In this document: positions 1 to 64,000 of the stretch, piece by piece
Numbering within the stretch: position 1 is the first letter of the stretch
How the letters are laid out: every line of letters begins with the position of its first letter
Source of the DNA: Lepidodermella squamata
Lineage: Eukaryota > Animalia > Gastrotricha
Direction: 5' to 3'
Assembly: GCA_047495785.1 (NCBI GenBank)
Contig: JBLDXI010000042.1
Span: forward strand, 2,170,001-2,234,000
Length of the DNA stretch: 64,000 nucleotides
Translations under genes and position numbers: made by a program
The notes under the pieces: generated by a model
Told to the model about the DNA's origin: nothing
The model's database searches: none
Seen by the model: the letters and a program-made list of their open reading frames with translations, nothing else

Positions 1-2364
1 AGCTCATCATTGTTAAGGTCAACATCAAGTTTCGCTAGACATTCTTCCATTTCCTTCTCAAGGTTTCTGCAGGCCAGTACCAGGGGTTCGCCGTTAGCTA
101 ACAATTTTCTACAAATATTATATATTTGAAGATAAGCTTCCCAAGTAGCTTTCGGAAGGCCAAGACCACGATGTTTACGAGCAGCATAGAAGAAGCTAGT
201 GGGCGTGCTTGTAGGCAAACCGACGCATTCTTTAACGACGCTACGCATAATGACGTCAACGGATTCCAAAAATGTTTTCCTGATCGCTTTAATTGGCGCC
301 GTTTGAAACGGATAAATAAGCTTTGGCCAGATGAACTGGGTCAAAATAGTCAGTTTTTGGTCTGCTAGTAATAGGTTCGAATTTGCTAGCAGTTCTAGTT
401 GTTCCTTCAGTTCAGAGATGACGGCTGCTTCGTCAAACACAATTTCATCATGGAAGGTGACGCCAAGATACTTGATCGTTTCATCGTTTTTGATTGCCGG
501 AATGGAATCTCCGTTGCTTAAAATCAAAGGATCGCAGGATAAAACACCATTTTCCACGATAATCGCTGCGCATTTCTTTACGTTAACTTCCAAGCCTATT
601 TGAGAGAAGAGGTTTCGAGCCATTTCGACGAGTGTTGCAGCGGAATCACGACTATTTCCGACTGGGGCCGAGCACTGAAACGTTTGCTAGTTCTGATGAA
701 AGCTTAAAACCATAGGCATCAGCTACTTCTTTTTCTGACAATTCACGAAGGACAAAATCGATACAAAGGTTGAAGATGGTTGGTGAGATTGGTGAGCCTT
801 GCATAACTCCTCTTTGAAATGAGATTTTAGAAGTTTTGTGACCATTTGCCTCGATCTGAGTGGAATTATGATTAATTAGCTCCAGAATCATTTCACGCAG
901 GTTGCTTGGTATCGGTAATGTTTCCAGAGTGCGCTGAATGTGCTCAAAGCCAATGTTGTCAAAGGCTTTTGCCAGATCCAGAAAGGTTACAACGCATGTA
1001 GACTTTTCTGCCTTCGCTTTTCTTAGACAACCGGAAACAATCGAAGAGTTTATATGTGTACCGGCGCATGATGTAAATCCACGCTGGTTAGACGAAAAAC
1101 TTACGTATTCTCGTAGTCGTCGATCAAGCATTCGTTCGAAAACCCTTCGAACAAGTGAGGTTATCGTAATTGGACGCCAGTTGTTTGGGTCACCCAAATC
1201 TCCAGATTTGTCGATCAACACTGTTCTTGCTAATTTGAGGCTCCTCGGAAGCATTTTCCTTTTCAGCATGGAGTTGTATATGAGGACAAGAACGTCAATG
1301 CAGCCTTCCGCATGAAGTACTCTCATTAGTGTTCTGTCTGGTCCAGGAGATGTATCAAGTGCTATCCCGGCCGCGGCGGCTTTTACTTCGTCAGCGCTTG
1401 TTTCGGATTCGAAAGTAGAGTCAATTTTTGTTTGTTCGTCTACTGTCATCGCATTGTCGTAGAAAGGTCGTGTCGAGTCATTAGCTTTTCCCCATCGTGT
1501 TGCGAAAAAAGAATTAATTTGACTTATCGGTATTAGGCAACCTTTGGACTTGGCCTTGCTGGTCACTAATCTTGCGACTTGACGCCGCCGATTGTAGAAG
1601 AGGTATTGAGCCAGTTCGTATTCGTATTGATGTCTAGATTTTTCTCTCGATCGCTTTGCTGCTCTGGCAGGATTCGACGATGCCTTAAAGTTTTTCTTCG
1701 ATGGCGAGTTTTTGTTCTTTCTCTTTTTCTTTCGGGCAGCGACATATTTTCGAGCCGGGTGCTTAGGGCCCGGTAAATCGTCAATAACATTAGGGAGGTT
1801 CTCCATGAATTCTGACACAGCTTCGTCGAATTCTTCATCGGAACAGTTACTAGTTATCACAGTTTTGAATTTGACGCTCCATTCAGCAAAAAAAGAAACT
1901 TGTTTCTTTGATTTGGTCATCTCGGTACGATCTTCTTTTTCGATTCCAACAGTTGTAGTAGTTGTAGATCTTGCAAACTTTTCGACCGTTTCTTTCCGAC
2001 GCTGACCTGGATGGGATCGGGTGATGTGTTGAGCTAAACCTTTATTCGTAGCAAATTTGCGATCACAGTGAGAACATTCCACTGTAGGTTCCACTACGTG
2101 ATTCTCATTAGTTCCAGCAGTTTTATGTTTCATTCGAATGTGGCATCCAAGGCCTCTGTTATCGAGAAATTTAGCTTTGCAACCTTCTTCAGTGCAGACC
2201 ACCGTCTTTTCTTTTTTGGGTTTCTGAATCGAACTGGGTGCAGGTTGAGGGCTATCAGCTGGGTTGAAATCCAATGAAACCCTTGTCTCGTTCAGGACGT
2301 TTTCAACCTGAGCAACAACGACGCTGCCTGACCATACATGATCAATTGTTTCGTTTGATGATAC

Positions 2365-2409
2365 CGGGCCAGGGTTCATTTCAATGTCACCTGCAGTTAT
2401 GAGCAACAA
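2365..2409 (-). other. 2A-like ribosomal skipping peptide LLLITAGDIEMNPGP
   Basis: Matches the D(V/I)ExNPG-P consensus with a preceding hydrophobic stretch. Confidence 0.85.
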
Positions 2410-2418
2410 ATAGACCAA

Positions 2419-2943
2419 TTAATCTGCTTGGCCTCTTCCACGAATGAGCTTCCTGCGACATGAATACCGTATTATCAAGATGTCTTGCATTTGGAAACCG
2501 CTATGACGGGGCAATTGTACAGCTTTCATTGAATTAGATTCATAGTTAGATTGCAGTTTCTCACCCAAAGCAAAGCAAACAACAAGGATAACAAACCGGC
2601 GTTTAATGGCAGTTATCGACGACTGGCAAGGGCCACGACGTTTCTTCACGGTTCTTGGTGTTTCGAATTCAAGGCGTTTCGGTTTGAAGTTGGACAGAAG
2701 TTCGATTCTTGAGGATTCACCCACGGCAATAAGCAAAGTTCCAATGATTATTGTTGAGAGCATTACCAGCGAATTCAATGAAAATCGGAAAAGATGGAAA
2801 AAAGGTTCGAAAACATGTTCAATCCCACATAAATTTAAGACCAGCGTGTTGCTCGTAACGAGGCGAGCAATCTGGTCTACATCCCAGAGCAACCAGCCAG
2901 AGATAACCAGCAAAAAACCCCAGAAAACCGTTTTCCAGGTCAT
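2419..2943 (-). CDS. Hydrophobic ORF, in frame with and directly upstream of the 2A-RT ORF
   Basis: 174-aa ORF with 2-3 hydrophobic segments. A single TAA (2419-2421) separates it from LVYLLLITAGDIEMNPGP. Confidence 0.45.
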   Translation of the reverse strand: MTWKTVFWGFLLVISGWLLWDVDQIARLVTSNTLVLNLCGIEHVFEPFFHLFRFSLNSLVMLSTIIIGTLLIAVGESSRIELLSNFKPKRLEFETPRTVKKRRGPCQSSITAIKRRFVILVVCFALGEKLQSNYESNSMKAVQLPRHSGFQMQDILIIRYSCRRKLIRGRGQAD

Positions 2944-3582
2944 TTTTGAAAGTTAAGACAATAAAATTGATGTTGCTTTTAGGATAGAATTTTCAAATCA
3001 CTAATAATCACTAATCAAATCACTAATAATAATCCAGATTTTCTGGTCGACAATTCTTGAATTTTCCACTCTATGTGATTTTTCTAAATGACTTTTTAAA
3101 GTTCTTCAAATTTATTTCCCACCCGTGTTGCGTAATCACGAAGAATCGTGTCCTTGTTTTCAGATTTAATTGAATTTAGCTACATAGATTAATTCTCATA
3201 ATAAACCGTTATCATTCGTTCGAGTTGTCCTGAGTTATTGGATATTTCAGCCGATTTTTGAAAGTCGATAGGCCTGATCTAGCATGCAACTCGCTGCCAC
3301 TAATTAACGATTTCATTGCTCAGCGCCCTGGCAATTTTCCCGGTTTTTTCACAACTTTTTATGATTCGAGTTTGACATTGAAAATGGCAACATCCCGAGA
3401 AGGGGCGGCGGGAGCTTCTGCCCGATTTTATAACTTGCTCTGATCTTAATAGGGCAGTCGAATGAAAATCAAACCCCGCCTGAGAAGATAATAATGCCGG
3501 GGGAACCCCCGTACTGTCGCCATTCGTGTCGTGGACATCTTTGTTTCTTTGTTTGTATGTATGCACCCATGTGCACTGCTTG

Positions 3583-3700
3583 ACTACACGCCTACGTACA
3601 CGCCTACATTCTACGCGCCGAATTGCGGCTCCGAATGTCGAGGAAAAGGAAAGCCTCATCGTACACGCCTATTGACTACACGCCTACGTACACGCCTATA
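3583..3700. repeat. Short degenerate TACACGCCTA(C) repeats
   Basis: About 5-6 copies in two clusters. Confidence 0.6.
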
Positions 3701-3939
3701 TAACGCAATGTGCAAACCAAGACTACCCGCCTACATCACTCCAGAGCCAAAAAAGAAGTCATTCCAACCACTAGCCACTGGAACCTTAAATTGCCGGGTA
3801 AACCTTTGCGCACGGACGGAAAATAATTGCTTCTTGCTTCGCGATTGGCGCGAGTTTCGCGAGTTCACACTTCACCCAGCGCTCACATCATACGTGATAC
3901 GAACCAAACCGTTAACCGTAGCCAAAGTTCATGCCGTCT

Positions 3940-4365
3940 TACGAAATTTTGCCGTGAAGGCCTCGTAAAACTGCGGCAAAATTTGCATTATATACGTAAG
4001 GGGCAGTAGCTCGTTCGAAACCGTGTGCTTCAATGCTCCGGAGGCAACGATTTCCACTTTCGTTGCTCTGAGGCAACCATGGTGTTGCCGGAAGATGCAT
4101 TAGACTCGGTCCTAACCAATTTGGCTTTAACGTTGTTTTCCTCGACAGTCGTGGCCGAAAGTTGACGCGTGGAAGTCGGCTTGTTGCGTTGCTGCTGCCG
4201 TATGAGCACCACGGCGTCATAACGGCGTGGTCTCAGAGCCACGAAAGTGGAAATCATTGACTCCGGAGCATCGGAGCACACGGTTTCGAACGAGCTACTG
4301 CCCCTTACGTATATAATGCAAATTTTGCCGCATTTTTACGAGGCGATCACGGCAAACTTTCGGTA
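3940..4365. mobile_element. MITE-like element with ~110-bp inverted termini; related partial copies near 4550-4605 and 4940-4995
   Basis: ggcaaaatttgcattatatacgtaaggggcagtagctcgttcgaaaccgtgtgct is inverted at about 4275-4330. Confidence 0.75.
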
Positions 4366-4804
4366 AAAGACTTCAACAAATGTCTCCGTCTCTAATCAAC
4401 GATCAACAAGTGTCCGAATCGATGGCAGATTCAGTGTTTTCTTAGTCTTAGGCGAGGGCCGAGGCTGGAACTCAATGACATTTTGTGATGTGCTCAAATC
4501 GACGAACGAATTCGGTCCAAGAGAGCCCCGTGCGGAGATTAACGAAAGTGTATCGTTGACTCCGGAGCATTGAAGCACACGGTTTCTGAACGAGCTGCCC
4601 CGCACAACTTCATTGCAATCTCAAAGAGGGTGTTGCGGCGATTAGTTTGAAGGATCTTGTTTTCCGCAATCGCCTGTACGTCAGTCGGGCTATTTCGGTG
4701 AATCAGCACTGCCTTTCAGGACATATAAGTCAGTAAAGCGACGTCGGACGTGGGTTAATTTCGGATTTCGCCTGCGGCACGGTTCGACTGATACTGATTG
4801 GCAA

Positions 4805-5528
4805 CAGTAGCGCCGGGAGAACCGATTTGACATCTTTCTCTGAATTCAAACAGTGTATTGTTTACACTATTACGTGGATAAAATTGTTATTTATGAGTCG
4901 TTAGACGAGTAAACTCAATAGTGGCTTCGAGTTCAACTGCGGCAAACTTTGTATTACGTGCAGGGCAGCTCGTTCAGAAACGATGTGCTTCGATGGTCTG
5001 TTGTCGACGATACAATTTTGTGGTCCGAATTAGACTCGATCCCAACAAATGAGGCTGGAGGTGATAGGATGTGGCTTTAGAACGATTTTTCATATGTTCG
5101 CTCGTTTTGATGGAGTTCGCTCTTACTCAGTGATCGGAAGCACCGATTACTTTTTGTGCGGTATGACTATAGGCCTAAACTTTTATGTGTGAAACAAATC
5201 CTGAACGACGCCGCTGTTGATTTGAAATGATGGAAATTTAGGTTTAACTTTCACGCGCGTGGAGGAAATCGTCGACGAAGACACCTTTGCTTGGATCGAG
5301 CAAAATCCGGAAGTAGGCTTGATCCAAGGCCATAGTTGCCTCAGAACAAGAAAAGTGTAGTGTTGGCTCATCAAGTAATATCAATCTCGTTATCTCGTTA
5401 AACTTTTTTCTTGAGTTTACTCGTCTAACGACTCATAAATAACAATGTTATCCACGTGTAAACAATACACTTTTGAAGGTTTAGGAATTCAAAGAAAGGT
5501 GTCAAATGGGTTCCCCCGGCGCTACTGT
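4805..5528. mobile_element. MITE-like element with ~115-bp imperfect inverted termini
   Basis: 4805-4918 (cagtagcgccggg...ttgttatttatgagtcgttagacgagtaaactcaa) is inverted at 5411-5528. Confidence 0.7.
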
Positions 5529-6715
5529 AGCAGCTATGCTGCTGCTGTTGCCAATTCATTCGATTCAATCTAAACGCCTATCAAATCAGTGTTTCCTTTT
5601 GACGTCTTATGCCTTACGAGGTCCGTCATAGCTCAATGTCATTAATTCGATGAAATTCGAGAATGACAGAGGCAGCTTAACTGCGTAAAAAATCGAAAAT
5701 ATTTAATATTTCATCAAAATTGTCAACATTTCATATTACATTTTAGGCGAATTTTCTGAATTGAAATTTGCTGTTGATTTTTCAGAGAAATATCCGAAAA
5801 GTAATTTCAGGCCACTCCTAATTAAGATCAATCCTAATAATATTCATGAATACGAGTTTCCACAGGCCGCTGAAATTCCAGTGACGGCATCCTAATTTGC
5901 AGCCTCCTTAACCGGGTCAAAGCTTGGGATGGCCAAGGTGATTGAATTTTGAAGCTGGGATTTTAAATGAAATTTTTTGTTATTTCAATTGGACGAGCTG
6001 TGTGTATTTCATGTAAATTGAAGCAATGAGAATCCAGGTTCCGTTTTAATCGTAAGTTCATTAACCCCAAGCAGGACTGAAGATCAGAGTAAAATAACAA
6101 TGGCTAACCAGTCAAATCAAAGTCGCCCTGGTAACTAAGAAAAAAACTTGGCACTTATGACTCATCGCGTTATCATTTTGCAGAGCCTTCAGCGAGAAAG
6201 TTTTTCAAATACACATAATCCGTGTCCGTCTCTTTCAGCGCGTTGCCATGACAACTGTCTTAAGGCGTAGCAACAATCTATTTTTAGCTCCTGCATTCAA
6301 TTACAGCCCTCGTTATAGCTTTCCCTTGTTTAAAGAACGGGTCTGGCTCCCGACCCAGTGCCTTTACCGAGGGAGCACTGTATCGCCCTTCAAAGAGGGG
6401 ATGATCAACCCAGGAATCCGACTGTCTGATATTTATTGGCTTATTGGCGAGACCTCACTAATCGCTACCTAGCTGTCTGACTCAAGAGACCCCGCAAGCG
6501 ACCCCTAAGAACGCTCATTCGGGACCCATGGCCTCGGGCCATCCATTCAACGAATGGGACGTCTCAAGTATATCAAGGAATATTCAATTTTCCTTCAAGC
6601 TTCTCGTAGGACGCCCAAGCGTAAACGTTTATCGCCTTGAACAAAGTTAAGGAGTTCCCCGTCAACTGTCAAAGGCCGCTAGGCCGACAGTGGTAATTCT
6701 TCATTCTTTCCGAAT

Positions 6716-7134
6716 TTGGCGAAGAGAATTAAGGCGATTTCCGATCTGAGAGCTCAAGATGAAGATTCGAGTGAGCCTTTTCAAGTGAGCACGTACGGAT
6801 TGGGAGGTCGCTACAAGCCTCATTATGACTTCATCCACCCTCATCCCACTGGGAAATTGGGTGACAGACTTGCTACTCTGTTGATCTACCTCAATGACGT
6901 TGAGGCGGCGCGACGATTTTCAGCCATCTGAATCTACGAGTTGAGCCCGAAATGGGTACTGGGCTGTTTTGGTACAATGTCCAGTCGGATGAAACGGTTT
7001 ATCGTCGAACGTTGCATGGCGCGTGCCCTGTAATTCGGGGCGAGGAATTGGTCGTTAACAAAGGGTTCCGATTCCGCGGCCAATGGCGCAATATACTGTG
7101 TTCAAAGACAGCTTCGGCATGGATATTGTTTTAA
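6716..7134 (+). pseudogene. Prolyl 4-hydroxylase alpha (2OG-Fe dioxygenase) C-terminal fragment, frameshifted
   Basis: SEPFQVSTYGLGGRYKPHYD, DRLATLLIYLNDVE, TLHGACPVIRGE. Frameshift after DVE; no N-terminus seen. Confidence 0.85.
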
Positions 7135-7767
7135 AATATTGCGCGAGTCTGCCTAATATGCTCAACTGTTGAATGTTGAAGCTTCTCTGAGAGAGAAAAT
7201 AAGTGCGGTTTTCTTCCATTTTCGGAGACTAAACTCCCTTGCAAACAAACAGGATAGCGCGCTGCAAGCAGAACTTGCAAATCCTGGTAACCCAGTTACC
7301 GGGTAATCTTTCGCCACAAGGAAGTTTTAGAAAAACTACCGATTTCCCAGTCATATCCTAGTGGAATTAGGGTAAGGTTTTCCCTGTCATTTCCCTGCAT
7401 TTCTATAAAAACGGCTTCTATAAAAAGTCAACATTAGTCTCTTGACATTAGCAAACATTTCGACTTGGCGTTTGTAAGTCCAATTTTACCTTTTGAGTGC
7501 GCAATTAATGTTGGTGGCCGCACGAAGATAAGGATTGCCTTCGAAATAATATAGATTTCATCATTTGGTGAATTGGGTTTGAAAGTGAACGGAAAACTAG
7601 ATGACCATTTAAAGTTGGATATTTTCCAAGCTCAACTCCGGGCCCATCGTAGTTTCGTCCGGCCCGCACGCATCGGTTGCACAATTGGAGTTTAAAAGTG
7701 GACTATGTGATACAGTTATCTCGTAGTTATCTCGTTGTATCATCAATCGATAAATCAATAAATTATC

Positions 7768-8785
7768 TTTTCTCATTCATTCTCATTTTTATTGCAAATT
7801 GTTTTTCAACAGTTAGCAAATAGTTAAGTTTAGTTAGCAGAAAGCAGAGTTGTTAACCACGCAAGACGGCAGACGGTTCCACGCAGCACGCACGCGCCTG
7901 GAAAAGCTAAATTTATAGTTCAGGTTATTTCTAACCGCTTTCATCGTCATAGAATGAGGAGGAAGGCGAGAGTTTCGGGAGATTATAAAAAAGTCAGAGA
8001 AATTTATATCAATACAACCCTGATACATTTTATGCATTAGAATGAGGTCATGTTGGAAGCGGCGAACCTCTAGCGTCGTTAAGCCCAATTTCTGTAGACG
8101 TTCCTCATAAGATGCACCCTCGACCGTTTCGTGATACGAGCTTCGATAGAGTAGTCTTTTTGTGAACCGCTTTTGTACCGATTCAAGGTCATCAATATCC
8201 TGTAATGAAAAAGGCGAGTACACGGCTGGACAGAAGTCCAAACGAGATAATGTGTATGTTTTATACGCTCTAAATCGAGGGCCTCTTAGACGAAAACGAT
8301 TTGGCTATCATTCCATTAATACGATTACTTTTCGCTGCGAGAGACTGACAATGATCTGAAAAAGATAGCTTTGAATCGATAGTAACACCGAGATCTTTCA
8401 CTGAGTTGACAACTTGCAGGTCCACACCGTTGGTGCTAAATTGAAACGGAAATTCATTTTTGCCCATTCTCAGTACGACACATTTTTTAGAATTAACAGA
8501 CAATCCGTTATCGTCAAACCATTTGATTAACCGATCTAAGTCTTCCTGTAGTTCAAAGCAGTCTGTGAGATTACGAATGACCTTGTATAGCTTCGTGTCA
8601 TCAGCAAATAACTTCATAATCGATTTCAGAATACACGAGTTCACATCCGATGTGTATATCAGAAACAATATCGGACCAAGAACCGAGCCTTGAGGCACCC
8701 CGGAAGTTACGGGGGACCATTCCGAGGCTTCAGAGTTGACAATCACACGAAAGAAACGATCGGAAAGAATTTTTCTTATTCAGCT
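7768..8785 (-). mobile_element. 5'-truncated CR1/L2-type LINE RT fragment with frameshift
   Basis: SGVPQGSVLGPILF, LFADDTK, KDLGV, LESVQKRFTK, YEERL. It is absent at the paralogous site near 18345. Confidence 0.9.
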
Positions 8786-8996
8786 CTTATTCAGCTGCAG
8801 AAAACCTTGAAGGTAACGAATAAATTTGCACGATGTTAAGAATTCCTAGCGCTCAAATTTTCATTATCCAAGTCTCCAAACGAAAGTGATTTCGCCAAGA
8901 AAACTAGGAGAGTCTTAATTGGAAAATTAACGAGTTGTTTGCAGTCACGAACTGAGAATATCTAGTAGAAAATTGCATGTTTTTTGACATTTCGAA

Positions 8997-11900
8997 ATGA
9001 TAGCAAGACTTATTGTGCTTTTAGCGGGCGTAACCGCTTGCACAGCCCAGGCTACAGAAACTTGCCTCTGGAACTCAACTGTCTCGAAAATAACCACATT
9101 CAGCTTCAATACATACATGAATCGGAAGAATTTCACGCCGAACGCCTTCATTTCATTCGACCTGGGAACAACTATTTCAGTGAGTTGCGATGCTGATTTG
9201 AGTACTAGCTCGACAAAATGCTTGGACGGTGGCTGGTGGACAAAAAGCATCAACAAGTGCTCAGACTTTAGTATGTAAATTCGTGAAAAGTTGTTTCCTT
9301 CAACATTATGAGGCTATAGATTCCGTCAATCAAATGAGCAATCAAACATGCGATTGGCCAGTTGCGTTGAAAGCCGATCATAGGTACAAAATCAGCGTTG
9401 ATAACGAAGTGACTTGGACTGACGCTTCATCATTGAAAGCTAAACGCGGAGATGCGATCGTTAGAGATTTTTGCCCGTCTGGAGCTTACATTCAATCGAC
9501 CTGTATCAACGGCAAATTTCTGCCAGATCCTACTAATTTTGATTGTGGCGAACCCGGTGATAAACCTCCCTCGAAGCTCACAGCTTATTGGCCGCTGGCT
9601 AACGACACGTTGCTTAGAGCGGTTACTCAAGGCACACCAAGTTTCTCCGCCATGGATGGAGCAGCTTTAACAACTATAACATCAGGGAAATTATTGGAAA
9701 CAGGGTATAAGTTGGGTGGATCGAATGGCGGATGGTTAAAAGACATAGAAAGCGTCACACAAATATCCGGACAGATCTGGTCCATTGCAGTGTTAGCGAG
9801 AGGAGTCTTCCGCGGCGATCTGGTGGCGATCTCATCTGGGAACGTTGTTAACAAAGTATCAGTTATCGGTGGCACCGTGAACATCAACCTTCCAGGCAAA
9901 ATCACTCCTGTCCAAGATAACAACTTCGGTAATTTGAACGGCTGGTTACTGTATTTGGTTGGCCATGATGCGAAACTAGCTAAGGTTGTACTCGCCGTTG
10001 GCGGGAGTGTTAAAATAAACTCTGGAATTATAGCAGCCGGAAATGGGACCATTCCTAACACCGGGGTTGATATCACTCTCGGCGAAGCGTGAGTGGCAAA
10101 TGCATATCGTTAGCGGCGCGCCAAAACAACCACTTAGATGATTCATTCGATCGTACTTGAAGTCGCCGAACGTAATGATAAAGTACGATAGGCCATTTGA
10201 GCACTGATTTTTTTCTACTCTCGATCGTACTATCCATATAAAATCTATAAATAGTAAAGTGGTTGTTTTGACGCGCCGCTAACGATATGTTCTTACTCAA
10301 GTACTCAAGTAATTGCGCATTTTTAGCTCCAATTCCTCTGGGGCAATTTCTTGTCTCATGATGTTCAACTTTTTCTATTCTGATCGAGATTCAGCTGACA
10401 TACTCTCCCGGCAATGTAAATCAGGTTATACCGAGATTTTTCGAAAAGGTTCCGCTTCTCAAGATTGCCTTTCTAACAGCCGTTTTGTCTCCTGATACAT
10501 CGACTCCTAACTCTTGCCAAACCTGCGCTTGGAATTACGACGAAAATATGTCAATGAACATTGCAAACTTCCGTAAGTTGAGGAAAGTTTGCTTTCTCTG
10601 ATAAAAAGCTTCTGCTTTTAATGATAGACAAATTCTACCGCCGAGGAGCGGCGACGATAACGAGAAACGGCATGACGATTCGATTGGCTGCAATGGGCCA
10701 GCAAGGCGTAGTGTGGTCTCCTCTAGTAAGTATTGAAATCAAAGCTTTGAAACATCAATTTTCGGTCGAAAAACATTCAACAGATGTATTAAGTACCTAC
10801 GCTAACATTCGTTTTATTCAGACTTTTAAAGCATCGATCGATTTCCGCGCAGAATTCCATGTTTCAATTGACATCGCCAATGTTGACTTCGAAATTTGGT
10901 TTGTAGCAGCCCAGTCAATCGACCTGACAAAAGGATCAAGTGAAATCCGGGCCTTCAACGTGAAGATGGACTCATTTGCCGGAATGTTCGTTCGCCGATC
11001 AAAAACCGGTTATTACGAAATTCAATACTCTGGCAAGCCTGCGCCTCTTGCTAACTTGGTACTGGCAACCAATGTGAGCAAATCCTGCTCGCTCCAGATG
11101 CTTTATCTGGAAAAAGTCGGGAATAATCTAACCGTGTTCTGTCAGGACTCCAGCTACGCCACATTTGTAGTTTCTGTAGATATAAGTTCATTCAACTCGA
11201 TATCTGACGATATAGTTATGGGGGTTTACGCCCAGTATCAGATACATCTACTGGCTATCAAGACACAGGCCTATTTGCACCAAATCAAGTTCTACACCAA
11301 CGGCGCCGTTAGCACTACTTCAACGAGTACCACTAGTACCACTAGTACCACTATTATGACTAATTCCACTATGGTTATAAGTACCGCTGCTACCAATGAA
11401 TCTTCACCATCCAGTACTACTTCACTGATAATATCAGCATCTCCACCGATAACTTCATCACCTGACACTAATTCTGCAATGACAGCTACCACATCGATGC
11501 CCTTAACTCGAGATATCCCTATGACAACTACCGCAACGATGATGACCTCTAAGACGCTCTACACATACAAGGCAGAAATGAATATGATTATTGTCGGCGA
11601 TGTGTTTAATATTCCGAATTTTAACCTAACGATTTCGTCCCAGCCTTGGGATTCGAGCTTAGACAGACTTGGCTCCCCAAACTTCACCGCTCTAGCTGAC
11701 TTCATGATGCCACTTATTCGAAAGCAAGCTGATATTACCGGCGAACTATTGAGTTGTGAGGTACTTTGGGTGAATATCACTGGTTTCCGGAAGGGCAGCA
11801 TCATTTCGGATTACATTGTGGCTTTGAGGAGTTTGACACAGCTAACTGAGAGCGAAATTGCCGCGAAAGTCGCAATGGCCGCGGAGAAATTGAGGGAAAC

Positions 11901-12132
11901 GGCTAATGCGAAGCTGGCAAACGGACTCGAAGCATCACGATTAGGTGGAGTTTATATGAAAAAGATCGATGGACCTTTGCTCGCCACAAGATCCTCGATG
12001 GGCTCTACGAAACAACCCGTTGATACAGACAATCCATCGCATCAAGCCAATCACGGCACGAAATTTCACAATTTGAATAGAATCCTACTTTTGATTTCAT
12101 TTTCGACTATTCCTTTTGTATTCACTGATTAA
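8997..12132 (+). CDS. Surface glycoprotein paralog A1 (signal peptide, CCP-like x2, LamG-like, L-lectin-like, Thr-rich, SEA, hydrophobic/GPI tail); multi-exon
   Basis: Signal-like MIARLIVLLAGVTACTA, Cys-Trp modules, LTAYWPL, IRLAAMGQQGVVWS, Thr/Ser stalk, SEA cleavage-like FRKGSII and a hydrophobic C-terminus. Short GT-AG introns. Domain names are by-eye assignments. Confidence 0.75.
10107..10285. mobile_element. MITE in an A1 intron (TA or ATAT target duplication)
   Basis: TIRs tcgttagcggcgcgccaaaacaaccactt / aagtggttgttttgacgcgccgctaacga. The empty site gcatatgttc is present in A2 at about 19668. Confidence 0.9.
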
Positions 12133-12694
12133 TGGCGAATAAAAACCTTTCTATCAATATCTTTGGACTGGAAAAAAAGGTTTAGGAAACTAATACCTGA
12201 TCAAAATCGAATACAACATACTCGATGAAGTTCATTCAAGTTCCGTCACACCAGGTGTGAAAATCACCATGTCCCGGTCTTCCTCCAGTTCTATCTTTAG
12301 GCGATAATGGTCCCGCGAAAATATCAGCTGTTCAGTGTACGAAGTAGAATCTCCGAACCAACGATGTTGATTGTACGCAATTATTAATTCAAGAGCTTAA
12401 AGCTTTACAAACAAGCACCATTTTTTGTTAACCATCAACCCGACCGCACGACCACACCCAGCAAATAAAATAGTTGGACTTTGACACTGCAAATCGAACT
12501 TATAATGCTGCTGATACCTAACCCAATTATATCCAGTGATATACCTCTTTACATTTCATTAAATCACGTCTGAGATTTTCAAACTGACCTGACGAGTCGA
12601 CTATACCAGAACGAAAAGTCTTTTTTTAGTAAATTAACGAGGCTTTCACTTTCGCCAATAAGTGTTCTCGGAGAAATTTTGATGAATTTTCGAA

Positions 12695-15556
12695 ATGCTA
12701 GCAAAACTTGCTGCCTTTTTAGCAGGCATAACCGCTTGCACAGCCGAGGCTACAGAAACCTGCCGCTGGAACTCCACTGCCTCGGGTATTGCAGCACAAA
12801 GCATCAATACATACATGAATCGGAAGAGTTTTTCGCCGACCCTTAACACAAATTTCGACCTGGGAACAACTATTTCAGTGACCTGCAACGCCAGTGTATC
12901 TGCTTGTTCTACAAAATGCTTGGACAGTGGCTGGTGGACTAAAAGCATCAGCAGCTGCACAGACTTTAGTAAATTCGTTTGTGTTCGACATTTCGATTTA
13001 AAATTAGGACTTGATAGATTCCATCCAAGAAATGAGCAATCAAACATGCGATTGGCCAGTAGCACTGATAGCTGATCACAAGTACAAAATCAGCGTAGAC
13101 GACGAAGCAACTTGGACTGACGCTTCATCTTTAAAAGCTGTGGTACAAAATGCGATCGTCAGAGATTTCTGCGCGTGTGGAGCTTACCTTCAATCGACCT
13201 GTCTCAACGGCAAATTTCTGCCAGATCCCACTAGTTTTGATTGTGGCGAACCTGGGGATAAACCTCCCTCGAAGCTAACAGCTTTTTGGCCGTTGAATAA
13301 AGACACATTGCTAAGAGCGGTTACTGAAGGCACACCAAGTTTCTCGGCCATGGATGGAGCAGCTTTAACCACTATTACATCAGTGAGCTTTTTGGAATTT
13401 GGGTATAAGCTAGGTGGATCTAATGGCGGCTGGTTACTAAGTGAAGGGAAAGTCACACAAATCTTTGGTCCGGCTTGGTCTATTGCAGTGCTAGCTAGGG
13501 GCGACTTTCGTGGCCATCTGGTCACGATGTCATCTGGGGACCTTTCTTACGAAGTATCAGTTGTCAATGCTCTCGTAAAAGTCAACCTACCAGGCAGACT
13601 CTCTTCTATGAACAATGCAGACTTCGGGAATCACAACAGCTGGTTGCTGTTTTTGGTTGGTCATGATGCGATAACTGCCAAGGTGGTACTTTCCGCCGCC
13701 GGAGGAACAGTGAAATACAATTCCGGAATGAAACAAGGCGGAAACGGGACAACTCCTACATCTGGAGTTGAAATCAGCCTGGGCAAAGCGTTAGTAGCAA
13801 AACCATATGTATAACGAGGGATAATGACTTTATTTCAGATCCAACACCTCCGGGGCAATTTCTTGCCTCATGATGTTCAATTTTTTCTACTCCGATTTAG
13901 ATTCAGCTGACATTCTCGCTCGGCAGTGCATAGCAAGTTAGATAAATGAATCGTTCCGAATTTTCGCTTTCAACATGATCTAAAACCTAAGCCATGTTGT
14001 CCCCGGACTCGTCGAAACCTAACTCTTGCCAGGCCTGCAATTGGAATTACGACAGCAATTTGTCGATGAACATTGCAAACTTCCGTAAGTCCAGAAAGAA
14101 TCTGAGTATATTTCTTGTTTCTACCCTAATTATAGACAAATTTTCCCGCCGAGGGGCGGCGACTCTAACGAAGAACGGCATGACAATCCGATTGGCCGCA
14201 ATGGGCCAGCAGGGCGTAGTGTGGTCTCCTTTAGTGAGTTTTATCATCGATATCTGAAAAAACTTGGGCGAATAACCGACAAATTTACCCTTTATCCAGA
14301 CTTTTAGGGCTTCGATCGATTTCCGCGCTGAGTTCCAAGTATCAATTGACCCAGCCAATGTTGATTTGGAACTGTGGTTTGTAGCAAGCCCAACCTCAAT
14401 CGATTTGACAAAAGGCTCGAGTGAAAACCGGGCCTTCAACCTAAAAATGGACTCATTTGCTGGGATGTTTCTTCGCCGATCAAAAACTGGTCGTTACGAA
14501 ATTCAATACTCGGCCAAGCGTATCGCCAATATGATACTGGCAGCCAATGTGACAAAATCCTGTAATCCACAGGGGGTTATTCTAGAAAAAGTTGGGACGA
14601 ATCTAACCGTGTTCTGTCAGGACGCCAGCTCCATAGCATTTGTAGTTACAGCAGATATCAGCCCATTCAATTCGATAGCGGACGATATAGTCATGGGCAT
14701 TTACGCCCAGTATCAGATACATGCACTTCCTATCACGACACAGGTCTATTTGCATCAGATCAAGTTTCATACCAACAGCCTTGTTACTACCACTTCAACG
14801 AGTACAGCAACTACCACTACTCGCTCTGACAGTATTTTTGTTGCTTCTAGCACCACTCAATCATCCACATCCACATCTTCTGCTGCTTCACCCACTACAA
14901 CTACTGCATCGACTTCAACGGCGTCTTTTACGCGAGATATCTCTTCGACCACAACCGCTGATGTGAAGGCCTCTGAGACGTTTTACACATAGAAGCCAGC
15001 GATGAATATGAGTATTATTGGCGATTTAATCGAAATTCCGAATGCTAACCTCACAATTTCATCCCAGCCTTGGGATACGAGCTTAGATCAACCTGGCTCT
15101 CCCAATTTCACCGCTTTAGCCGACTTCATGCTGCCAGCCATTCGACAGCAGGCTGATAAGACCTGTGAACTGTTGAATTGCGAGGTTCTTTCAGTGAATA
15201 TCACTGGTTTCCGCAAGGGCAGCATCATTTCGGATTACATTGTAGCCTTGAGGAGCTTGACGCAGCTTACCGAGAGCGAGATCGCGTTCAAAGTCGCCGT
15301 AGCAACTGAGAAGCTGAAAGAAGTAGTCACCGCGAAGCTCGCCAATGGGCTAGATTCCTCGCGATTGGGTGGGGTAGTCATTCGACAGATCGATGGGCCA
15401 TTACTTGTTACAGGCTCGGGCTTTACAAAACAACCCGTTGGTGGCGTTGTTGGATATGAACCGAAAAATCATGCGAATCCTGTCACGAAATCGCAGGCAT
15501 CGACAGGCATTCTCATTCTCTTCTCAACTATGGTCATTTCCATACGGACATTATAA
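12695..15556 (+). pseudogene. Paralog B1 with an in-frame TAG (14990-14992) before the SEA domain
   Basis: Same exon layout as A1. TAC in A1/A2 (tacacatacaag) reads TAG here (tacacatagaag); the downstream SEA region stays open in the same frame. Confidence 0.75.
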
Positions 15557-15573
15557 AAACTCTAAACACTTTT

Positions 15574-17697
15574 CACTGTTAATATAGTAACGCCTTGAAA
15601 AAGCCCTGGCGTTACTATTTTGTGTTTCACTGACAATATACACAAAATAGTAACGCCTGGCGTTCCTAAATATTTCTGTAACGCCTTGAGCAAATTTTCT
15701 GTAAAATGAGTAACGCTTTCGTTTTGCGAAATAATTCGTAACGCGTTATTCTTTTTGAAATGGGACGAATTTTTAATCTTTGAATTTAGTAACGCCTGTG
15801 AGAAAATTAGCAACGCGTTACGCATTTCCTCTACGCTTCGAGCGATGCTATTTAAATTAGCTACGCGTTACCCATTTCATGCGAAAATCCATTAAATTGT
15901 CTACGCGTTATTCAATATTCATTCAAATCAAAAAAAATTTCAACAACGTCTTTTTATTTTGAAACACCAGTCTTAAAACATCGTATAAAGCGAAAATTAC
16001 AAAAAAAACCAAGAAGTCACCAGCTGTCAAAGTGCAGCGTTACCCAGGTATCTAGGCTCTCTGGCTCGGGCTGTACAGTGAAAACTTGAAAACTTCGTTA
16101 ATAAATACAATTTCAAGAAATATTATAAATTTTGAATAACTTTAAGTATACATTTTATGGGGGAAAATTTTTCGTAACGCCAGGTTTCGTAAACGAGTAA
16201 CTCCTGGATGTGAAAATAAGTAACGCCAGCCTGTAAAAACACGTAACGCCTGGTTCGAGAAAACCGCCCTCATTATTTTCAAAATAATAACGCCAGCTTG
16301 TAAAAACACGTAACGCCACAGGCTTTTAATAACGCCCTCATTTCTTTCAAAAACTAGTAACGCCAGGTGCAGGAAATAAAATAACACTGCTTGCCTTTAA
16401 TAAAAATAACGCCTAGACAGCATCATGTTTGTTCAAAAACAAAGAAATTTTAAAAAGTAACGCTTGTTGCGAAAATTAGTAACGCTTGCGGCGTTCTCTC
16501 TGACATCGATGCAGTTATTAGCGGTTAGGTTTTCAAATTTATTAGTAACGCTTCGGCTTGTGTGCCGGCATAAAGCCTGCAATTATAGTCAAAAAGGAGC
16601 CGCTAGTTGCAAGTCGCTCAACCGCCAACGCCAGTTATGGCCGCGCTGACTTCATTCAATTCAAATTTAATTCGAATAAAAGTCGCTGTAAATACATTCG
16701 CGAGGTTTGTTCAAGTAAATTTTTCACTATTTGACATATATATTAAATGAATTCTATTTCAATGCAGGGTCATAATTAATCAAACAAGGTATGAGTATTT
16801 TTATATGTTCATTCCGCGATATTATAACGCAGATGTCTTTGTTGTTTTTGTTGATTCTAGGCATTGGAGGTAAGAACTAATGTTAAAATTACTGCATTTA
16901 TTAAAACAGCGCTTCTAAGGTGAGTTAACACTGTAATAAAGCTATTCTGCATTTCTTCCTTCATATTTCCCTGTTGCACGTTTCTCTATCACAAATCACA
17001 ATGCACAAACTACGACTTTCTTGCGCTATCTTTTCGGTCCTCATAGCATGTTAGCGGCGTGAAATAACAGACAGCGGTAACATCGCGTCAAAAAGTTACC
17101 GCCGGATGTATTATGCGTCGCTGAGATCAACACAGAATAATAACACTGCAGTGGTGTTGTGCTTGATTCTTCTATGACACCGGGCAACGTAAAGGGTGCC
17201 ACGTCAATCTTCACATTGATTGACAATGTAAAGTTAAGTGTCTCGATTTAAACTTTAAACCGTAACGCCTTCATTGGAAATGAAGTAACGCCATGAGGAG
17301 AAAATAAGTAACGCTATGAAACGAAAAGAAGTAACGCCCTGAGGAGAAAATAAGTAACGCTATGGAACGAAAAGAAGTAACGCCCTGAGGAGAAAATAAG
17401 TAACGCTATGAAACGAAAAGAAGTAACGCCTGGAAAATAAAAAGTAACGCTATGAAACGAAAAGAGGTAACGCCTGGAAAATAAAAAGTAACGCTTTAGA
17501 GTGAAAATTCGTAGCGCCTTGAGTTAAATGAGTAACGCCATGGATTAGAGAAAAGTAACGCCTGGATGCTTAAATGAACAACGCGTAGCTATTTTTCATG
17601 TCTAAGCGTTACTTAATTTTAAATAGGCTACGCGTTACCGTAACAAAGAAATAACGCGTTACGCATTTATTTTTCAGGCGTTATTTTATTAACAGTG
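15574..17697. mobile_element. Non-autonomous CACTA/EnSpm-like DNA transposon with GTAACGC subterminal arrays
   Basis: Termini CACTGTTAAT...ATTAACAGTG, TT on both flanks, dozens of (A)GTAACGC motifs, and 23-24-bp tandem units at about 17280-17500. Confidence 0.7.
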
Positions 17698-17835
17698 TTC
17701 CCCTATATAGTTGTTTTTTGATTGAATTAGCGCAATAATTAATAAGAATCAATAAAAGACTTTATCACCATTCAAAGAGGGGATGATCAACTCAAAAATC
17801 CGACTGCCTGGCTTAATTATTCATTCTTTCCGAAT

Positions 17836-18260
17836 TTGGCGAGGAGAATTAAGGCGATTTTCGATCTGAGAGCTCAAGATGAAGATTCAAGTGAGCCGTT
17901 TCAAGTAAGCAAGTACGGAATTGGAGGTCACTACAATCCTCATTATGACTTCATCCATCCTCACCCGACTGGGAAATTCGGTGACAGATTTGCTACCTCG
18001 CTGATCTACCTCAATGAAGTTGAGCAAGGCGGAGCGACGATTGTCAGTCAGCTGAATCTACGAGTTGAGCCCGAGATGGGTGCTAGGCTGTTTTTGTAAA
18101 ACGTCCTGCCTGATGAAACGGTTGATCGTCGAACGTTGCATGGCGCGTGCCCTGTCATTCGAGGCGAGAAATGGGTCGTTCATAAATGGTTTCGATTCCG
18201 TCGCCAATGGCGCCACGAAATGTGTTCGAAGATTGCAGATAATTGACTATCATGCTGAGG
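17836..18260 (+). pseudogene. Second prolyl 4-hydroxylase alpha fragment with premature stop
   Basis: SEPFQVSKYGIGGHYNPHYD, YLNEVEQGGAT, TAA at 18097-18099, then TLHGACPVIRGEKWV. Confidence 0.85.
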
Positions 18261-18555
18261 TAACAAAGAGAGAAATCTTGAAATATTTCCAAGACGTGAT
18301 ACAGTTATCTCGTTTTTGTATCATCACTCGATAAATCGATAAATTACCTAATTCAGCTGCGGAAAACCGTGAAGGTAACGAATCAATTTGCACGATTTCT
18401 AGACTTCCCAGCGCTCAAATTCTCATCATCAAAGATTCCAAACGAAAGTCGCAAATAAAACCAGGAGCGTCTTAATTGGAAAAATAACGAGTTGTTTGCT
18501 GTCACGAACTGAGAATATCTTGTAGAAAATTGCATGTTTTTTTTGAAATTTCGAA

Positions 18556-21507
18556 ATGATAGCAAGACTTATTGTACTTTTAGCGGGGGTAGCCGCTTGC
18601 ACGGCCCAGGCTACAGAAACTTGCATGTGGAACTTGACCAACTCGAAAATAACCACATACAGCTTCAATACGTACATGAATCGGAAGAATTTCACGCCGA
18701 CCGCCTTCATTCCCTTCGACCTGGGAACAACTATTTCAGTGAGTTGCGACGCTGATTTGACTACTAGCTCGACAAAATGCTTGAACGGTGGGTGGTGGAC
18801 AAAAAGCATTAACAAGTGCTCAGATTTTAGTATGTAAATTCATTGAAGGTTTCGAAATTTTTCATTTAACATTATGAGCCTATAGATTCCGTCAACCAAA
18901 TGAGCAATCAAACGTGTGACTGGTCGGTTGCGCTGAAAGCCGATCACAAATACAAAATCAGCGTTGATAACGAAGCGACTTGGACTGACGCTTCATCCTT
19001 GAAAGCTATACGTGGAGATGCCATCGTTAGAGATTTTTGCCCGTCTGGAGCTTACATGCATTCCTCCTGTATCAATGGCAAATTTCTGCCAGATCCTACT
19101 AGTTTTGATTGCGGCGAACCTGGTGATAAACCTCCCTCGAAGCTAACAGCTTATTGGCCGCTGGCTAACGACACAATGCTAAGAGCAGTTACTCAAGGCA
19201 CACCTGGTTTCTCCGCCATGGATGGAGCAGCTTTAACAACTATAACATCAGGGAAATTATTGGAAACAGGGTATAAGTTGGGTGGATCGAATGGCGGATG
19301 GTTAAAAAATATAGAAAGCTTCACACAAATATCCGGACAGATCTGGTCGATTGCAGTGCTAGCGAGAGGCGTCTTCCGCGGCGATCTGGTGACGATCTCA
19401 TCTGGGAACGTTGTTAACAAAGTATCAGTTATCGATGGCACCGTGAACATCAACCTTCCAGGCAGAATCACTCCTGTCCAAGATAACAACTTCGGTAATT
19501 TGAACGGCTGGTTACTGTATTTGGTTGGCCATGATGCGAAACTAGCTAAGGTAGTACTCGCCGTTGGCGGGAGTGTGAAATTAAACTCTGGAATCATAAC
19601 TGCCGGAAATGGGACCGTTCCTAACACCGGGGCTGATATCACTCTAGGCGAAGCGTGAGTGGCAAATGCATATGTTCTTGCTAAAGTACTCAAAGTAATT
19701 ACGCCTTTTTAGATCCAATTCCTCTGGGGCAATTTCTTGCCTCATGATGTTCAATTTTTTCTATTCCGATTCGAATTCAGCTGACATACTCTTGAGGCAA
19801 TGTAAATCAGGTTACACCGAGATTTTTCGAAAGGTTCCGCTTTTCATTGCCTTTCTAACAGCCGTTTTGTCTCCTGATACATCGACACCTAACTCTTGCC
19901 AAACCTGCGCTTGGAATTACGACGAAAATATGTCAATGAACATTGCAAACTTCCGTAAGTTGAGGAAAGTTTGCTTTCTCCGATAAAAAGCTTCTGCTTT
20001 TAATGATAGACAAATTCTACCGCCGAGGGGCGGCGACGATAACGAGAAACGGCATGACGATTCGACTGGCTGCAATGGGCCAGCAAGGCGTAGTGTGGTC
20101 TCCTTTAGTAAGTATTGAAATCAAAGCTTTGAAATATCAATTTTCGGTCGTTAAACATTCAACAAATGTATTATCCAACCTAAACAAAATTTTATTCAGA
20201 CTTTTAAAGCATCGATTGATTTCCGCGCCGAATTCCATATTTCAATTGACATCGCCAATGTTGATTTCGAAATTTGGTTTGTCGCAGCTCCAACGTCAAT
20301 CGACCTTGCAATAGGGTCAAGTGAAAACCGGGCCTTCAACGTGAAGATGGACTCATTTGCCGGAATGTTCATCCGCCGATCAAAAACCGGTTATTACGAA
20401 ATTCAATACTCTGGCAAGCCTGCGCCTCTTGCTAACTTGGTACTGGCAACCAATGTGAGCAAATCCTGCTCGCTCCAGATGCTTATTCTGGAAAAAGTCG
20501 GGAATAATCTAACCGTGTTCTGTCAGGACTCCAGCTACGCCACATTTGTAGTTTCTGTAGATATAAGTACATTCAACTCGATATCTGACGATATAGTTAT
20601 GGGGGTTTACGCCCAGTATCAGATACATCAACTGGCTATCAAAACACAGGCCTATTTGCACCAAATCAAGTTCTACACCAACGGCCCTGTTAGCACTACT
20701 TCAACGAGTACCACTAGTACCACTAGTATGACTAATGCCACTACCTCTGATACTAGTACCGCTGCTACCACTGAATCTTCACCTTCCAGTACTACTTCGC
20801 CGATAATATCTGCATCTCCACCGATAACTTCATCACCTGACACTAATTCTGCAATGACAGCTACCACAACGATGCCCTTAACTCGAGATATCCCTATGAC
20901 AACTACCGCAACGATGATGACCTCTAAGACGCTCTACACATACAAGGCAGCGATGAATATGATTATTATCGGCGATGTGTTTAATATTCCGAATTTTAAC
21001 CTAACGATTTCCTCCCAGCCTTGGGATTCGAGCTTAGACAGACCTAGCTCCCCAAACTTCACCGCTCTAGCTGACTTCATGATGCCACTTCTTCGAAAGC
21101 AAGCTGATATTACCGGCGAACTATTGAGTTGTGAGGTACTTTGGGTGAATATCACCGGTTTCCGCAAGGGCAGCATCATTTCGGATTACATTGTGGCTTT
21201 GAGGAGTTTGACACAGCTAACTGAAAGCGAAATTGCCGCGAAAGTCGAAATGGCTACGGAGAAATTGAGGGAAACGGCTAATGCGAAGCTGGCAAACGGA
21301 CTCGAAGCATCACGATTAGGTGGAGTTTATATGAAAAAGATCGATGGACCTTTGCTCGCCACAAGATCCTCGATGGGCTCTACGAAACAACCCGTTGATA
21401 CAGACAATCCATCGCATCAAGCCAATCACGGCACGAAATTTCACAATTTGAATAGAATTCTACTTTTGATTTCATTTTCGACTATGCCTTTTGTGTTCAC
21501 TGATTAA
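18556..21507 (+). CDS. Surface glycoprotein paralog A2
   Basis: Close duplicate of A1; exons open. Confidence 0.8.
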
Positions 21508-22075
21508 TGGCGAATAAAAACTTTTCTATCAATATCTTTGGACTGGAAAAAAGGTTTAGGAAACTAATACCTGATCAAAATCGAATACAACAATATTACT
21601 CGATGAAGTTCATTCAAGTTCCGTCACACCAGGTGTGAAAATCACCATGTCCCGGTCTTCCTCCAGTTCTATCTTTAGGCGATAATGGTCCCGCGAAAAT
21701 ATCAGCTGTTCAGTGTACGAAGTAGAATCTCCGAACCAACGATGTTGATTGTACGCAATTATTAATTCAAGAGGAGCTTAAAGCTTTACAAACAAGCACC
21801 ATTTTTTGTTAACCACCAACCCGTCCGCACGACCACACCCAGCAAATAAAATAGTTGGACTTTGACACTGCAAATCGAACTTATAATGCTGCTGATACCT
21901 AACCCAATTATATCCAGTGATATACCTCTTTACATTTCATTAAATCACGTCTGAGATTTTCAAACTGACCTAACGAGTCGACTATACCAGAACGAAAAGT
22001 CTTTTTTTAGTAAATTAACGAGGCTTTCACTTTCGCCAATAAGTGTTCTCGGAGAAATTTTGATGAATTTTCGAA

Positions 22076-24893
22076 ATGCTAGCAAAACTTGCTGCCTTTT
22101 TAGCAGGCATAACCGCTTGCACAGCCGAGGCTACAGAAACCTGCCGCTGGAACTCCACAGCCTCGAGTATTGCAACTTCACGCATCAATACATTTATGAA
22201 TCGGAAGAGTTTTTCGCCGACCCTTACCACAAATTTCGACCTGGGAACAACTATTTCAGTGACCTGCAACGCCACTTTATCTGCTAGTTCGACAAAATGC
22301 TTGGACAGTGGCTGGTGGACTAAAAGCATCAGTAGCTGCTCAGACTTCAGTAAAATTCGTTTGTGTTGATCATTTTGGTATCAAATTAGGACTTGATAGA
22401 TTCCATCCAAGAAATGAGCAATCAAACATGCGATTGGCCAGTAGCACTGATAGCTGATCACAAGTACAAAATCAGCGTAGACGACGAAGCAACTTGGACT
22501 GACGCTTCATCTTTAAAAGCTGTGGTACAAAATGCGATCGTCAGAGATTTCTGCGCGTGTGGAGCTTACCTTCAATCGACCTGTCTCAACGGCAAATTTC
22601 TGCCAGATCCCACTAGTTTTGATTGTGGCGAACCTGGGGATAAACCTCCCTCGAAGCTAACAGCTTTTTGGCCGTTGAATAAAGACACATTGCTAAGAGC
22701 GGTTACTGAAGGCACACCAAGTTTCTCGGCCATGGATGGAGCAGCTTTAACCACTATTACATCAGTGAGCTTTTTGGAATTTGGGTATAAGCTAGGTGGA
22801 TCTAATGGCGGCTGGTTACTAAGTGAAGGGAAAGTCACACAAATCTTCGGTCCGGCTTGGTCTATTGCAGTGCTAGCTAGGGGCGACTTTCGTGGCCATC
22901 TGGTCACGATGTCATCTGGGGACCTTTCTTACGAAGTATCAGTTGTCAATGCTCTCGTAAAAGTCAACCTACCAGGCAGACTCTCTTCTATGAACAATGC
23001 AGACTTCGGGAATCACAACAGCTGGTTGCTGTTTTTGGTTGGTCATGATGCGATAACTGCCAAGGTGGTACTTTCCGCCGCCGGAGGAACAGTGAAATAC
23101 AATTCCGGAATGAAACAAGGCGGAAACGGGACAACTCCTACATCTGGAGTTGAAATCAGCCTGGGCAAAGCGTTAGTAGCAAAACCATATGTATAACGAG
23201 GGATAATGACTTTATTTCAGATCCAACACCTCCGGGGCAATTTCTTGCCTCATGATGTTCAATTTTTTCTACTCCGATTTAGATTCAGCTGACATTCTCG
23301 CTCGGCAGTGCATAGCAAGTTAGATAAATGAATCGTTCCGAATTTTCGCTTTCAAAATGATCTAAAACCTAAGCCATGTTGTCCCCTGACTCGTCAAAAC
23401 CTAACTCTTGCCAGGCCTGCAATTGGAATTACGACAACAATTTGTCGATGAACATTGCAAACTTCCGTAAGTCCAGAAAGAATCTGAGTATATTTCTTGT
23501 TTCTACCCTAATTATAGAGAAGTTTTACCGCCGAGGGGCGGCGACTCTAACGAAGAACGGCATGACAATCCGATTGGCTGCAACGGGCCAGCAGGGCGTA
23601 GTGTGGTCTCCTTTAGTGAGTTTTATCATCGATATCTGAAAAAACTTGGGCGAATAACCGACAAATTTACCCTTTATTCAGACTTTTAGGGCATCGATCG
23701 ATTTCCGCGCTGAGTTCCAAGTATCAATCGACCCCGCCAATGTTGATTTGGAATTGTGGTTTGTAGCAAGCCCAATCTCAATCGACTTGACTAAAGGCTC
23801 AAGTGAAAACCGGGCCTTCAGCCTAAAAATGGACTCGTTAGCTGGAATGTTAGTTCGCCGAACAAAATCTGGTCGTTACGAAATTCAATACTCGGCCGAG
23901 CCTTTGCCTCTTGCCAATATGATACTGGCAGCCAACGTGACAAAATCCTGTAACCCGCAGGGGGTTATTCTAGAAAAAGTTGGGACGAATCTAACCGTGT
24001 TCTGTCAGGACGCCAGCTCCATCGTATTTGTAGTTACAGCAGATATCAGCCCATTCAATTCGATAGCTGACGATATAGTCATGGGCATTTACGCCCAGTA
24101 TCAGATACATGCACTTCCTATCACGACACAGGTCTATTTACATCAGATCAAGTTTCATACCAACGGCCTTGTTACTACCACTACTACTACGAGTAACAAT
24201 GGTACCACTAGTAGCCCTAACAGTACTCTCGCTGCTTCTAGCACCGCTGCTAACGCTGAATCATCCACCTCTACTACAACGGCGTCCTTCACCCGAGATA
24301 TCTCTTCGACCAATACCGCTGCTATTAGGATTTACACCTACAACCTAGACATGAATATGACAATAACTGACGATTTCATCGAAATTCCGACTGCTAACCT
24401 CACGATTTCATCCCAGCCCTGGGATACGAGCTTGGACAGACCTGGTTCGCCTAATTTCACCATTTTAGCCGAATTCATGATGCCAGTCATTCGGCAGCAC
24501 GCTGACGAGTCTTGTGCACTGTTGAATTGCGAGGTTCTATGGGTGAAGATCACAGGTTTCCGCAAGGGTAGCATAATTGCTGACTACATTGTAGCCTTGA
24601 GGAGTTTGACGCAGCTGACCGAGAGCGAGATCGCAGCCAAAGTTGCGACGGCTATACGTAAACTAAAAGAAATAGTCAACGCGAAGCTGGCAATCGGACT
24701 GCAAGCATCGCGCTTGGGTGGTGTTGTGATTCGAGGGATTGATGGGCCATTACTTGTTACAGGATCGGATTCTACAAAACAACCCGATGATGGCGGTGTT
24801 AGAGCTGTACCTAAAAATCATGTGATTGCTGTCACGAAATCGCAAGACTTGAATGGCGTTCTTGTTCTGATCTCTTTGGTCATTTTCATGTAA
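22076..24893 (+). CDS. Surface glycoprotein paralog B2
   Basis: Duplicate of B1 with an open SEA domain and tail. Confidence 0.8.
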
Positions 24894-25013
24894 TCATATT
24901 ATAAACACCCAGTGAAAGTCCTTTCCCTCTATATTTCTTCTTTCGCTCGTATGTTAGCATTAGTTGTTCCAGAATAACTAATAAAAATCCGAATCTAAGA
25001 TTTGCTGTATGTT

Positions 25014-26211
25014 CAGACTATCGGTCTGGCCTTTGGAGTAAGACTAAGACCAGACCAAGGCCGGGTAAAATTTCGGTCTTCGGTCTGCTCAAGACCAGAG
25101 AAGAAATTTCGGCCTGTCTGGGTCTTGTGGTCTTGATTTTCTGTAATTTGATCGTCATCGCCAAATATATAAAAATGCCAAAATATGTCATTAATTTTTA
25201 TCTCTGCCGTCCAATATGACAATCCGAACACAAAAGTCAACACTGCCTACGAGTTTCTCCAGTGATTATTTTTTTTTAATTTCAATTTTCTGGAGTGATT
25301 CCTCCGAAGCTTGGATCTTGAATCATTTATAATTCAAATAAGATTTCAAATAATTTCAAATAATAATTTCAATTATTCAAATTATTCAATTCAATTCAGT
25401 TCAATTCAATAATAATTTCAAATAATTTCAAAACAAGCTTGCAAATAGCAGGATTAGAGAGGGCGCCTACAGAATCAAGATGCATGTTAGCAGTGAGGCG
25501 AGAGCGTTGTTTACCCAAGCCTGTGTTCATGTGGTGCCATAGAGCTAGTTTTAGTTTTAGCTTTCTTGAAACTAGCTCTATGTGTGGTGCTAAGCTGGCC
25601 CCTGGCTCGCATTTTTCTTATTCTCATGTAATTAGGTCACAAGCTGCCAATGTGATACTGAATATGCTAAATAACTCGGTTGGTCGGCCTCATCTCAGAA
25701 TAGAATGACTCTATAAATTACCACTAACACTTTTAACTCGCTCTAAGTTTTCCGAGGTACACCTAAATTTATTTTCAGTATTTTAGTTCAGGGCAGCAGC
25801 TGGCAGTTTCTCCCTACTTTTGATCAAGGGGGTGCTTTTACGTGTATATTCTAATTCAAAAGAATTATTTATCTTCCAGATAAAAAGCCTGAAAAAGGCC
25901 TGAAGCTCAAAAACGTATAATTCAAGTTAACTTGAAAAAATCCAAATTAAAAAATAGGAATAATTGGTCTATGCATCGCACTAGGGTAGTTTTCATGCAG
26001 AATTTGAATTTGAGATTAAAAATTTGTTTGCTCGCAAGCTAATAAATCCATAAATGGACTATAAAGCAATTTAATAAATTTCTTATGGTCTTTGGTCTTG
26101 GTCTTGGTTTTTAAGACCTGGCTACAATTTCGGTCTGGGTCTTGGTCTTACTCTAGGGTAAAAAGGTCTGGTCTGCCTAAGACCAGCAAAAAATGACAGA
26201 CCGATAGTCTG
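25014..26211. mobile_element. Non-autonomous hAT-like element
   Basis: 15-bp TIR CAGACTATCGGTCTG, 8-bp TSD TGTATGTT (25006-25013 and 26212-26219), AAGACC/GGTCTT subterminal repeats. Confidence 0.9.
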
Positions 26212-27031
26212 TGTATGTTACATCGCCGTAAATCATTGCTTTCACATTGCTCCGGAATCTGAGCTCTGAGAAACATTGCGTAAGTAATTCGTAAACTCAT
26301 TCGCTGAAATAGCTGCTCATTTCTCCCCTAATACTGATGGAATTCGCTACTCGGGCGTGGCACTCTTTCGACCATGATCCCGGAAAACAGTGCGCGAAGT
26401 AGGATCCTCGAACTAGGGGCATTTTCGGGACCCAGCTTTAGGACCAAACGATCCCCCTGTTGTGTTTTGGGAGTTTTCCACTTTGGCCTGCCGAACTGTG
26501 GGGTACGATACCCCTCATTCCCGCCTTCGCGCCCGCCGGCAAACTCGGTTTCCCACAAATTTTACAATTCAAAAATTCAAAAAAGACAGATGAAGCCTGA
26601 AGCCTAGATATAACATTGAAATTGAGTGAAATTTTATTGAAAAACACGAGCACTGGCGAGGATAAACCGTTGTGGTTGGCTCATTCAGGTTTCCATGCCT
26701 TCGCCTCCCTCAAAAAGCCGAAACACCGAGAACCAAGGACTGTGTTCTCTCTCTTTTCAAAAAGACTTGCTGTAACACGCAGATAATTTTCAGTCATTGT
26801 AAGCAAATAAAATTCTATCGTTTCAATTTAATTGCATCATGTACAAGCTTTTCCAGGGCTTCATGTGTCAATGTCTAAACTACTCAAAAAATAATTTCCT
26901 TAGTACGACATTTGAAGTCTTTGTATACCTCGCAATTTTGGTTTGAAGAATTAACAAGCTATTTACATTTGACAGCCAGCATTCTAAAAGAAATTCGGAA
27001 GACAATATTGCGTTACATTTTAGGAAACGAA

Positions 27032-30000
27032 ATGTTAGCAAGACTTATAGCTCTTCTAGCTGGCATAACCTCTTGCACAGCTCAAATAACAGAAGTTTGC
27101 AGGTGGAACGCAACTACTGCTAATTTAAGCAATAGAAAAGTGAACACTTACAAGAACAATTGGGCGACAGCCGCCCCGGACGGCACGTATGACCTCGACT
27201 TGGGAACAACTGTTGCTGTGACTTGCCAAGCTAACTCATCTAAAACAACCATAAAATGCATGGACGGCGGCTTTTGGTCGAAAAGCATCAAGTCGTGCGC
27301 AGACTTCAGTAAATTTGACAAAATTGTTCTAAAATCACGTTGACGTGGCGAATTTGCACATCTAGGTACCGCAGATCAGATGAGCAATCAAACGTGCAAT
27401 TGGCCAGTGTTTCTGAAAGACGATCATAAGTACAAAATCAGCATTGATAACGGAGCGACTTGGAGTGACGCTTCTAACCTGGAAGGAAAGGATGGGAATG
27501 CGATTGTTAGACAATTTTGCCCGTCTGGAGCCTACTTAGAAACATCCTGTATTAATGGTCGATTCCTCCCAGACCCAACTAATTTCACATGTGGCGAACC
27601 AGCAGATAAACCTCCCTCGCAACTGATAGCTTTTTGGCCACTGACTAAAGACACTATGTTGAGAGCGCTCACTCCAGGCACGGCTAGCTTCACCCCATGG
27701 AATGGAGCAGCTTTAGCAACTCCAATAGGAGGCTTTTCAGAAACTGGGTTTCAGTTAGGTGGAAGCAATAAAGCAAGTTTATTAATGGAATCGGGAAAAG
27801 TCCCGCAAATCTATGGCCCAACCTGGTCGTTTGCGGTTCTGGCTAGGGGCATTTATCGTGGAGAATTGTTTAAGATTTCATCTGGAACTTTCGATTTCGT
27901 TACATCTGTTGGCAATGGTATGGTATCTGTCGCAATTCAACCCAGCGGTTCACCCTTCACCGATGCCAATTTTGGGAAGTACGACGGCTGGATGCTGTAT
28001 TTGGTTGGCCTTGATGCGAAAGCAGTAGCAAGTGTCTCACTCTCCGTCGGCGGATTAGGCGGTTCGAACGGTTATTACAGCAAAAGTGTAACAATTGCCG
28101 GAAACGGGACGATTCCAAATACCAGGGTTCGTATCACCATTGCAGAATCGTAAGTTATATAGCGAGGTTAAATAACATAACATAACATAACATAACATAA
28201 CATAACATTTTCTTTATTCTTCAGCACTTTGAGATTATAAAAGAACAGTAAAAAACAACAGTAGAAAAACAACAAAAAGGCGTGCTGAGGAATAAAAATC
28301 ACTCCGGTGTACACACCCTGCCGGACAGGTCACGGGGGTGACCTGGCAAGCAGAGCGCGTGTCGGAGGAGGACCAGTCTAGGGGACCGATCCTAGCCAAA
28401 CCGAAATCATTTTTCATCAGTAATACAAAATATGCAAAAACCCTCGAGAAGAATCAGATTCATCACCCCAGACTATGAATTTTCAGCCTCCACTCATTTC
28501 TGTCCTTCGCTAGATCATCTGCATCCTCTAAATTTTGAATTCCCACCCGCCCCAAATTTTTCTTAATACAGTCGAGCCACCTTAGCTTAGGTCTGCCTCT
28601 AGGCCGTTTCCACCCCTCCGGCACGTTCCAATACGAGGTTAAATGTTCGACATTTTTTGTTCAAGTATTAGAGAATACTTTGGATAGTGTTTATGACTGA
28701 TAGTACACACAGCAGAACTGATGAAAAGGAAAAGCGCAGAAAAGAATGGGTCCGGACTTGGATTCGAAACCGGGAACTCCCGACCGGGGAGACCGAGGCT
28801 GAACCACCGAGCCACCGTCGGCGCTTTAACGGTTTAGCGGTTCATTTGAGCTAAGGACCACGAAGAGCTACTACTAGCTCAGTTTTGCTGCTCATTACGA
28901 GCGGAACCGCTCATTCTGCTGTGTGTACTATCATTCATAAGCACTTTCCGAAAGTGTTCCCTCATGATTTAACTAGAGTTCAGCAGATAGAATGAACCGA
29001 AATGGTTCAAATAGAACTAATGGACTCTCTCGCTAGCTAATTTTTTGTTCTTTTTAAGATCCACTGGCACTGGGTCAATATCTTGTTTTATGGCATTCGA
29101 TTTTTACTATTCCGATCGAAAGCCATCCGACATACTCGCAAAGCAGTGTATTGCAGGTTAGGTCGAAGATATTTGAGAATTTTCACTTTTTCTCCCAACT
29201 TTCTTCCAGCCATGTCATCACTTGTTGCAACTGCAACTGCTTGCCCTACTTGCGCCTGGACATACGACGAAAATTTGTCTATACACATTGCTAACTTTCG
29301 TAAATTTAGAAAAGTTGCTTTTTGCTATAAATATCCCGACTTTAATGGAAGATAAACTTTACCGCCGAGGGGCGGCGACACTAACGAGAAACGGTATGAC
29401 GATTCGACTGGCTGCGATGGGTCAACAAGGCGCAGTGTGGACACCCATAGTAAGTTCTACAGAGAAGAAGCATATTTCAAAGCACTTTTAATTAAACTGA
29501 AAAAAGCCCAAAATCATTCGAATCTAGAAAATGATTTTGAAGTTGTTCATTACTTATTACTTGAAGATTTGATATTAGACGAAAACAGCCCATCCACCTT
29601 CCAAGATGTTTACAGTATGGGCGTTAAGATCTGAGAATATTAAACGGAATTTTGGAAATCTTATTGATATTTTTCAGACTTTCAGAGCATCGATCGATTT
29701 TCGAGTGGAATACCATGTATCAGTCGATTTCGATAATGCTGATTTGGAATTCTGGTTTGCCGCAAGCCCAACCTCAATCGACCTGACAAAGGGCTCTAGC
29801 GAAGCAAGGGCTTTCAACGTTAAAATGAGCTCATTTGCCGGAATGTTTGTCCGCCTGTCAAAATCTGGGTACAACGAGATTCAATACTCTGACGCCCCGG
29901 TGCCTGTTACATCACTTGTACCGGCAGCTAATGTGACCAAACCTAAGTGCATCTCTGAAGTGATTGTTATAGAAAAGGTTGGGACTAACCTAACAGTGTA

Positions 30001-30904
30001 CTGTGCAACCGTCGACGCCAAGATCACAACCTTGGCATCGGCGGATATCGGGCCATTCAGCACGATTACTGATGATATAGTCATGGGGGTATACGCTCAG
30101 TACTACGCTCATGTACTTCCTATCCAGACACAGGTCTATTTGCATCATGTCAAATTTTACACGAACGGCCCTATTACTACTGCGGGTACTACTAGTACCA
30201 CTAGCAATACTAATACTGCTGCCAGTACAGCCCAAACTTCTGCTACGATCCTACCGTCGACTCGTGAGACTCCCACCATTGCGACTTCTAGGGCCACTAC
30301 TACATACAAGTTAGACATGAATTTGACAATAACCGGCGATTCAATCGTAATTCCATCAGTCAACCTAACGATTTTGGCCGAGCCGTGGGACACAAGCTTA
30401 GATCAACCTGGCTCACCAAATTTCACCGCTTCAGCCGACTTCATGCTGCCAGTAATTCGACAACGTTCAGAAAAGACCTGTGAGCTGTTGAATTGTGAGG
30501 TACTTTCGTTGAAGATCACAGGCTTTCGAAAGGGTAGCACCATTTCGGACTACATTGTAGCTCTAAGGAGTTTGACGCAGCTGACCGAGAGCGAAATTGC
30601 CGCAAAAGTCGCGATAGCAACGGAGAAATTGAGAGAAACAGCTAACGCGAAGCTTGCAGGTGGGCTCGAAGCATCGCGATTAGGTGCTGCATCGATTCGG
30701 AAGATCGACGGGCCAGAAGTTCTTGTTACAGGTCCAACGGTAGGAGCAGCAACCAAACAACCCGTTAATGAAGGTGTGAACAATGTTAAATCCAAAAATG
30801 GTGCGAACCGTATCATGAATTTGCAAGACTCGATAGGCGTATGGTTACCTTTCCGCTTTTTAAGTTCCGCTTTTTCAGTTCCGCCGAAATTTTTTCCGCT
30901 ATGA
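27032..30904 (+). CDS. Surface glycoprotein paralog C; native tail displaced by a MULE insertion
   Basis: Same domain series, more diverged. The native C-terminus (GEIILLISFVAFFI*) lies after the insertion, with its stop at 31753-31755. Confidence 0.75.
28174..28633 (-). mobile_element. 3' end of an RTE-clade LINE with (ATGTT)n tail, inside an intron of paralog C
   Basis: Minus strand encodes WKRPRGRPKLRWLDCI...AKDRNEWR. 11-bp TSD CGAGGTTAAAT at 28163-28173 and 28634-28644. Confidence 0.9.
28748..28824 (-). pseudogene. tRNA-derived Pol III cassette (SINE head or tRNA pseudogene) inside an inverted-repeat element (about 28672-28959)
   Basis: A box TGGCTCGGTGG, B box GTTTCGAATCC, downstream TTTT; acceptor stem pairs poorly. 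Confidence 0.55.
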
Positions 30905-31703
30905 TCATTTCCGCTACAAGTACACTTCCGCCAGTAACATTTCCGCCAAAGTTGATTTCCGCCAACAACATTTCCGCTAAAGGTCATTTCCGCTTTATTC
31001 CACTTCCGCTTTTTGGCTCTCATTTGCCCTCATTGGTGCTCAAGTTTTCTAAATTCTAAAAACCGGGGCGAATGGAAAATTTGAGAAACCCTGGAACGAT
31101 AATTAGGCCAGTAGAACAACCACGTAGAGCTAATAACAAGATAATTCCTCTATACGACCGAAATTCAATCGAATCCATTACACTAATCTAAAGGCAGTTT
31201 ATTTCATGCATTCCTGGCTCCTGGCCAATTTTTTATTGGCGCATTTAACCTTTTACGCAGCTTCGCTGCTAACCCACTCGCATAGAGAACGAAGTGATCA
31301 CTTCGTTCTCTATGCCCACTGCCCACTCGTGGCCGCTGAACGCTGAACGGTTTCACTTTTCACTACGAAAGGGAAACCTCTTAAGTTATATCGGTTAGAG
31401 GTTTTCAACACCTTCTTCTCCTTTCAGTGGCTTTTTGGTTAAAATGATCTGATCATTGAAATGAAGAGCTGAAAAATCACCTTGGCGAAAAGAATTGGAG
31501 GCGGAAAAGGTCCATAGCGGAACTGCCATTTGGCGGAACTCTTGATAGCGGAAGTGTGTTATAGCGGAAATGTACATGGCGGAACTCATACTATGGCGGA
31601 AATGAAAATGGCGGAACACGCAATAGCGGAAATGGTCGTCGGCGGAAAAAAATGTAGCGGAAATGAAATAGCGGAACTTAAAAAGCGGAAAAGTAACCAA
31701 ACC
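30838..31703. mobile_element. Non-autonomous Mutator-like (MULE) element
   Basis: 9-bp TSD CTCGATAGG (30829-30837 and 31704-31712), TIR TGGTTAC(C/T)TTTCCGCTTTTTAAGTTCCGCT, TTCCGC/GCGGAA subterminal arrays. Confidence 0.9.
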
Positions 31704-32337
31704 CTCGATAGGAGAAATTATACTTCTGATCTCATTTGTTGCTTTTTTTATATGAATAATTTATATCTCGAATGTAAGCTTAATGTTAAATTCTGAATAA
31801 AAGCTTTTTTCCTCTAGTTCTCTCTTTGCATTTCTCAATTTATCGAGGTTGCTCCAATGGGAACATTTGGTTTCGATATGTCCAATTCCCATGAAAGAAC
31901 TATTCATCGAATTTTTTTGTAACAGGTGCTTAACTGACAGTATATCTGACTGTATTCAGCCTCCAAAACAGAACAGTACCAAAGAATCCGTAATAGGCCA
32001 TTTTCCAGTTTTTCTATTTATAGAATTTTCTGATTTTCCTCGGAAACCCGTCCAAAACCGGAATAATTGTTGACTGCTCGTTAAATTTGTGTTCTAAATT
32101 GAACCATTTTTCTTAGCTTTCCATATATTTTCAAATTGCATCATGTCCATGCTTTTCAAATGCTCCGTATTGCCTCTCCCAAACGGTTCAAAAATCGAAT
32201 ACGCAGAAAGGCAATTGAAGTTCACGCGAACCCGTTTTGTTTGTCTACTCGTTTGTTAAATTAACGAAGCGTGGGCTAACCGGTATTCCCAGAGAAATCC
32301 GGGCGAATATAGTGGATTCCGTTGAAATATCATTGAA

Positions 32338-32437
32338 ATGCTAGCAAGACTTACTGCCCTCATAGCAGGCATAGCCGCTTGCACAGCTCAGCCGACAGAA
32401 GTCTGCACTTGGAATGCAACTTCTGCGGGAATACAAA
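32338..32437 (+). pseudogene. 5' stub of a sixth paralog (D), cut by the Polinton left end
   Basis: MLARLTALIAGIAACTAQPTEVCTWNATSAGIQ runs directly into AGTAGT. Confidence 0.85.
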
Positions 32438-32543
32438 AGTAGTATTAGTTAGTTCGAGTAAAAAATGCGTAAATTAGTTGGGAATGAAAAGTGAATGAAA
32501 AATCGGTACTTTTTGCAAATTTAGGTTGAAAAATCGGTACATT
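32438..32543 (+). repeat. Polinton left TIR
   Basis: First ~78 nt are identical to the reverse complement of the right end; internal GAAAAATCGG repeats. Confidence 0.95.
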
Positions 32544-32827
32544 TTGAAAATTGTGGATGGAAAATCGATAATTAAGGTGGATTGGAATGAGAATCAATTT
32601 TTTGCAGGAGCTATCACTAATAAAATTATTTCAGATCTGGAACTAGCCGCGGTCAAGTCGAATTGATTATCTCTCAGCAGCAAGTCAAAATAATTGAGGA
32701 AACAACTTTGCGAACACGAAACTTTATTGAATAATTGCAGGTGAATAAAATGAGAACCGATAATTTTTTTTTCAGAATAATTGAGCAAAAAACACAGTAG
32801 ATGAGAAAAGTGTACAGAAGAAAGACA

Positions 32828-34123
32828 CTACGGCTCGTATGTTATTAGAGAATCAAAATTTAGACTGGTGTCTTCCAGAAGCGGTCGGTAATCTTCGATG
32901 GACGACGTATTTACAAGAACAATGTCATCGAGGGTGATGACGTCTTCAGGAGAAGGTCGACGCGGAAACAACAATAACAAATTCGGGGAGCTAGGTGTAT
33001 AGGTAGGCGAAGTAGGTTCATAGGTAGGTGAAATAGGTAGATAGGTAGGTGAAATAGGTGAAGGTTCATGGTGAAGGGAGACAGTGTCAAATTGAGGAGA
33101 AGGAGGTAAGTATCGTAGAGAAACGGGTGAGTAATAAGCAGTCGAAAAGTAGGACGAGTCGCAGCTAGTCGGGGAGCCGCCTGCCGACTCGCCAGCCGAG
33201 TAGCCGCTGCCCGCGTAGGTGCTCAGCGTGTCACCGCCGGTCGAGATGCTGGCCGTGTAGGTGCTCAGCGTGTCACCCTCGTCCGAGTCACCGTCGTCCG
33301 TGGCGCCGCCGGTCGCGTTGTCGGTCGCGCCGTCGTTCGAGGCGCCGCCGGTCGCGTTGTCGGTCGCGCCGTCGTTCGAGGAGCCGCCGGTCGCGTTGTC
33401 GGTCGCGCCGTCGTTCGAGGAGCCGCCGGTCGCGTTGTCGGTCGCGCCGTCGTTCGAGGAGCCGCCGGTCGCGTCGTCGGTCGCGCCGTCGTCGCCGGCC
33501 GCGTCGATGAGCCAGTCGTGAGGCGGCGGCAGGGGCAGCGCCACAAAGAAATCGTCGACCGGCGTGGCGATGGTATCGTGGTCGGCAAAGACTTGCTCGA
33601 TATCGACGACCGGCAGAACAACAACTCCGTTTATGAAATCGTCGAGAGGGAGCTGGATTTCGCCGAACGGCGCGGCGTCGATATCCGGATAGTAAAACAG
33701 GTCTTCTTCCCCGTAAACCAGTGCGAATAAAGGGGCCCAATCTTCGTAATCGAAGAGGGAGCTGTCGCTCCTGGGCCTGTCGGCAGGGTCGATGATCGTC
33801 ACCGGATCGTCATCGAGGAGAACCGAGGCCATCGCGGCGGCTATCTCGGGCACGTCATCGTCAGCGTACAACTCGCCGTCGCCGCCGCCGCAGGGCAGAT
33901 CGCCAGTAGGAGAGACAGAGCGCGGCGAGCCAGGCAAGGCGGCATCGTGCTTGGTGGGCGAGTTTTCAACCGAAGCAGCGTCGCTGTTGGCGGAAGAGTC
34001 CTCGCCGCGGAAATCGAGGTAGTCGTAGGTACGCTTCTCGGAATTTGCGACATGATCTGTAGAAAAATTAAAAAAAAAATTAAGATAATGAGACGAAATA
34101 AATAATCGCAACTAACCAAACAT
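32828..34123 (-). CDS. Acidic disordered protein with Pol II CTD-like heptads and a C-terminal SIM-like motif
   Basis: Predicted ATG at 34123 with intron 34057-34116 (MFDHVANSEKR...). Contains YLPISPT-YEPTSPT-YTPSSPN and EDVITLDD. Confidence 0.75.
33305..33492. repeat. 39-bp coding tandem repeat, about 5 copies (DNATGGSSNDGAT)
   Basis: Unit gccgccggtcgcgttgtcggtcgcgccgtcgttcgagga. Confidence 0.95.
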
Positions 34124-34445
34124 TAGCCGCTGAAAGCAATCGAGAGGATGGATGCATAAAATGCGGCAGGGCGTCGCTTTCTTAGCCGCAATCGAACGGC
34201 GCGAGTTCTTTAACCACGCCGGCGCGTCGTTCGGGACGACAGGAATGCGGTTCGTAACCAATGTCGGAATGACACGCATCGCTCAGAAAAAATTAACACG
34301 TCTAAAAATTGCAAATAAAGACAGTTATTAACAGTCCGTGAGATTTTGTTGCCATTAAATACGATCAATAAAAAAACGAGGGCGATAGAAATGGAAAAGG
34401 GCGAGACGCGAAAAATTAAGGAGGAACGAGAATTAATAGAAAAAA

Positions 34446-34778
34446 TCACAGCCGGGCGCGTTGCAGCTCAGCGAAGACATCCTCAGCATCGATCGGCGCA
34501 AAGCCATTGAGCAGCGAAGCGACGAATTCGTCCAACGATTCGAAGGGATCATACTCTTCACCCAATACCAGAAACTGTAAGTCGGCGTAGCCAAAGAAAT
34601 CGTCATCGTCGTTCGTGGTGCCGCCGTCGATCATCGTGCCGCCGTCGTCGCCGGCCGCATCGATGAGCCAGTCGTGAAGCCGCGGCTGCGGGACAACGGG
34701 AACATACTCTTCATCGAATACCTGACGCCATAAGTCGGCGTAGTCATCGTAATTCAGATCGTCAGCCAGGTCGGACAT
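34446..34778 (-). CDS. Small acidic paralog of the heptad protein
   Basis: Shares HDWLIDAAGDDG, the LxxLVxGEE pattern and D(I/A)ExVFA with ORF 32828-34123. Confidence 0.7.
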   Translation of the reverse strand: MSDLADDLNYDDYADLWRQVFDEEYVPVVPQPRLHDWLIDAAGDDGGTMIDGGTTNDDDDFFGYADLQFLVLGEEYDPFESLDEFVASLLNGFAPIDAEDVFAELQRARL

Positions 34779-35107
34779 ATGAGGTAGAAATCACGTGAAA
34801 GTCTAATAAAAGCAAAAGGCAATCCGTTGGAAATTGCGAAGCCAGTTTTAAGATCAAATAACGACGAGTCGAAAGATACGAAAAAACGAGGACGATAGTC
34901 ATCAGGGTTGCTGAGATAATAGGCTTCGAAGTTTACGAACGAAAATATAAATTTTGAAAATTTCTTGAAAAATGAGCCGCGGCCGACACGGTTGAATAAA
35001 AAAGCGCGAGTTGCGAGCATTGTTGCCCAATGGCGCAGAAAAATCAACACGTGAAAGTATATAATAATTTCGAATAAAATTCAGAAATTCGCGAAATTTG
35101 CGCAGGG

Positions 35108-35504
35108 TATTTATACCCTCCGCAGGCAATCAATCAACAGGTAGAGTTGTAAATGTCAAATTTTCCCTGTCAAAAATCTGTCAAAAATTCGAACATAATT
35201 CAAGAAATCTTGAAGGAAACGTCAAAAATTTGAAGTTTCAATGGTTACAAGGCAATTAAAAAGTCAGATTAGGCTTAAATTTCTTGAGCAATTTGTCGAA
35301 AATCTGTCAAAATGTCGAATTTCAAGTTGTAAAACTGCCAAGACTTCAAAATGTCAAGTTATAAAACTGCCAAGACGTCAAATTTCACGAAGTTAAACTG
35401 CCAAGATGTCAAATTTGTCGAATTTAAAATGCCAAAATGCCAAGAATGTTACAAATTTAGATTTATTGCTGAAATATGATTGATTGGGTCTAAGGGTATA
35501 TAAG
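35108..35504. promoter_or_regulatory. Divergent TATA promoters flanking a TGTCAA/TGCCAA-rich array
   Basis: TATAAATA on the minus strand (35108-35115) and TATATAAG on the plus strand (35497-35504), each preceded by GGG. Repeated TGTCAAA and AAACTGCCAAGA lie between them. Confidence 0.6.
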
Positions 35505-35597
35505 CAGGGCGCGGCGCACACTTTCAGCACTCGTACAGAATTCCTTACAGATTTCACGCCACTATTCCACCTTAAAGTTCCCATATACTTTCTACCC

Positions 35598-36884
35598 ATG
35601 AATCAGTTTGGCAATTTTGGGTTGGGAAACATCCCGCCTAATAACTTGCAATTCCCGGCTAATAACACGCAGTTCCTGGCTAATAACATGCTATCATCTC
35701 AACAAGTGGACACGGCTCGACAGGTAAAAAATTTGCGAATGAGACAACTCCGAAGTTGAATAATGCATTTAAATGAGATGCATTATTCAACTTAAAATGA
35801 GAAGAATACTGCTAAAGCGAAAATTTTATTATGAACGCTCGTTACCGTTCATCGACCGCTACATGTGTAAAAATACTTTAATCTCATGCTGCGTCGATCA
35901 ACGGTACGGGCGATCGTATAATAAAATACCGCCACTCGTTATATCTCGCACCTAGCGCGCGCGCGTGTAATAAAGCTAATCCGGTATTAACGCTGTTCGA
36001 TACCGTTGCGGTCCTGATCAGCGCTCATAACGGGTTCAACAAAGCAGAAAGGCGCAAATAAAATCATCAACGATGCGCGCCGGCACATAATAACGCAGCT
36101 CGTTACAGTGTAACAGTGTACAAACGGGCGAATCGCTGATGATGACAAGTGCGAAATTATATAACGGCGCGCAAAAATAGCCGCAATAAATTTGACATAA
36201 AAAGTGCGCGCGCGCGCGCGCGATAAAAATAAGCGCAGCGCTGCCGAGCATCATCGGCATCATCGAATAACGCGCGCGCAATACCTCGCACGTTTGCGAA
36301 AATATAAAAAAAAATTCAAACTATGCAGTAATATTAATAAGGAGTGATGTAAATTTCAGGAAACTATTGAATGGGCGCCGTTCGACTCGTCGTTGTCTAC
36401 TAATGCTCGAGCTATGGATAAATTGGCCAGCTTCAAGTTTACGAATAATTACAAGGCTATTCGCTATGTGTGCACTGACAACAAATACGTGTTTTTTCTG
36501 GGGAAAATAAATTCGCCGGATCCGCACAGCCCGATGGTGCAGCCGGGTAAAGGTCTGTGGATGACAGAACTCGAGGTACGACAAATGCTGGCCGGCATCA
36601 AGGGCAATGCAAACTGGCTTCGAACTCTAAACTCAAGTCTTCAAGCTGCCGGAGCCAATCGAGAAAATCTCGGGGTTCAATCAGTCGAATCGTCCAATAA
36701 TCACATCATCAACAACCTCCGCTGGTCTTTTTACGCGCCAAAGAATATCTTGTTCATTGATTTGCGCAGGTATACGCCGCAGCCAGATAATAAGTATAGG
36801 GCGATGAAAGATGGCATCTCAATTCCGCAGTCAATTTTTTCGCAATTAGAGTCGATTTTATGCCAAGTTCTTGAAGGCATCTGA
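35598..36884 (+). CDS. PC4/Sub1-like ssDNA-binding protein (probably tandem PC4 fold)
   Basis: Exon 35598-35723 splices in frame to 36360. FIDLRRY...AMKDGISIPQSIFSQL resembles the PC4 IDIREY...KGISL pattern; a weaker first copy is PGKGLWMT. Confidence 0.7.
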
Positions 36885-37302
36885 GGATCTTAGTCATCCT
36901 TAATTGAGCTGCTGATTAATTCTAGCAATCATCAGCCGACTGCGAATAAAAATCGCAGGATTATATATCGCACTAATATTACTAAATTTAATCGAACCTA
37001 TTATCATGTTACTTCAATCAATTGAAACTATTATCTGGTTTATAGCGAATTTTAACTATTTATCCTCATTTACGAGACCACAGTTCGAGTCGTACGATGG
37101 GTCGAACTAGGATCTTGATATTATCGCTCTCATTTATCTATTAACCAAGCATTACCCCAATAAATCCAAAAAATCCCAAAATTAACGCAGTGTCTAAAAT
37201 TTTAGGAAATTAAATATTATTAGAAATTGAGCTACATCGCCCGACACAGGTAAGCGAATAAATTTTTCAACTAATAGATGCTCTAGAATTAAAGTAATAG
37301 CC

Positions 37303-40300
37303 ATGGATGAAGAGTTCAAACTACTGCGCTATGAAAAAGTTAGCGAACGCTTTGGCTTATCGACATATGAATTTTTAATCCAGGCCGGTGGTGGTGAATC
37401 TTCCGCCGAAACGGATTCTCTCCAGCAATATGAAAAAATTCAAAACTATTTTGAAAAAATAGTTGATCGGCTTCGATCAAAGTTTGACCCGGATAGCATG
37501 TGCCGGATATCTATTCACAACTCGGAGCTTTCGTATCCGATATCACTGGGCTATTATAGGCTAGCAATTTTATCAGGGGCTATCATAACCAATCATGTGG
37601 AACGAATCGCTCAGTCGAAGCGAGGATTAATTTTTTCATCCACTCCTTTCCGAGTAGAAGCAAACATGGTTTTTCTCGATAAAATGAGGGATGATGAATC
37701 CAAGTATTTAGGATCTGGCCCTGTTAGGCATCGAAAGAAACTCGAGACAAGCGCCTTGAAATGGCTATCAAATCTTAGTTCTTACATCCCTGTTGACAAC
37801 GCAGATAATCTGTGTTTATTTTACGCTGTGGTTTTGGGCATGAGCCACAGCAATTACATAGCATATGTAGCCGATAAAAACAAGAATTTACTTCGATATT
37901 TGGAATCTCCAGAATTGGAGCAAAAAGGACTAGAATATATGCATCTGAAAAATGACAAGGCTAGACTGCGAAAGATGGCTCGGGATCTGTGCCGAAAATC
38001 CGGCTACGACCCCGAATCTAATCGATCATACGGTGTAGCTGACCTTCCTAAAATAATGCAATTTTTTCCGGATCATCAAGTAATAGTTTATTCTCTATCA
38101 GACAATCGGGTCGTATACATGTGGCCTGATAGCAGTGCTTTTTCTGACAAAGATCCGATTCGAGTATACTTGATATGGATCCATCCCAAGTTGATGGCTC
38201 CAATGTACAGCAGGGTTGGGCATTACGGCGCTCTCAAGAATTTGAGTCAAGTAAGCCATGCGAAAACGTACTGTAAACTGTGCTTTGTACCTATATCAAG
38301 ATCAAATCATAATTGCCTATATCGATGTTACGCATGCCATCAGCGATTAAAACCAGCTTTAAGTTCGAATAATGGGATAGTGGATACTCCGAGATGCCTT
38401 AATAGGTGTTCCGATGAGTCAACAATTAGTTGTCAGAACTGCAATCGATTTTTTTTCGGAATTAATTGTCACAATTACCACATCAAAGCTAAGATATGTG
38501 ACAAATTTGTTCGATGCAAATCTTGCGGGCAAATTAAAACTCGAATTAGGATGGCTGAGCACAAATGCTCTGGTCGCAAGTGTGTGGTTTGCAAATCAAA
38601 GCTGGAACCTGGCCATCAATGCTATTGGACAAGGCCAAAGCTTAAGGAATCAGCTGCTCCGAATCGCGTATTATACTTTGACATCGAATGTATGCTCTTG
38701 GATTGTGGGGAATTTCATGCAAGCACCGTTATCGGCGAATTCGCATGCGATGCGTGTTCAGAGCGTGAAATACGCGAATATCCCGCGGACGGAGGTTCAA
38801 TCTGCGAAAATGAGTGCTCTCAGCTATTTTTCTATCACGAATCTGATGCATTCGCGAAATTCATGCGATATATATGCTGCGATCGGTATAAGGATCTGAC
38901 GTGCATTTCTCATTACGGCGGTAAGTGATTAGGCTCAAAAAACGTGAAAAATCTAGGCTGTAATTATTTTAGGCAAATTTGATACGATTTTTGTTCTGCG
39001 CTACGTTCAAGAACAGAATATTAAATTTGAGACTATAGAGAGGGCGGGAAGAATATTGGAGCTAAAAATAGATCGTGGACCCCGGTAAGAGTGCAAATTT
39101 GTAAAAAAAAATAGATTTCAAAAATTGGGAAAAAATAGATTTATTGATAGCTACAACTATTTTTTGACAAAATTGTCCTCTCTCCCGGCCGCTTTCGGCA
39201 TTGACGGCTTGGAAAAACTTAGCTATGCTCATAAACTGCATACCCGCGAAAATTTGTTCAAAGTTTTTCCCGAATGGCCTGGGCTTGAAAAGTACGATAT
39301 CAGCGGCATGTCTGAGAAAGAAATCGCCAGCTTGGAAGATTTCATCAGGCTGAAGAGGCAAAATCGCGAAAGTTACGATTTTAAATCGGAAACTTACCGG
39401 TATTGCCGACAAGATACCGTCATTCTACGAATAGCAACTGGCCGATTCAAGAAAATGATACAGGAATTATCAAAGTGTGATTACGCACCGAATGGTATCA
39501 ATTGCTTCAACTACCTAACACTGTCGTCCATCTCCCATATTATTTATCGAGTAGGTTAAGAAAAAAATGGAGTAATCTACCTTAAAAACATTTCTGGTCA
39601 CCCTAGATTAAGTACATGCTGCCAAATTCAATTCGAATATTCAATCCTCAAGGATTGGTGCTCAGAGACGTCGCAAGTCAAGAAGCTCTGCAATGGCTAT
39701 ATTATTACTCTAAAATTCATAATGTGGAGATTGAATCAGCTTTGAATGGCAGTGAAATTAGGCTGAAAATGTCTGATAAATCTGAGCTCAAAGCTGACGG
39801 GGTAATTCGCAACAAGTCAACAGGGATGGTTGAGCGGGTACTCGAATACTACGGTGAGCTCTGAACATCATTTTCTCAGATAGATTTACGCTTTCGGTTC
39901 TAGGCTGCACCGTTCACGGGCATCCTCGTTGCGTCCCTGAAAATAGGTACAACTTTTTGCTGCGAAAAACGTATGGGGAGCTTGCTTATCAAACGGCTAA
40001 ACGCGAAGAAAAGCTTCGCCAGCATAATTATCAAATCACCTCGATTTACTCTTGCGAGTTTAAGCAAATTCTCGCGAATGACCCAGAACTTGCTTCGACA
40101 TTGCGAGCTGCGGTTTCAATAGTACCGCCGATTAAACCACGGTCAGCGCTATTGGTAAGACTGCTGAAATTGCGATAAATATATCAATAGAAAATAATTT
40201 TAGGGTGGACGAACGGAGGTATTCAGGTGTTATTTTGCTAGAGATTCAGCGACGAGTCTTCAATATGTGGATATAAATTCCATGTATCCATACGTTCTGT

Positions 40301-41785
40301 GTAGCAAACAGTTTCCGTGCAATAACATCTCGGCACAAGTATTAAGGTGGCGATTGAACGACGAAAAACTGAGAGCAAAGTTTTTCGACGAAAATGACCC
40401 AGCATTTGGCCTAGTTTCAGCGAAGTGTTGTCCGAATCCCAGCCTAATCGTGCCATGTTTGCCTTATAAGTCCCCCGATGACGATCGCCTGGTTTTTATC
40501 AGTTGCAGAACATGCTATCTGGAGAAAAACGTGACGACTAGATGCAATCATGACATGGATCAGCGCGCAATTTCCGGAGTTTGGACCAGCGAGGAGCTTC
40601 GCATGGCTGTTGTACAATTCGGTTATAACTTGGTCGAGGTATACGAAATATGGCACTTTCCAGACCGTAGCAACTTGCAATTCAGAGAATTCATTCTCTC
40701 GCTTCAAAAATTGAAGCTTGAAAACACTGTTCTTGCTCCAACAGTTGACGTCGAGCAATACGTCACCGAATGTCGGGAAAGGTACGGAATCGAGCTCGAC
40801 CGGCAAACCATGCTGTCGCCGAATGCTTCGATGAAACAGATTTCCAAGATCCTTCAAAATAGGTAGGTCGATTAAACAATCTTGAAATTAACCCTAATTT
40901 ATCTCTCAGCTTCTACGGTCGCTTTTGCCTACGAGCAAATAATTCCGTGGTGAAATATTTGGACTCGCCAGAACAGTTGATCGAGCTTTTTGAAGCTCCA
41001 AGCAAGGTTATTCACACAATTCAGCCAGTAGGACCAGATGACGAGCACCAAAAAGTCCGCGTTTCATATTCAGACGCTCCAGAATATGAACAGCCATGCG
41101 CTACCAACTCTGAAATTACAGCCTCCTTTATAACTTCTTACGCAAGAATGAAACTTTACGAGGAGGTTCGCAATAATTGGACTAAACGAATTTCAAGCTA
41201 ATTACCTTTGATTTCAGATGGCCAAGCTGGGTTCCAGACTTGTATACTGCGACAGTAAGCAAATTCGCTACCTAAATTTCGTAGAATTTTGATAATCTTG
41301 TATTACGCAGCCGATTCGTTGATTTACACGCACCAAGAGGGTGAATACAAAATTCCAGAGAGTCCATTTCTGGGAGACTTCAAGTCTGAATTGAGCGAGG
41401 GAGAATTCATTGAGTCTTGGGTAGCGATTTCGCCAAAATCCTATTCATTTGTCTCCAACTTGAGGTATAGAATTAATTTTTAGACTTGTTTTTTTTTTAA
41501 TTAATTTCTTTTAGAACTGAACTCAAGTTTAAAGGAATAACCCAAAACTTGGCGGGGAAACGGTTGACTCACGAATCTCTAATTAAGCTGCTAACCGACT
41601 ACCTTAACAATTTTGCTGCTGAAAGTGCGATAACTGTCGATCAGACCGTATTTCGTAGGCGTCACGTTCCAGCATCCGTAACTCTTGAAAATATTGAGAA
41701 AACAGTATCCCCTCACCTTAATGACAAACGAATATTTGATCCTTTGTCATTCACCTCTATCCCTTACGGATATCTTCCTCATTAA
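37303..41785 (+). CDS. pPolB: Protein-primed family B DNA polymerase (TP/vOTU-like N-terminus, Cys-rich region, exonuclease, VSR-like insert); 9 introns
   Basis: After splicing: YFDIE, HYGGKFD, FIDSY, YCRQD, EYYGCTVHG, GGRTE, DINSMYP, KILQNSFYG, YCDTDS, KFKGI. Introns 38921-38972, 39085-39138, 39551-39606, 39854-39903, 40155-40203, 40863-40909, 41166-41217, 41255-41310, 41465-41514. Confidence 0.95.
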
Positions 41786-41829
41786 AATAATAATACGATT
41801 TGATCGCTTTCTCTCGTAGATTTTAGAAA

Positions 41830-42261
41830 ATGACAAAAAGTATCGCATCGGAGCGTTTAGCGCCTGAGAGCAAGGCCTTGTACGAATTTATCGAAGACGA
41901 GGTTACCTGCAGCATCTGCTTGGGAATAATGACTTCTCCCGTCTACCTAACAAGTTGTCATCACGTCTATTGCGAATCCTGCCTATGCCGATGGGGCGAG
42001 AGATGCCGCGGTTCTGATGCTCGATCTCTTATATTCAAAAGAGCGACTTGTCCCAAATGTCGAGAGTTTTACTCGCTGTTGGACATCAATCCTGGACCTG
42101 GTGTCGTCGAGCGGCTAGTTTCGCGCATGCTTTTCAGTTGCATTTATGAAAAGTATGGTTGCTCAGTGAAGCGTGACCATTGGGGCATCAGGGCTCATCA
42201 AAGGATCTGCAAGGAGAAAGGAGCTGCTAGTAAGCGCAAAGTTGCCCAACAGCTTGCATGA
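41830..42261 (+). CDS. C3HC4 RING finger protein with TRAF/SIAH-type zinc finger (putative E3 ligase)
   Basis: CSIC...CHHVYCESC...CPKC followed by CIYEKYGC...HQRIC. Confidence 0.9.
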   Translation: MTKSIASERLAPESKALYEFIEDEVTCSICLGIMTSPVYLTSCHHVYCESCLCRWGERCRGSDARSLIFKRATCPKCREFYSLLDINPGPGVVERLVSRMLFSCIYEKYGCSVKRDHWGIRAHQRICKEKGAASKRKVAQQLA

Positions 42262-42421
42262 AAAAAATGCTTGATAATTTAGCGTCAATAATCCAAAGTT
42301 GCTCAACAGTTTGCATGTAAATACATCTCGCATTAACTTCAATAATCCATTAAATTCCAAATATAATATATATTTTTTTAATAATTTTAGAAAATTAAAA
42401 ATTAAAAATTTCCGCCGAATC

Positions 42422-42798
42422 ATGGTGATCGCCAAGTCCTATGCTGCGTATATCAGAACCGACAAAGATCTCCTATTTTATACGCCCTTCAACGAACAAA
42501 GCACGACTGATGATATGGCCAAGAGAATGCGAGAATACTGGCCAGCGAACTGGGGCGAAAAGCCTGGGGACATCAAGTTTGAATGCAAAGGCCGATCAAT
42601 ACGGAAGACAGTTCGCCTGTCAAGTAAGCTTTCCGCCATGCCTGACTAAACTTGAAAGTTTACTCGCTAGGTTTGAGCCGCTTGGTTGGTGGTCGCATGT
42701 ACGTATTCTATGGGAAGGCGAAACTCGGGACAGCGACACCTGGAAAGGTGGACTGCCCCGCCTGCGAAAAAGGAGAGTGCATCATGTCAGAATTCTAG
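42422..42798 (+). CDS. UBL3/MUB-like ubiquitin-fold protein 1
   Basis: STTDDMAKRMREYWPANWGE; intron 42624-42670; ends CPACEKGECIMSEF. Confidence 0.75.
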
Positions 42799-42894
42799 GT
42801 GGTGAACGCAGTGACTTATCAATTATTCCCCTCTGTTTATTCACATTAAACAATGTATATAAAATTTTGATTAATCTTAGACGTTACTTTAATC

Positions 42895-43270
42895 ATGGGA
42901 TTCCGAGAACCCTCTTCATTCGAGTCGAGCCCTTCACCAGATGATGATCTCGAGATTGGCTATGCCGCAACGCTAATATGGCGGAATAAGGACCAAATAG
43001 TCATCCATTGCTGCAAGTCGTTTACTGTCGACGACATTATCTGGCAATTGTATCACGAGTGGCCCGAAAGTTGGGGCCTTAAACCGGCGTTGAGTAGCAT
43101 TTACCTGTATCACTGGGGAGTTCCGTTGAAGCGAGAAGCCCGCCCCATAAGTAAGTTGTGCCAAGATGACCTCAAGCCCGTTTCAATATATCTTTTCAGA
43201 ATATTGCGAGTACTATGGCCAAGGCGGTATAGAACTGAAGGTTAAAATCAGTGATGATGACGAGGAGTGA
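42895..43270 (+). CDS. UBL3/MUB-like ubiquitin-fold protein 2
   Basis: TVDDIIWQLYHEWPESWG...IYLYHWG; intron 43151-43199; ends IELKVKISDDDEE. Confidence 0.75.
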
Positions 43271-43660
43271 TTGATCGCATCTCTAGTAAATCGAGTCTCT
43301 AAGAAGGTTTTTTTTTCTTCTAAAAATTAGAGAAATTTAAAACAATATTCAGCGAACATGAGGCTGCGAATTCGAATTGCAGATGGCCTCGAGCCAACTT
43401 TTTGTATCAGAGACATGGGACATTACAAAGCAAGTAATTTTGCGCTAGTTGAAATTTGCATCTCTTAACTGCTTCTTGCAATAGGAGTTAACAATTCGAA
43501 ACTTTCCAGGCTATGCTCGCGTTTCCGTTGGCAACTCGGCGATAGTTAAGATGTATCGCCAATCTGAAACCGTCACCGTTATTTGCATCTATAAGAAGCA
43601 ATAAATCGCCTTAATTGATTTGTATTGTGGACATTTTAGATAAATTTGAGAATATATTTG

Positions 43661-44056
43661 ATGGAAACTCCCCGCCCTTCATCTTCGAGCAGCATCGAGT
43701 CGCACCACTCGGCTGACTCCATGCGGCCTTGTGCTCCACGCGAACGCACTGTTGTTCTACGATGGATAGATGGTAGTGAAATCGTCATGCCATTTAGCAA
43801 ATATTGCACGGTAGCCGATCTCATCTTCATGCTGTATGAAAAATGGCCGGCAGAATGGGGGGAAAGACCGCAGTACAGGAGACTTTTGCTGTGCGATAGT
43901 TACTGCCGAATTCCTAAATTCGCTCGAATGATGGGTAAGTTAATGTTTATTAAATTCCACCGTTAAATGACTGAATTTTATTAACCTTAACTTACAGAGC
44001 TCGACAGACGATCTGGAAGGACGTTCTTGTTATTCGTCAAGCTGACAGCATACTGA
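43661..44056 (+). CDS. UBL3/MUB-like ubiquitin-fold protein 3
   Basis: VVLRWIDGSEIVMPF...TVADLIFMLYEKWPAEWGE; intron 43935-43997; ends TFLLFVKLTAY. Confidence 0.75.
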
Positions 44057-44126
44057 CACGGATTAACTAACTAATAACTGTTTGCATGCATCAGCTAAAT
44101 TTAGGCAGCATTATTACATAGCGAAT

Positions 44127-44438
44127 ATGGATAGTTTGGATTCCCTCAGCTCATCTGACGATTCATGCGTAGCAGACGATTTCAGCGTCCTTTTAACATG
44201 GATGAATGGTGACGAACTCATAATGAGATGCCCTCGAACGGATTCTGTTGATGATTTGCTGTCAAGACTCTATGATGACTGGCCAGTGTATGGATGGGGA
44301 AGACGACCCGCGGATCCTGCCGTGTTAGCGCTGAGCAACGCCAGACAATGCTTACCAAGATCCCAACTGCTTATGAGGGATCACACTGGAGATGCTACGG
44401 GGCATGTCATCTTGAAGTTTTATGTACATTTGAAGTAA
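44127..44438 (+). CDS. UBL3/MUB-like ubiquitin-fold protein 4 (intronless)
   Basis: DSVDDLLSRLYDDWPVYGWG...DPAVLAL. Confidence 0.7.
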   Translation: MDSLDSLSSSDDSCVADDFSVLLTWMNGDELIMRCPRTDSVDDLLSRLYDDWPVYGWGRRPADPAVLALSNARQCLPRSQLLMRDHTGDATGHVILKFYVHLK

Positions 44439-44612
44439 TTCTCGCAATAGCTTGTATTATCGCCTCAGTATACCTTGTATATCAATCTATAACCTCATTA
44501 TAAATAGGAATGTAAACTGTTTTTTAGAGTGATTAGCTTTGTATGTAAAATTGATCCCAACGGCAAATTTAGGCGAGTAATTTAAGGCTTTATATAGCAT
44601 CAAAAGAGCAAA

Positions 44613-44837
44613 ATGGATTGGGGTAGCTCATCATCTGATGATTCAAGCATAGCCGACGATTTCTGCGTTCTTTTAATCTGGGAGAATGGCAACACACTAA
44701 CAACGAGGTGCCCTCGAACGGATTCTGTCGATGATTTACTGTCAAGACTGTACTCTCGGGGTGCGATCTTGGAGCTGCCGGGTTCTGGGGGACCGACTTT
44801 GCTTGCTGTATTTATTAAAAGGATTAGAACTAATTAA
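44613..44837 (+). CDS. Internally deleted duplicate of UBL-like protein 4
   Basis: Shares RCPRTDSVDDLLSRLY and flanking DNA with copy 4; the WPxxW segment is missing. Confidence 0.6.
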   Translation: MDWGSSSSDDSSIADDFCVLLIWENGNTLTTRCPRTDSVDDLLSRLYSRGAILELPGSGGPTLLAVFIKRIRTN

Positions 44838-45065
44838 CCTCATTAAATACGAATGTAAATTTTGTGATTTTTTAGAATGATTAACATGTCATGTAAAATT
44901 GATTTCAACTCCGCCATGCATCCGAATTTTGCGTGGGCGCTAGTTCGAGGTTCGAAGGTGGGACGCGATTTCAAGCCTCGGGTGACACTACATTGCCCTA
45001 TATATTTTCAGCCATTTGACCTTCTTCGAGCCACTAGCAGCAGCAGGTCCAGTGTGTCCCAGTCG

Positions 45066-45816
45066 ATGATGAAAGTGATGTGCATCTCTGACACTCATAA
45101 CGAAGACATCGTACCACTTGTTAGCAAGCTTCAGCGATCATCGCAAGCCGACATTTTGATCCATGCTGGAGATGCGACCACGTTCGGTAGTCTTGACGAA
45201 GTGAGAAATTTTGATTCTCAGCTTGCGAAATTGAGACCGCTGTTTCACCAAGTAATTGTAATCGCTGGAAACCACGATCGCTCCTTACAATACGACCGCA
45301 ATTTACTGCGCGATAATTGCACCTACTTGCAGGATAGCTCTGTAAAAGTGAATGGCTTTCTTTTCTACGGCGCTCCATGGTAATTTATAAGGCAATAATC
45401 ATCGGCTTTGACGTGTGTGCAAAACAGGACACCACTCAGCGAGAGCTGCCATTCTGCTTTTACGCTCAACAGAGGCAACGAACTCGGTGAAAAGTGGGCA
45501 TTGATACCCGCTGAGACGGACGTTTTGGTAACACATTGTCCACCGTTAGGTGCTCTGGATCAAACGTCAACAGGTGATCACCTGGGATGTCTCTCACTAG
45601 CTTATCATGTCTTGGGTCGGATTCAACCACAACTCCATGTTTTCGGCCATTGCCACTACAGTAAGATATATCAAAACAACACACGAATCATATTACATAT
45701 TTATTTCAGGTAACGGAGAAATGCAAAGTGAATATACGCACTTTGTGAATGCGAGCATTTGCGATGATAACAACAGGCTTCAATTCATGCCGAGGCTGGT
45801 CGATCTCTACCATTAG
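45066..45816 (+). CDS. MPPED1/2 (239FB)-like metallophosphoesterase; start may lie upstream (44877)
   Basis: CISDTH, HAGD, IAGNHD, VLVTHCPP, HVFGHCH, FVNASIC; introns 45380-45427 and 45661-45709. Confidence 0.9.
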
Positions 45817-46781
45817 TCGACCTTTGGAACCCACGATGACCAATTCCCGCCAGTCTGCTTGGCAATGTGCTCTTTATTCTGCTCACCCGCCGCCGCCTGC
45901 TCTTCCTTACTACGTAGCGAACGTGGTGATGCCGCTACCCGCGGATTAGTCGCGTTCAACGCTCCTGCTCTGACCATGTTTCGAATACGGTCTTGCATTC
46001 TCGGACTCAGATTAGCGTTCTTGTTAGTTGCCTTGTCGAGAAATTCTACCAACTCCCATGAATCTATCAATTGTCCTTCCGAGTTGACGTATTCGATTTT
46101 ATTTGCAGGCGAAATATAGACTGATTTTGGCTTTGAACTCCCGCGCAAGTGATTCAAAATTCGAGCTGCAGCAGATTGTTGTGTTTTACTCGGGAAATTT
46201 TCGAGGATCCTGCCGTCCGTCAAGTTTACAAGACTGATTTTATCTTTCGGCTTCGCCTTCTGATCAACTATGTCCTCATTGTCGTTTTGTTGCTCGTCTT
46301 GGCTAAACTGCTCTATTTTTGGCGAAGTAGTATTACCAATCACCCTGCGCTTGGGAGTGCCGTTGGGCGAAGTCCTGTATTTCTTCGCTAATTTTCGCAA
46401 GATTCCGGGCGTTGGTGCAGGGCTTTCGTCCTCCTGCTCTTCCGCCTCTTCATCTGCCTCCTGCTGCTGCTGCTCCTTTTCCTCGGCTTTACCTTCAAGG
46501 ATTTTCAATTCCTTTACGACTCGTTGAAACTCTCGAAACGCTGAGTTGAATTTGTACAGCTTTTCGCGGGCATCTTCGTCGCTGCCTTCAGATAACGATG
46601 TCAGCAGCTGAGTCGCGTTACGTTTAAGATGACCTTTTTGCGCAGGTTGAGAGGCTTCCTTTATCAACCGCTTGCTCTCTGCCTCGAGTGCTGATGGGGC
46701 TTCCGTTTTATTAGCTTCACTAGAAGATCCAAGCACAAGAGCGTAACGCTTCGCATGCAGACCAATGTCTGTCGATTTCAT
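45813..46781 (-). CDS. Polinton protein of unknown function, possibly virion-associated
   Basis: 322-aa ORF at the end of the structural gene block; C-terminal QTGGNW. Confidence 0.7.
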   Translation of the reverse strand: MKSTDIGLHAKRYALVLGSSSEANKTEAPSALEAESKRLIKEASQPAQKGHLKRNATQLLTSLSEGSDEDAREKLYKFNSAFREFQRVVKELKILEGKAEEKEQQQQEADEEAEEQEDESPAPTPGILRKLAKKYRTSPNGTPKRRVIGNTTSPKIEQFSQDEQQNDNEDIVDQKAKPKDKISLVNLTDGRILENFPSKTQQSAAARILNHLRGSSKPKSVYISPANKIEYVNSEGQLIDSWELVEFLDKATNKNANLSPRMQDRIRNMVRAGALNATNPRVAASPRSLRSKEEQAAAGEQNKEHIAKQTGGNWSSWVPKVD

Positions 46782-47197
46782 GGTTTTCGGGTTGCCTTAA
46801 CAATAGCTTCAACGATTGTAGGGAGTATGCCTATAACAATCCTGCAGATAAACTTCATAGTCGAATTTGAAAAACGCATACCTGCTGCAGCAGATAATAG
46901 CGGAACAACGAACGCAGCGCCGCCTTTTTGAACTATGAATGTTCGGTTACCACTGATTGTTCTGTCACTACTACTCAGTTTTTTGATAGATTTCCTAAAT
47001 TTACGCAGCTTTGGTGCCAAATTATCCGGAATCTGTAGATTTTTGTTGATAAGATTCAGGCAGATTTCACTGATAATTCTGATCACGGAATCAGGAGCTA
47101 TCGATAATAGCTGTCGTCTTCTGTCGGCTGTTTTTGCTTTATGAATTTCCCTTAAAAAGCCCAGTACTCGATCAGATTTATTCAATGGCTTACTCAT
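46778..47197 (-). CDS. Basic core protein with adenovirus pX-like QKGG-hydrophobic tail
   Basis: QKGGAAFVVPLLSAAAG|ILPTIVEAI; probable in-frame intron 46831-46881. Confidence 0.7.
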   Translation of the reverse strand: MSKPLNKSDRVLGFLREIHKAKTADRRRQLLSIAPDSVIRIISEICLNLINKNLQIPDNLAPKLRKFRKSIKKLSSSDRTISGNRTFIVQKGGAAFVVPLLSAAAGMRFSNSTMKFICRIVIGILPTIVEAIVKATRKP

Positions 47198-47262
47198 GCT
47201 TAATAGACATGCTACCAATAATTTAAGAAAAAAGTCCGTTTCATCTCATTTAAATATACATT

Positions 47263-47999
47263 TTATTTAGGAACATAAATGACACCAGGGTTACTTCCTA
47301 CCCCGGTTCTGTAACGCATATATTCAGGACAGTTAGGACTCAGATCTATTAACAAATAATTGTGACTGCCTTTGCTAGTTTCCATTTCAAAGCTCTCAAC
47401 TAAAAAGCGCCATCGCAACGGTTCCAGCTGCAGAGCAAGGTAGCGAAATGCTGTGAGGTCCGCTCGATGCCGAAAAATGAACAAGTATTTCGCATTTAGG
47501 GTCATTTCTTTGGAAACTTTTCCCTTACTGAATATGGCTTGTTGGGTGAAAAACACTGACAAGTTCATGTGATGAGAGTATCGATAGAATAACTGTAAAA
47601 TCTTGGGATCGTTTCGACCCGTATCATATAGATCATCTATGAGAAGTAAGGTGTGTTTGTCTTCACTATTCTCGAATTCTTCAAAATTGAGTTGTTCCAA
47701 TCCTTTCCGAAAGTCGATACTTACTCCACGAATCCTCTCAACTTCGTCTTTGATTTGCTGATGCATCTTAGTTTCGACGCCGTAAAACCATACGATTCTT
47801 TGCGGCGGCGGAGAGATGGACTCGAGATCGCACAGAATGCTCCGAATAAGCCATGTTTTACCTGAAAAGTACCTTCTAAATACTAACTATTCAACTTGCT
47901 ATATATCATACCTGCTCCGCTGGGACCTATTACAAGAGAGCAGAATGGAGCTTGCAGACTCAGCGAAAAGTCAGTCTCTGATGGCAAATTGCTTGACAT
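47263..47999 (-). CDS. A32/FtsK-like DNA packaging ATPase
   Basis: Walker A GPSGAGKT is restored by intron 47862-47911; Walker B LLLIDD; SHHMNLSVFFTQQ. Confidence 0.93.
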
Positions 48000-48535
48000 G
48001 ATTGGCGACCGTCACACGTGGATAATTTGTGCGCGGCCTTGCTTAGCTTAAATAGCTTTTTCACTTGGTCTACTACAAACTTGTCAGTCTCTGGCGGCAT
48101 CGGCAGCATCCGCGTAATGCTATTAATTGTTGCGCCCCGCGATAGCCAATGCAAACTCCAATATGCATAGTACCCACAAACAGCTGATGTATCCCCCTGA
48201 TATTTTCTCCCGTTAAAAGCATAGTAATCTGCCCCATTTATTTCCTTTAAAAACTGCTCAATATCTTGATTGTAGAAAAAACCCCGTTGGCCGTAGCTGT
48301 CAAATAGTGTTGCGGGTTCATTATTTTGTGGAACGTATATAGATAGCCAGTGGCGCCCAGGCTGGCCTGCAGCGTCCGTATTTACAATCAAGGCCATCGG
48401 CCGATCACTCAGTCTTCGATATTCAGCTAGGAAATCCCACGGAATTGTCTTTTTAACTGCAAGTTTACTTATTATCTTGTCACAGGCTAATAGGCAGTCA
48501 AGTTGGAGCGTGTTAAGTTGCTCTGCGGCATCCAT
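47960..48535 (-). CDS. Adenain-like cysteine protease
   Basis: GRHW, FDSYG, QGDTSAVCGYY (His-Asp-Cys triad). Confidence 0.93.
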   Translation of the reverse strand: MDAAEQLNTLQLDCLLACDKIISKLAVKKTIPWDFLAEYRRLSDRPMALIVNTDAAGQPGRHWLSIYVPQNNEPATLFDSYGQRGFFYNQDIEQFLKEINGADYYAFNGRKYQGDTSAVCGYYAYWSLHWLSRGATINSITRMLPMPPETDKFVVDQVKKLFKLSKAAHKLSTCDGRQSCQAICHQRLTFR

Positions 48536-48538
48536 TTG

Positions 48539-49828
48539 TTACGTAAAGTCGACCAAGACGTTCCTTGCAAAGTTTAGCTCAATGACTTGGTCAGTTTCAA
48601 AGTAGCAAAGCAATATAAGATTGTCCTCTAATGCCGATTTAAATAATAGGTCTATATTAAGGACCCCAGTTTTCACCAAACTATATGCACTTCGACTCGA
48701 ATCGGGTGAAAGGTCAAACCCGATGAACGAAAACCCATCTTTCGAATACTCGGATAGCGTGATACCATTGGTCTTGGCTGAATATGGGAACAGCGTCTCT
48801 CTTAGCGCGTTTAACGCTCGAGCCGATTTATTACTACCATCTCCGATATCAAGCGGACTGTTGGGTACATGCTCGCTGTCTATCATTACTGAGACGCGCT
48901 GCAACCCGGCGTTTTTGAAATCATATGGGCTGGTGCTAAAATCACCCTTAAAGTCCTTATCGCTCACAAAACACATCACTAATCGTCTTGGAATTTTCCC
49001 GATAAGAACATGTCCCAAATTATAATTTAGCGATCCCTTTTGCAAGTTCAATATCTTGATAAAAGATCTATTAACGCCGTATTTAGCAGTAGTTTTCGTT
49101 AGGGTTCGGTTTAACGCCAAAGTGAATTGCGGGGACACTCGGACACGACGTAATTTCAGCTTGGCATCGGTCACAGTCAACGTGAATTTCTCTTCATCTG
49201 TACTTGCCTTCATTAGCACAAATGCATCGGAAGCCCTAACAAACGTTAGCTTGAAAGGCGTTGCCGGTATCAGGAATTTCGGTTGGGAAAATAGTTCTAA
49301 ATGCGGCCGACCTATTAGCACCATTTCACCTTCCTTTGCCCACGCCAACCGCTTAACGTGACCTTTGCCTGCGACGTCGCTCACCTTGCTCGCTTCGTCG
49401 GCAAAGTAGCCTTGAAGTGCTAGGTAGCTATCCTTAACAGCATGGTCATAGCTTAGAAGTGTTGAAATGTAAGCTTTGTAGTTGTAAGTTGGAGCTGGTT
49501 CGCTTATTTGTGTGTTATTGATACTCATGTCTATCTGACTGAACATGCTATGTAATAGCAGGTTGACTGGTGCGCACGTGATCGCCGTTTTTGCCTTGGC
49601 CGGGTCCGTGTTTACGACTTTACAGGTAATTTCAACATACGATCGGCTCAGGTCTGTCCAGTCGTTGCTCGGTGGAACGTCAAAATCAATCCTTGACTGA
49701 TTAGCTATAGCTGAAACTGGTCCATATTCTGTAATGTAGTTACTCTCAATCTCTACTTGCGTAGGGTTCAGCGAAAAAACGTTGAGCTCAGCGCGAATAG
49801 CGTTTTCAGAAGATGGGTGTACGTACAT
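48539..49828 (-). CDS. Major capsid protein (double jelly-roll)
   Basis: HPSS..ELNVF..PTQ N-terminus, PVNLLLHSMFSQ, YNYKAYI, IPRRLV, FDLSPD; 429 aa. Confidence 0.92.
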   Translation of the reverse strand: MYVHPSSENAIRAELNVFSLNPTQVEIESNYITEYGPVSAIANQSRIDFDVPPSNDWTDLSRSYVEITCKVVNTDPAKAKTAITCAPVNLLLHSMFSQIDMSINNTQISEPAPTYNYKAYISTLLSYDHAVKDSYLALQGYFADEASKVSDVAGKGHVKRLAWAKEGEMVLIGRPHLELFSQPKFLIPATPFKLTFVRASDAFVLMKASTDEEKFTLTVTDAKLKLRRVRVSPQFTLALNRTLTKTTAKYGVNRSFIKILNLQKGSLNYNLGHVLIGKIPRRLVMCFVSDKDFKGDFSTSPYDFKNAGLQRVSVMIDSEHVPNSPLDIGDGSNKSARALNALRETLFPYSAKTNGITLSEYSKDGFSFIGFDLSPDSSRSAYSLVKTGVLNIDLLFKSALEDNLILLCYFETDQVIELNFARNVLVDFT

Positions 49829-49875
49829 GATTACTATTTACTATACATCTCATTCGACGCCTTTAAATACAGTTT

Positions 49876-50347
49876 TCAGAAGTAGACACGTTTCCCAGCC
49901 TTCTTTTTACCGACTGCTTTGCTTTTACGCTTAGCAATGACGCGGCGGCCCCGGCGGCGCCTGCGTCTTCCAGTCCCAATTTGCGATCCTACATTTGCAA
50001 TGACATCCTTGGCTACTCCCTTTAATCCTTCCACAGCTCTCCGCTTCAGTATCGTTTTCGGACTGGCGTCCTTATTTTCCAACAAATCGCTTGCGATATT
50101 AGCCGTCGTGTGACTCAGATTTCGGAATATTGGTCCCAGCAATGGAATAATATGATTACGAAAAAATCCGGCGGCTACACTTCCGAATCCGTTTCCTGTC
50201 TATAATAAACTATGCCTAATCAATCTAATATTTATCACTTGATGTTACCTGATAAGTAGGGAATACGAGTGATTGACCACGAAACGGTTCTATCCCGTAC
50301 CCACTTTGTTGCAACAAAAACGATTCATAAGCATCTGCTGAATGCAT
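49876..50347 (-). CDS. Core/membrane-active precursor with QxGxG sites and an Arg/Lys-rich tail
   Basis: QSGYG, Q|TGNG (intron 50200-50248), amphipathic FGSVAAGFFRNHIIPLL, QIGTGRRRRRR. Confidence 0.75.
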
Positions 50348-50353
50348 GCTTCT

Positions 50354-52043
50354 TTATTTAGCTATAGGTCTAATTTGCACAAGTATTACTGCTTTACCGC
50401 TAACAAATTTCACTGGCAAGCCAGAGTCTTTAAATATCTGAATCTCTATTACGGATAACACGCGGCGTTTAATCGGAACAAATATTGGCTTTTCAAACAT
50501 TATGGAGAAAAATCCGCCTCTTTCATTAGTTTTTTCTGTTGGTATCACTCGCAGAAGTGGGGTGCGCGTGTTTCCCACGTACACGTCATCAATTACATCA
50601 GCGTACAAAAACAAGAAGGGCATTCCATAGTCCAACTGAGGCGCGAATTTCGCTGTCATTTTCTCTTTGACATCATGATAAGTGTAGGTGTATTCTACTG
50701 TTGATATGACTTGCTGCTCTTTCGAGTCTGATTGCGGTTTAGCTGAAGCACTGATGCCGTTGTTGTTCGCAGGTACGTTCTCGTCAGGGACTTCGTCCGA
50801 GGCCGCGTTCTGAGCTTCGCTGCTGGAGCTCGTAGTGCTGGGCGCTGGTACGTTCTCATCAGGCTCGCTATTGTTCCCGGGGACGTCGTTCGAGGCTGCG
50901 TTCTGAGCTTCTGCGGGGTTGTTGGGTGTGACTTCGCCCTGAGCTTCGTTGTTGGAGATTGCGGGAGGATCGGTGTTGGAAGCAGGTACGTTCTCGTCAG
51001 GGACGTTGTCCGAGGCCGCGTTCTGAGCATCGCTGCTGGAGCTTGCGGGAGGCTCTTTCTTGGCTTCGACAGCGTTCTGAGCATCGCTGCTGGAGCTTGC
51101 GGGAGTCTCGCTGTTGTTCGCGGCTGCACTATTGCTCGGCTCTTCGGTTTCTTCCGCTACATCTTCATGCTGATCGATATCCACGTTGTCCTCGGCATTT
51201 TCCGCCTCGGATCCCCCCCATTCATCGTCTCCGAATTGAACCGGTTCATTGCGTTTCGCTATCTTACGAGGTGGTTGCTCTTCTGTTGGAGCCGATCGCC
51301 GGATCCTACTAGTCTTTGCTACCTCCTCCTGCATGAATAATTGACCAGTGACTTTAAGCTTGTTGTCATTTATTGATGACAATGCCATGCGATATGGTAT
51401 TTTCTGGCGGTTTCCTCGAATAACATATCCCAGCATGTGCATGAACGCTTCGGCTTTCTCCCTATGTTTCCGCTGGTTTTTCATGTTCTTTGCGCCGTAC
51501 TCGTTGAATGCTATGAAGGCTTCTGGGAATCCAAGGACTTGAGCTAATTCTTTCGGTATGAATATGCCCCAACGTCCTTGTTCCACCTTTACGGATACCC
51601 GATTTGCTATTTTCGTATAGTCAAATGATATAGCTTTGGTTATCGGCTTGATTTCTGTCACCATGTGCTCCAACAACTCCTCGATGCTAGAGTAGTAGAC
51701 GCCACCAACTTGGCACTCGTGCATTTGCAACGCGTCAAATGGATCCGCCAAGTTTACTTCAGTATTGTGCACCCAGTCACTGTCAAAGATATAATATTTT
51801 GTTGGTTCCAGTGATTCCCACGCTGCCGGTCCGTTAAATTCAACCAGCCCCATTTCCCATTGACCTACGTACGTACGCGTTCTCTTAACAGTTTGGTTTA
51901 TTTCTTTTTGAATACTTACCTACTGTACCTAGATCAATCTCATTAGCTAATTTCACGCGATACGAAGACGGCGTGTTATCAGGAAATAGATCATTCGATG
52001 CGTTCGACGGCAAATAGAGCAGAAATTCTTGCTGTGCGCTCAT
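50354..52043 (-). CDS. Minor capsid (penton) with a long acidic low-complexity insertion
   Basis: LYLPSNAS..FPDNT..GQWEMGLVE (intron 51865-51919); C-terminal YADVI..VGNTRTPLLRVI..PVKFVSG. Confidence 0.88.
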
Positions 52044-52306
52044 TTCGTATTATTAGCAATTGTCAAGGCTATGCAATTGATCAGTCGATCGTTCCAAGAT
52101 CGTGCGACTTCCACAGTGCAGTACGTGATAATTATTGCGAACAAGGATAATACGCCGATGCTCTTCTTCTTACTCTTAAGTGTCGCTGCTAATCTGCTAC
52201 TGACAGAGCTGCTATGTGGACTACTTGTCCTTTTAAATAAGCTTGAGTCTACTTGATCTTCCCCTGCAGATGGCATGCGACATGGCAGTGATGTTGTAGC
52301 ACGCAT
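52040..52306 (-). CDS. Small single-pass membrane protein
   Basis: KSKKK followed by SIGVLSLFAIIITYCTVEV. Packed between neighbouring genes, with an ATGA overlap. Confidence 0.6.
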   Translation of the reverse strand: MRATTSLPCRMPSAGEDQVDSSLFKRTSSPHSSSVSSRLAATLKSKKKSIGVLSLFAIIITYCTVEVARSWNDRLINCIALTIANNTK

Positions 52307-52384
52307 TTATCGGCGACGACGTCTGTGGTATCGTTTGCGTGCTGTGTGTCTTCGCTTTCGGATTGCTCGTCTAGGTCCTGGCAT
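52307..52384 (-). CDS. 25-aa protamine-like Arg-rich peptide
   Basis: MPGPRRAIRKRRHTARKRYHRRRRR; fills the gap between the integrase stop and the next ATG. Confidence 0.7.
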   Translation of the reverse strand: MPGPRRAIRKRRHTARKRYHRRRRR

Positions 52385-52385
52385 T

Positions 52386-53627
52386 TTATTTCCGCTTCCG
52401 CTTCGATTTTTGCGCCTTTAAATATTCATTTTCTACGGCTTTGATTTCTCCGATCGGTTCCCACGAGCTCTGCGATTTAGGAAACCCTACCCAACTGACC
52501 AGCACTCTAGTTGTTCCGTCCTTGAACTTTCTCTTTTCCTTACCAACTTCGGCTATCAGGTACTCTTCAGGAAGCTTGACCTTTTGAAGCTCGTAACTAT
52601 AAAAAACTCCGGCCAGCGGCTCTGTGTAGTCTCCCTTCTCCTTATTCCACTCATTGAGCTTATAAGTGTAGGGACCGAATTTGTCTGGCTTAATTATCCT
52701 CGAAATTTTAAAGTATTCGTCCGTGTATACAAAGTGGCGGGCTCGATCGAATACCCCCCTTTCAGCTGATATCCGAACTACATCTCCGACCTGGAATTTC
52801 GCCTTTGAATTTCTCTCTTTTTTATGTTCATCAACAGGACCGTATATATTTTCATAAGCTTGAAATTGCTTCAGGCTGTCCTCGTATATGTCCAGATTGA
52901 GGTCTTTGTCGCTTTCAATTTTCCTACCGGTTTCTTTGTCATTATACAGCTCCGCCGGTGTAAATTTCGTTGAAGAGTGAATGCTCTGATTATAGACTCG
53001 GACAATATCCTGCAAGTCATCTACGTATCTTCTATCATTCCGTGCTATCGCTAGTTTCGCAAGTCTCATGCGAAGCAATTTGTTGAACGACTCAATCTGA
53101 GGAACCTTCTTCTCTGAATTAGTTGCAAAATAATGTATTGATTCTGATTTCAGATATTGCTCTACATGCTTGTTGAAAAATTCTGATCCTCTGTCAAATA
53201 CGACAGCTGACGGTTTTTGCTTGGCATCTCTCAAGACTAATTTCAGTGCTCTTAACGTTTCTAGACCAGTCTTATTGAGCATCGGCTGCACCCAGGCGAA
53301 TCGGCTATATGTATCCTTTGCTGTCAACAAGTATTGAACGTTATCGTTCTCGCCTTTGACGTTTTTCACATCCAGCAAGTCCATGGCGAACATACTTCTT
53401 CTACTGAAACAAGCTACCTTACGCATTAGCCGATTCCGCGTTCCAACTTGCTTGTACACGCTCCATGCTCGCTGGTTCCCGAGCCACTCTCGCACTTCCT
53501 TGAAAGAAATCCTACGATTTGGATACTTGGCCTTATACGAGTTGTACAGCGATGATATACTGCCGAGACTCCCCTTCTCCGCTGGTGTAAAATATATTTT
53601 CCTGAGACCTTCATCCGTAGCCGACAT
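52386..53627 (-). CDS. Retroviral-like (rve) integrase with C-terminal chromodomain
   Basis: DDE in FAMDL / VFDRGSEF / IESFN; VSWVGFPKSQSSWEP. Confidence 0.95.
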   Translation of the reverse strand: MSATDEGLRKIYFTPAEKGSLGSISSLYNSYKAKYPNRRISFKEVREWLGNQRAWSVYKQVGTRNRLMRKVACFSRRSMFAMDLLDVKNVKGENDNVQYLLTAKDTYSRFAWVQPMLNKTGLETLRALKLVLRDAKQKPSAVVFDRGSEFFNKHVEQYLKSESIHYFATNSEKKVPQIESFNKLLRMRLAKLAIARNDRRYVDDLQDIVRVYNQSIHSSTKFTPAELYNDKETGRKIESDKDLNLDIYEDSLKQFQAYENIYGPVDEHKKERNSKAKFQVGDVVRISAERGVFDRARHFVYTDEYFKISRIIKPDKFGPYTYKLNEWNKEKGDYTEPLAGVFYSYELQKVKLPEEYLIAEVGKEKRKFKDGTTRVLVSWVGFPKSQSSWEPIGEIKAVENEYLKAQKSKRKRK

Positions 53628-53671
53628 TCTCGATCTATATTATTACATTTCCAAGCGTTTTAAATATAGGA

Positions 53672-54600
53672 ATGGAAAATTATTCATACATCCGATTAGT
53701 TGGATCTGGATCATTTGGAAGTGTAAGCTTACAGCGACACGTTAAACTTAACCGAATCTTTGCTGTGAAAATGATAAATACCACGCATCCTGTATTTCTT
53801 GAATCTGCACATCGCGAAGTCCAGTCTCTCCAATTGCTCAAAAATGCTCCGAACGTCGTTAAGTAATGATTACATAACAATCCGTTGCATTTAATGCTCA
53901 TTTTTCGCACAGATTACACGAGGTACTATATACGTCAAGACGGGCTTTTCTCGTCTTGGAATGCCATCTTATGGATTTGAGAAAGCTGATAGAACTCCTG
54001 TCTCGACCTTGGCCGCTCACACTACTCGAACGATGGTTCAGTCAGCTATTGTCCGCTCTGGATTACATCCATGAGAAAGGCATCATTCATCGCGATGTCT
54101 GCCCACAGGTTTGCTTTTCCCACGGATGCGTGTACCCAACTACCTTTCTTCTACAGAATGTTCTACTTCAATCCAGCTGGGTCGATGTTTCCCTCGGAGA
54201 TTTCGGCATCTCTCGATTAGTACCTGACCATGATACCTGCCCCAACATGACAGGGACTGTTACCGTTTTTCGCTATCGGGCGATTGAAATCATGTTCCCA
54301 AAACCTTACTACACTAACAAGATTGATATTTGGTCACTAGCTGCTACTATCATTGAGCTCGTCACTCTCACTCCTTTTTTTAACGCTCGAACCCCTGTAA
54401 CCATGTTAGCTGATATGAAATCTAAAACTTCTAGTCGCGATGTTTTCTTTAGGTCGTTAGAGACATTTGTGCATTGCGATTTTTCTGAATATCGTCATCT
54501 GCTAACTACGCTGTACTCGATGTTTGATAACGACCCGATCTACCGTCCAACTGCTAGCACCTGTTTATATCGCACTTCTCTTCGAACCTGGTATTATTGA
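53672..54600 (+). CDS. CDK-like (CMGC) Ser/Thr kinase
   Basis: MENY..GSGSFG, AVK, SAHREV, HRDVCPQN, DFG, YRAIE, DIWS; introns 53863-53912 and 54109-54156. Confidence 0.9.
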
Positions 54601-55236
54601 ATGCAAACTTTCGACATCAATGTTTCAGTTTCAAACGTTGTCGCTACTTTCCACGCTGGATGCACTATTGATTTAAAGCATCTGGCTAATCACGGAGTTA
54701 ACACATATCATGATAGCAGAAAAATCCCTGTTTCAACTAAGATTCGATTTCCCTCTGGTGCCACTGCAATGGTTTACAGCAGCGGTAATGTTATTGTCAT
54801 CGGCGGCAGGGGATCGCGAAATGTTCCAGAGTTCGAGTCTCAGGCGTTCCTAATCATGCTAAAGCTAAAAAAGTGGATGTCATCGTCTGAAATATCTTTC
54901 AATAATTTCAAGATACAAAATATTGTCATCACCGGACAGTTACCCTTCCGGTTTTCAAACATTTCATCGCTTTACTCTAGTCTCTCATCACTGCCAGGAC
55001 TACGAGTAGTTTACATACCAGAATCATTCTGCGCTATGCGAATCACTTTGAACAATAAGAAGATAAGCTTCTTCCCGAGTTCTCACAAGTTTAACATTCT
55101 CGGCGTTGATAGCATAGATCAAGGATTATCTATTATTCAGTCCTTTGCTCAGCTGTGTATCAACATCTACGAGAAGGATCTATCAGACCTTACCCTGACC
55201 AAAGAAGATCTGGATTTTCTATTTGGCAATATTTGA
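54601..55236 (+). CDS. Divergent TATA-binding protein (TBP/TRF2 family)
   Basis: Two TBP repeats: NVVATF..C.IDL..TAMVYSSGNVIVIG and FKIQNIV..YIPESF..ISFF. Confidence 0.9.
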   Translation: MQTFDINVSVSNVVATFHAGCTIDLKHLANHGVNTYHDSRKIPVSTKIRFPSGATAMVYSSGNVIVIGGRGSRNVPEFESQAFLIMLKLKKWMSSSEISFNNFKIQNIVITGQLPFRFSNISSLYSSLSSLPGLRVVYIPESFCAMRITLNNKKISFFPSSHKFNILGVDSIDQGLSIIQSFAQLCINIYEKDLSDLTLTKEDLDFLFGNI

Positions 55237-55290
55237 GTTGGTACAAATAAAAAATCGACCCTCCGCTGATCACCCGTGTTTTATTTTTCT

Positions 55291-55395
55291 AATGTTCCGA
55301 TTTTCAACCTAAATTTTCAAAAAGTACCGATTTTTCATTCACTTTTCATTCCCAACTAATTTACGCATTTTTTACTCGAACTAACTAATACTACT
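55291..55395 (-). repeat. Polinton right TIR
   Basis: Reverse complement of 32438-32543; ends in ACTACT. Confidence 0.95.
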
Positions 55396-56798
55396 CCCGC
55401 ATTCATTCTTTCCATTTCAAGCAGCGACAAAAATCCACGTATCACATGGGCAATTTTGGACAGTTTGATCACAAGTGTTTGAACATGCACCGGCTAATTT
55501 AAGGTGGTAGCGATATAATAAATACTTACGTCTTAAGCTGTTCAGCGAATTTCAACGCCTACGGTGTATATTTTACGTTTTACGCCCATGCTTTTATTTT
55601 GACAGAACTTGAACAAAGTTACAATTTTCCAGACACACAGACAATTTCAAGACAGACAAACTATTTATCGACTCGTCGTATAAGACTAAAACAGTCGTGA
55701 GGATCCATACTGTCGGTGGTGACTCATGGCGGCTTAGAATAATGAGGTTGTTATTCTTGAACCAAGCCTATTGACCTATTTCCCGAGTTCCTGCGAGTAA
55801 ACTTTGGCAGCTAATCGTCAAACAGGCAATGGTGATTATGATCTCCGAATTCTTACTTCTGCTCATCTACTTTTACCAGCCCCGGCTCAACGTCAATGCT
55901 TTGAGCTGGGTTTGCCAGCTTTAACGGCAACGGTGGTCGAGCAATATGAAATACAAGCTGAGCAGCCAAAGACAATTTCGGATTTTCGATTTTTTTTCTT
56001 TCGAAGAAAGTTTTTTCCTGTGTCAATTTCATCGATGACGATTATTGGATCCCCTAGGTGTTCTTACTTTTCTAGAGGATTTTTGAATTTTCAAAATTCA
56101 GACTTCCAGGAGGTTTCCATCCACCTCAAAAGATAGGAGACCCTGAAGTTAGGTTGACGTGGTAGCACTAGCTTGATTCCATAGAAAAAATTTAAAATCT
56201 GACAAGATTCCTCACCTCAGATTACCTAAAAGAAAATCTGACTGCGCATATAAGAAGATAACATCGGAAATTAGTGGGCGAAGAACTGTCAATTGATTGC
56301 ATTAAACCGAATTTTTTCGGCGCGCATTTTTCGAAATTAGCAATTTTTAGCCGTAAACTTTGAAGTCCATTTTCTCAGCAACCCTGATGACTATCAACTT
56401 CCTTTAGATATCTTTCGACTCCTCATTCATTGATCTTGAAAGCTGCATCAAAATCTCGCAATGTCAAAAGTTTCGCCAAACCCAATTTTTCACTTAACGG
56501 TCATACTGATAGAAAAATTCTTCTTCAATTATTTTGCAGGAAAAATCAAACGATTCAAATCGAAAAATACCTGCAGAAGTGACAAATTTATTGACTCTTC
56601 GTTCACGTAAGAAGATTCTACTTTTACTTGTCAACTTCAGACTGAAACTCGCTGAAACTTGACAACCCTTAGCTTGCTTTTTTACTTTTCAAGTAATTCA
56701 ACTGCGAAACTGCGATATGAATTTTATTCAGCGAAAAATGAGCAATTCACACATCTCATCTTAAAATTAGAAATAAAGTACATATCTGCAAACATTTC

Positions 56799-57086
56799 TC
56801 AATAGAAACCATCTCTTGCTGCTTTCGAGTCGGCCATTTTCTCGATTTTAGGTCCGACGAGTCGGCGAACAGCCGCTCGCGTCCGGCCATTATCGCGAAC
56901 AAATTCGTCCAGCAATTTTCGTGCCTCCGTTTTCGGCTTAGGTTTGTTCATCAGGATAGCAGTATTATATGGCGATGTTTGCTTCAGAATCAAATCGTTG
57001 ATGTCGAATAGGACTTGATAGCTGCTAGCTACTCCGACTTCGAGTAAAATCAAGGCGAGGATGAAGGAAATAGACTTAGAAATCAT
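56799..57086 (-). CDS. Small putative secreted protein
   Basis: Signal-peptide-like MISKSISFILALILLEVGVASS; no recognised domain. Confidence 0.4.
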   Translation of the reverse strand: MISKSISFILALILLEVGVASSYQVLFDINDLILKQTSPYNTAILMNKPKPKTEARKLLDEFVRDNGRTRAAVRRLVGPKIEKMADSKAARDGFY

Positions 57087-57595
57087 TCTTGCTGAAACTG
57101 TCTTTAAAAAAATAATTCGGATAGGTTCTACAGAATTTAAAATTTTGTGTAAGTGTAAGTACTGCTTCTATCGATGATGATATTATAAAAGACACAAATT
57201 ATTAGGCGTCTTGACACTTGTGGCACGTTTAACAATTATTCATGCGTGCCTTGCTCTTTGAAATTAATGAAGCGCGGATGTGATCGTCCTCGTTTCCTGC
57301 ACGTCAAATTTCTGCACACATTAGTCATATGGTGATAGCTTGCAATAGACATAATAATATGTTGATACCTGATACCTACATCTTTTACTGAAAATACAAA
57401 TTGCGCATCAGCAAGGGCTTGACGATGGTTTATGACGGAAACAAAATCGCCGTCGGATCCTTTTGAGAAAATCAATGTTGAAGATGAGTGGAAATTATCA
57501 AACTGACAATTGTCCCATTTCATGAATTTTTTCGAGGTTATAGTTATGAACTCGAGAAATTGATCATATAAGCCGCAGAAATTTGACATTCCCTA

Positions 57596-57787
57596 CAGGG
57601 TGGCCAAAACGAGCCGCAGGGAGCGAAGTTCATTGACTGAAGTGCGCATCAAATTAATGAGGAGCTTCCAGAAATTGAAGAATTTCAAGCATTCTTTTGC
57701 CCATGAAACTACTCAATTTCTCGAAACTCTTAATTAAATTGATGCGCACTCCAGCCAATGAACTTGCGGCTCTTTTTGGCCACCCTG
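57596..57787. mobile_element. Tc1/mariner-type MITE
   Basis: TIR CAGGGTGGCCAAAA flanked by TA on both sides; the inverted similarity extends inward. Confidence 0.85.
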
Positions 57788-59404
57788 TACTTCAAACAGA
57801 AGATGAAAGCTCTATAGGCCCAAGTCTTTGAATATTAAATCTTGTGACGCGGCCGAATATTTTTGGTAAATAAAAAAAAGCAGCGCGCCAGGTAAAAGCG
57901 TCCGGTTTAGAGCGAATACGGGCTTAGAAAGTCCAGCTTGGAAAACTGAGCTTAGAATTATGATAATATCTTTAATAGTGGAACTGAGATATGCATATTA
58001 ATCTACGTATTGTCCCAACATGTTCATTTTAATAACTATTCCATAGAGAATAGAGTTACCAGAGATGAAACTCCCATAGGAAACTTCAATCTTTTAAAAG
58101 CCTAAAACTGGGTGAAAACCGTTCTTTTCCGAGAGGGTTGTGATCGAAGGAAGAGCGTAAATTTGAGATTTCTTTTACGCAACAATGAACGACCCGATAA
58201 CGCGCCAATTTTTACCTGGCGTTAGCCATACCTGAGAGCTACCTGTGGTATAAAAATTGGCCCGCCAGGATCCTTTCAGGAATGTTCAGGAATGTTTCAG
58301 GATTCTAAGGTTGCACTTTTCTTTCGATCACAACCCAGTAATCTATGTGGCGTAGTACGTCAAATGTGTAAACCGGACTTTTTACCCTCCCCACGCTTGA
58401 AAATCGCTCCGAATTAGAAAAAGTCCGGTTTAGACGACAAAATTTTGATGTGAAGTCCATGTTTTCTGCACGACACACTGAAAATCGTCCGGTTTAGGCG
58501 ACTCCGATATACACAGCCTTGCGTAACATTTTCATATTTTGAGACATTCGAATGCGAGTTTTCAGCTGAGAAAGCGATTATTGATAGATAAAATATCGGC
58601 TGATAGATGAAAGCTCTGTGAAATATACATCTTTTGGTGTAGCAAACATGAAGGTTGTAGGTAAAAGGATTAGCTTTCTTTCGTTAGAATTTAACTGCTA
58701 AGAAGGAAATAAAATGGCTATTATTTTATCTTTTACCGGAAATTCATGCAGATGAAAAATTCTCATTGGCTTTTTCATGCAGGAGCAATTGAAGCTGGGA
58801 CTAATGATGACTCTCTTTTCATCGTCACGTCGCGATTTAGACAGAGGTGGCATTTTTATTTCAATTTATTTATTCCATACTAATACACAGGGATATGCAT
58901 CTGTAGCTCCAGATTGTGCGCAAGTAGGAGTGGGATTACTCTATGGCTAGCCATGGATTCCCTTATTATAGGCAATCCTATTCAAATTAGTGATTTTCCT
59001 ATATTATACTTCAAATTTCATCGTAAATGAGACACATCAGTGCCATTTTCGTCAATTTTTTTCTCCTCCTCTCTCTTATCTGGAAACTTGACCTGGAGAC
59101 TGACTGTGAGCGAGAAGAGCGAGCAGATACATTGTTAAACCCAGTCGTAAGAAAAGATGAATAAAATTTCAATTATCATGTTTTATTTAAATAAACCGTT
59201 CGGAGTGCAGGTGTATGCCAGCCCGAGGGCACCAAGCATGTAGAAGTGTATATAGGGTGTGGATAATAATATAAAGAACGGAGAGAGACTAGGTGATTCT
59301 ACCTGATGAATAAAACTGATGGCTATATACAGCTACACCATGTAAAATGAATAAGCAATAACGGGCATTGTCAAATCCAGGGTGCAACATAAAATAGTGG
59401 TGAA

Positions 59405-60429
59405 CATAGACAACTCTATACAGATCGGAAACTAGCGATCTTCCTATAATAAATAAATTCACACCAAAACGTGAAAAAGTGGGCACGCGACCTTCATTTT
59501 TATTCACTCATCGCCCTATCCGGCCATTGTAATTTTTCCGATTTTTAATTATTTTCTAAAATTCCCTGAGAAAATGTTTCATTTCCGACAAATTTCAAAC
59601 AAATTTTCCGGAATACTAGAAGCGCTCCTCTATCGAATGAGTCCCGTCTCATGAGACGGTTTTTTTTCTAACTTTTTTAAAATTATCTCAAAGTTGGTCA
59701 CTTTTACGAAAAATCGCCATTTCAAGAGTCTTTCAGGACGGTAAAATTTTTCATTTTAAGTCGAAAAATTCCGAAAAAAATACTATGATCTTATTCGATT
59801 TTTGCTCTATCCAAAGATATAAACTTGAGCGAATCAGAATTTTTTTCGAATTTCGCGAAATTTTCTGACTTGAAATATTGGGATTTTGCGTGATACTGCT
59901 AAGTCTAAAAATAGCTATTAGGTTTTTTGTAGCTATTTTTAGCTCGCTCAAAGTATTATCAAGCGAATGCAAATTTCGCGAAATTCGAAAAAAATTCTGA
60001 TTCGCTCAAGTTTATATCTTTGGATAGAGCAAAAATCGAATAAGATCATAGTATTTTTTTCGGAATTTTTCGACTTAAAATGAAAAATTTTACCGTCCTG
60101 AAAGACTCTTGAAATGGCGATTTTTCGTAAAAGTGACCAACTTTGAGATAATTTTAAAAAAGTTAGAAAAAAAACCGTCTCATGAGACGGGACTCATTCG
60201 ATAGAGGAGCGCTTCTAGTATTCCGGAAAATTTGTTTGAAATTTGTCGGAAATGAAACATTTTCTCAGGGAATTTTAGAAAATAATTAAAAATCGGAAAA
60301 ATTACAATGGCCGGATAGGGCGATGAGTGAATAAAAATGAAGGTCGCGTGCCCACTTTTTCACGTTTTGGTGTGAATTTATTTATTATAGGAAGATCGCT
60401 AGTTTCCGATCTGTATAGAGTTGTCTATG
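59405..60429. mobile_element. Foldback element with ~459-bp inverted arms
   Basis: Arms 59405-59863 and 59971-60429; CATAGA termini; 8-bp TSD GTGGTGAA. Confidence 0.92.
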
Positions 60430-60663
60430 GTGGTGAATCACGATAAAATAACCCAACATCCTGAAATGAGAACTTAATCTCATTCCTTATTATTTTCCCA
60501 TAAGGATTTATGCGTTTTTTCAGCCAGTGATATTTTTGATGTTTGAGTCACAGTGACTAACACATAGAGAACGGAGTCATCTATGGACTCACACGTTTTA
60601 GTCGGCGAAACGTGAGGTAAAAAGCGTGCATTGCCAGAAAGACCATTTTTCCAGAGGAGCTAA

Positions 60664-63600
60664 ATGAACACTAATTTAGAAGTGCTGCCATTTGTTCTTC
60701 TGTTAGCAATTCATGTTTTAGGAGCCAACGCAGCTTGCTCCATTCCTCGATTGCCATCTACCACAAAATTGACGCTGAATGGCACGGATGCGATACTGCG
60801 GCCTTTGACGTCAGTGGAAACTGGAGTTGCAGTGGCTATCAAATGCTCGGACGATTTTTACCTAATGCCTTCCAGCCCGAGATCGGTTTCATGCAGTGCA
60901 GCTGGAAATTTCACTCCGCCCATCAGCTCATGCGTCGGAGTAGAAAGTTGGCAAATTTTCCTATATCACCTTTCGCATAAATAACGTATTCCTCATCAGG
61001 GTATCTGGAGAATTTCCGAGGCATGTGCGGAGTGTCACCAATAGGCGCCAAAGTCAGTGGAGGAAGCCTCTCATTTCAAGGGGAATATCCTTGGATGGTA
61101 TAAAATCAAGCTGGTAATACTTGCTGGTAAAAATAAATTTTCGAATTTTAGGCTAGATTGGAGATTTTCAAACCCGGTGAAATCAATCCAGTCTATTGCG
61201 TGGCTACTTTAATCGATGAAAGTTGGCTATTAACGGCGGCTCATTGCTTTCGGGAGTGGGTGGTTAGCAGGTAAATTTTCAAATTTAAGAATCTAAATTA
61301 AATTAAGAAAATTTTGAAAAAACTGAGCACTCAAATTTAAAACTTTACCGTAACAAGCCCTAATTTTGGACAAAACACGTTAAAAATTAGCCTTTCGTCT
61401 GGAAAATTTGGAAAAAATGTGGAACATTGGGGCGAAGATTCTTGATCGACTGGTAAATTTTGAGAAATTTCAGAGCTCATCCTAATTTTTAAGAAATAGG
61501 TGAAGAAACCTCTCTAAATTTGGGCATAAGGCCCCAAATTTAAACACCTCATTTGCATATGCTAATTAAACCTTACGCAAATTGTATTCGCTTTGCGCAA
61601 TTTTTCTCGTGTTTTTGGAAAGTTTTGGAAAATTTCAACCGCTGGAAAGCCCAAGAGGCGAGCTATTTTTCAGGGAAATTCGCCTCTTTGTATCAGTTTT
61701 GTAAAATTCAGGCTCAAGGTGTCCAAATAATTTAAAATATTCTTTTTCTTTTCAGCATCACAGTCACCCTAGGAGTAAGCAATTTCGGCAGTCGAAATCC
61801 TGAAGGGATGCAAAAACGCTACCCATCAATGTCGGACGTGTTCGTTCATAAGCAGTACTTCAAAACTCAATCGGGGCAATATTACGATTACGCCCTCATA
61901 AAACTTGACGATCGAGCTACAATCAACGAATTTGTCCGGCCGGTATGTTTACCATCTGGAAACGCGAGTAACGCCTTGCAATGCGAAAGGGATGCGGCGA
62001 TCGGGGGCGATGCTGACACGATAGATGGCTGTGGCTTAGTCTCAGCCGCTGGTTGGGGGAATGCGGCCAATTCTACGCTGAAAAAGATCGATCTAAGAAT
62101 TTATTCAAGATCTGACTGCATGGGGAATGGCGCTTACTCGAATTTGACGAGGATCCACGTTTGCGCTGGTCCGATTTCTAGTGGCAGTAGCAACCCAGAT
62201 ACTTGCGGTGGAGACAGTGGCGCGCCTTTGATGTGCGAAAAAAATGGCCGGGTCCACGTGATTGGGGTAGTCTCTTTCGGCCAAATGCCGTGCGGAAGTG
62301 GATGGCCGGGGGTTTATGCCCGAGTTTGCGAAGCTCTCCCATGGATTCGGGAAATTATGGGAAATTGGACCCAGGCTGATACCCGAACCCGGCTTCCACC
62401 TATTGTGAGCTTATTTTCCTTATTTATTATTTTTTTCTAATATTTCCTTGTTAGTGCACCGTGCCAGATTTCAGCAACGGTTCTGCCTCGGATTCTGACC
62501 TAGGAACCCCATTAGCTCCTATGAGTCGTGTAAATGTTGGCAAACGGGTTACATTTCGATGCAGGCCGAATTTCGGATTCTCAGAATCTCTAAACGACAC
62601 CGCCACAACGAGCATGTGCATTTCGCCTGAAGAATGGGATCCACTTCTCAACTTCAAATGCATTCGAAACTGTGAGTATAATATAATATCTCCCCCGGTC
62701 AAGTCTTTAGCCTTGAGATTTTGAATAGCTTGTGGACCTGTTCCTAATATTACTAACGGAAGGTTCGATAGCTCGAATGTTGATTTCACGGTTGGTGCGA
62801 CGAGGCAACTTCAATGCAATCCGGGTTATGCTATGCCAAATGGTGGAGTTTTGAAATGTTTGGCTAACTTCACCTGGTCGCCATTGAATATATTTTGCGA
62901 AAAAATAGGTAAGTAGAAATAATTGGTATTTTGTTTAAATTATTTTTCCTGCTTTTCTCCTGAAAAGTTTGCTCGAATTCAAAGCTTCCAGTTGTAACTA
63001 ATGGGTTCATTGAACCCGGGCCAATCGAAGTTGGCACAAGCCGGAGAATTACGTGTAAACCAGGCTATCAAATCACCGGAATCCCGACCATCACCTGCTT
63101 ATCATCCGGCAATTGGTCATCATTGACGAGCAATTGTTCAGCTATCATATTGCCTCAGGTTCAAAAAATGAAAATATATAAAAAATAGGATCGGTTCGCA
63201 CTTAAATAAGTAAACGTTTTTGTCTATTCGCACTTCCAGTAGCGGATAATTGAAAATTTCTTGCACAAAATATTCTACGCTTGAAACTAGGTATAAGGCT
63301 CATACTTCAACTGGTTGGAAAAAACGATTCCAGTGTATGCATTTTTAGCTGATAAAAGTAAGTGGAACCTTTCAGAAAGGTCGGGAAGCTCAAGATTCTG
63401 TTGTTGCCCGCAGTTTCAAGCGTAGAATATTTTGCGCAAACATTTTTAATTATCCGTTACTGGAACCCCTTCTAACTTCGAATAGTCAAAAAACCCGTAC
63501 TTACTCAAGTACGAATATCCACTCCGTAAAAAATGTTAGTAATAATTTTCAGCTCATCAGTAGCTCAACAATTTTTCCCAAGCTCAAGTTCTGTGAAGTA

Positions 63601-64000
63601 GTTTTATGATAACTTGGCAATTTTTTTACAGGGTGACGCTGAAACTGTTGGGCGCCAACTGGGTGATTCCGCTGCTAAGGGTGACTTCAAGTTTGTCAGC
63701 CAACTTCTGACTCAAAATCCCGATTTGGATGTTAACTGGGCTGACCCTCGCAATTTAACCCGTTGCCTGGTCAATGTTAGCCACGCCACGGCTTTGATTC
63801 GAGCCCTGCAATGCAACATCACTAGCGCGAGTAGGATTCGAGTTCTGAAGCTACTCCTAGATCGAGGAGCTTCACTTAATGTCACCGATGCTACTAACGG
63901 TTATTCCCCACTGATGTTGGCCGCGTTTTGGAACGATACCGATGCCGTAACACTGCTGTTGGATAAAGGGGCTGATGCAGCTTTCCAGCAGGAATTCGGA
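60664..64000 (+). CDS. Secreted CCP-trypsin-like protease-CCPx3-ankyrin repeat protein (partial, multi-exon)
   Basis: Signal peptide, sushi, K|VSGG, TAAHC, DYALI, DTCGGDSGAP, three further sushi modules, then an exon from 63632 with LLLDRGA..GYSPLMLAA..LLLDKGAD. Confidence 0.8.
63233..63465. mobile_element. Intronic MITE-like inverted repeat
   Basis: ttccagtagcggataatt...aatattctacgcttgaaact is inverted at about 63412-63465. Confidence 0.7.

Follow-up and report, generated by a model that had tools for sequence, protein, structure and literature searches.

We found a Maverick/Polinton-type element, apparently intact by its genes, in which the gene for pPolB, a DNA polymerase B of the protein-primed type, is split by short spacers, as are roughly a dozen further genes. 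Judged by their sequence, the GT-AG spacers are likely spliceosomal introns. The explanation we favour, with a probability of roughly 0.6, is that they were gained singly in the nucleus of a small-intron host, and that those in conserved motifs tended to survive. Compared with published Mavericks, the novelty would be predicted introns in core genes, not just in cargo.

Extent and gene content of the element

The element lies in the 64,000-nt stretch of DNA analysed here (the window), which is probably from the genome of an invertebrate. A trypsin exon of the host had matches of no more than 28-34%, most of them from arthropods. The interval 37303..54600, given for it in the initial annotation, is too small: from TIR to TIR the element spans 32438..55395. 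It encodes pPolB, integrase, a double-jelly-roll capsid protein, ATPase, a putative protease and TBP, and the PF03175 polymerase, retroviral-type integrase, double-jelly-roll MCP, A32/FtsK packaging ATPase and TIRs place it among the Mavericks/Polintons. An intact Maverick in the sense of PMC8097293 has a 6-bp target-site duplication; none was found between the left flank (TACAAA) and the right flank (CCCGCA), and the element is therefore classed by gene content alone, not as an intact insertion. The left flank is a broken host gene which does not continue in the right flank. Together with the lack of a duplication, this means that the copy may be rearranged or misjoined. Intact Mavericks are defined in the same source also by intronless core ORFs; here pPolB and the ATPase carry predicted introns.

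The features are given below. L002 is an unannotated relative with genes of the same module, the single hit among 81 candidates from a search with an MCP alignment.

32438..55395, no strand: the complete Maverick/Polinton-type element of 22,958 bp, supported by its two TIRs and its genes
32438..32551, plus: left TIR, 114 bp, starting with AGTAGT, 94.7% identical to the right TIR
32828..34279, minus: acidic gene of low complexity; a single intron is predicted at 34057-34116, frame open across the junction
35598..36884, plus: PC4-like gene (PF02229, E=3e-4, below the curated cut-off), first exon tentative; predicted 636-nt intron at 35724-36359 (frame continuity)
37303..41785, plus: pPolB, ten exons, 1338 codons (PF03175)
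41830..42261, plus: RING-finger gene, intronless (PF13445/PF00097)
42422..44837, plus: five small paralogues, of which two weakly match ubiquitin-like proteins, plus an unrelated small ORF; introns predicted at 43151-43199, 43430-43484 (GC-AG, tentative) and 43935-43997
44877..45816, plus: metallophosphoesterase (PF00149); predicted introns 45380-45427 and 45661-45709, open frame
45813..46781, minus: basic/acidic ORF of 322 codons, intronless
46778..47197, minus: small basic core-type protein; predicted intron 46831-46881, in frame and stopless
47263..47999, minus: A32-type packaging ATPase; predicted intron 47862-47911 within Walker A
47960..48535, minus: putative adenain-like protease, intronless (30% identity to the L002 gene, E=4e-18)
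48539..49828, minus: double-jelly-roll MCP, intronless (model pLDDT 85.9; Foldseek match to mavirus MCP, E=5e-15)
49876..50347, minus: small core-type protein; predicted intron 50200-50248
50354..52043, minus: predicted minor capsid (penton) gene, both ends similar to the L002 gene; predicted intron 51865-51919
52386..53627, minus: retroviral-type integrase with chromodomain, intronless (PF00665, E=9e-8; PF00385)
53672..54600, plus: Ser/Thr kinase, CMGC-like (collinear PF00069 pieces; best PDB matches ERK2); predicted introns 53863-53912 and 54109-54156, the latter in frame, stopless and in the HRD loop
54601..55236, plus: TATA-binding-protein-like gene, intronless (PF00352, E=5.5e-14; PDB TBP, E=3e-10)
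55283..55395, minus: right TIR, pairing with the left TIR

The label of the protease was presumed from its H/D/Q/C motif, and the gene at 50354..52043 is taken to be the minor capsid (penton) gene from position and motif. The ATPase has no direct Pfam match; its Atlas score is 0.95-0.96, and PF04665 is found on 24-55% of the members of the matched clusters. Its junction, which is spanned by Walker A, is gap-free in the alignment with the L002 ATPase, and the small basic core-type protein also aligns across its junction with the L002 gene at the same position. When viral contigs were searched with the MCP alone, none of 4 candidate stretches gave a close relative with DNA context, nor did the searches that led to L002 and to the metagenome relative L001 described below.

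Instead of the about 22 introns counted initially, we predict 20 (47-63 nt) within 37303-54600, of which 19 are GT-AG and one is possibly GC-AG, and 23 in the whole element; the number of nine in pPolB stands. The likeness to host introns claimed there holds for six host introns chosen by eye (49-60 nt), whereas a host intron of about 490 nt also exists. MCP, integrase, protease and TBP (3,744 nt in total) are each a single ORF, as had been stated. All eight junctions named at key motifs were located. About five fall in catalytic or nucleotide-binding motifs, which we take to be ExoII, Pol B, Pol C, Walker A and the kinase loop, whereas Q|TGNG belongs to a small core-type protein.

Predicted introns of pPolB

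37250..37300, plus: predicted intron in the 5'-leader, 51 nt, GTAAGC...TAATAG, ending 2 bases 5' of the ATG (signals only)
38921..38972, plus: intron 1, 52 nt, phase 1, within the ExoII motif (read-through frame, homologue alignment)
39085..39138, plus: intron 2, 54 nt, phase 2, immediately 5' of FIDS, donor position less certain
39551..39606, plus: intron 3, 56 nt, phase 0, at a site of moderate conservation
39854..39903, plus: intron 4, 50 nt, phase 1, within the E-x-x-G-C-x-x-H-G motif
40155..40203, plus: intron 5, 49 nt, phase 0, 5' of GGRTE
40863..40909, plus: intron 6, 47 nt, phase 2, within Pol motif B
41166..41217, plus: intron 7, 52 nt, phase 0, at a variable site
41255..41310, plus: intron 8, 56 nt, phase 1, within Pol motif C
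41465..41514, plus: intron 9, 50 nt, phase 2, within a variable loop

The region around intron 4 is presumably a VSR-like insert. Joining exons 1-10 (with X at each junction) gives 1338 codons without internal stops, and the AT content of the spacers is 60-86% in comparison to 57% in the exons. Since retention of any one of the nine spacers adds a stop and would truncate the protein, pPolB activity would depend on host splicing, in agreement with the initial prediction.

The spliced protein is collinear with 66 homologues of at least 900 aa, the best of which is about 25% identical over the full length; the 85 of 151 homologues shorter than 900 aa were excluded from the conservation profile. 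Named relatives are from a beetle and fishes. At seven of the nine junctions most of the covering homologues show zero net offset (61/63, 48/63, 59/65, 54/65, 63/64, 35/59 and 51/57). Junctions 2 and 9 are located in gappy loops, with zero offset in 10/63 and 2/52 and an offset of up to 2 aa in 58/63 and 32/52 homologues, respectively. No hidden in-frame insertion of more than 9 aa relative to the homologues was detected in pPolB, the extreme N-terminus being thinly covered. The two top-scoring candidates for hidden in-frame introns are coding in the homologues (occupancy 0.94 and 0.97) and were rejected. The proposal that introns were gained in viral core genes agrees with relatives being uninterrupted: the 66 long homologues, the L002 ATPase and minor capsid genes, and a metagenome relative (L001, the single hit among 77 candidates from a search with a pPolB exon), which is uninterrupted across the positions of introns 5-9.

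Splice sites were scored with matrices trained on 12 other short introns of the element and the six host introns. Eight of the nine pPolB donors scored above 92% of 170 exonic GT sites and the remaining one above 79%, while each of the nine acceptors outscored more than 85% of the 212 AG sites in exons. The last exon base is G at seven of the nine junctions. A branch-point-like motif is weak (10 of 21 short introns, 5.9 expected, p=0.043). In the 14 genes read through the predicted junctions there are no stops, and the GT-AG ends conform to the consensus of donors and acceptors and lie in register with the reading frame, as is typical of U2-type introns. Acceptor-like sites also precede some start codons and might conceivably reflect trans-splicing or operons.

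Such spacers could in principle be mimicked by errors in the assembly or by the decay of an inactive copy, and the lack of a target-site duplication would fit a damaged copy. However, short-read contigs carry the same letters (no differences over 34618-38942, 38968-46822 and 46876-50379), so the spacers are not assembly errors. With GT-AG ends in register with the homologues and exons free of stops and frameshifts, this possibility is close to negligible.

Intron positions at conserved motifs

Five of the nine pPolB introns lie in top-decile conserved windows (p=0.0009); the other four lie outside, two of them at clearly variable sites. The excess at conserved sites was seen relative to introns placed uniformly over the catalytic part (p 0.0014-0.028, n=9) and against nulls matched for protosplice context and phase (p 0.0003-0.040). 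Thus, the bias persists after the control for protosplice context which the initial annotation had named as a refuting test, but with nine introns it is fragile, and the hypothesis came from the same data as the test. Introns 5 and 6 flank the exon with which homologues were collected, and p rises to 0.03-0.21 if these two are dropped; if two hypothetical undetected introns at variable sites are added, it is 0.027-0.13. An excess at conserved motifs is contrary to a published survey (PMC2814812), which found spliceosomal introns to have no preference for conserved sites.

We propose that introns were gained piecemeal during the life of the lineage in the nuclei of an animal host with small introns. 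Since the element has no RNA polymerase gene, host Pol II would transcribe it, and no polymerase could be produced until the spliceosome had excised each of the nine pPolB introns. Copying from DNA to DNA without reverse transcription would pass gained introns into every new copy. More tentatively, an insertion in a variable loop might stay as extra residues or be lost by an imprecise deletion. Within a motif, by contrast, nothing but precise splicing or precise loss might be tolerated, and introns could collect there. This survivorship logic is borrowed by analogy from inteins and group I introns.

Alternative explanations

It is rather unlikely, although it deserves attention, that the introns are real and their placement reflects only chance and protosplice preference, so that ordinary gain suffices. 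The small number of introns, the p values of 0.03-0.21 without two of them, the G ending the exon at 7/9 junctions and the absence of a bias for spliceosomal introns in the survey PMC2814812 fit such placement. However, with all nine introns 18 of 18 matched-null tests give p <=0.04, and the lone ATPase intron is also inside Walker A. Adaptation is a somewhat less probable cause: by analogy, introns could, as the initial annotation suggested, hide transcripts from surveillance of intronless RNA, or they could raise expression. Small-RNA silencing in C. elegans is described as limited by introns (PMC5554785) and vertebrate HUSH as evaded via introns (PMC7619638), and the intron-rich genes are those likely expressed first from an integrated copy. 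Yet introns are absent from MCP, integrase, protease and TBP, pPolB starts with a coding exon of 1,618 nt, intron density does not differ significantly across genes overall (p=0.54), and placement at motifs is not predicted by adaptation.

We consider it improbable that retention or skipping holds pPolB and ATPase off until a given cell state, with introns in motifs making the off state absolute. Any kept pPolB intron truncates the protein, but the splice sites are strong and ordinary, and a stop-bearing intron kills the protein at any position, so that the motif location adds nothing. Still less probable is insertion of an introner transposon family after integration. Introners are known in dinoflagellate Polinton-like elements (PMC12166617) and two introns here have 6-nt boundary repeats; however, the other 19 of 21 have such repeats of only 0-4 nt, the 21 short introns are mutually dissimilar (best pair p=0.11), and matches to other DNA in the window extend over only 13-18 nt. 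An old, decayed introner burst is an improbable source of the introns. An origin by tandem duplication is unsupported within the window, intron-flank similarity reaching p<0.05 in 1 of 21.

Comparison with known elements

Vertebrate Mavericks (Barreat & Katzourakis 2021, PMC8097293) have TIRs, pPolB, integrase, ATPase, the major capsid gene and two modules in common with the present element, as well as the protease and minor capsid genes, which are putative here, and nematode Mavericks (Widen et al., bioRxiv 10.1101/2022.07.12.499685; Jeong et al. 2023, PMC10748475) share the core genes. Core genes of intact Mavericks are stated there to be intronless (PMC8097293; bioRxiv 10.1101/2022.07.12.499685), and the nematode introns to be confined to host-like cargo genes, kinases included (bioRxiv 10.1101/2022.07.12.499685; PMC10748475). 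In contrast, the genes with predicted introns here include those for pPolB, the ATPase, the minor capsid protein and core-type proteins. Dinoflagellate Polinton-like elements (Gozashti & Corbett-Detig 2025, PMC12166617) likewise contain intron-type sequences, some within coding regions; these are copies of mobile families and mostly lie outside coding regions, whereas here intact core genes carry the 21 short introns, which are unrelated to one another. The pPolB introns resemble inteins and group I introns (Swithers et al. 2009, PMC2814812) in being enriched at conserved motifs, which is explained in that survey by the need for precise removal. Unlike them, the spacers described here are of about 50 nt, of spliceosomal type and without homing endonuclease, and belong to the class for which the survey gives no preference.

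Large surveys assume Maverick genes to have no introns and call them accordingly (PMC10120064, PMC9356565, bioRxiv 2025.04.19.649669), and thus elements like the present one would score as degraded or be missed. Since the ancestors of these genes had no introns, they offer a clean system for studying where new spliceosomal introns arise and persist.

A candidate late promoter

47249..53666, minus: seven TATTTAAA boxes and one TATTTAAG, all lying upstream of genes that belong to the virion/integrase module

The box TATTTAAA is present at 47249, 48638, 49862, 50429, 52232, 52417 and 53659, and TATTTAAG at 48047. Seven copies were observed in comparison to 0.25-0.28 expected, making TATTTAAA rank 1 among 8-mers, and it is confined to the coding strand of the virion/integrase module. 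Based on its sequence and position, it is likely a late promoter on which the TBP of the element would act. Late promoters of beta/gamma-herpesviruses (TATT/TATTWAA) are read by a viral TBP mimic (PMC8360532). Similarly, a common non-canonical box (TATTTAA) precedes the structural genes here and a TBP-fold protein is encoded. In contrast to these viruses, the TBP-like gene, whose product is predicted to bind the box, is small and stands alone in a 23-kb integrating element, and no other late-factor genes were recognised in the element.

The plus-strand replication and cargo genes contain 1.9 predicted introns per kb, versus 0.5 per kb in the TATTTAAA-marked virion module (p=0.011, post hoc; p=0.057 without pPolB); across the 22 genes, intron density did not differ significantly (p=0.54). 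Early genes under the host programme and late genes under the element's own TBP would fit this contrast. It is tempting to speculate, though we regard it as doubtful, that a lineage of such elements in animals has turned into a splicing-dependent nuclear virus, with intron-rich, host-run early genes whose introns are fixed at catalytic motifs much as inteins are, and with intron-poor virion genes switched on by TBP at TATTTAAA. Were this so, spliceosomal introns would here clearly prefer conserved positions, and surveys based on ORFs would have overlooked or discarded an entire class of elements that are active. The box and the TBP offer a testable handle on whether Mavericks have a late phase in which virions are made.

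Copies of the element

Contig depth is 161-218 over the element and about 25-27 on the flank, depth being no measure of copy number, and pPolB intron 1 carries a 131:68 variant. There is thus a hint of several near-identical copies. A diverged second family was found in the short-read run X1, in which a 13,221-nt contig contains collinear pieces in the order pPolB, phosphoesterase, ATPase and MCP.

Gene content and class of the element

By its gene content the element is a Maverick/Polinton; its host is probably an invertebrate animal. It is 22,958 bp long and flanked by 114-bp inverted repeats (94.7% identity). Its plus-strand module comprises genes for a PC4-like protein, the DNA polymerase B of the protein-primed type (pPolB), a RING protein, five small paralogues and a metallophosphoesterase. 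The minus-strand module encodes core-type proteins, the ATPase, the protease, the major and minor capsid proteins and the integrase, while a kinase gene and a TBP-like gene are located at the right end. The capsid structure model (pLDDT 85.9) matches capsids of double-jelly-roll type from mavirus, iridovirus and PBCV-1 (best E=5e-15).

Main features of the element
32438-32551: left terminal inverted repeat, 114 bp
37303-41785, plus strand: pPolB
46778-53627, minus strand: core-type protein to integrase genes of the virion/integrase module
55283-55395: right terminal inverted repeat, 94.7% identical to the left copy

In the available text of PMC8097293, intact vertebrate elements are defined by a 6-bp target-site duplication and by intronless core genes. 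In that sense the present element is not intact: the duplication is absent at its ends, and its core genes are not uniformly intronless. The host gene broken at the left is not continued in the right flank (55396 onward), and a target-site duplication is lacking; the flanks may therefore stem from two different insertions, or a rearrangement may have brought them together.

Introns in pPolB and in other genes

The initial annotation had described pPolB as intron-split, and this was borne out. The gene is interrupted by nine GT-AG spacers of 47-56 nt each. When the ten exons are joined (with X at the junctions), they give 1338 codons with zero stops, and retention of each of the nine spacers introduces a stop. 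The joined product is collinear from end to end with its homologues (best match 358 bits over 1336 columns, ~25% identity). In a comparison set of 66 homologues of at least 900 aa, from 151 gathered, the net offset is zero at seven of the nine junctions in the majority of covering homologues; junctions 2 and 9 are situated in gappy loops of the alignment. According to splice matrices trained on other introns, eight of the nine donors outrank 92% of exonic GT sites, and all acceptors outrank 85% of exonic AG sites. The intron-split polymerase gene is thus a real observation at the DNA level, and the spacers are predicted to be introns that are spliced from the transcripts. A further 51-nt intron-like spacer (37250-37300) ends two bases 5' of the pPolB start codon.

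Contigs of the short-read run X1, possibly from the same sample as the window, showed zero differences to the window in three stretches with a total of 15.7 kb, which argues that the spacers are not long-read errors. Among the X1 contigs, those of the main family are broken at two places that overlap predicted introns, 38942-38968 and 46822-46876. A single variant was detected in pPolB intron 1 (depth 131:68); together with the depth, which is no copy number, it weakly hints at several near-identical copies. When X1 contigs were compared with 31500-51400, a 13,221-nt contig gave short collinear matches from pPolB to the major capsid protein (MCP) gene. It represents a second, diverged Maverick family in this run.

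Besides the nine introns of pPolB, 11 short introns were predicted within 37303-54600 and three beyond this interval. For the ATPase and minor capsid genes, the introns stand in register with L002, an intronless, unannotated viral contig, and for the two core-type genes weakly so; the exon pieces of the kinase gene map collinearly to the Pfam profile. The remaining ones were called from reading frame and splice signals. Two of the short introns, 46831-46881 and 54109-54156, keep the frame and contain no stop. Six host introns of the window, chosen by eye, measure 49-60 nt. By a 636-nt intron-like spacer with palindromic CG-rich tracts (35724-36359), the PC4-like gene would be linked to an exon of 42 codons. 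The five small paralogues (42422-44837) adjoin the RING gene and have serine-rich N-termini and weak ubiquitin/SUMO-like matches; two of them carry an intron close to the 3' end, in comparable positions, and the other three are intronless.

Since relatives are uninterrupted at the intron positions, the introns are gains, apparently one at a time. No mutual similarity was found among 21 short introns (p=0.11), 19 of which have boundary repeats of 0-4 nt. Only one of the 21 resembled its own flanks at p<0.05, and no copies of other DNA were found among them within the window.

In the sections available, Maverick core genes are described as intronless (PMC8097293; bioRxiv 10.1101/2022.07.12.499685) or assumed to be so in gene calling (PMC10120064, PMC9356565, bioRxiv 2025.04.19.649669). 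The nearest published case, as far as the accessible text goes, is that of introners in dinoflagellate elements (PMC12166617); the available parts of PMC10748475, PMC12220804, PMC8502044 and PMC11296320 mention self-splicing introns or none. Our literature search, with Repbase and supplements outside its scope, turned up no report of an animal Maverick whose polymerase gene contains spliceosomal introns. What the present case contributes is a single polymerase gene with nine introns, together with a motif bias that is quantified but fragile.

Intron placement and its possible causes

Around the nine pPolB junctions conservation averages 0.49-0.52, while the mean of the catalytic part is 0.37 (two profiles and three window sizes, p 0.0014-0.028), and five of these junctions belong to the top decile (p=0.0009). 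The enrichment at conserved columns, a test of which the initial annotation had proposed, persisted under nulls matched for flanking bases, or for bases and phase (p 0.0003-0.040, catalytic part; p 0.0017-0.028 with an entropy score), and therefore protosplice context does not abolish it. The bias is fragile: the test has n=9 and a hypothesis drawn from the same data, p rises to 0.03-0.21 without introns 5 and 6, which are adjacent to the query exon used for finding homologues, and it is 0.027-0.13 if two hypothetical unseen introns are added at variable sites. Insertions of more than 9 aa relative to the homologues were not found in pPolB. Outside the quantified test, the ATPase intron lies inside Walker A, in agreement with the bias.

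Protein-primed DNA synthesis is the way in which Mavericks replicate, and their own integrase inserts them into the genome. Because they are not known to have an RNA polymerase, host Pol II and the spliceosome would act on their transcripts, and gained introns would be carried along into each DNA copy. Since the exons are stop-free throughout the genes read through, and since there are weak hints of near-identical copies, we infer that the intron-bearing form has probably been replicating. As the cause of intron placement at motifs we favour survivorship: at variable sites a new insertion could turn into protein or be imprecisely deleted; at motifs only splicing or exact loss would be tolerated. 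In the available part of PMC2814812, this precise-removal argument is made for inteins and group I introns. For spliceosomal introns the same text reports no conserved-site preference, in contrast to the motif bias of the pPolB introns. The initial annotation had also proposed that the introns help the element to evade silencing of intronless transcripts, which would have analogues in cases described in the accessible text of PMC5554785 and PMC7619638. However, the MCP, integrase, protease and TBP genes have no introns, as had been stated from the outset, and intron density is not uneven over 22 genes (p=0.54); for pPolB the figure is 9 of 22 (p=0.04).

A candidate late promoter box

In the virion/integrase module, TATTTAAA is the top-ranked 8-mer of the coding strand, where it is present in seven copies (minus strand, 47249-53666; 0.25-0.28 expected) and absent from the opposite strand of this module and from the plus-strand module. 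Six copies lie 39-110 nt from the downstream start codon and one ~196 nt; four of the TATTTAA boxes fall within the coding sequence of the upstream gene. The ATPase gene has TATTTAAG at -55. In L002, TATATAA/TATAAAA precedes three of the eight genes checked, and TATTTAA precedes one. According to the available text of PMC8360532, strong late promoters of cytomegalovirus are marked by TATTTAA and read by a viral TBP mimic. The element likewise combines such boxes with a gene for a TBP-like protein, and TATTTAAA is likely a late promoter of the module. In a post hoc comparison, intron density was 0.53 per kb for the TATTTAA module and 1.88 per kb for the plus strand (p=0.011, or p=0.057 when pPolB is left out). 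A protamine-like, arginine-rich ORF of 26 codons on the minus strand (52306-52384) has a TATTTAAA box to itself and probably encodes a DNA-condensing core peptide.

Surrounding DNA

Features outside or shared with the element
8980-30732: host gene in five tandem copies, spaced by 3.5-5.9 kb
32322-32437: left flank, cut-off first exon, sixth copy of this family
34846-34937 and 56352-56441: 92-bp inverted match, 80% identical, element interior vs right flank
60690-63200: gene of the host for a trypsin-like protease, with Sushi-like repeats

Many contigs pile up at the 92-bp match, and a host repeat that inserted into the element is therefore its probable source. The product of the tandem host gene is predicted to be secreted or to be a membrane protein, and to have a Ser/Thr-rich stalk; MITE-like inverted repeats and retroelement fragments are found between its copies. 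The introns of the protease gene are 54-60 nt long, with one of ~490 nt.

Follow-up and report, generated by a model that had tools for sequence, protein, structure and literature searches.

Diverged, probably UBL3-derived genes clustered beside a RING-finger gene within a Polinton of the gastrotrich Lepidodermella squamata

Polintons carry host-derived cargo, and viruses carry ubiquitin-family genes. Among the viral ubiquitin-family and RING genes are the v-ubiquitin of baculoviruses, the ubiquitin and UBL insertions of pestiviruses and the p28-type RINGs of poxviruses. In these viruses, host-derived ubiquitin-fold genes and RING ligases serve to tune ubiquitination, a use that the Polinton described here would share. 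The viral genes encode conjugatable ubiquitin or processing signals, are usually single and stay close to the host sequence, whereas those of the Polinton form an expanded, diverged array of non-conjugatable and probably UBL3-derived members. A study of nematode Mavericks describes WASP protease and KRMA kinase cargo and, as in the present Polinton, intron-bearing host-derived cargo that includes ubiquitin-like folds; the nematode fold occurs as the N-terminal domain of an enzyme fusion and is not, in the text consulted, assigned to UBL3 (10.1101/2022.07.12.499685), whereas the folds predicted here are stand-alone tandem paralogs following the pPolB and RING genes.

The closest described family is UBL3/MUB (PF13881; PDB 1wgh, 2gow, 4x57). 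According to one report, human UBL3 is a single-copy gene, a lap-bar loop with an invariant proline is a feature of the family, and MUB binds E2s while leaving RING E3s unblocked; when the core of the loop is replaced, MUB still binds the E2 but inhibition is gone (PMC4996978). The RING-CH ligase MARCH1 has been described as using UBL3 as a cofactor (PMC9001657), and the sorting and MARCH1-cofactor roles of UBL3 depend on C-terminal cysteines or prenylation (PMC6158211, PMC9001657). The Polinton copies (c1 to c5) resemble this family in a predicted order beta1-beta2-alpha1 followed by W-P-x-x-W (c1-c4), in their top profile and model matches, in a Cys-rich tail remnant (c1) and in a phase-1 intron, predicted in c1-c3, at the same codon. 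Host UBL3 is conserved and CaaX-ended, while the Polinton carries 4+1 diverged copies devoid of CaaX and of the lap-bar-loop proline, which further differ in that their E2-backside patch is eroded, their N-termini are acidic and rich in Ser, and their loop is shorter and ends in WGx[KR]P. The literature searched contained no description of UBL3/MUB from viruses or Polintons, and no UBL3 was found among the viral contigs scanned; three scans with viral or host UBL3 motifs returned one locus each (L118-L120), all of which were chance matches in phage contigs.

The Polinton and its gene order

The window, i.e., the whole stretch of 64,000 nucleotides that was analyzed (contig JBLDXI010000042.1, positions 2,170,001 to 2,234,000), contains a 23 kb Polinton within which the UBL3-like array is located. 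The relevant features are as follows:

32438..55395, strand ".": Polinton/Maverick with AGTAGT...ACTACT termini, pPolB, integrase and major capsid
41830..42261, + strand: C3HC4 RING protein, 143 aa (Pfam RING families, E 3e-7 to 3e-6)
42422-42623/42671-42798, + strand: copy 1 (c1), 109 aa predicted, intron 42624-42670
42895-43150/43200-43270, + strand: copy 2 (c2), 108 aa predicted, intron 43151-43199
43358..43604 (end approximate), + strand: small spliced ORF unrelated to UBL3, between c2 and c3
43661-43934/43998-44054, + strand: copy 3 (c3), about 109 aa predicted, intron 43935-43997
44127-44438, + strand: copy 4 (c4), 103 aa, intronless
44613-44837, + strand: copy 5 (c5), 74-aa open frame, tandem duplicate of c4
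44877..45816, + strand: spliced metallophosphoesterase gene (Pfam Metallophos, E 4e-11), last gene of the + run

The element displays terminal inverted repeats with AG...CT ends (arms 32429-32532 and 55301-55404, 95%), pPolB, an rve integrase and a capsid gene, with Pfam matches to DNA_pol_B_2 and rve, while relatives of its major capsid protein (MCP) share 23-36% identity. The ATPase-like, protease-like and minor capsid labels of other ORFs, which lack a Pfam match, are putative. A kinase is encoded in addition to the phosphoesterase, and a trypsin gene is present among the genes flanking the element; this trypsin gene matched none of 100 candidates at E 1e-10, and no usable Atlas match was obtained for a second flanking gene. 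A 13.2-kb contig on which the two anchor genes recur, 3,811 nt apart, is a candidate sibling element. Polintons generate a target-site duplication of 6 bp, which is absent here, as the six bases flanking the two ends differ; the assembly may have joined ends of different Polinton copies. The UBL3-like copies have pPolB on one side and the core genes on the other, within the terminal repeats and on one contig, and were therefore ruled out as host genes beside the element. Among viral contigs, the MCP alone as query found no relatives, and an MCP alignment found one distant Polinton (31% identity), in which none of 255 segments was UBL3-like.

The RING protein is identified as a C3HC4 RING by its ligand set and its curated Pfam score (zf-C3HC4, E 4e-7, 30.1 bits versus a cut-off of 21), making it a putative E3. 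In the PDB it matches TRIM RING domains best (E 3e-8), its C-terminus holds a C/H segment that resembles a zinc finger, and no substrate-binding domain is evident in it. In the sequence-only reading, the RING gene was followed by five consecutive UBL genes; the order RING then UBL was retained, while the array proved not to be continuous, being split between c2 and c3 by the ORF at 43358 (46-56 aa, varying with the acceptor chosen). A hhalign probability to UBL3 of 0.05-0.06%, i.e., below 0.1%, ruled this ORF out as a sixth copy.

Sequence and intron evidence for a probable UBL3 origin, and structure models

The shared motifs from which the family was first proposed were confirmed, T/S-x-x-D-hydrophobic being present in all five copies and WPxx(x)WG in c1-c4. 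Only one further match to WP.{2,3}WG occurs in the six frames of the window, and a DNA pattern for WPxxWGx[KR]P matched three times (c1, c2 and c3) as against zero in 100 shuffles. The four full-length copies are all open frames, at 25-35% identity. The least diverged is c1, which keeps a Cys-rich tail; c2 has a Ser/acidic N-terminus and an acidic C-terminus, and the N-termini of c3 and c4 are Ser-rich and Ser/Asp-rich, respectively. As had been suggested, c5 is a shortened duplicate: its DNA matches that of c4 at 83% identity over 122 nt, the 3' flank has been duplicated as well, and it is missing the WPxxWG segment together with the part of the fold beyond it.

UBL3 ranked first in PDB, Pfam and Atlas searches, each with a weak score. 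A profile of the copies searched against 177,635 PDB sequences placed mouse and human UBL3 on top (E 0.046 and 0.064; 0.012 and 0.014 in a second search). In Pfam scans, for which c1-c3 were taken as unspliced ORFs, PF13881 (Rad60-SLD_2) was the only family common to c1 (E 0.084, 13.4 bits), c3 (E 0.0026, 18.3 bits) and c4 (E 0.24, 12.0 bits), all under the curated cut-off of 23; it did not match c2 or c5, and for c4 by itself it was outscored by Sde2_N. The best Atlas matches of c4 were UBL3/MUB-type clusters (0.86; a lead only). Comparison with host UBL3, a set of animal sequences from species other than the present host, gave a hhalign probability of 93% for the copies against 14 sequences (E 2.7e-7, 40 columns), and a profile of 19 host sequences ranked c3, c2, c1 and c4 first to fourth among 1,531 six-frame segments of the window, with none of 500 shuffles matching the score of its own copy for any of c1-c4. 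Weighing against a UBL3 assignment, no sequence score reaches the level usually taken as significant, and those local alignments that are significant span only the first half of the domain. The identity of c4 to hosts is 16-26%, and its homolog search gave no match among two candidates. The sole match of the four-copy profile in 1.84 billion proteins (P0001) was rejected as a leucine-rich-repeat protein matched by repetition, and conjugatable UBLs (ubiquitin, SUMO and NEDD8) were ruled out by the lack of a C-terminal Gly-Gly in any copy.

The predicted introns constitute the strongest evidence for UBL3 ancestry, which on this sequence comparison is well supported. Those of c1-c3 are GT-AG introns of 47, 49 and 63 nt, all in phase 1 and in a single alignment column, as had been noted from the DNA. 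In animal UBL3, 58 of 114 loci (46 distinct exons) have a phase-1 GT within the codon that follows V-T-L-x, where the reading breaks, and the next exon, located for six of these 58, resumes in phase 1; 52 of the 114 read through the site, representing transcripts or lineages without the intron. The predicted junction codon falls in this splice-donor column for c1 with HMMER and for c1-c3 with MAFFT, the second-half register that places the intron being ungapped for c1 and c2 and needing a small insertion for c3. Since a processed mRNA would carry no intron, the predicted shared site argues that host UBL3 was likely captured as genomic DNA and then expanded in tandem; a single capture would have been followed by duplication, with loss of the intron in the c4/c5 line. 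The capture and expansion first proposed are thus upheld by profile ranks and by intron position and phase, and we regard a UBL3 origin of the copies as very probable.

The single-sequence model of c4 (pLDDT 50) resembled no known fold to a meaningful degree: Foldseek returned nothing with E <1, and the best VIA match was the SPAK CCT domain (Z 5.2). A model built with host rows included in the alignment, which makes the result circular, reached pLDDT 66, with a beta-beta-alpha unit at 79-87 and a second half below 55; its top Foldseek matches were 1wgh and 4x57 (E 0.05-0.07), and VIA aligned it to 1wgh (72 aligned, rmsd 3.2, Z 5.3), a score that other ubiquitin folds equalled.

In a tree of 18 hosts and c1-c4 (the partial sequence L086 dropped, c5 left out, no outgroup), the copies occupy one side of a branch (95/96); given the very long branches and the missing outgroup, it settles neither single origin nor donor. 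The end branches of the copies amount to 4-9 changes per column, a divergence so extreme that, together with the loss of functional motifs and the shortening of c5, it might suggest hitch-hiking cargo under weak or no selection, now decaying, of which c5 would be the first visible casualty, and Maverick cargo regions are indeed described as poorly conserved (10.1101/2022.07.12.499685). Neutral drift over such distances would nevertheless be expected to leave stops, yet four open frames at 25-35% identity still contain W-P-x-x-W-G, splice sites and acceptor-like signals of their own, and dN/dS is 0.26 on the block shared by c4 and c5 (13 versus 12 changes; small counts). We consider decay improbable.

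Functional features and proposed roles

Features on which UBL3 function depends are missing or mostly replaced in the copies. CaaX ends 19 of 19 hosts and none of the five copies, and the lap-bar-loop proline is found in 16 of 19 hosts and in none of four copies, with the loop glycine in register in c1-c3. The W, P and W after helix 1, invariant in the 19 hosts, are kept in c1-c4 and absent from c5. Mapping of the MUB backside contacts Ile58, Gly61, Ile63 and His88 by motif spacing, which is alignment-dependent, indicates that Ile is kept in 0/4, Gly in 2/4 and His in at most 1/4 copies. As stated from the sequence, no copy ends in CaaX or GG and c1 retains three C-terminal cysteines, the last of which is sixth from the end; c2-c5 have no C-terminal cysteine.

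An egress role, in which the copies would send proteins or particles of the element into small extracellular vesicles, just as host UBL3 sorts its cargo, had been proposed and is poorly supported. The cysteines of c1 could be acylated or form disulfides, and UBL3 modification goes through C-terminal cysteines (PMC6158211); conversely, UBL3 Cys mutants disappear from the membrane fraction and are no longer modified (PMC6158211), and their MARCH1 cofactor activity is lost (PMC9001657). As CaaX and the lap-bar-loop proline are lacking in the copies and E2-backside residues are mostly replaced, we consider egress very improbable. Immune evasion, also raised previously, is an argument by analogy.

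It is also conceivable that some copies bind the backside of a UBE2D-type E2 without blocking its charging, displacing host UBL3 and freeing or recruiting the E2 for the RING protein. The missing loop proline (4/4 copies) is reminiscent of the non-inhibitory loop-replaced MUB (PMC4996978), but most mapped backside contacts are lost, and this role appears quite unlikely.

The preferred reading, for which we judge the case evenly balanced, is that the copies are soluble ubiquitin-fold decoys or adaptors that share a ubiquitin circuit with the neighbouring RING E3. The pPolB, RING, c1-c5 and phosphoesterase genes would be co-expressed as a single operon-like unit, through trans-splicing or through alternative splicing from a common leader. 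Spacers in the + run measure 39-174 nt, and an acceptor-like motif, from a set picked after looking, lies within 50 nt of eight of eight starts in the run, compared with 51 of 363 other ATGs and 70 of 203 AT-rich windows. While keeping the beta-grasp fold, the copies would vary in their surfaces, each engaging a partner of its own among ubiquitin-pathway or substrate proteins, and they would titrate host ubiquitin/UBL-binding factors or bring targets to the RING protein. The cofactor role of UBL3 for MARCH1 (PMC9001657) and the binding of E2s by MUB with RING E3s left unblocked (PMC4996978) are precedents. Against such a circuit, the copies have lost the E2-backside residues and with them the sole connection to a RING known for UBL3, they lack the membrane anchoring on which the known functions of UBL3 depend, and adjacency in a compact viral genome, here with an unrelated ORF inside the cluster, is weak evidence of partnership. 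The predicted complex of RING and c4, folded without alignments, scored 0.00 and bears neither way.

The same losses accommodate UBL3-derived copies that function independently of the RING protein and of the ubiquitin cascade, as small beta-grasp proteins that would have evolved to bind other host targets, for example in chromatin, silencing or signalling. Each copy has different replacements at its E2-backside and lap-bar-loop residues, new Ser/Asp-rich N-termini, which could be phosphorylation or docking sites, are present in c2-c5, and the kinase and phosphoesterase are part of the same Polinton. With no target indicated, and with the cluster directly 3' of the RING gene in what looks like a single transcription unit, this alternative is rated as unlikely. 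Extending the preferred decoy/adaptor reading, the Polinton might possess a modular E3 system of its own, in which the RING-zinc-finger ligase, devoid of a substrate domain, would obtain specificity from UBL3-derived adaptors in one trans-spliced operon with the polymerase, the adaptor panel having expanded and diversified accordion-like; this we deem unlikely.

Implications for Polinton biology

The predicted intron site offers unusually direct evidence of DNA-level capture of a host gene that lies beyond the reach of ordinary searches. The array may be viewed as a natural dissection of UBL3, in which the anchor and the E2-inhibitory parts are gone and the W-P-x-x-W core is retained. Should the copies take part in ubiquitination, they would illustrate the ways in which Polintons manipulate the host cell, a matter that is little understood.

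The cluster and the Polinton around it

The sequence-only reading had described a RING gene followed by five UBL3-like ubiquitin-fold genes in a row, and all five ORFs (c1 to c5) were recovered where it had placed them. The motifs T/S-x-x-D-hydrophobic and WPxx(x)WG are, as it held, common to c1-c4, while the stricter WPxxWGx[KR]P matched three times in the window (c1, c2 and c3) and in none of 100 shuffles. The three phase-1 introns also stand as predicted GT-AG introns (47, 49 and 63 nt) in one common alignment column, and c5 is a deleted duplicate with 83% DNA identity to c4 over 122 nt, a duplicated 3' flank and no WPxxWG segment. The run is not unbroken, however, since an unrelated small spliced ORF between c2 and c3 had been overlooked. 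This ORF (46-56 aa) has an acceptor-like site of its own and is followed up by a poly(A)-like signal in its sequence; it is unrelated to UBL3, and no family was found for it. The cluster itself is real and well delimited.

Features of the Polinton (window coordinates where available)
32429-32532 and 55301-55404: inverted-repeat arms of the ~23-kb Polinton enclosing the cluster
32438 and 55395: Polinton ends, AGTAGT and ACTACT
+ strand, first in order: PC4-like gene
+ strand, second: spliced pPolB gene
41830-42261, + strand, third: RING gene
42422-44837, + strand, fourth: UBL3-like cluster, c1-c5
43358-43604, + strand: small spliced ORF inside the cluster
44877-45816, + strand, fifth: metallophosphoesterase gene
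Opposite (-) strand: ATPase-like, protease-like, capsid and integrase genes

The Polinton is divergent, as its capsid protein shares at most 36% identity with any of 35 database relatives. A single public sequencing run, X1, which may be where the window comes from, contains the element, with 41000-46500 on one contig and zero differences. Depth there is 184-218 for element contigs versus 47 for the contig just beyond the right end, a ratio that hints at several near-identical copies and gives no copy number. By its introns, which are short, and its acceptor sequences, the host resembles a nematode-type animal. A target-site duplication was not found at the element ends (32432-32437 versus 55396-55401), and the two ends may derive from different copies. 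X1 also contains a second, diverged Polinton family on a 13,221-nt contig, which matches pPolB and the phosphoesterase and has the core genes in order. Its pPolB-phosphoesterase gap is 3,811 letters versus 3,920 in the window element, a cargo block of similar length, and its middle part showed no likeness to the UBL3 cluster at the 80% level.

The + strand run at 36414-45816 appears operon-like, with short AT-rich spacers and, from RING to phosphoesterase, ATGs that each have an acceptor-like site immediately ahead of them. Genes within the run lie 39-174 nt apart, and an acceptor-like pentamer, from a motif set chosen post hoc, occurs within 50 nt upstream of 8/8 starts from RING to phosphoesterase versus 51/363 other ATGs and 70/203 AT-rich windows. 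The - strand virion genes checked lack this acceptor and spacer pattern, and some abut or overlap. Operons can be resolved by trans-splicing, and alternative splicing can share a common leader; the + strand arrangement would fit either.

Probable descent from host UBL3

Searches for UBL3 kinship were none of them significant singly and all in agreement. Pfam PF13881 was matched by c1, c3 and c4, each below the family cut-off, copy profiles placed the two UBL3 entries at the top of the PDB matches, and an Atlas search with c4 listed UBL3/MUB-type clusters first. For comparison with hosts, at least 116 metagenome loci with the animal UBL3 motif were collected (35 of 64 parts scanned), of which 114 are UBL3 and 19 yielded near-full proteins. 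When the six frames of the window, cut into 1,531 segments, were ranked against the profile of these 19, c3, c2, c1 and c4 came first to fourth, and none of 500 shuffles per copy attains the real score; hhalign against 14 of the 19 hosts gave a probability of 93% over 40 columns.

The host intron, with GT after the first base of the codon following V-T-L-x and a break in reading, is present in 58/114 loci (46 distinct exons), while 52/114 read through (transcripts, or intronless lineages) and 4 are unclassified. A next exon resuming in phase 1 was found in 6 of the 58; the rest gave none by a strict pattern within the fetched DNA. The predicted viral junction codon falls in the same column (HMMER for c1; MAFFT for c1-c3), and c1 and c2 register ungapped from the beta-4 glycine onward. 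In a domain of 85 codons, one intron would agree in both position and phase by chance in ~1 of 255 cases, and the match counts once because the three copies are not independent. A further host intron, which interrupts W-P-x-x-W in many loci, is absent from the copies and likewise from 17/58 host loci. The intron evidence is independent of the motif evidence, and profile ranks and the predicted intron at the host position together bear out the proposal of a captured and expanded host UBL3, for which there is good evidence. Given this intron, capture would have been from genomic DNA, with tandem expansion following.

AlphaFold2 modelled c4 alone as beta-beta-alpha only (pLDDT 50), and fold searches with this model returned uninformative matches. 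When the alignment also included 14 host rows and three partial copies, which biases the result, pLDDT was 66 (79-87 at residues 11-50, low in the second half), and the top fold matches of this biased model were UBL3 and plant MUB, with ubiquitin folds at Z 4.4-5.8. A ubiquitin fold of the copies is likely from these predictions.

Maverick cargo genes in nematodes are reported to bear introns and to include fused ubiquitin-like domains (10.1101/2022.07.12.499685). The available part of an adintovirus preprint (10.1101/697771) names ubiquitin only in connection with a UCH-like gene and the OTU domain of pPolB. The terms 'ubiquitin' and 'RING' are absent from the main text of a nematode Polinton survey (PMC10748475), and the available part of a 2026 polisuvirus preprint (10.64898/2026.10.13.758929) held nothing relevant. 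UBL3 in polinton, maverick, adintovirus, poxvirus, baculovirus or virus literature was not among the matches listed, and annotation tables in supplements, subscription papers or Repbase could name such genes. A literature search for UBL3/MUB with intron gave no match, and viral contigs scanned three ways contained no UBL3.

Altered surfaces and possible roles

A C-terminal C-x-x-x ends 19/19 host proteins and no copy. The sequence-only reading was right that CAAX is missing and that c1 keeps C-terminal cysteines, of which there are three, the last being sixth from the end. Its suggestion of egress fares worse: UBL3 sorting into vesicles is reported to rely on a modification requiring the C-terminal cysteines (PMC6158211), and vesicle egress through the copies is the least probable role. 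The same cysteines are reportedly required of UBL3 as a MARCH1 cofactor (PMC9001657).

MUB is reported to contact the E2 backside via Ile58, Gly61, Ile63, Val86, His88 and Val90, and to block E1 by means of a lap-bar loop that depends on a Pro found in all members (PMC4996978). When these residues were placed on the copies by motif spacing, an inferred mapping, the Pro was found in 0/4 copies versus 16/19 hosts, and of the backside residues Ile was kept in 0/4, Gly in 2/4 and His in at most 1/4. Displacement of host UBL3 from the E2 backside is accordingly quite improbable; that the copies are binders outside ubiquitination is unlikely. Conservation in at least 85% of hosts singles out 49 columns, of which 15 are retained in c1, 10 each in c2-c4 and 8 in c5, and W, P and W are retained in all four intact copies. 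The copies thus derive from UBL3 by ancestry, but the features that define UBL3/MUB do not mark them as functional members.

Decaying cargo, as the shortened c5 might suggest, is very improbable: four frames are open at 25-35% mutual identity with predicted splice sites intact, and the block common to c4 and c5 has dS 0.59 and dN 0.15 (few changes). With the membrane anchor lost, the copies would be soluble, surface-diversified ubiquitin-fold proteins serving as decoys or adaptors in the same circuit as RING, a function to which we give about an even chance. This reading is favoured because the copies retain residues of the fold core but vary among themselves in the known interaction surfaces, because the anchor is gone, because no substrate-binding domain is evident in the RING protein, and because host UBL3 itself works together with E2s and a RING-type ligase.

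Other features of the window

Outside the Polinton, five tandem host units (~9000-31000, +) each pair a gene of ~250 aa with a longer one of 350-500 aa; the two genes tested had no Pfam match, and the longer had no Atlas match. A perfect 459-nt inverted repeat with arms 107 nt apart (59405-60429) is probably a young MITE. The ORFs near the left TIR (32828-34790, -) are GC-rich and strongly acidic and contain tandem repeats, among them heptad-like S-P-T-Y motifs that resemble the tail of RNA polymerase II. Further host-like cargo lies between integrase and right TIR at ~53670-55236 (+), namely genes for a protein kinase (Pkinase, E 1e-20) and a TBP-like protein (E 5e-14). The pPolB N-terminal ORF (37303-38928, +), which has no Pfam match, carries Cys/His motifs resembling the OTU domain known from Polintons of animals; if this is a true OTU, the Polinton would have both a ligase (RING) and a possible deubiquitinase.

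Follow-up and report, generated by a model that had tools for sequence, protein, structure and literature searches.

The window analysed here, a 64,000-nt stretch of a Lepidodermella squamata contig, contains a Polinton/Maverick-type element of 22,958 nt (~23 kb; 32438-55395). The element is bounded by terminal inverted repeats of about 112 nt, one at 32438..32550 on the plus strand, which begins AGTAGT, and one at 55285..55395 on the minus strand, which terminates ACTACT (113 nt of the left end align with 111 nt of the right end). The available text of PMC10748475 gives 100-1500 bp for the terminal inverted repeats of Polintons/Mavericks and 13-25 kb for their length, and both values of the element lie within these ranges. 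Position 55395 is also where a contig of run X1 departs from the sequence and where run X2 has the end of a collapsed contig. The hallmark rve integrase (Pfam rve match above cut-off), packaging ATPase, protease, and major and minor capsid genes of the group are all present. No 5-8 bp target-site duplication was seen when the two flanks of the element were compared; the flanks differ, and therefore the element was assigned to the Polinton type by its genes and ends and not as a clean single insertion; copies may have recombined, or the assembly may contain a join here.

On the plus strand, a putative gene for a protein-primed family B DNA polymerase (PolB, 37303..41785) consists of many short pieces with motifs read by eye. 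One piece matched Pfam DNA_pol_B_2 (PF03175) at E 5e-4, which is under the cut-off, a rule-based search of 37303..41785 gave no open splice path, and tblastn with the PolB ORFs of relatives as queries gave no match. A CMGC-like (MAPK/CDK-like) protein kinase gene with two likely introns (53672..54600, plus strand) lies head to head with the integrase gene, and an intronless gene for a divergent TBP-fold protein of 211 aa (54601..55236, plus strand) adjoins the right inverted repeat.

Nine minus-strand genes inside the element form a 7.9-kb virion/integrase block. These are the integrase of 413 aa with rve and chromodomain (52386..53627; Pfam rve E 9e-8, Chromo E 4e-5), an Arg-rich protamine-like ORF of 25 aa, a predicted core peptide named from its translation and without homology support (52307..52384), the minor capsid (penton) gene with a long acidic insert (50354..52043; tblastn against the L001 homolog E 1e-9, N-terminal piece E 0.006), a QxGxG basic protein gene (49876..50347; weak tblastn against the L001 homolog, E 0.02), the major capsid protein (MCP) gene (48539..49828; 35 homologs), an adenain-type maturation protease gene (47960..48535; tblastn against the L001 homolog E 3e-15), a packaging ATPase gene (47263..47999; tblastn E 7e-25), a pX-like basic protein gene named from its position and by eye, with no search match (46778..47210), and a last gene of 322 aa (45813..46781). 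The MCP is predicted to form a double jelly-roll (model pLDDT 81.8; Foldseek against mavirus MCP E 2e-15). Short introns of 43-55 nt are predicted in four of the block genes: 51919-51865 in the penton gene (by frame arithmetic), 50248-50200 in the QxGxG gene, 47911-47862 in the ATPase gene, where it interrupts Walker A, and 47193-47151 in the pX-like gene if this starts at 47210, the other candidate start being 47197. AATAAA signals overlap the stops of the integrase, penton and ATPase genes. Run X1, whose RNA nature is a guess, was not counted as expression evidence: it contains joints between opposite strands, and none of the 15 joints listed (of 18) is a splice joint.

The original prediction had reported seven copies of TATTTAAA and one of TATTTAAG upstream of the genes of this block, and all eight were recovered exactly as claimed, on the minus (coding) strand. 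Between 45801 and 53700, TATTTAAA occurs seven times on the coding strand versus zero on the other, and it is the most frequent 8-mer of the block (runner-up 4). Enrichment against shuffled sequence, a check named in advance, was clear: among 1000 shuffles of 45801-53700 for each of four orders (2-, 3-, 4- or 5-mers preserved), the mean coding-strand count of TATTTAAA was 0.26-1.12 depending on the order, and seven copies were reached in 0/1000 at every order. When the post-hoc choice of the word was allowed for, any 8-mer reached seven copies in 3/200 of the 3-mer shuffles and 2/200 of the 4-mer shuffles. Enrichment over the whole window was not clear (11 copies on both strands versus 6.27 +/- 2.53 expected; 6/100 shuffles reach 11), and the signal is local and stranded, not window-wide. 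Moreover, the coding strand holds no TATWWAWR octamer besides these eight words, and the block has no ordinary TATAAA.

Measured from the first T of the word, the box at the head of the block (53659..53666), which has no same-strand gene upstream, is 39 nt from the integrase ATG; 52417..52424, within the integrase 3' end, is 40 nt from the ATG of the Arg-rich peptide; 52232..52239 is 196 nt from the minor capsid ATG with no intervening ATG; 50429..50436, within the minor capsid 3' end, where it encodes I-F-K, is 89 nt from the QxGxG gene; 49862..49869 is 41 nt from the MCP ATG; 48638..48645, within the MCP 3' end, is 110 nt from the protease ATG; the TATTTAAG box at 48047..48054, within the protease 3' end, is 55 nt from the ATPase ATG; and 47249..47256, directly past the ATPase stop and AATAAA, is 46 nt from the first ATG of the pX-like gene. 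The spacing of about 30-190 nt noted earlier agrees with these values (three boxes sit 89-196 nt from the ATG), as does the frequent position inside the preceding ORF, seen at four sites. "Nearly every" structural gene holds for eight of the nine block genes; the ninth (45813-46781) has no box within 200 nt. The flanking identities were also present, TATTTAAAGGCG at 52424 and 49869 and ATGAGATG at 47256 (overlapping the box word) and 49869; no shared initiator was found in bases 25-38 downstream of the boxes. The first ATG at least 27 nt past the box is the gene start at 8/8 sites (at one of them through a predicted intron) and at 6/6 when the Arg peptide and pX-like genes, whose starts are the least secure, are set aside, compared with 900 of 7887 block positions (11.4%) in the control.

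Rather than promoters, the boxes might be sites for 3'-end formation, packaging or protein binding, or might arise as a by-product of the coding sequence, since seven of them are close to the 3' end of the gene before, and a Phe conserved at the MCP site in 61/62 relatives supplies part of the word. This reading is very unlikely in our view: the first box follows no same-strand gene, the last block gene has a box at neither end, separate AATAAA signals stand at three stops, the word is embedded in two different reading frames with four copies outside long ORFs, and relatives have canonical TATA boxes at the same places. In 55 clusters of distant Polintons (MCP ~30% identical; mostly fragments, 24/55 reaching 5 kb), TATAAA was present within 110 nt before the ATPase gene in 9/11, the pX-like gene in 7/16, the QxGxG gene in 10/40 and the PC4-like gene in 3/6, and within 250 nt before the MCP gene in 31/47. 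TATTTAAA never occurred before the same genes in these clusters, and none of the 24 relatives of at least 5 kb holds more than two copies. In 9/51 relatives, TATAAA lies 2 nt upstream of the position that corresponds to the penton-site box, and 0/51 have the F and K which this box encodes. Strand, position, the first-ATG result and the replacement of the canonical TATAAA of relatives thus give good support to the promoter interpretation, and, judged from sequence, the eight TATTTAA(A/G) words very probably have a promoter role for the block genes.

Box conservation in sister elements was seen weakly and at one site only, the pX-like box. A diverged sister contig of run X2 (depth 179.4; aligned at 80% likeness) matches a 23-nt island at 47245-47267 that covers this box and AATAAA and is shorter than the 30-nt side of the reliability warning; a piece of the same contig at 48541-48733 covers the protease box. 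Among the pieces listed, no diverged sister piece lies over the TBP gene, which bears neither way. The best tblastn match for TBP in the distant Polinton clusters had E 0.41, and this missing TBP is weak evidence because of the low MCP identity and fragmentary state of these relatives. Viral contigs yielded no close relative of MCP, TBP or integrase, and a word search gave no TBP homolog of comparable length.

On the coding strand of the plus-strand block (35401-45812), TATTTAA occurs 0 times and TATAWA 12 times. Some plus-strand genes (PolB, PC4-like, RING, kinase, TBP) have TATATAA/TATAAA-type words, and TATATAAA lies 39 nt before ORF 42895. TATAWA is unstranded in this block (12 sense versus 13 antisense), so the use of canonical TATA by early genes rests on few sites.

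Virophages and giant viruses are known to share late-promoter motifs, and TAAAT is the poxvirus late core. With this motif sharing as precedent, the boxes might serve the transcription machinery of a helper virus, as in virophages and some polinton-like viruses, and TAAAT is indeed contained in box sites, but in just two of the eight and both times far from the ATG. Moreover, the element supplies its own TBP-fold gene, and the predicted spliceosomal introns of four block genes point to nuclear Pol II; we regard a helper-virus role as most improbable.

The element TBP-fold gene, proposed earlier as a plausible source of the reader, is real by the agreement of Pfam (TBP E 5.5e-14), the predicted model (pLDDT 90.9) and Foldseek (against 1vok, Arabidopsis TBP, E 1e-13, TM 0.72), and the model and Foldseek predict the two-repeat saddle fold (PF00352). 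The protein is 24-40% identical to its best 150 matches and forms a long branch with no supported group in a quick-method tree. It retains both Asn (N12, N107), V14, V109, F143, F157/158 and E141. In yeast numbering, the positions of F99, F116, T124, T215, V213, P191 and E186 are occupied by I42, Y59, I67, L167, N165, C144 and I139, respectively. The intercalating Phe positions are I42, Y59, F143 and F157/158 (the last alignment-dependent); one intercalating Phe is apparently lost, a change that would fit weak binding or use as a decoy, and the modelled DNA-reading face is predicted to be altered.

According to the available text of two yeast studies, transcription from TATTTAAA by purified yeast factors reaches >75% of wild type and T at position 4 of the TATA element is tolerated only with T at position 5 (PMC2396422), and TATTTAAA is a natural promoter word of ADE5,7 and ADE6 (PMC4457894). 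The strictness of the box requires no new reader because ordinary TBP can use TATTTAAA, and since yeast TBP also uses it well (PMC2396422), we only somewhat favour the element's own TBP-fold protein as the reader of the boxes. Host TBP/TFIID may read them instead, with TATTTAAA as the TATA variant of the lineage (or the one preferred by the host) and the element TBP as a decoy titrating TFIIB or Mot1, or serving other promoters. The efficient transcription from TATTTAAA by yeast TBP in the accessible text (PMC2396422), the TATA boxes already present before the same genes in distant Polintons without a detected TBP, and the degenerate DNA face of the element TBP are consistent with this possibility, which we consider rather doubtful: eight concerted changes and the loss of all canonical TATA octamers are hard to explain with a reader accepting both words, four of the changed sites are inside coding sequence, one at the cost of unusual residues, and there is no sign of a host-wide shift outside the element (TATTTAAA 4 versus TATAAAW 24 in 41,042 nt, both strands).

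We lean, with modest confidence, towards TATTTAA(A/G) as TATA-type core promoters preferentially read by the element TBP, in a herpesvirus-like early-to-late switch, and we infer that the box promoters act late. Transcription would begin with the plus-strand genes (PolB, PC4-like, RING, kinase, TBP), carried out by host Pol II; the element TBP would then occupy TATTTAAA, with transcripts beginning ~25-32 nt downstream. Block transcripts would be capped, spliced at the 43-55 nt introns and terminated at AATAAA signals, and the products would be short nested mRNAs in which the first AUG is that of the next gene. For the wider proposal, that a Polinton lineage evolved a one-protein late switch by capturing a TBP, rebuilding its DNA face and co-evolving a private TATTTAAA box that, even within coding sequence, replaced the host TATA at every virion gene and converged on the TATT word for which herpesviruses use a complex of six proteins, we hold the chances to be evenly balanced.

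The literature searched (main texts, few of them from subscription journals) describes neither the way in which Polinton capsid genes are transcribed nor a timed programme of Polintons, and no paper on a Polinton TBP-promoter pair was found there. A private TBP-box pair, if true, would mean that an animal Polinton has a regulated late phase, and would be a minimal natural example of altered TBP specificity, open to test with a single small protein and a site of 8 bp. In addition, the canonical TATAAA before the ATPase and capsid genes of ordinary Polintons is a usable promoter map for annotation of the group.

The element resembles Polintons/Mavericks/adintoviruses, as described in the available text of PMC8502044, PMC10748475 and bioRxiv 10.1101/2022.07.12.499685, in size, inverted ends, a putative PolB, rve integrase, ATPase, protease, and major and minor capsid genes. 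Unlike Polintons, it has TBP and kinase genes, a TATTTAAA box replacing TATAAA and no target-site duplication at this copy; and unlike nematode Mavericks, whose core genes are called intronless in the available text among these three sources, its core genes have predicted introns. The same text of the three sources has 0 occurrences of the word "promoter", and that of PMC8502044 has a "TBP" label in a figure legend for midsize DNA viruses. With cellular TBP (PF00352), the element TBP shares the predicted saddle fold and both central Asn, and the same 8-mer is a TATA element in yeast (PMC2396422, PMC4457894, available text), whereas the element protein differs in several DNA-facing residues and in one acidic TFIIB-stirrup residue.

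The late promoters of beta/gamma-herpesviruses are alike in their word, as TATTWAA fits 8/8 element words, and in having structural genes as targets (PMC6541308, available text); their reader is a virus-encoded TBP fold, as the reader proposed from sequence for the element would be. In the accessible text on KSHV, late promoters have TATTTAA ~29-32 nt before the start and require the viral TBP mimic ORF24 (PMC6541308, PMC12529657), and ORF52, ORF8 and ORF17.5 have TATTTAAAG 29 nt before the start (PMC6541308). Late, replication-dependent expression from a start ~30 nt past the box is a further mark of the herpesvirus system. Herpesvirus ORF24 carries additional domains that bind Pol II and DNA, and it has five partner proteins (PMC12529657, available text), whereas the element TBP is a bare 211-aa core readily alignable to cellular TBP, and no herpes Pfam families were found among the 25 ORFs scanned. 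The element is not a member of the herpesvirus TATT/vPIC system and may work alike; its resemblance to herpesvirus late promoters would be convergent.

Seven minus-strand copies of the TATA-like octamer TATTTAAA had been placed by the original prediction upstream of structural genes, and all were located where it put them: 53659-53666 (integrase), 52417-52424 (Arg-rich peptide), 52232-52239 (penton, the minor capsid protein), 50429-50436 (QxGxG protein), 49862-49869 (major capsid protein, MCP), 48638-48645 (protease) and 47249-47256 (pX-like gene); the single TATTTAAG at 48047-48054 (ATPase) was likewise borne out. Within the block of minus-strand virion and integrase genes (45801-53700), TATTTAAA occurred seven times on the coding strand and never on the opposite strand; apart from these seven and the one TATTTAAG, the coding strand had no TATWWAWR octamer. 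Enrichment against shuffled sequence, the check proposed with the prediction, came out in its favour: with 2- to 5-mers preserved, mean counts of TATTTAAA were 0.26-1.12 and a count of seven was matched by 0/1000 shuffles at each order, and an arbitrary 8-mer attained seven in 3/200 and 2/200 shuffles. Across the whole window on both strands, the excess was marginal (11 vs 6.27 expected; 11 reached in 6/100 shuffles), and DNA outside the element held 4 copies in 41,042 nt, with no excess in flanking host DNA. The observation thus stands on the local stranding and the shuffle outcomes, and the pattern in the block is real and strongly non-random.

At 8/8 boxes, the first ATG found 27 nt or more past the first T was a gene start, compared with 900 of 7887 control positions in the block (11.4%); the distances from first T to ATG, in order from the integrase box to the pX-like box, were 39, 40, 196, 89, 41, 110, 55 and 46 nt. 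Two starts were our own calls, that of the Arg peptide having no homolog evidence and that of the pX-like gene depending on a predicted intron (if there is none, the gene would begin at its second ATG), and omitting both gave 6/6. A role as 3' signals was disfavoured by the geometry, since the first box, at the head of the block, has no preceding gene on its strand and the final gene (322 aa) has no box. Together with the first-ATG match and with AATAAA overlapping the stops of integrase, penton and ATPase, this indicates that the boxes fit 5' signals. Judged from the sequence, the boxes are very probably the core promoter of the virion module of a Polinton-type element.

The minus-strand block of this element comprises, in order, an integrase with chromodomain, a 25-aa Arg-rich ORF, the minor capsid protein, the QxGxG basic protein, the MCP (predicted fold matching mavirus MCP, E 2e-15), the protease, the packaging ATPase, the pX-like gene and the 322-aa gene, and the plus strand carries PC4-like, fragmented-looking PolB, RING, ubiquitin-like, metallophosphoesterase, kinase and TBP genes. 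Many spliceosomal introns of 43-55 nt are predicted (37303-54600) in PolB, ATPase, penton, QxGxG, pX-like and kinase genes, with none in MCP, protease, integrase and TBP. Four block genes can be read through only with such a GT-AG intron, with TTTCAG-like acceptors and fitting phases that leave the terminal stop as the sole stop; one predicted intron splits the ATPase Walker A. Acceptor type and intron length would be in keeping with a nematode host. The core genes thereby appear intron-bearing, whereas those of nematode Mavericks are described as intronless in the available text of 10.1101/2022.07.12.499685. The minor capsid gene contains a long, acidic, repeat-rich insert (50680-51230, minus), possibly a projecting spike or stalk. 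On the plus strand, a RING gene (41830-42261) adjoins a series of related short ORFs (42422-44837), two with weak ubiquitin/SUMO-like Pfam matches (E about 0.003). Near the left end lies GC-rich cargo (32828-34778, minus) with two related acidic ORFs, one carrying 39-nt tandem repeats, and the stretch 34830-34946 has an inverted copy (76-81%) outside the element at 56343-56457.

The element spans 32438-55395 (22,958 nt), with inverted ends of about 112 nt beginning AGTAGT. A contig of sequencing run X1 parts from the window sequence exactly at 55395, with a different flank beyond, which marks where the element stops and suggests an insertion elsewhere. The window copy lacks a target-site duplication; the 9 nt outside each end (32429-32437, 55396-55404) form an imperfect inverted pair differing solely by G/A changes. 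In run X2, depth was about 180-220 on element contigs, 362 on a collapsed repeat and 49 at the junction to the window flank (55285-55450); although depth is no copy number, these values and the X1 flank hint that the element is present in several near-identical copies or exists in a free form. Diverged sister families, several in number, are also present in run X2; the match readable in them was a single 23-nt island spanning the pX-like box, weakly suggesting conservation of the box. Elsewhere in the window, a host gene or gene pair is present in five tandem copies (8980-30660; two ORFs tested had no Pfam match), a 23-nt tandem array lies near 17260-17465, and a trypsin-domain host gene is preceded, at 59405-60429, by a perfect inverted repeat of 459 nt around a 107-nt spacer, probably a foldback or MITE-type element of recent origin.

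Among 492 candidate stretches of metagenome contigs, a profile built from 13 MCP homologs identified 347 relatives, and the best 80 of these plus one viral contig gave 55 clusters; they are distant and mostly partial (MCP identity 31% in locus L001). Where the seed match reached the gene start with sufficient upstream DNA, TATAAA lay within 110 nt of the start in 9/11 ATPase, 7/16 pX-like, 10/40 QxGxG, 11/50 MCP (31/47 within 250 nt), 5/43 protease, 4/23 integrase, 3/30 penton and 3/6 PC4-like genes, and TATTTAAA lay within 110 nt before none of these gene classes in the 55 clusters. For the ATPase, 8/9 TATAAA boxes in loci L001-L081 were 35-53 nt from the ATG. Over 270,666 nt of relatives, TATTTAAA was unstranded (9 vs 8) and TATAAA stranded (232 vs 83), and TATTTAAA never exceeded two copies per relative (24 relatives of at least 5 kb). 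At the penton 3' end, TATAAA sits 2 nt upstream of the spot homologous to the box in 9/51 relatives, and the box-encoded F and K occur in 0/51; at the MCP site, the box-encoded F is kept in 61/62 relatives regardless, with TATAAA eight codons further on in 5/62. Ordinary Polintons carry canonical TATAAA before the ATPase and often before pX-like, QxGxG and MCP genes too. The block shows the inverse pattern, so the box word stands in for an ordinary TATA box and has spread to nearly every gene.

A candidate reader is encoded by the element itself, as an intact TBP ORF (54601-55236, plus; Pfam TBP E 5.5e-14) on the inner side of the right repeat. Its model is a TBP saddle (pLDDT 90.9) matching Arabidopsis TBP (E 1e-13, TM 0.72); identity to the best 150 sequence matches was 24-40%, and the tree gave no resolved placement. 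In the homolog alignment, N12, V14, N107, V109, E141, F143 and F157/158 are retained, and I42, Y59, I67, L167, N165, C144 and I139 replace the F, F, T, T, V, P and E of most homologs. The changed residues are predicted to lie on the face reading the middle of the box, which would be compatible with altered specificity but also with weak binding. The 81 related loci, which are incomplete, yielded no TBP gene (best E 0.41). Directly before the TBP gene, its stop abutting the TBP start, lies a MAPK/CDK-like kinase (53672-54600, plus) whose catalytic loop is HRDVC instead of the usual HRDLK; the kinase may act as a cofactor of transcription or else be a pseudokinase. In the plus-strand block, TATTTAA is absent from the coding strand, a few canonical-looking words precede genes, and TATAWA is unstranded (12 vs 13). 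Between cargo and PolB side, a near-palindrome at 35098-35125 (TATTTATA plus strand, TATAAATA minus strand) is a possible bidirectional early promoter.

Host TBP could also read the boxes, since in the available text of PMC2396422 purified yeast factors transcribe TATTTAAA at >75% of wild type (TATTAAAA, <20%), and yeast ADE genes are driven by TATTTAAA according to the portion seen of PMC4457894. However, eight sites, four within coding sequence, were swapped in concert in an element carrying a TBP gene, and the flanking host DNA shows no matching excess; on these grounds the element TBP is slightly favoured as the main reader.

The literature searched contained no description of a TBP-box pair in Polintons, and no general promoter map of Polinton TATAAA boxes was found in print. 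In the accessible part of PMC8502044, 'TBP' is named in the legend of a figure dealing with midsize DNA viruses and the word 'promoter' is absent; TBP, TATA and promoter go unmentioned in the available main text of PMC10748475 and 10.1101/2022.07.12.499685. The case for a private TBP reader of the virion-module promoter is good but unproven. In the late promoter of beta- and gamma-herpesviruses, the TBP mimic ORF24, acting with five partners, recognises TATTWAA located about 30 nt upstream of the start (PMC12529657, PMC6541308, as far as available), and TATTTAAAG is present in KSHV ORF52, ORF8 and ORF17.5 (same portion of PMC6541308). The element encodes a bare TBP core instead, and the 25 ORFs scanned gave no Pfam match to herpes families, so it does not belong to that system; its box and TBP would nevertheless work like the beta/gamma-herpesvirus late promoter.
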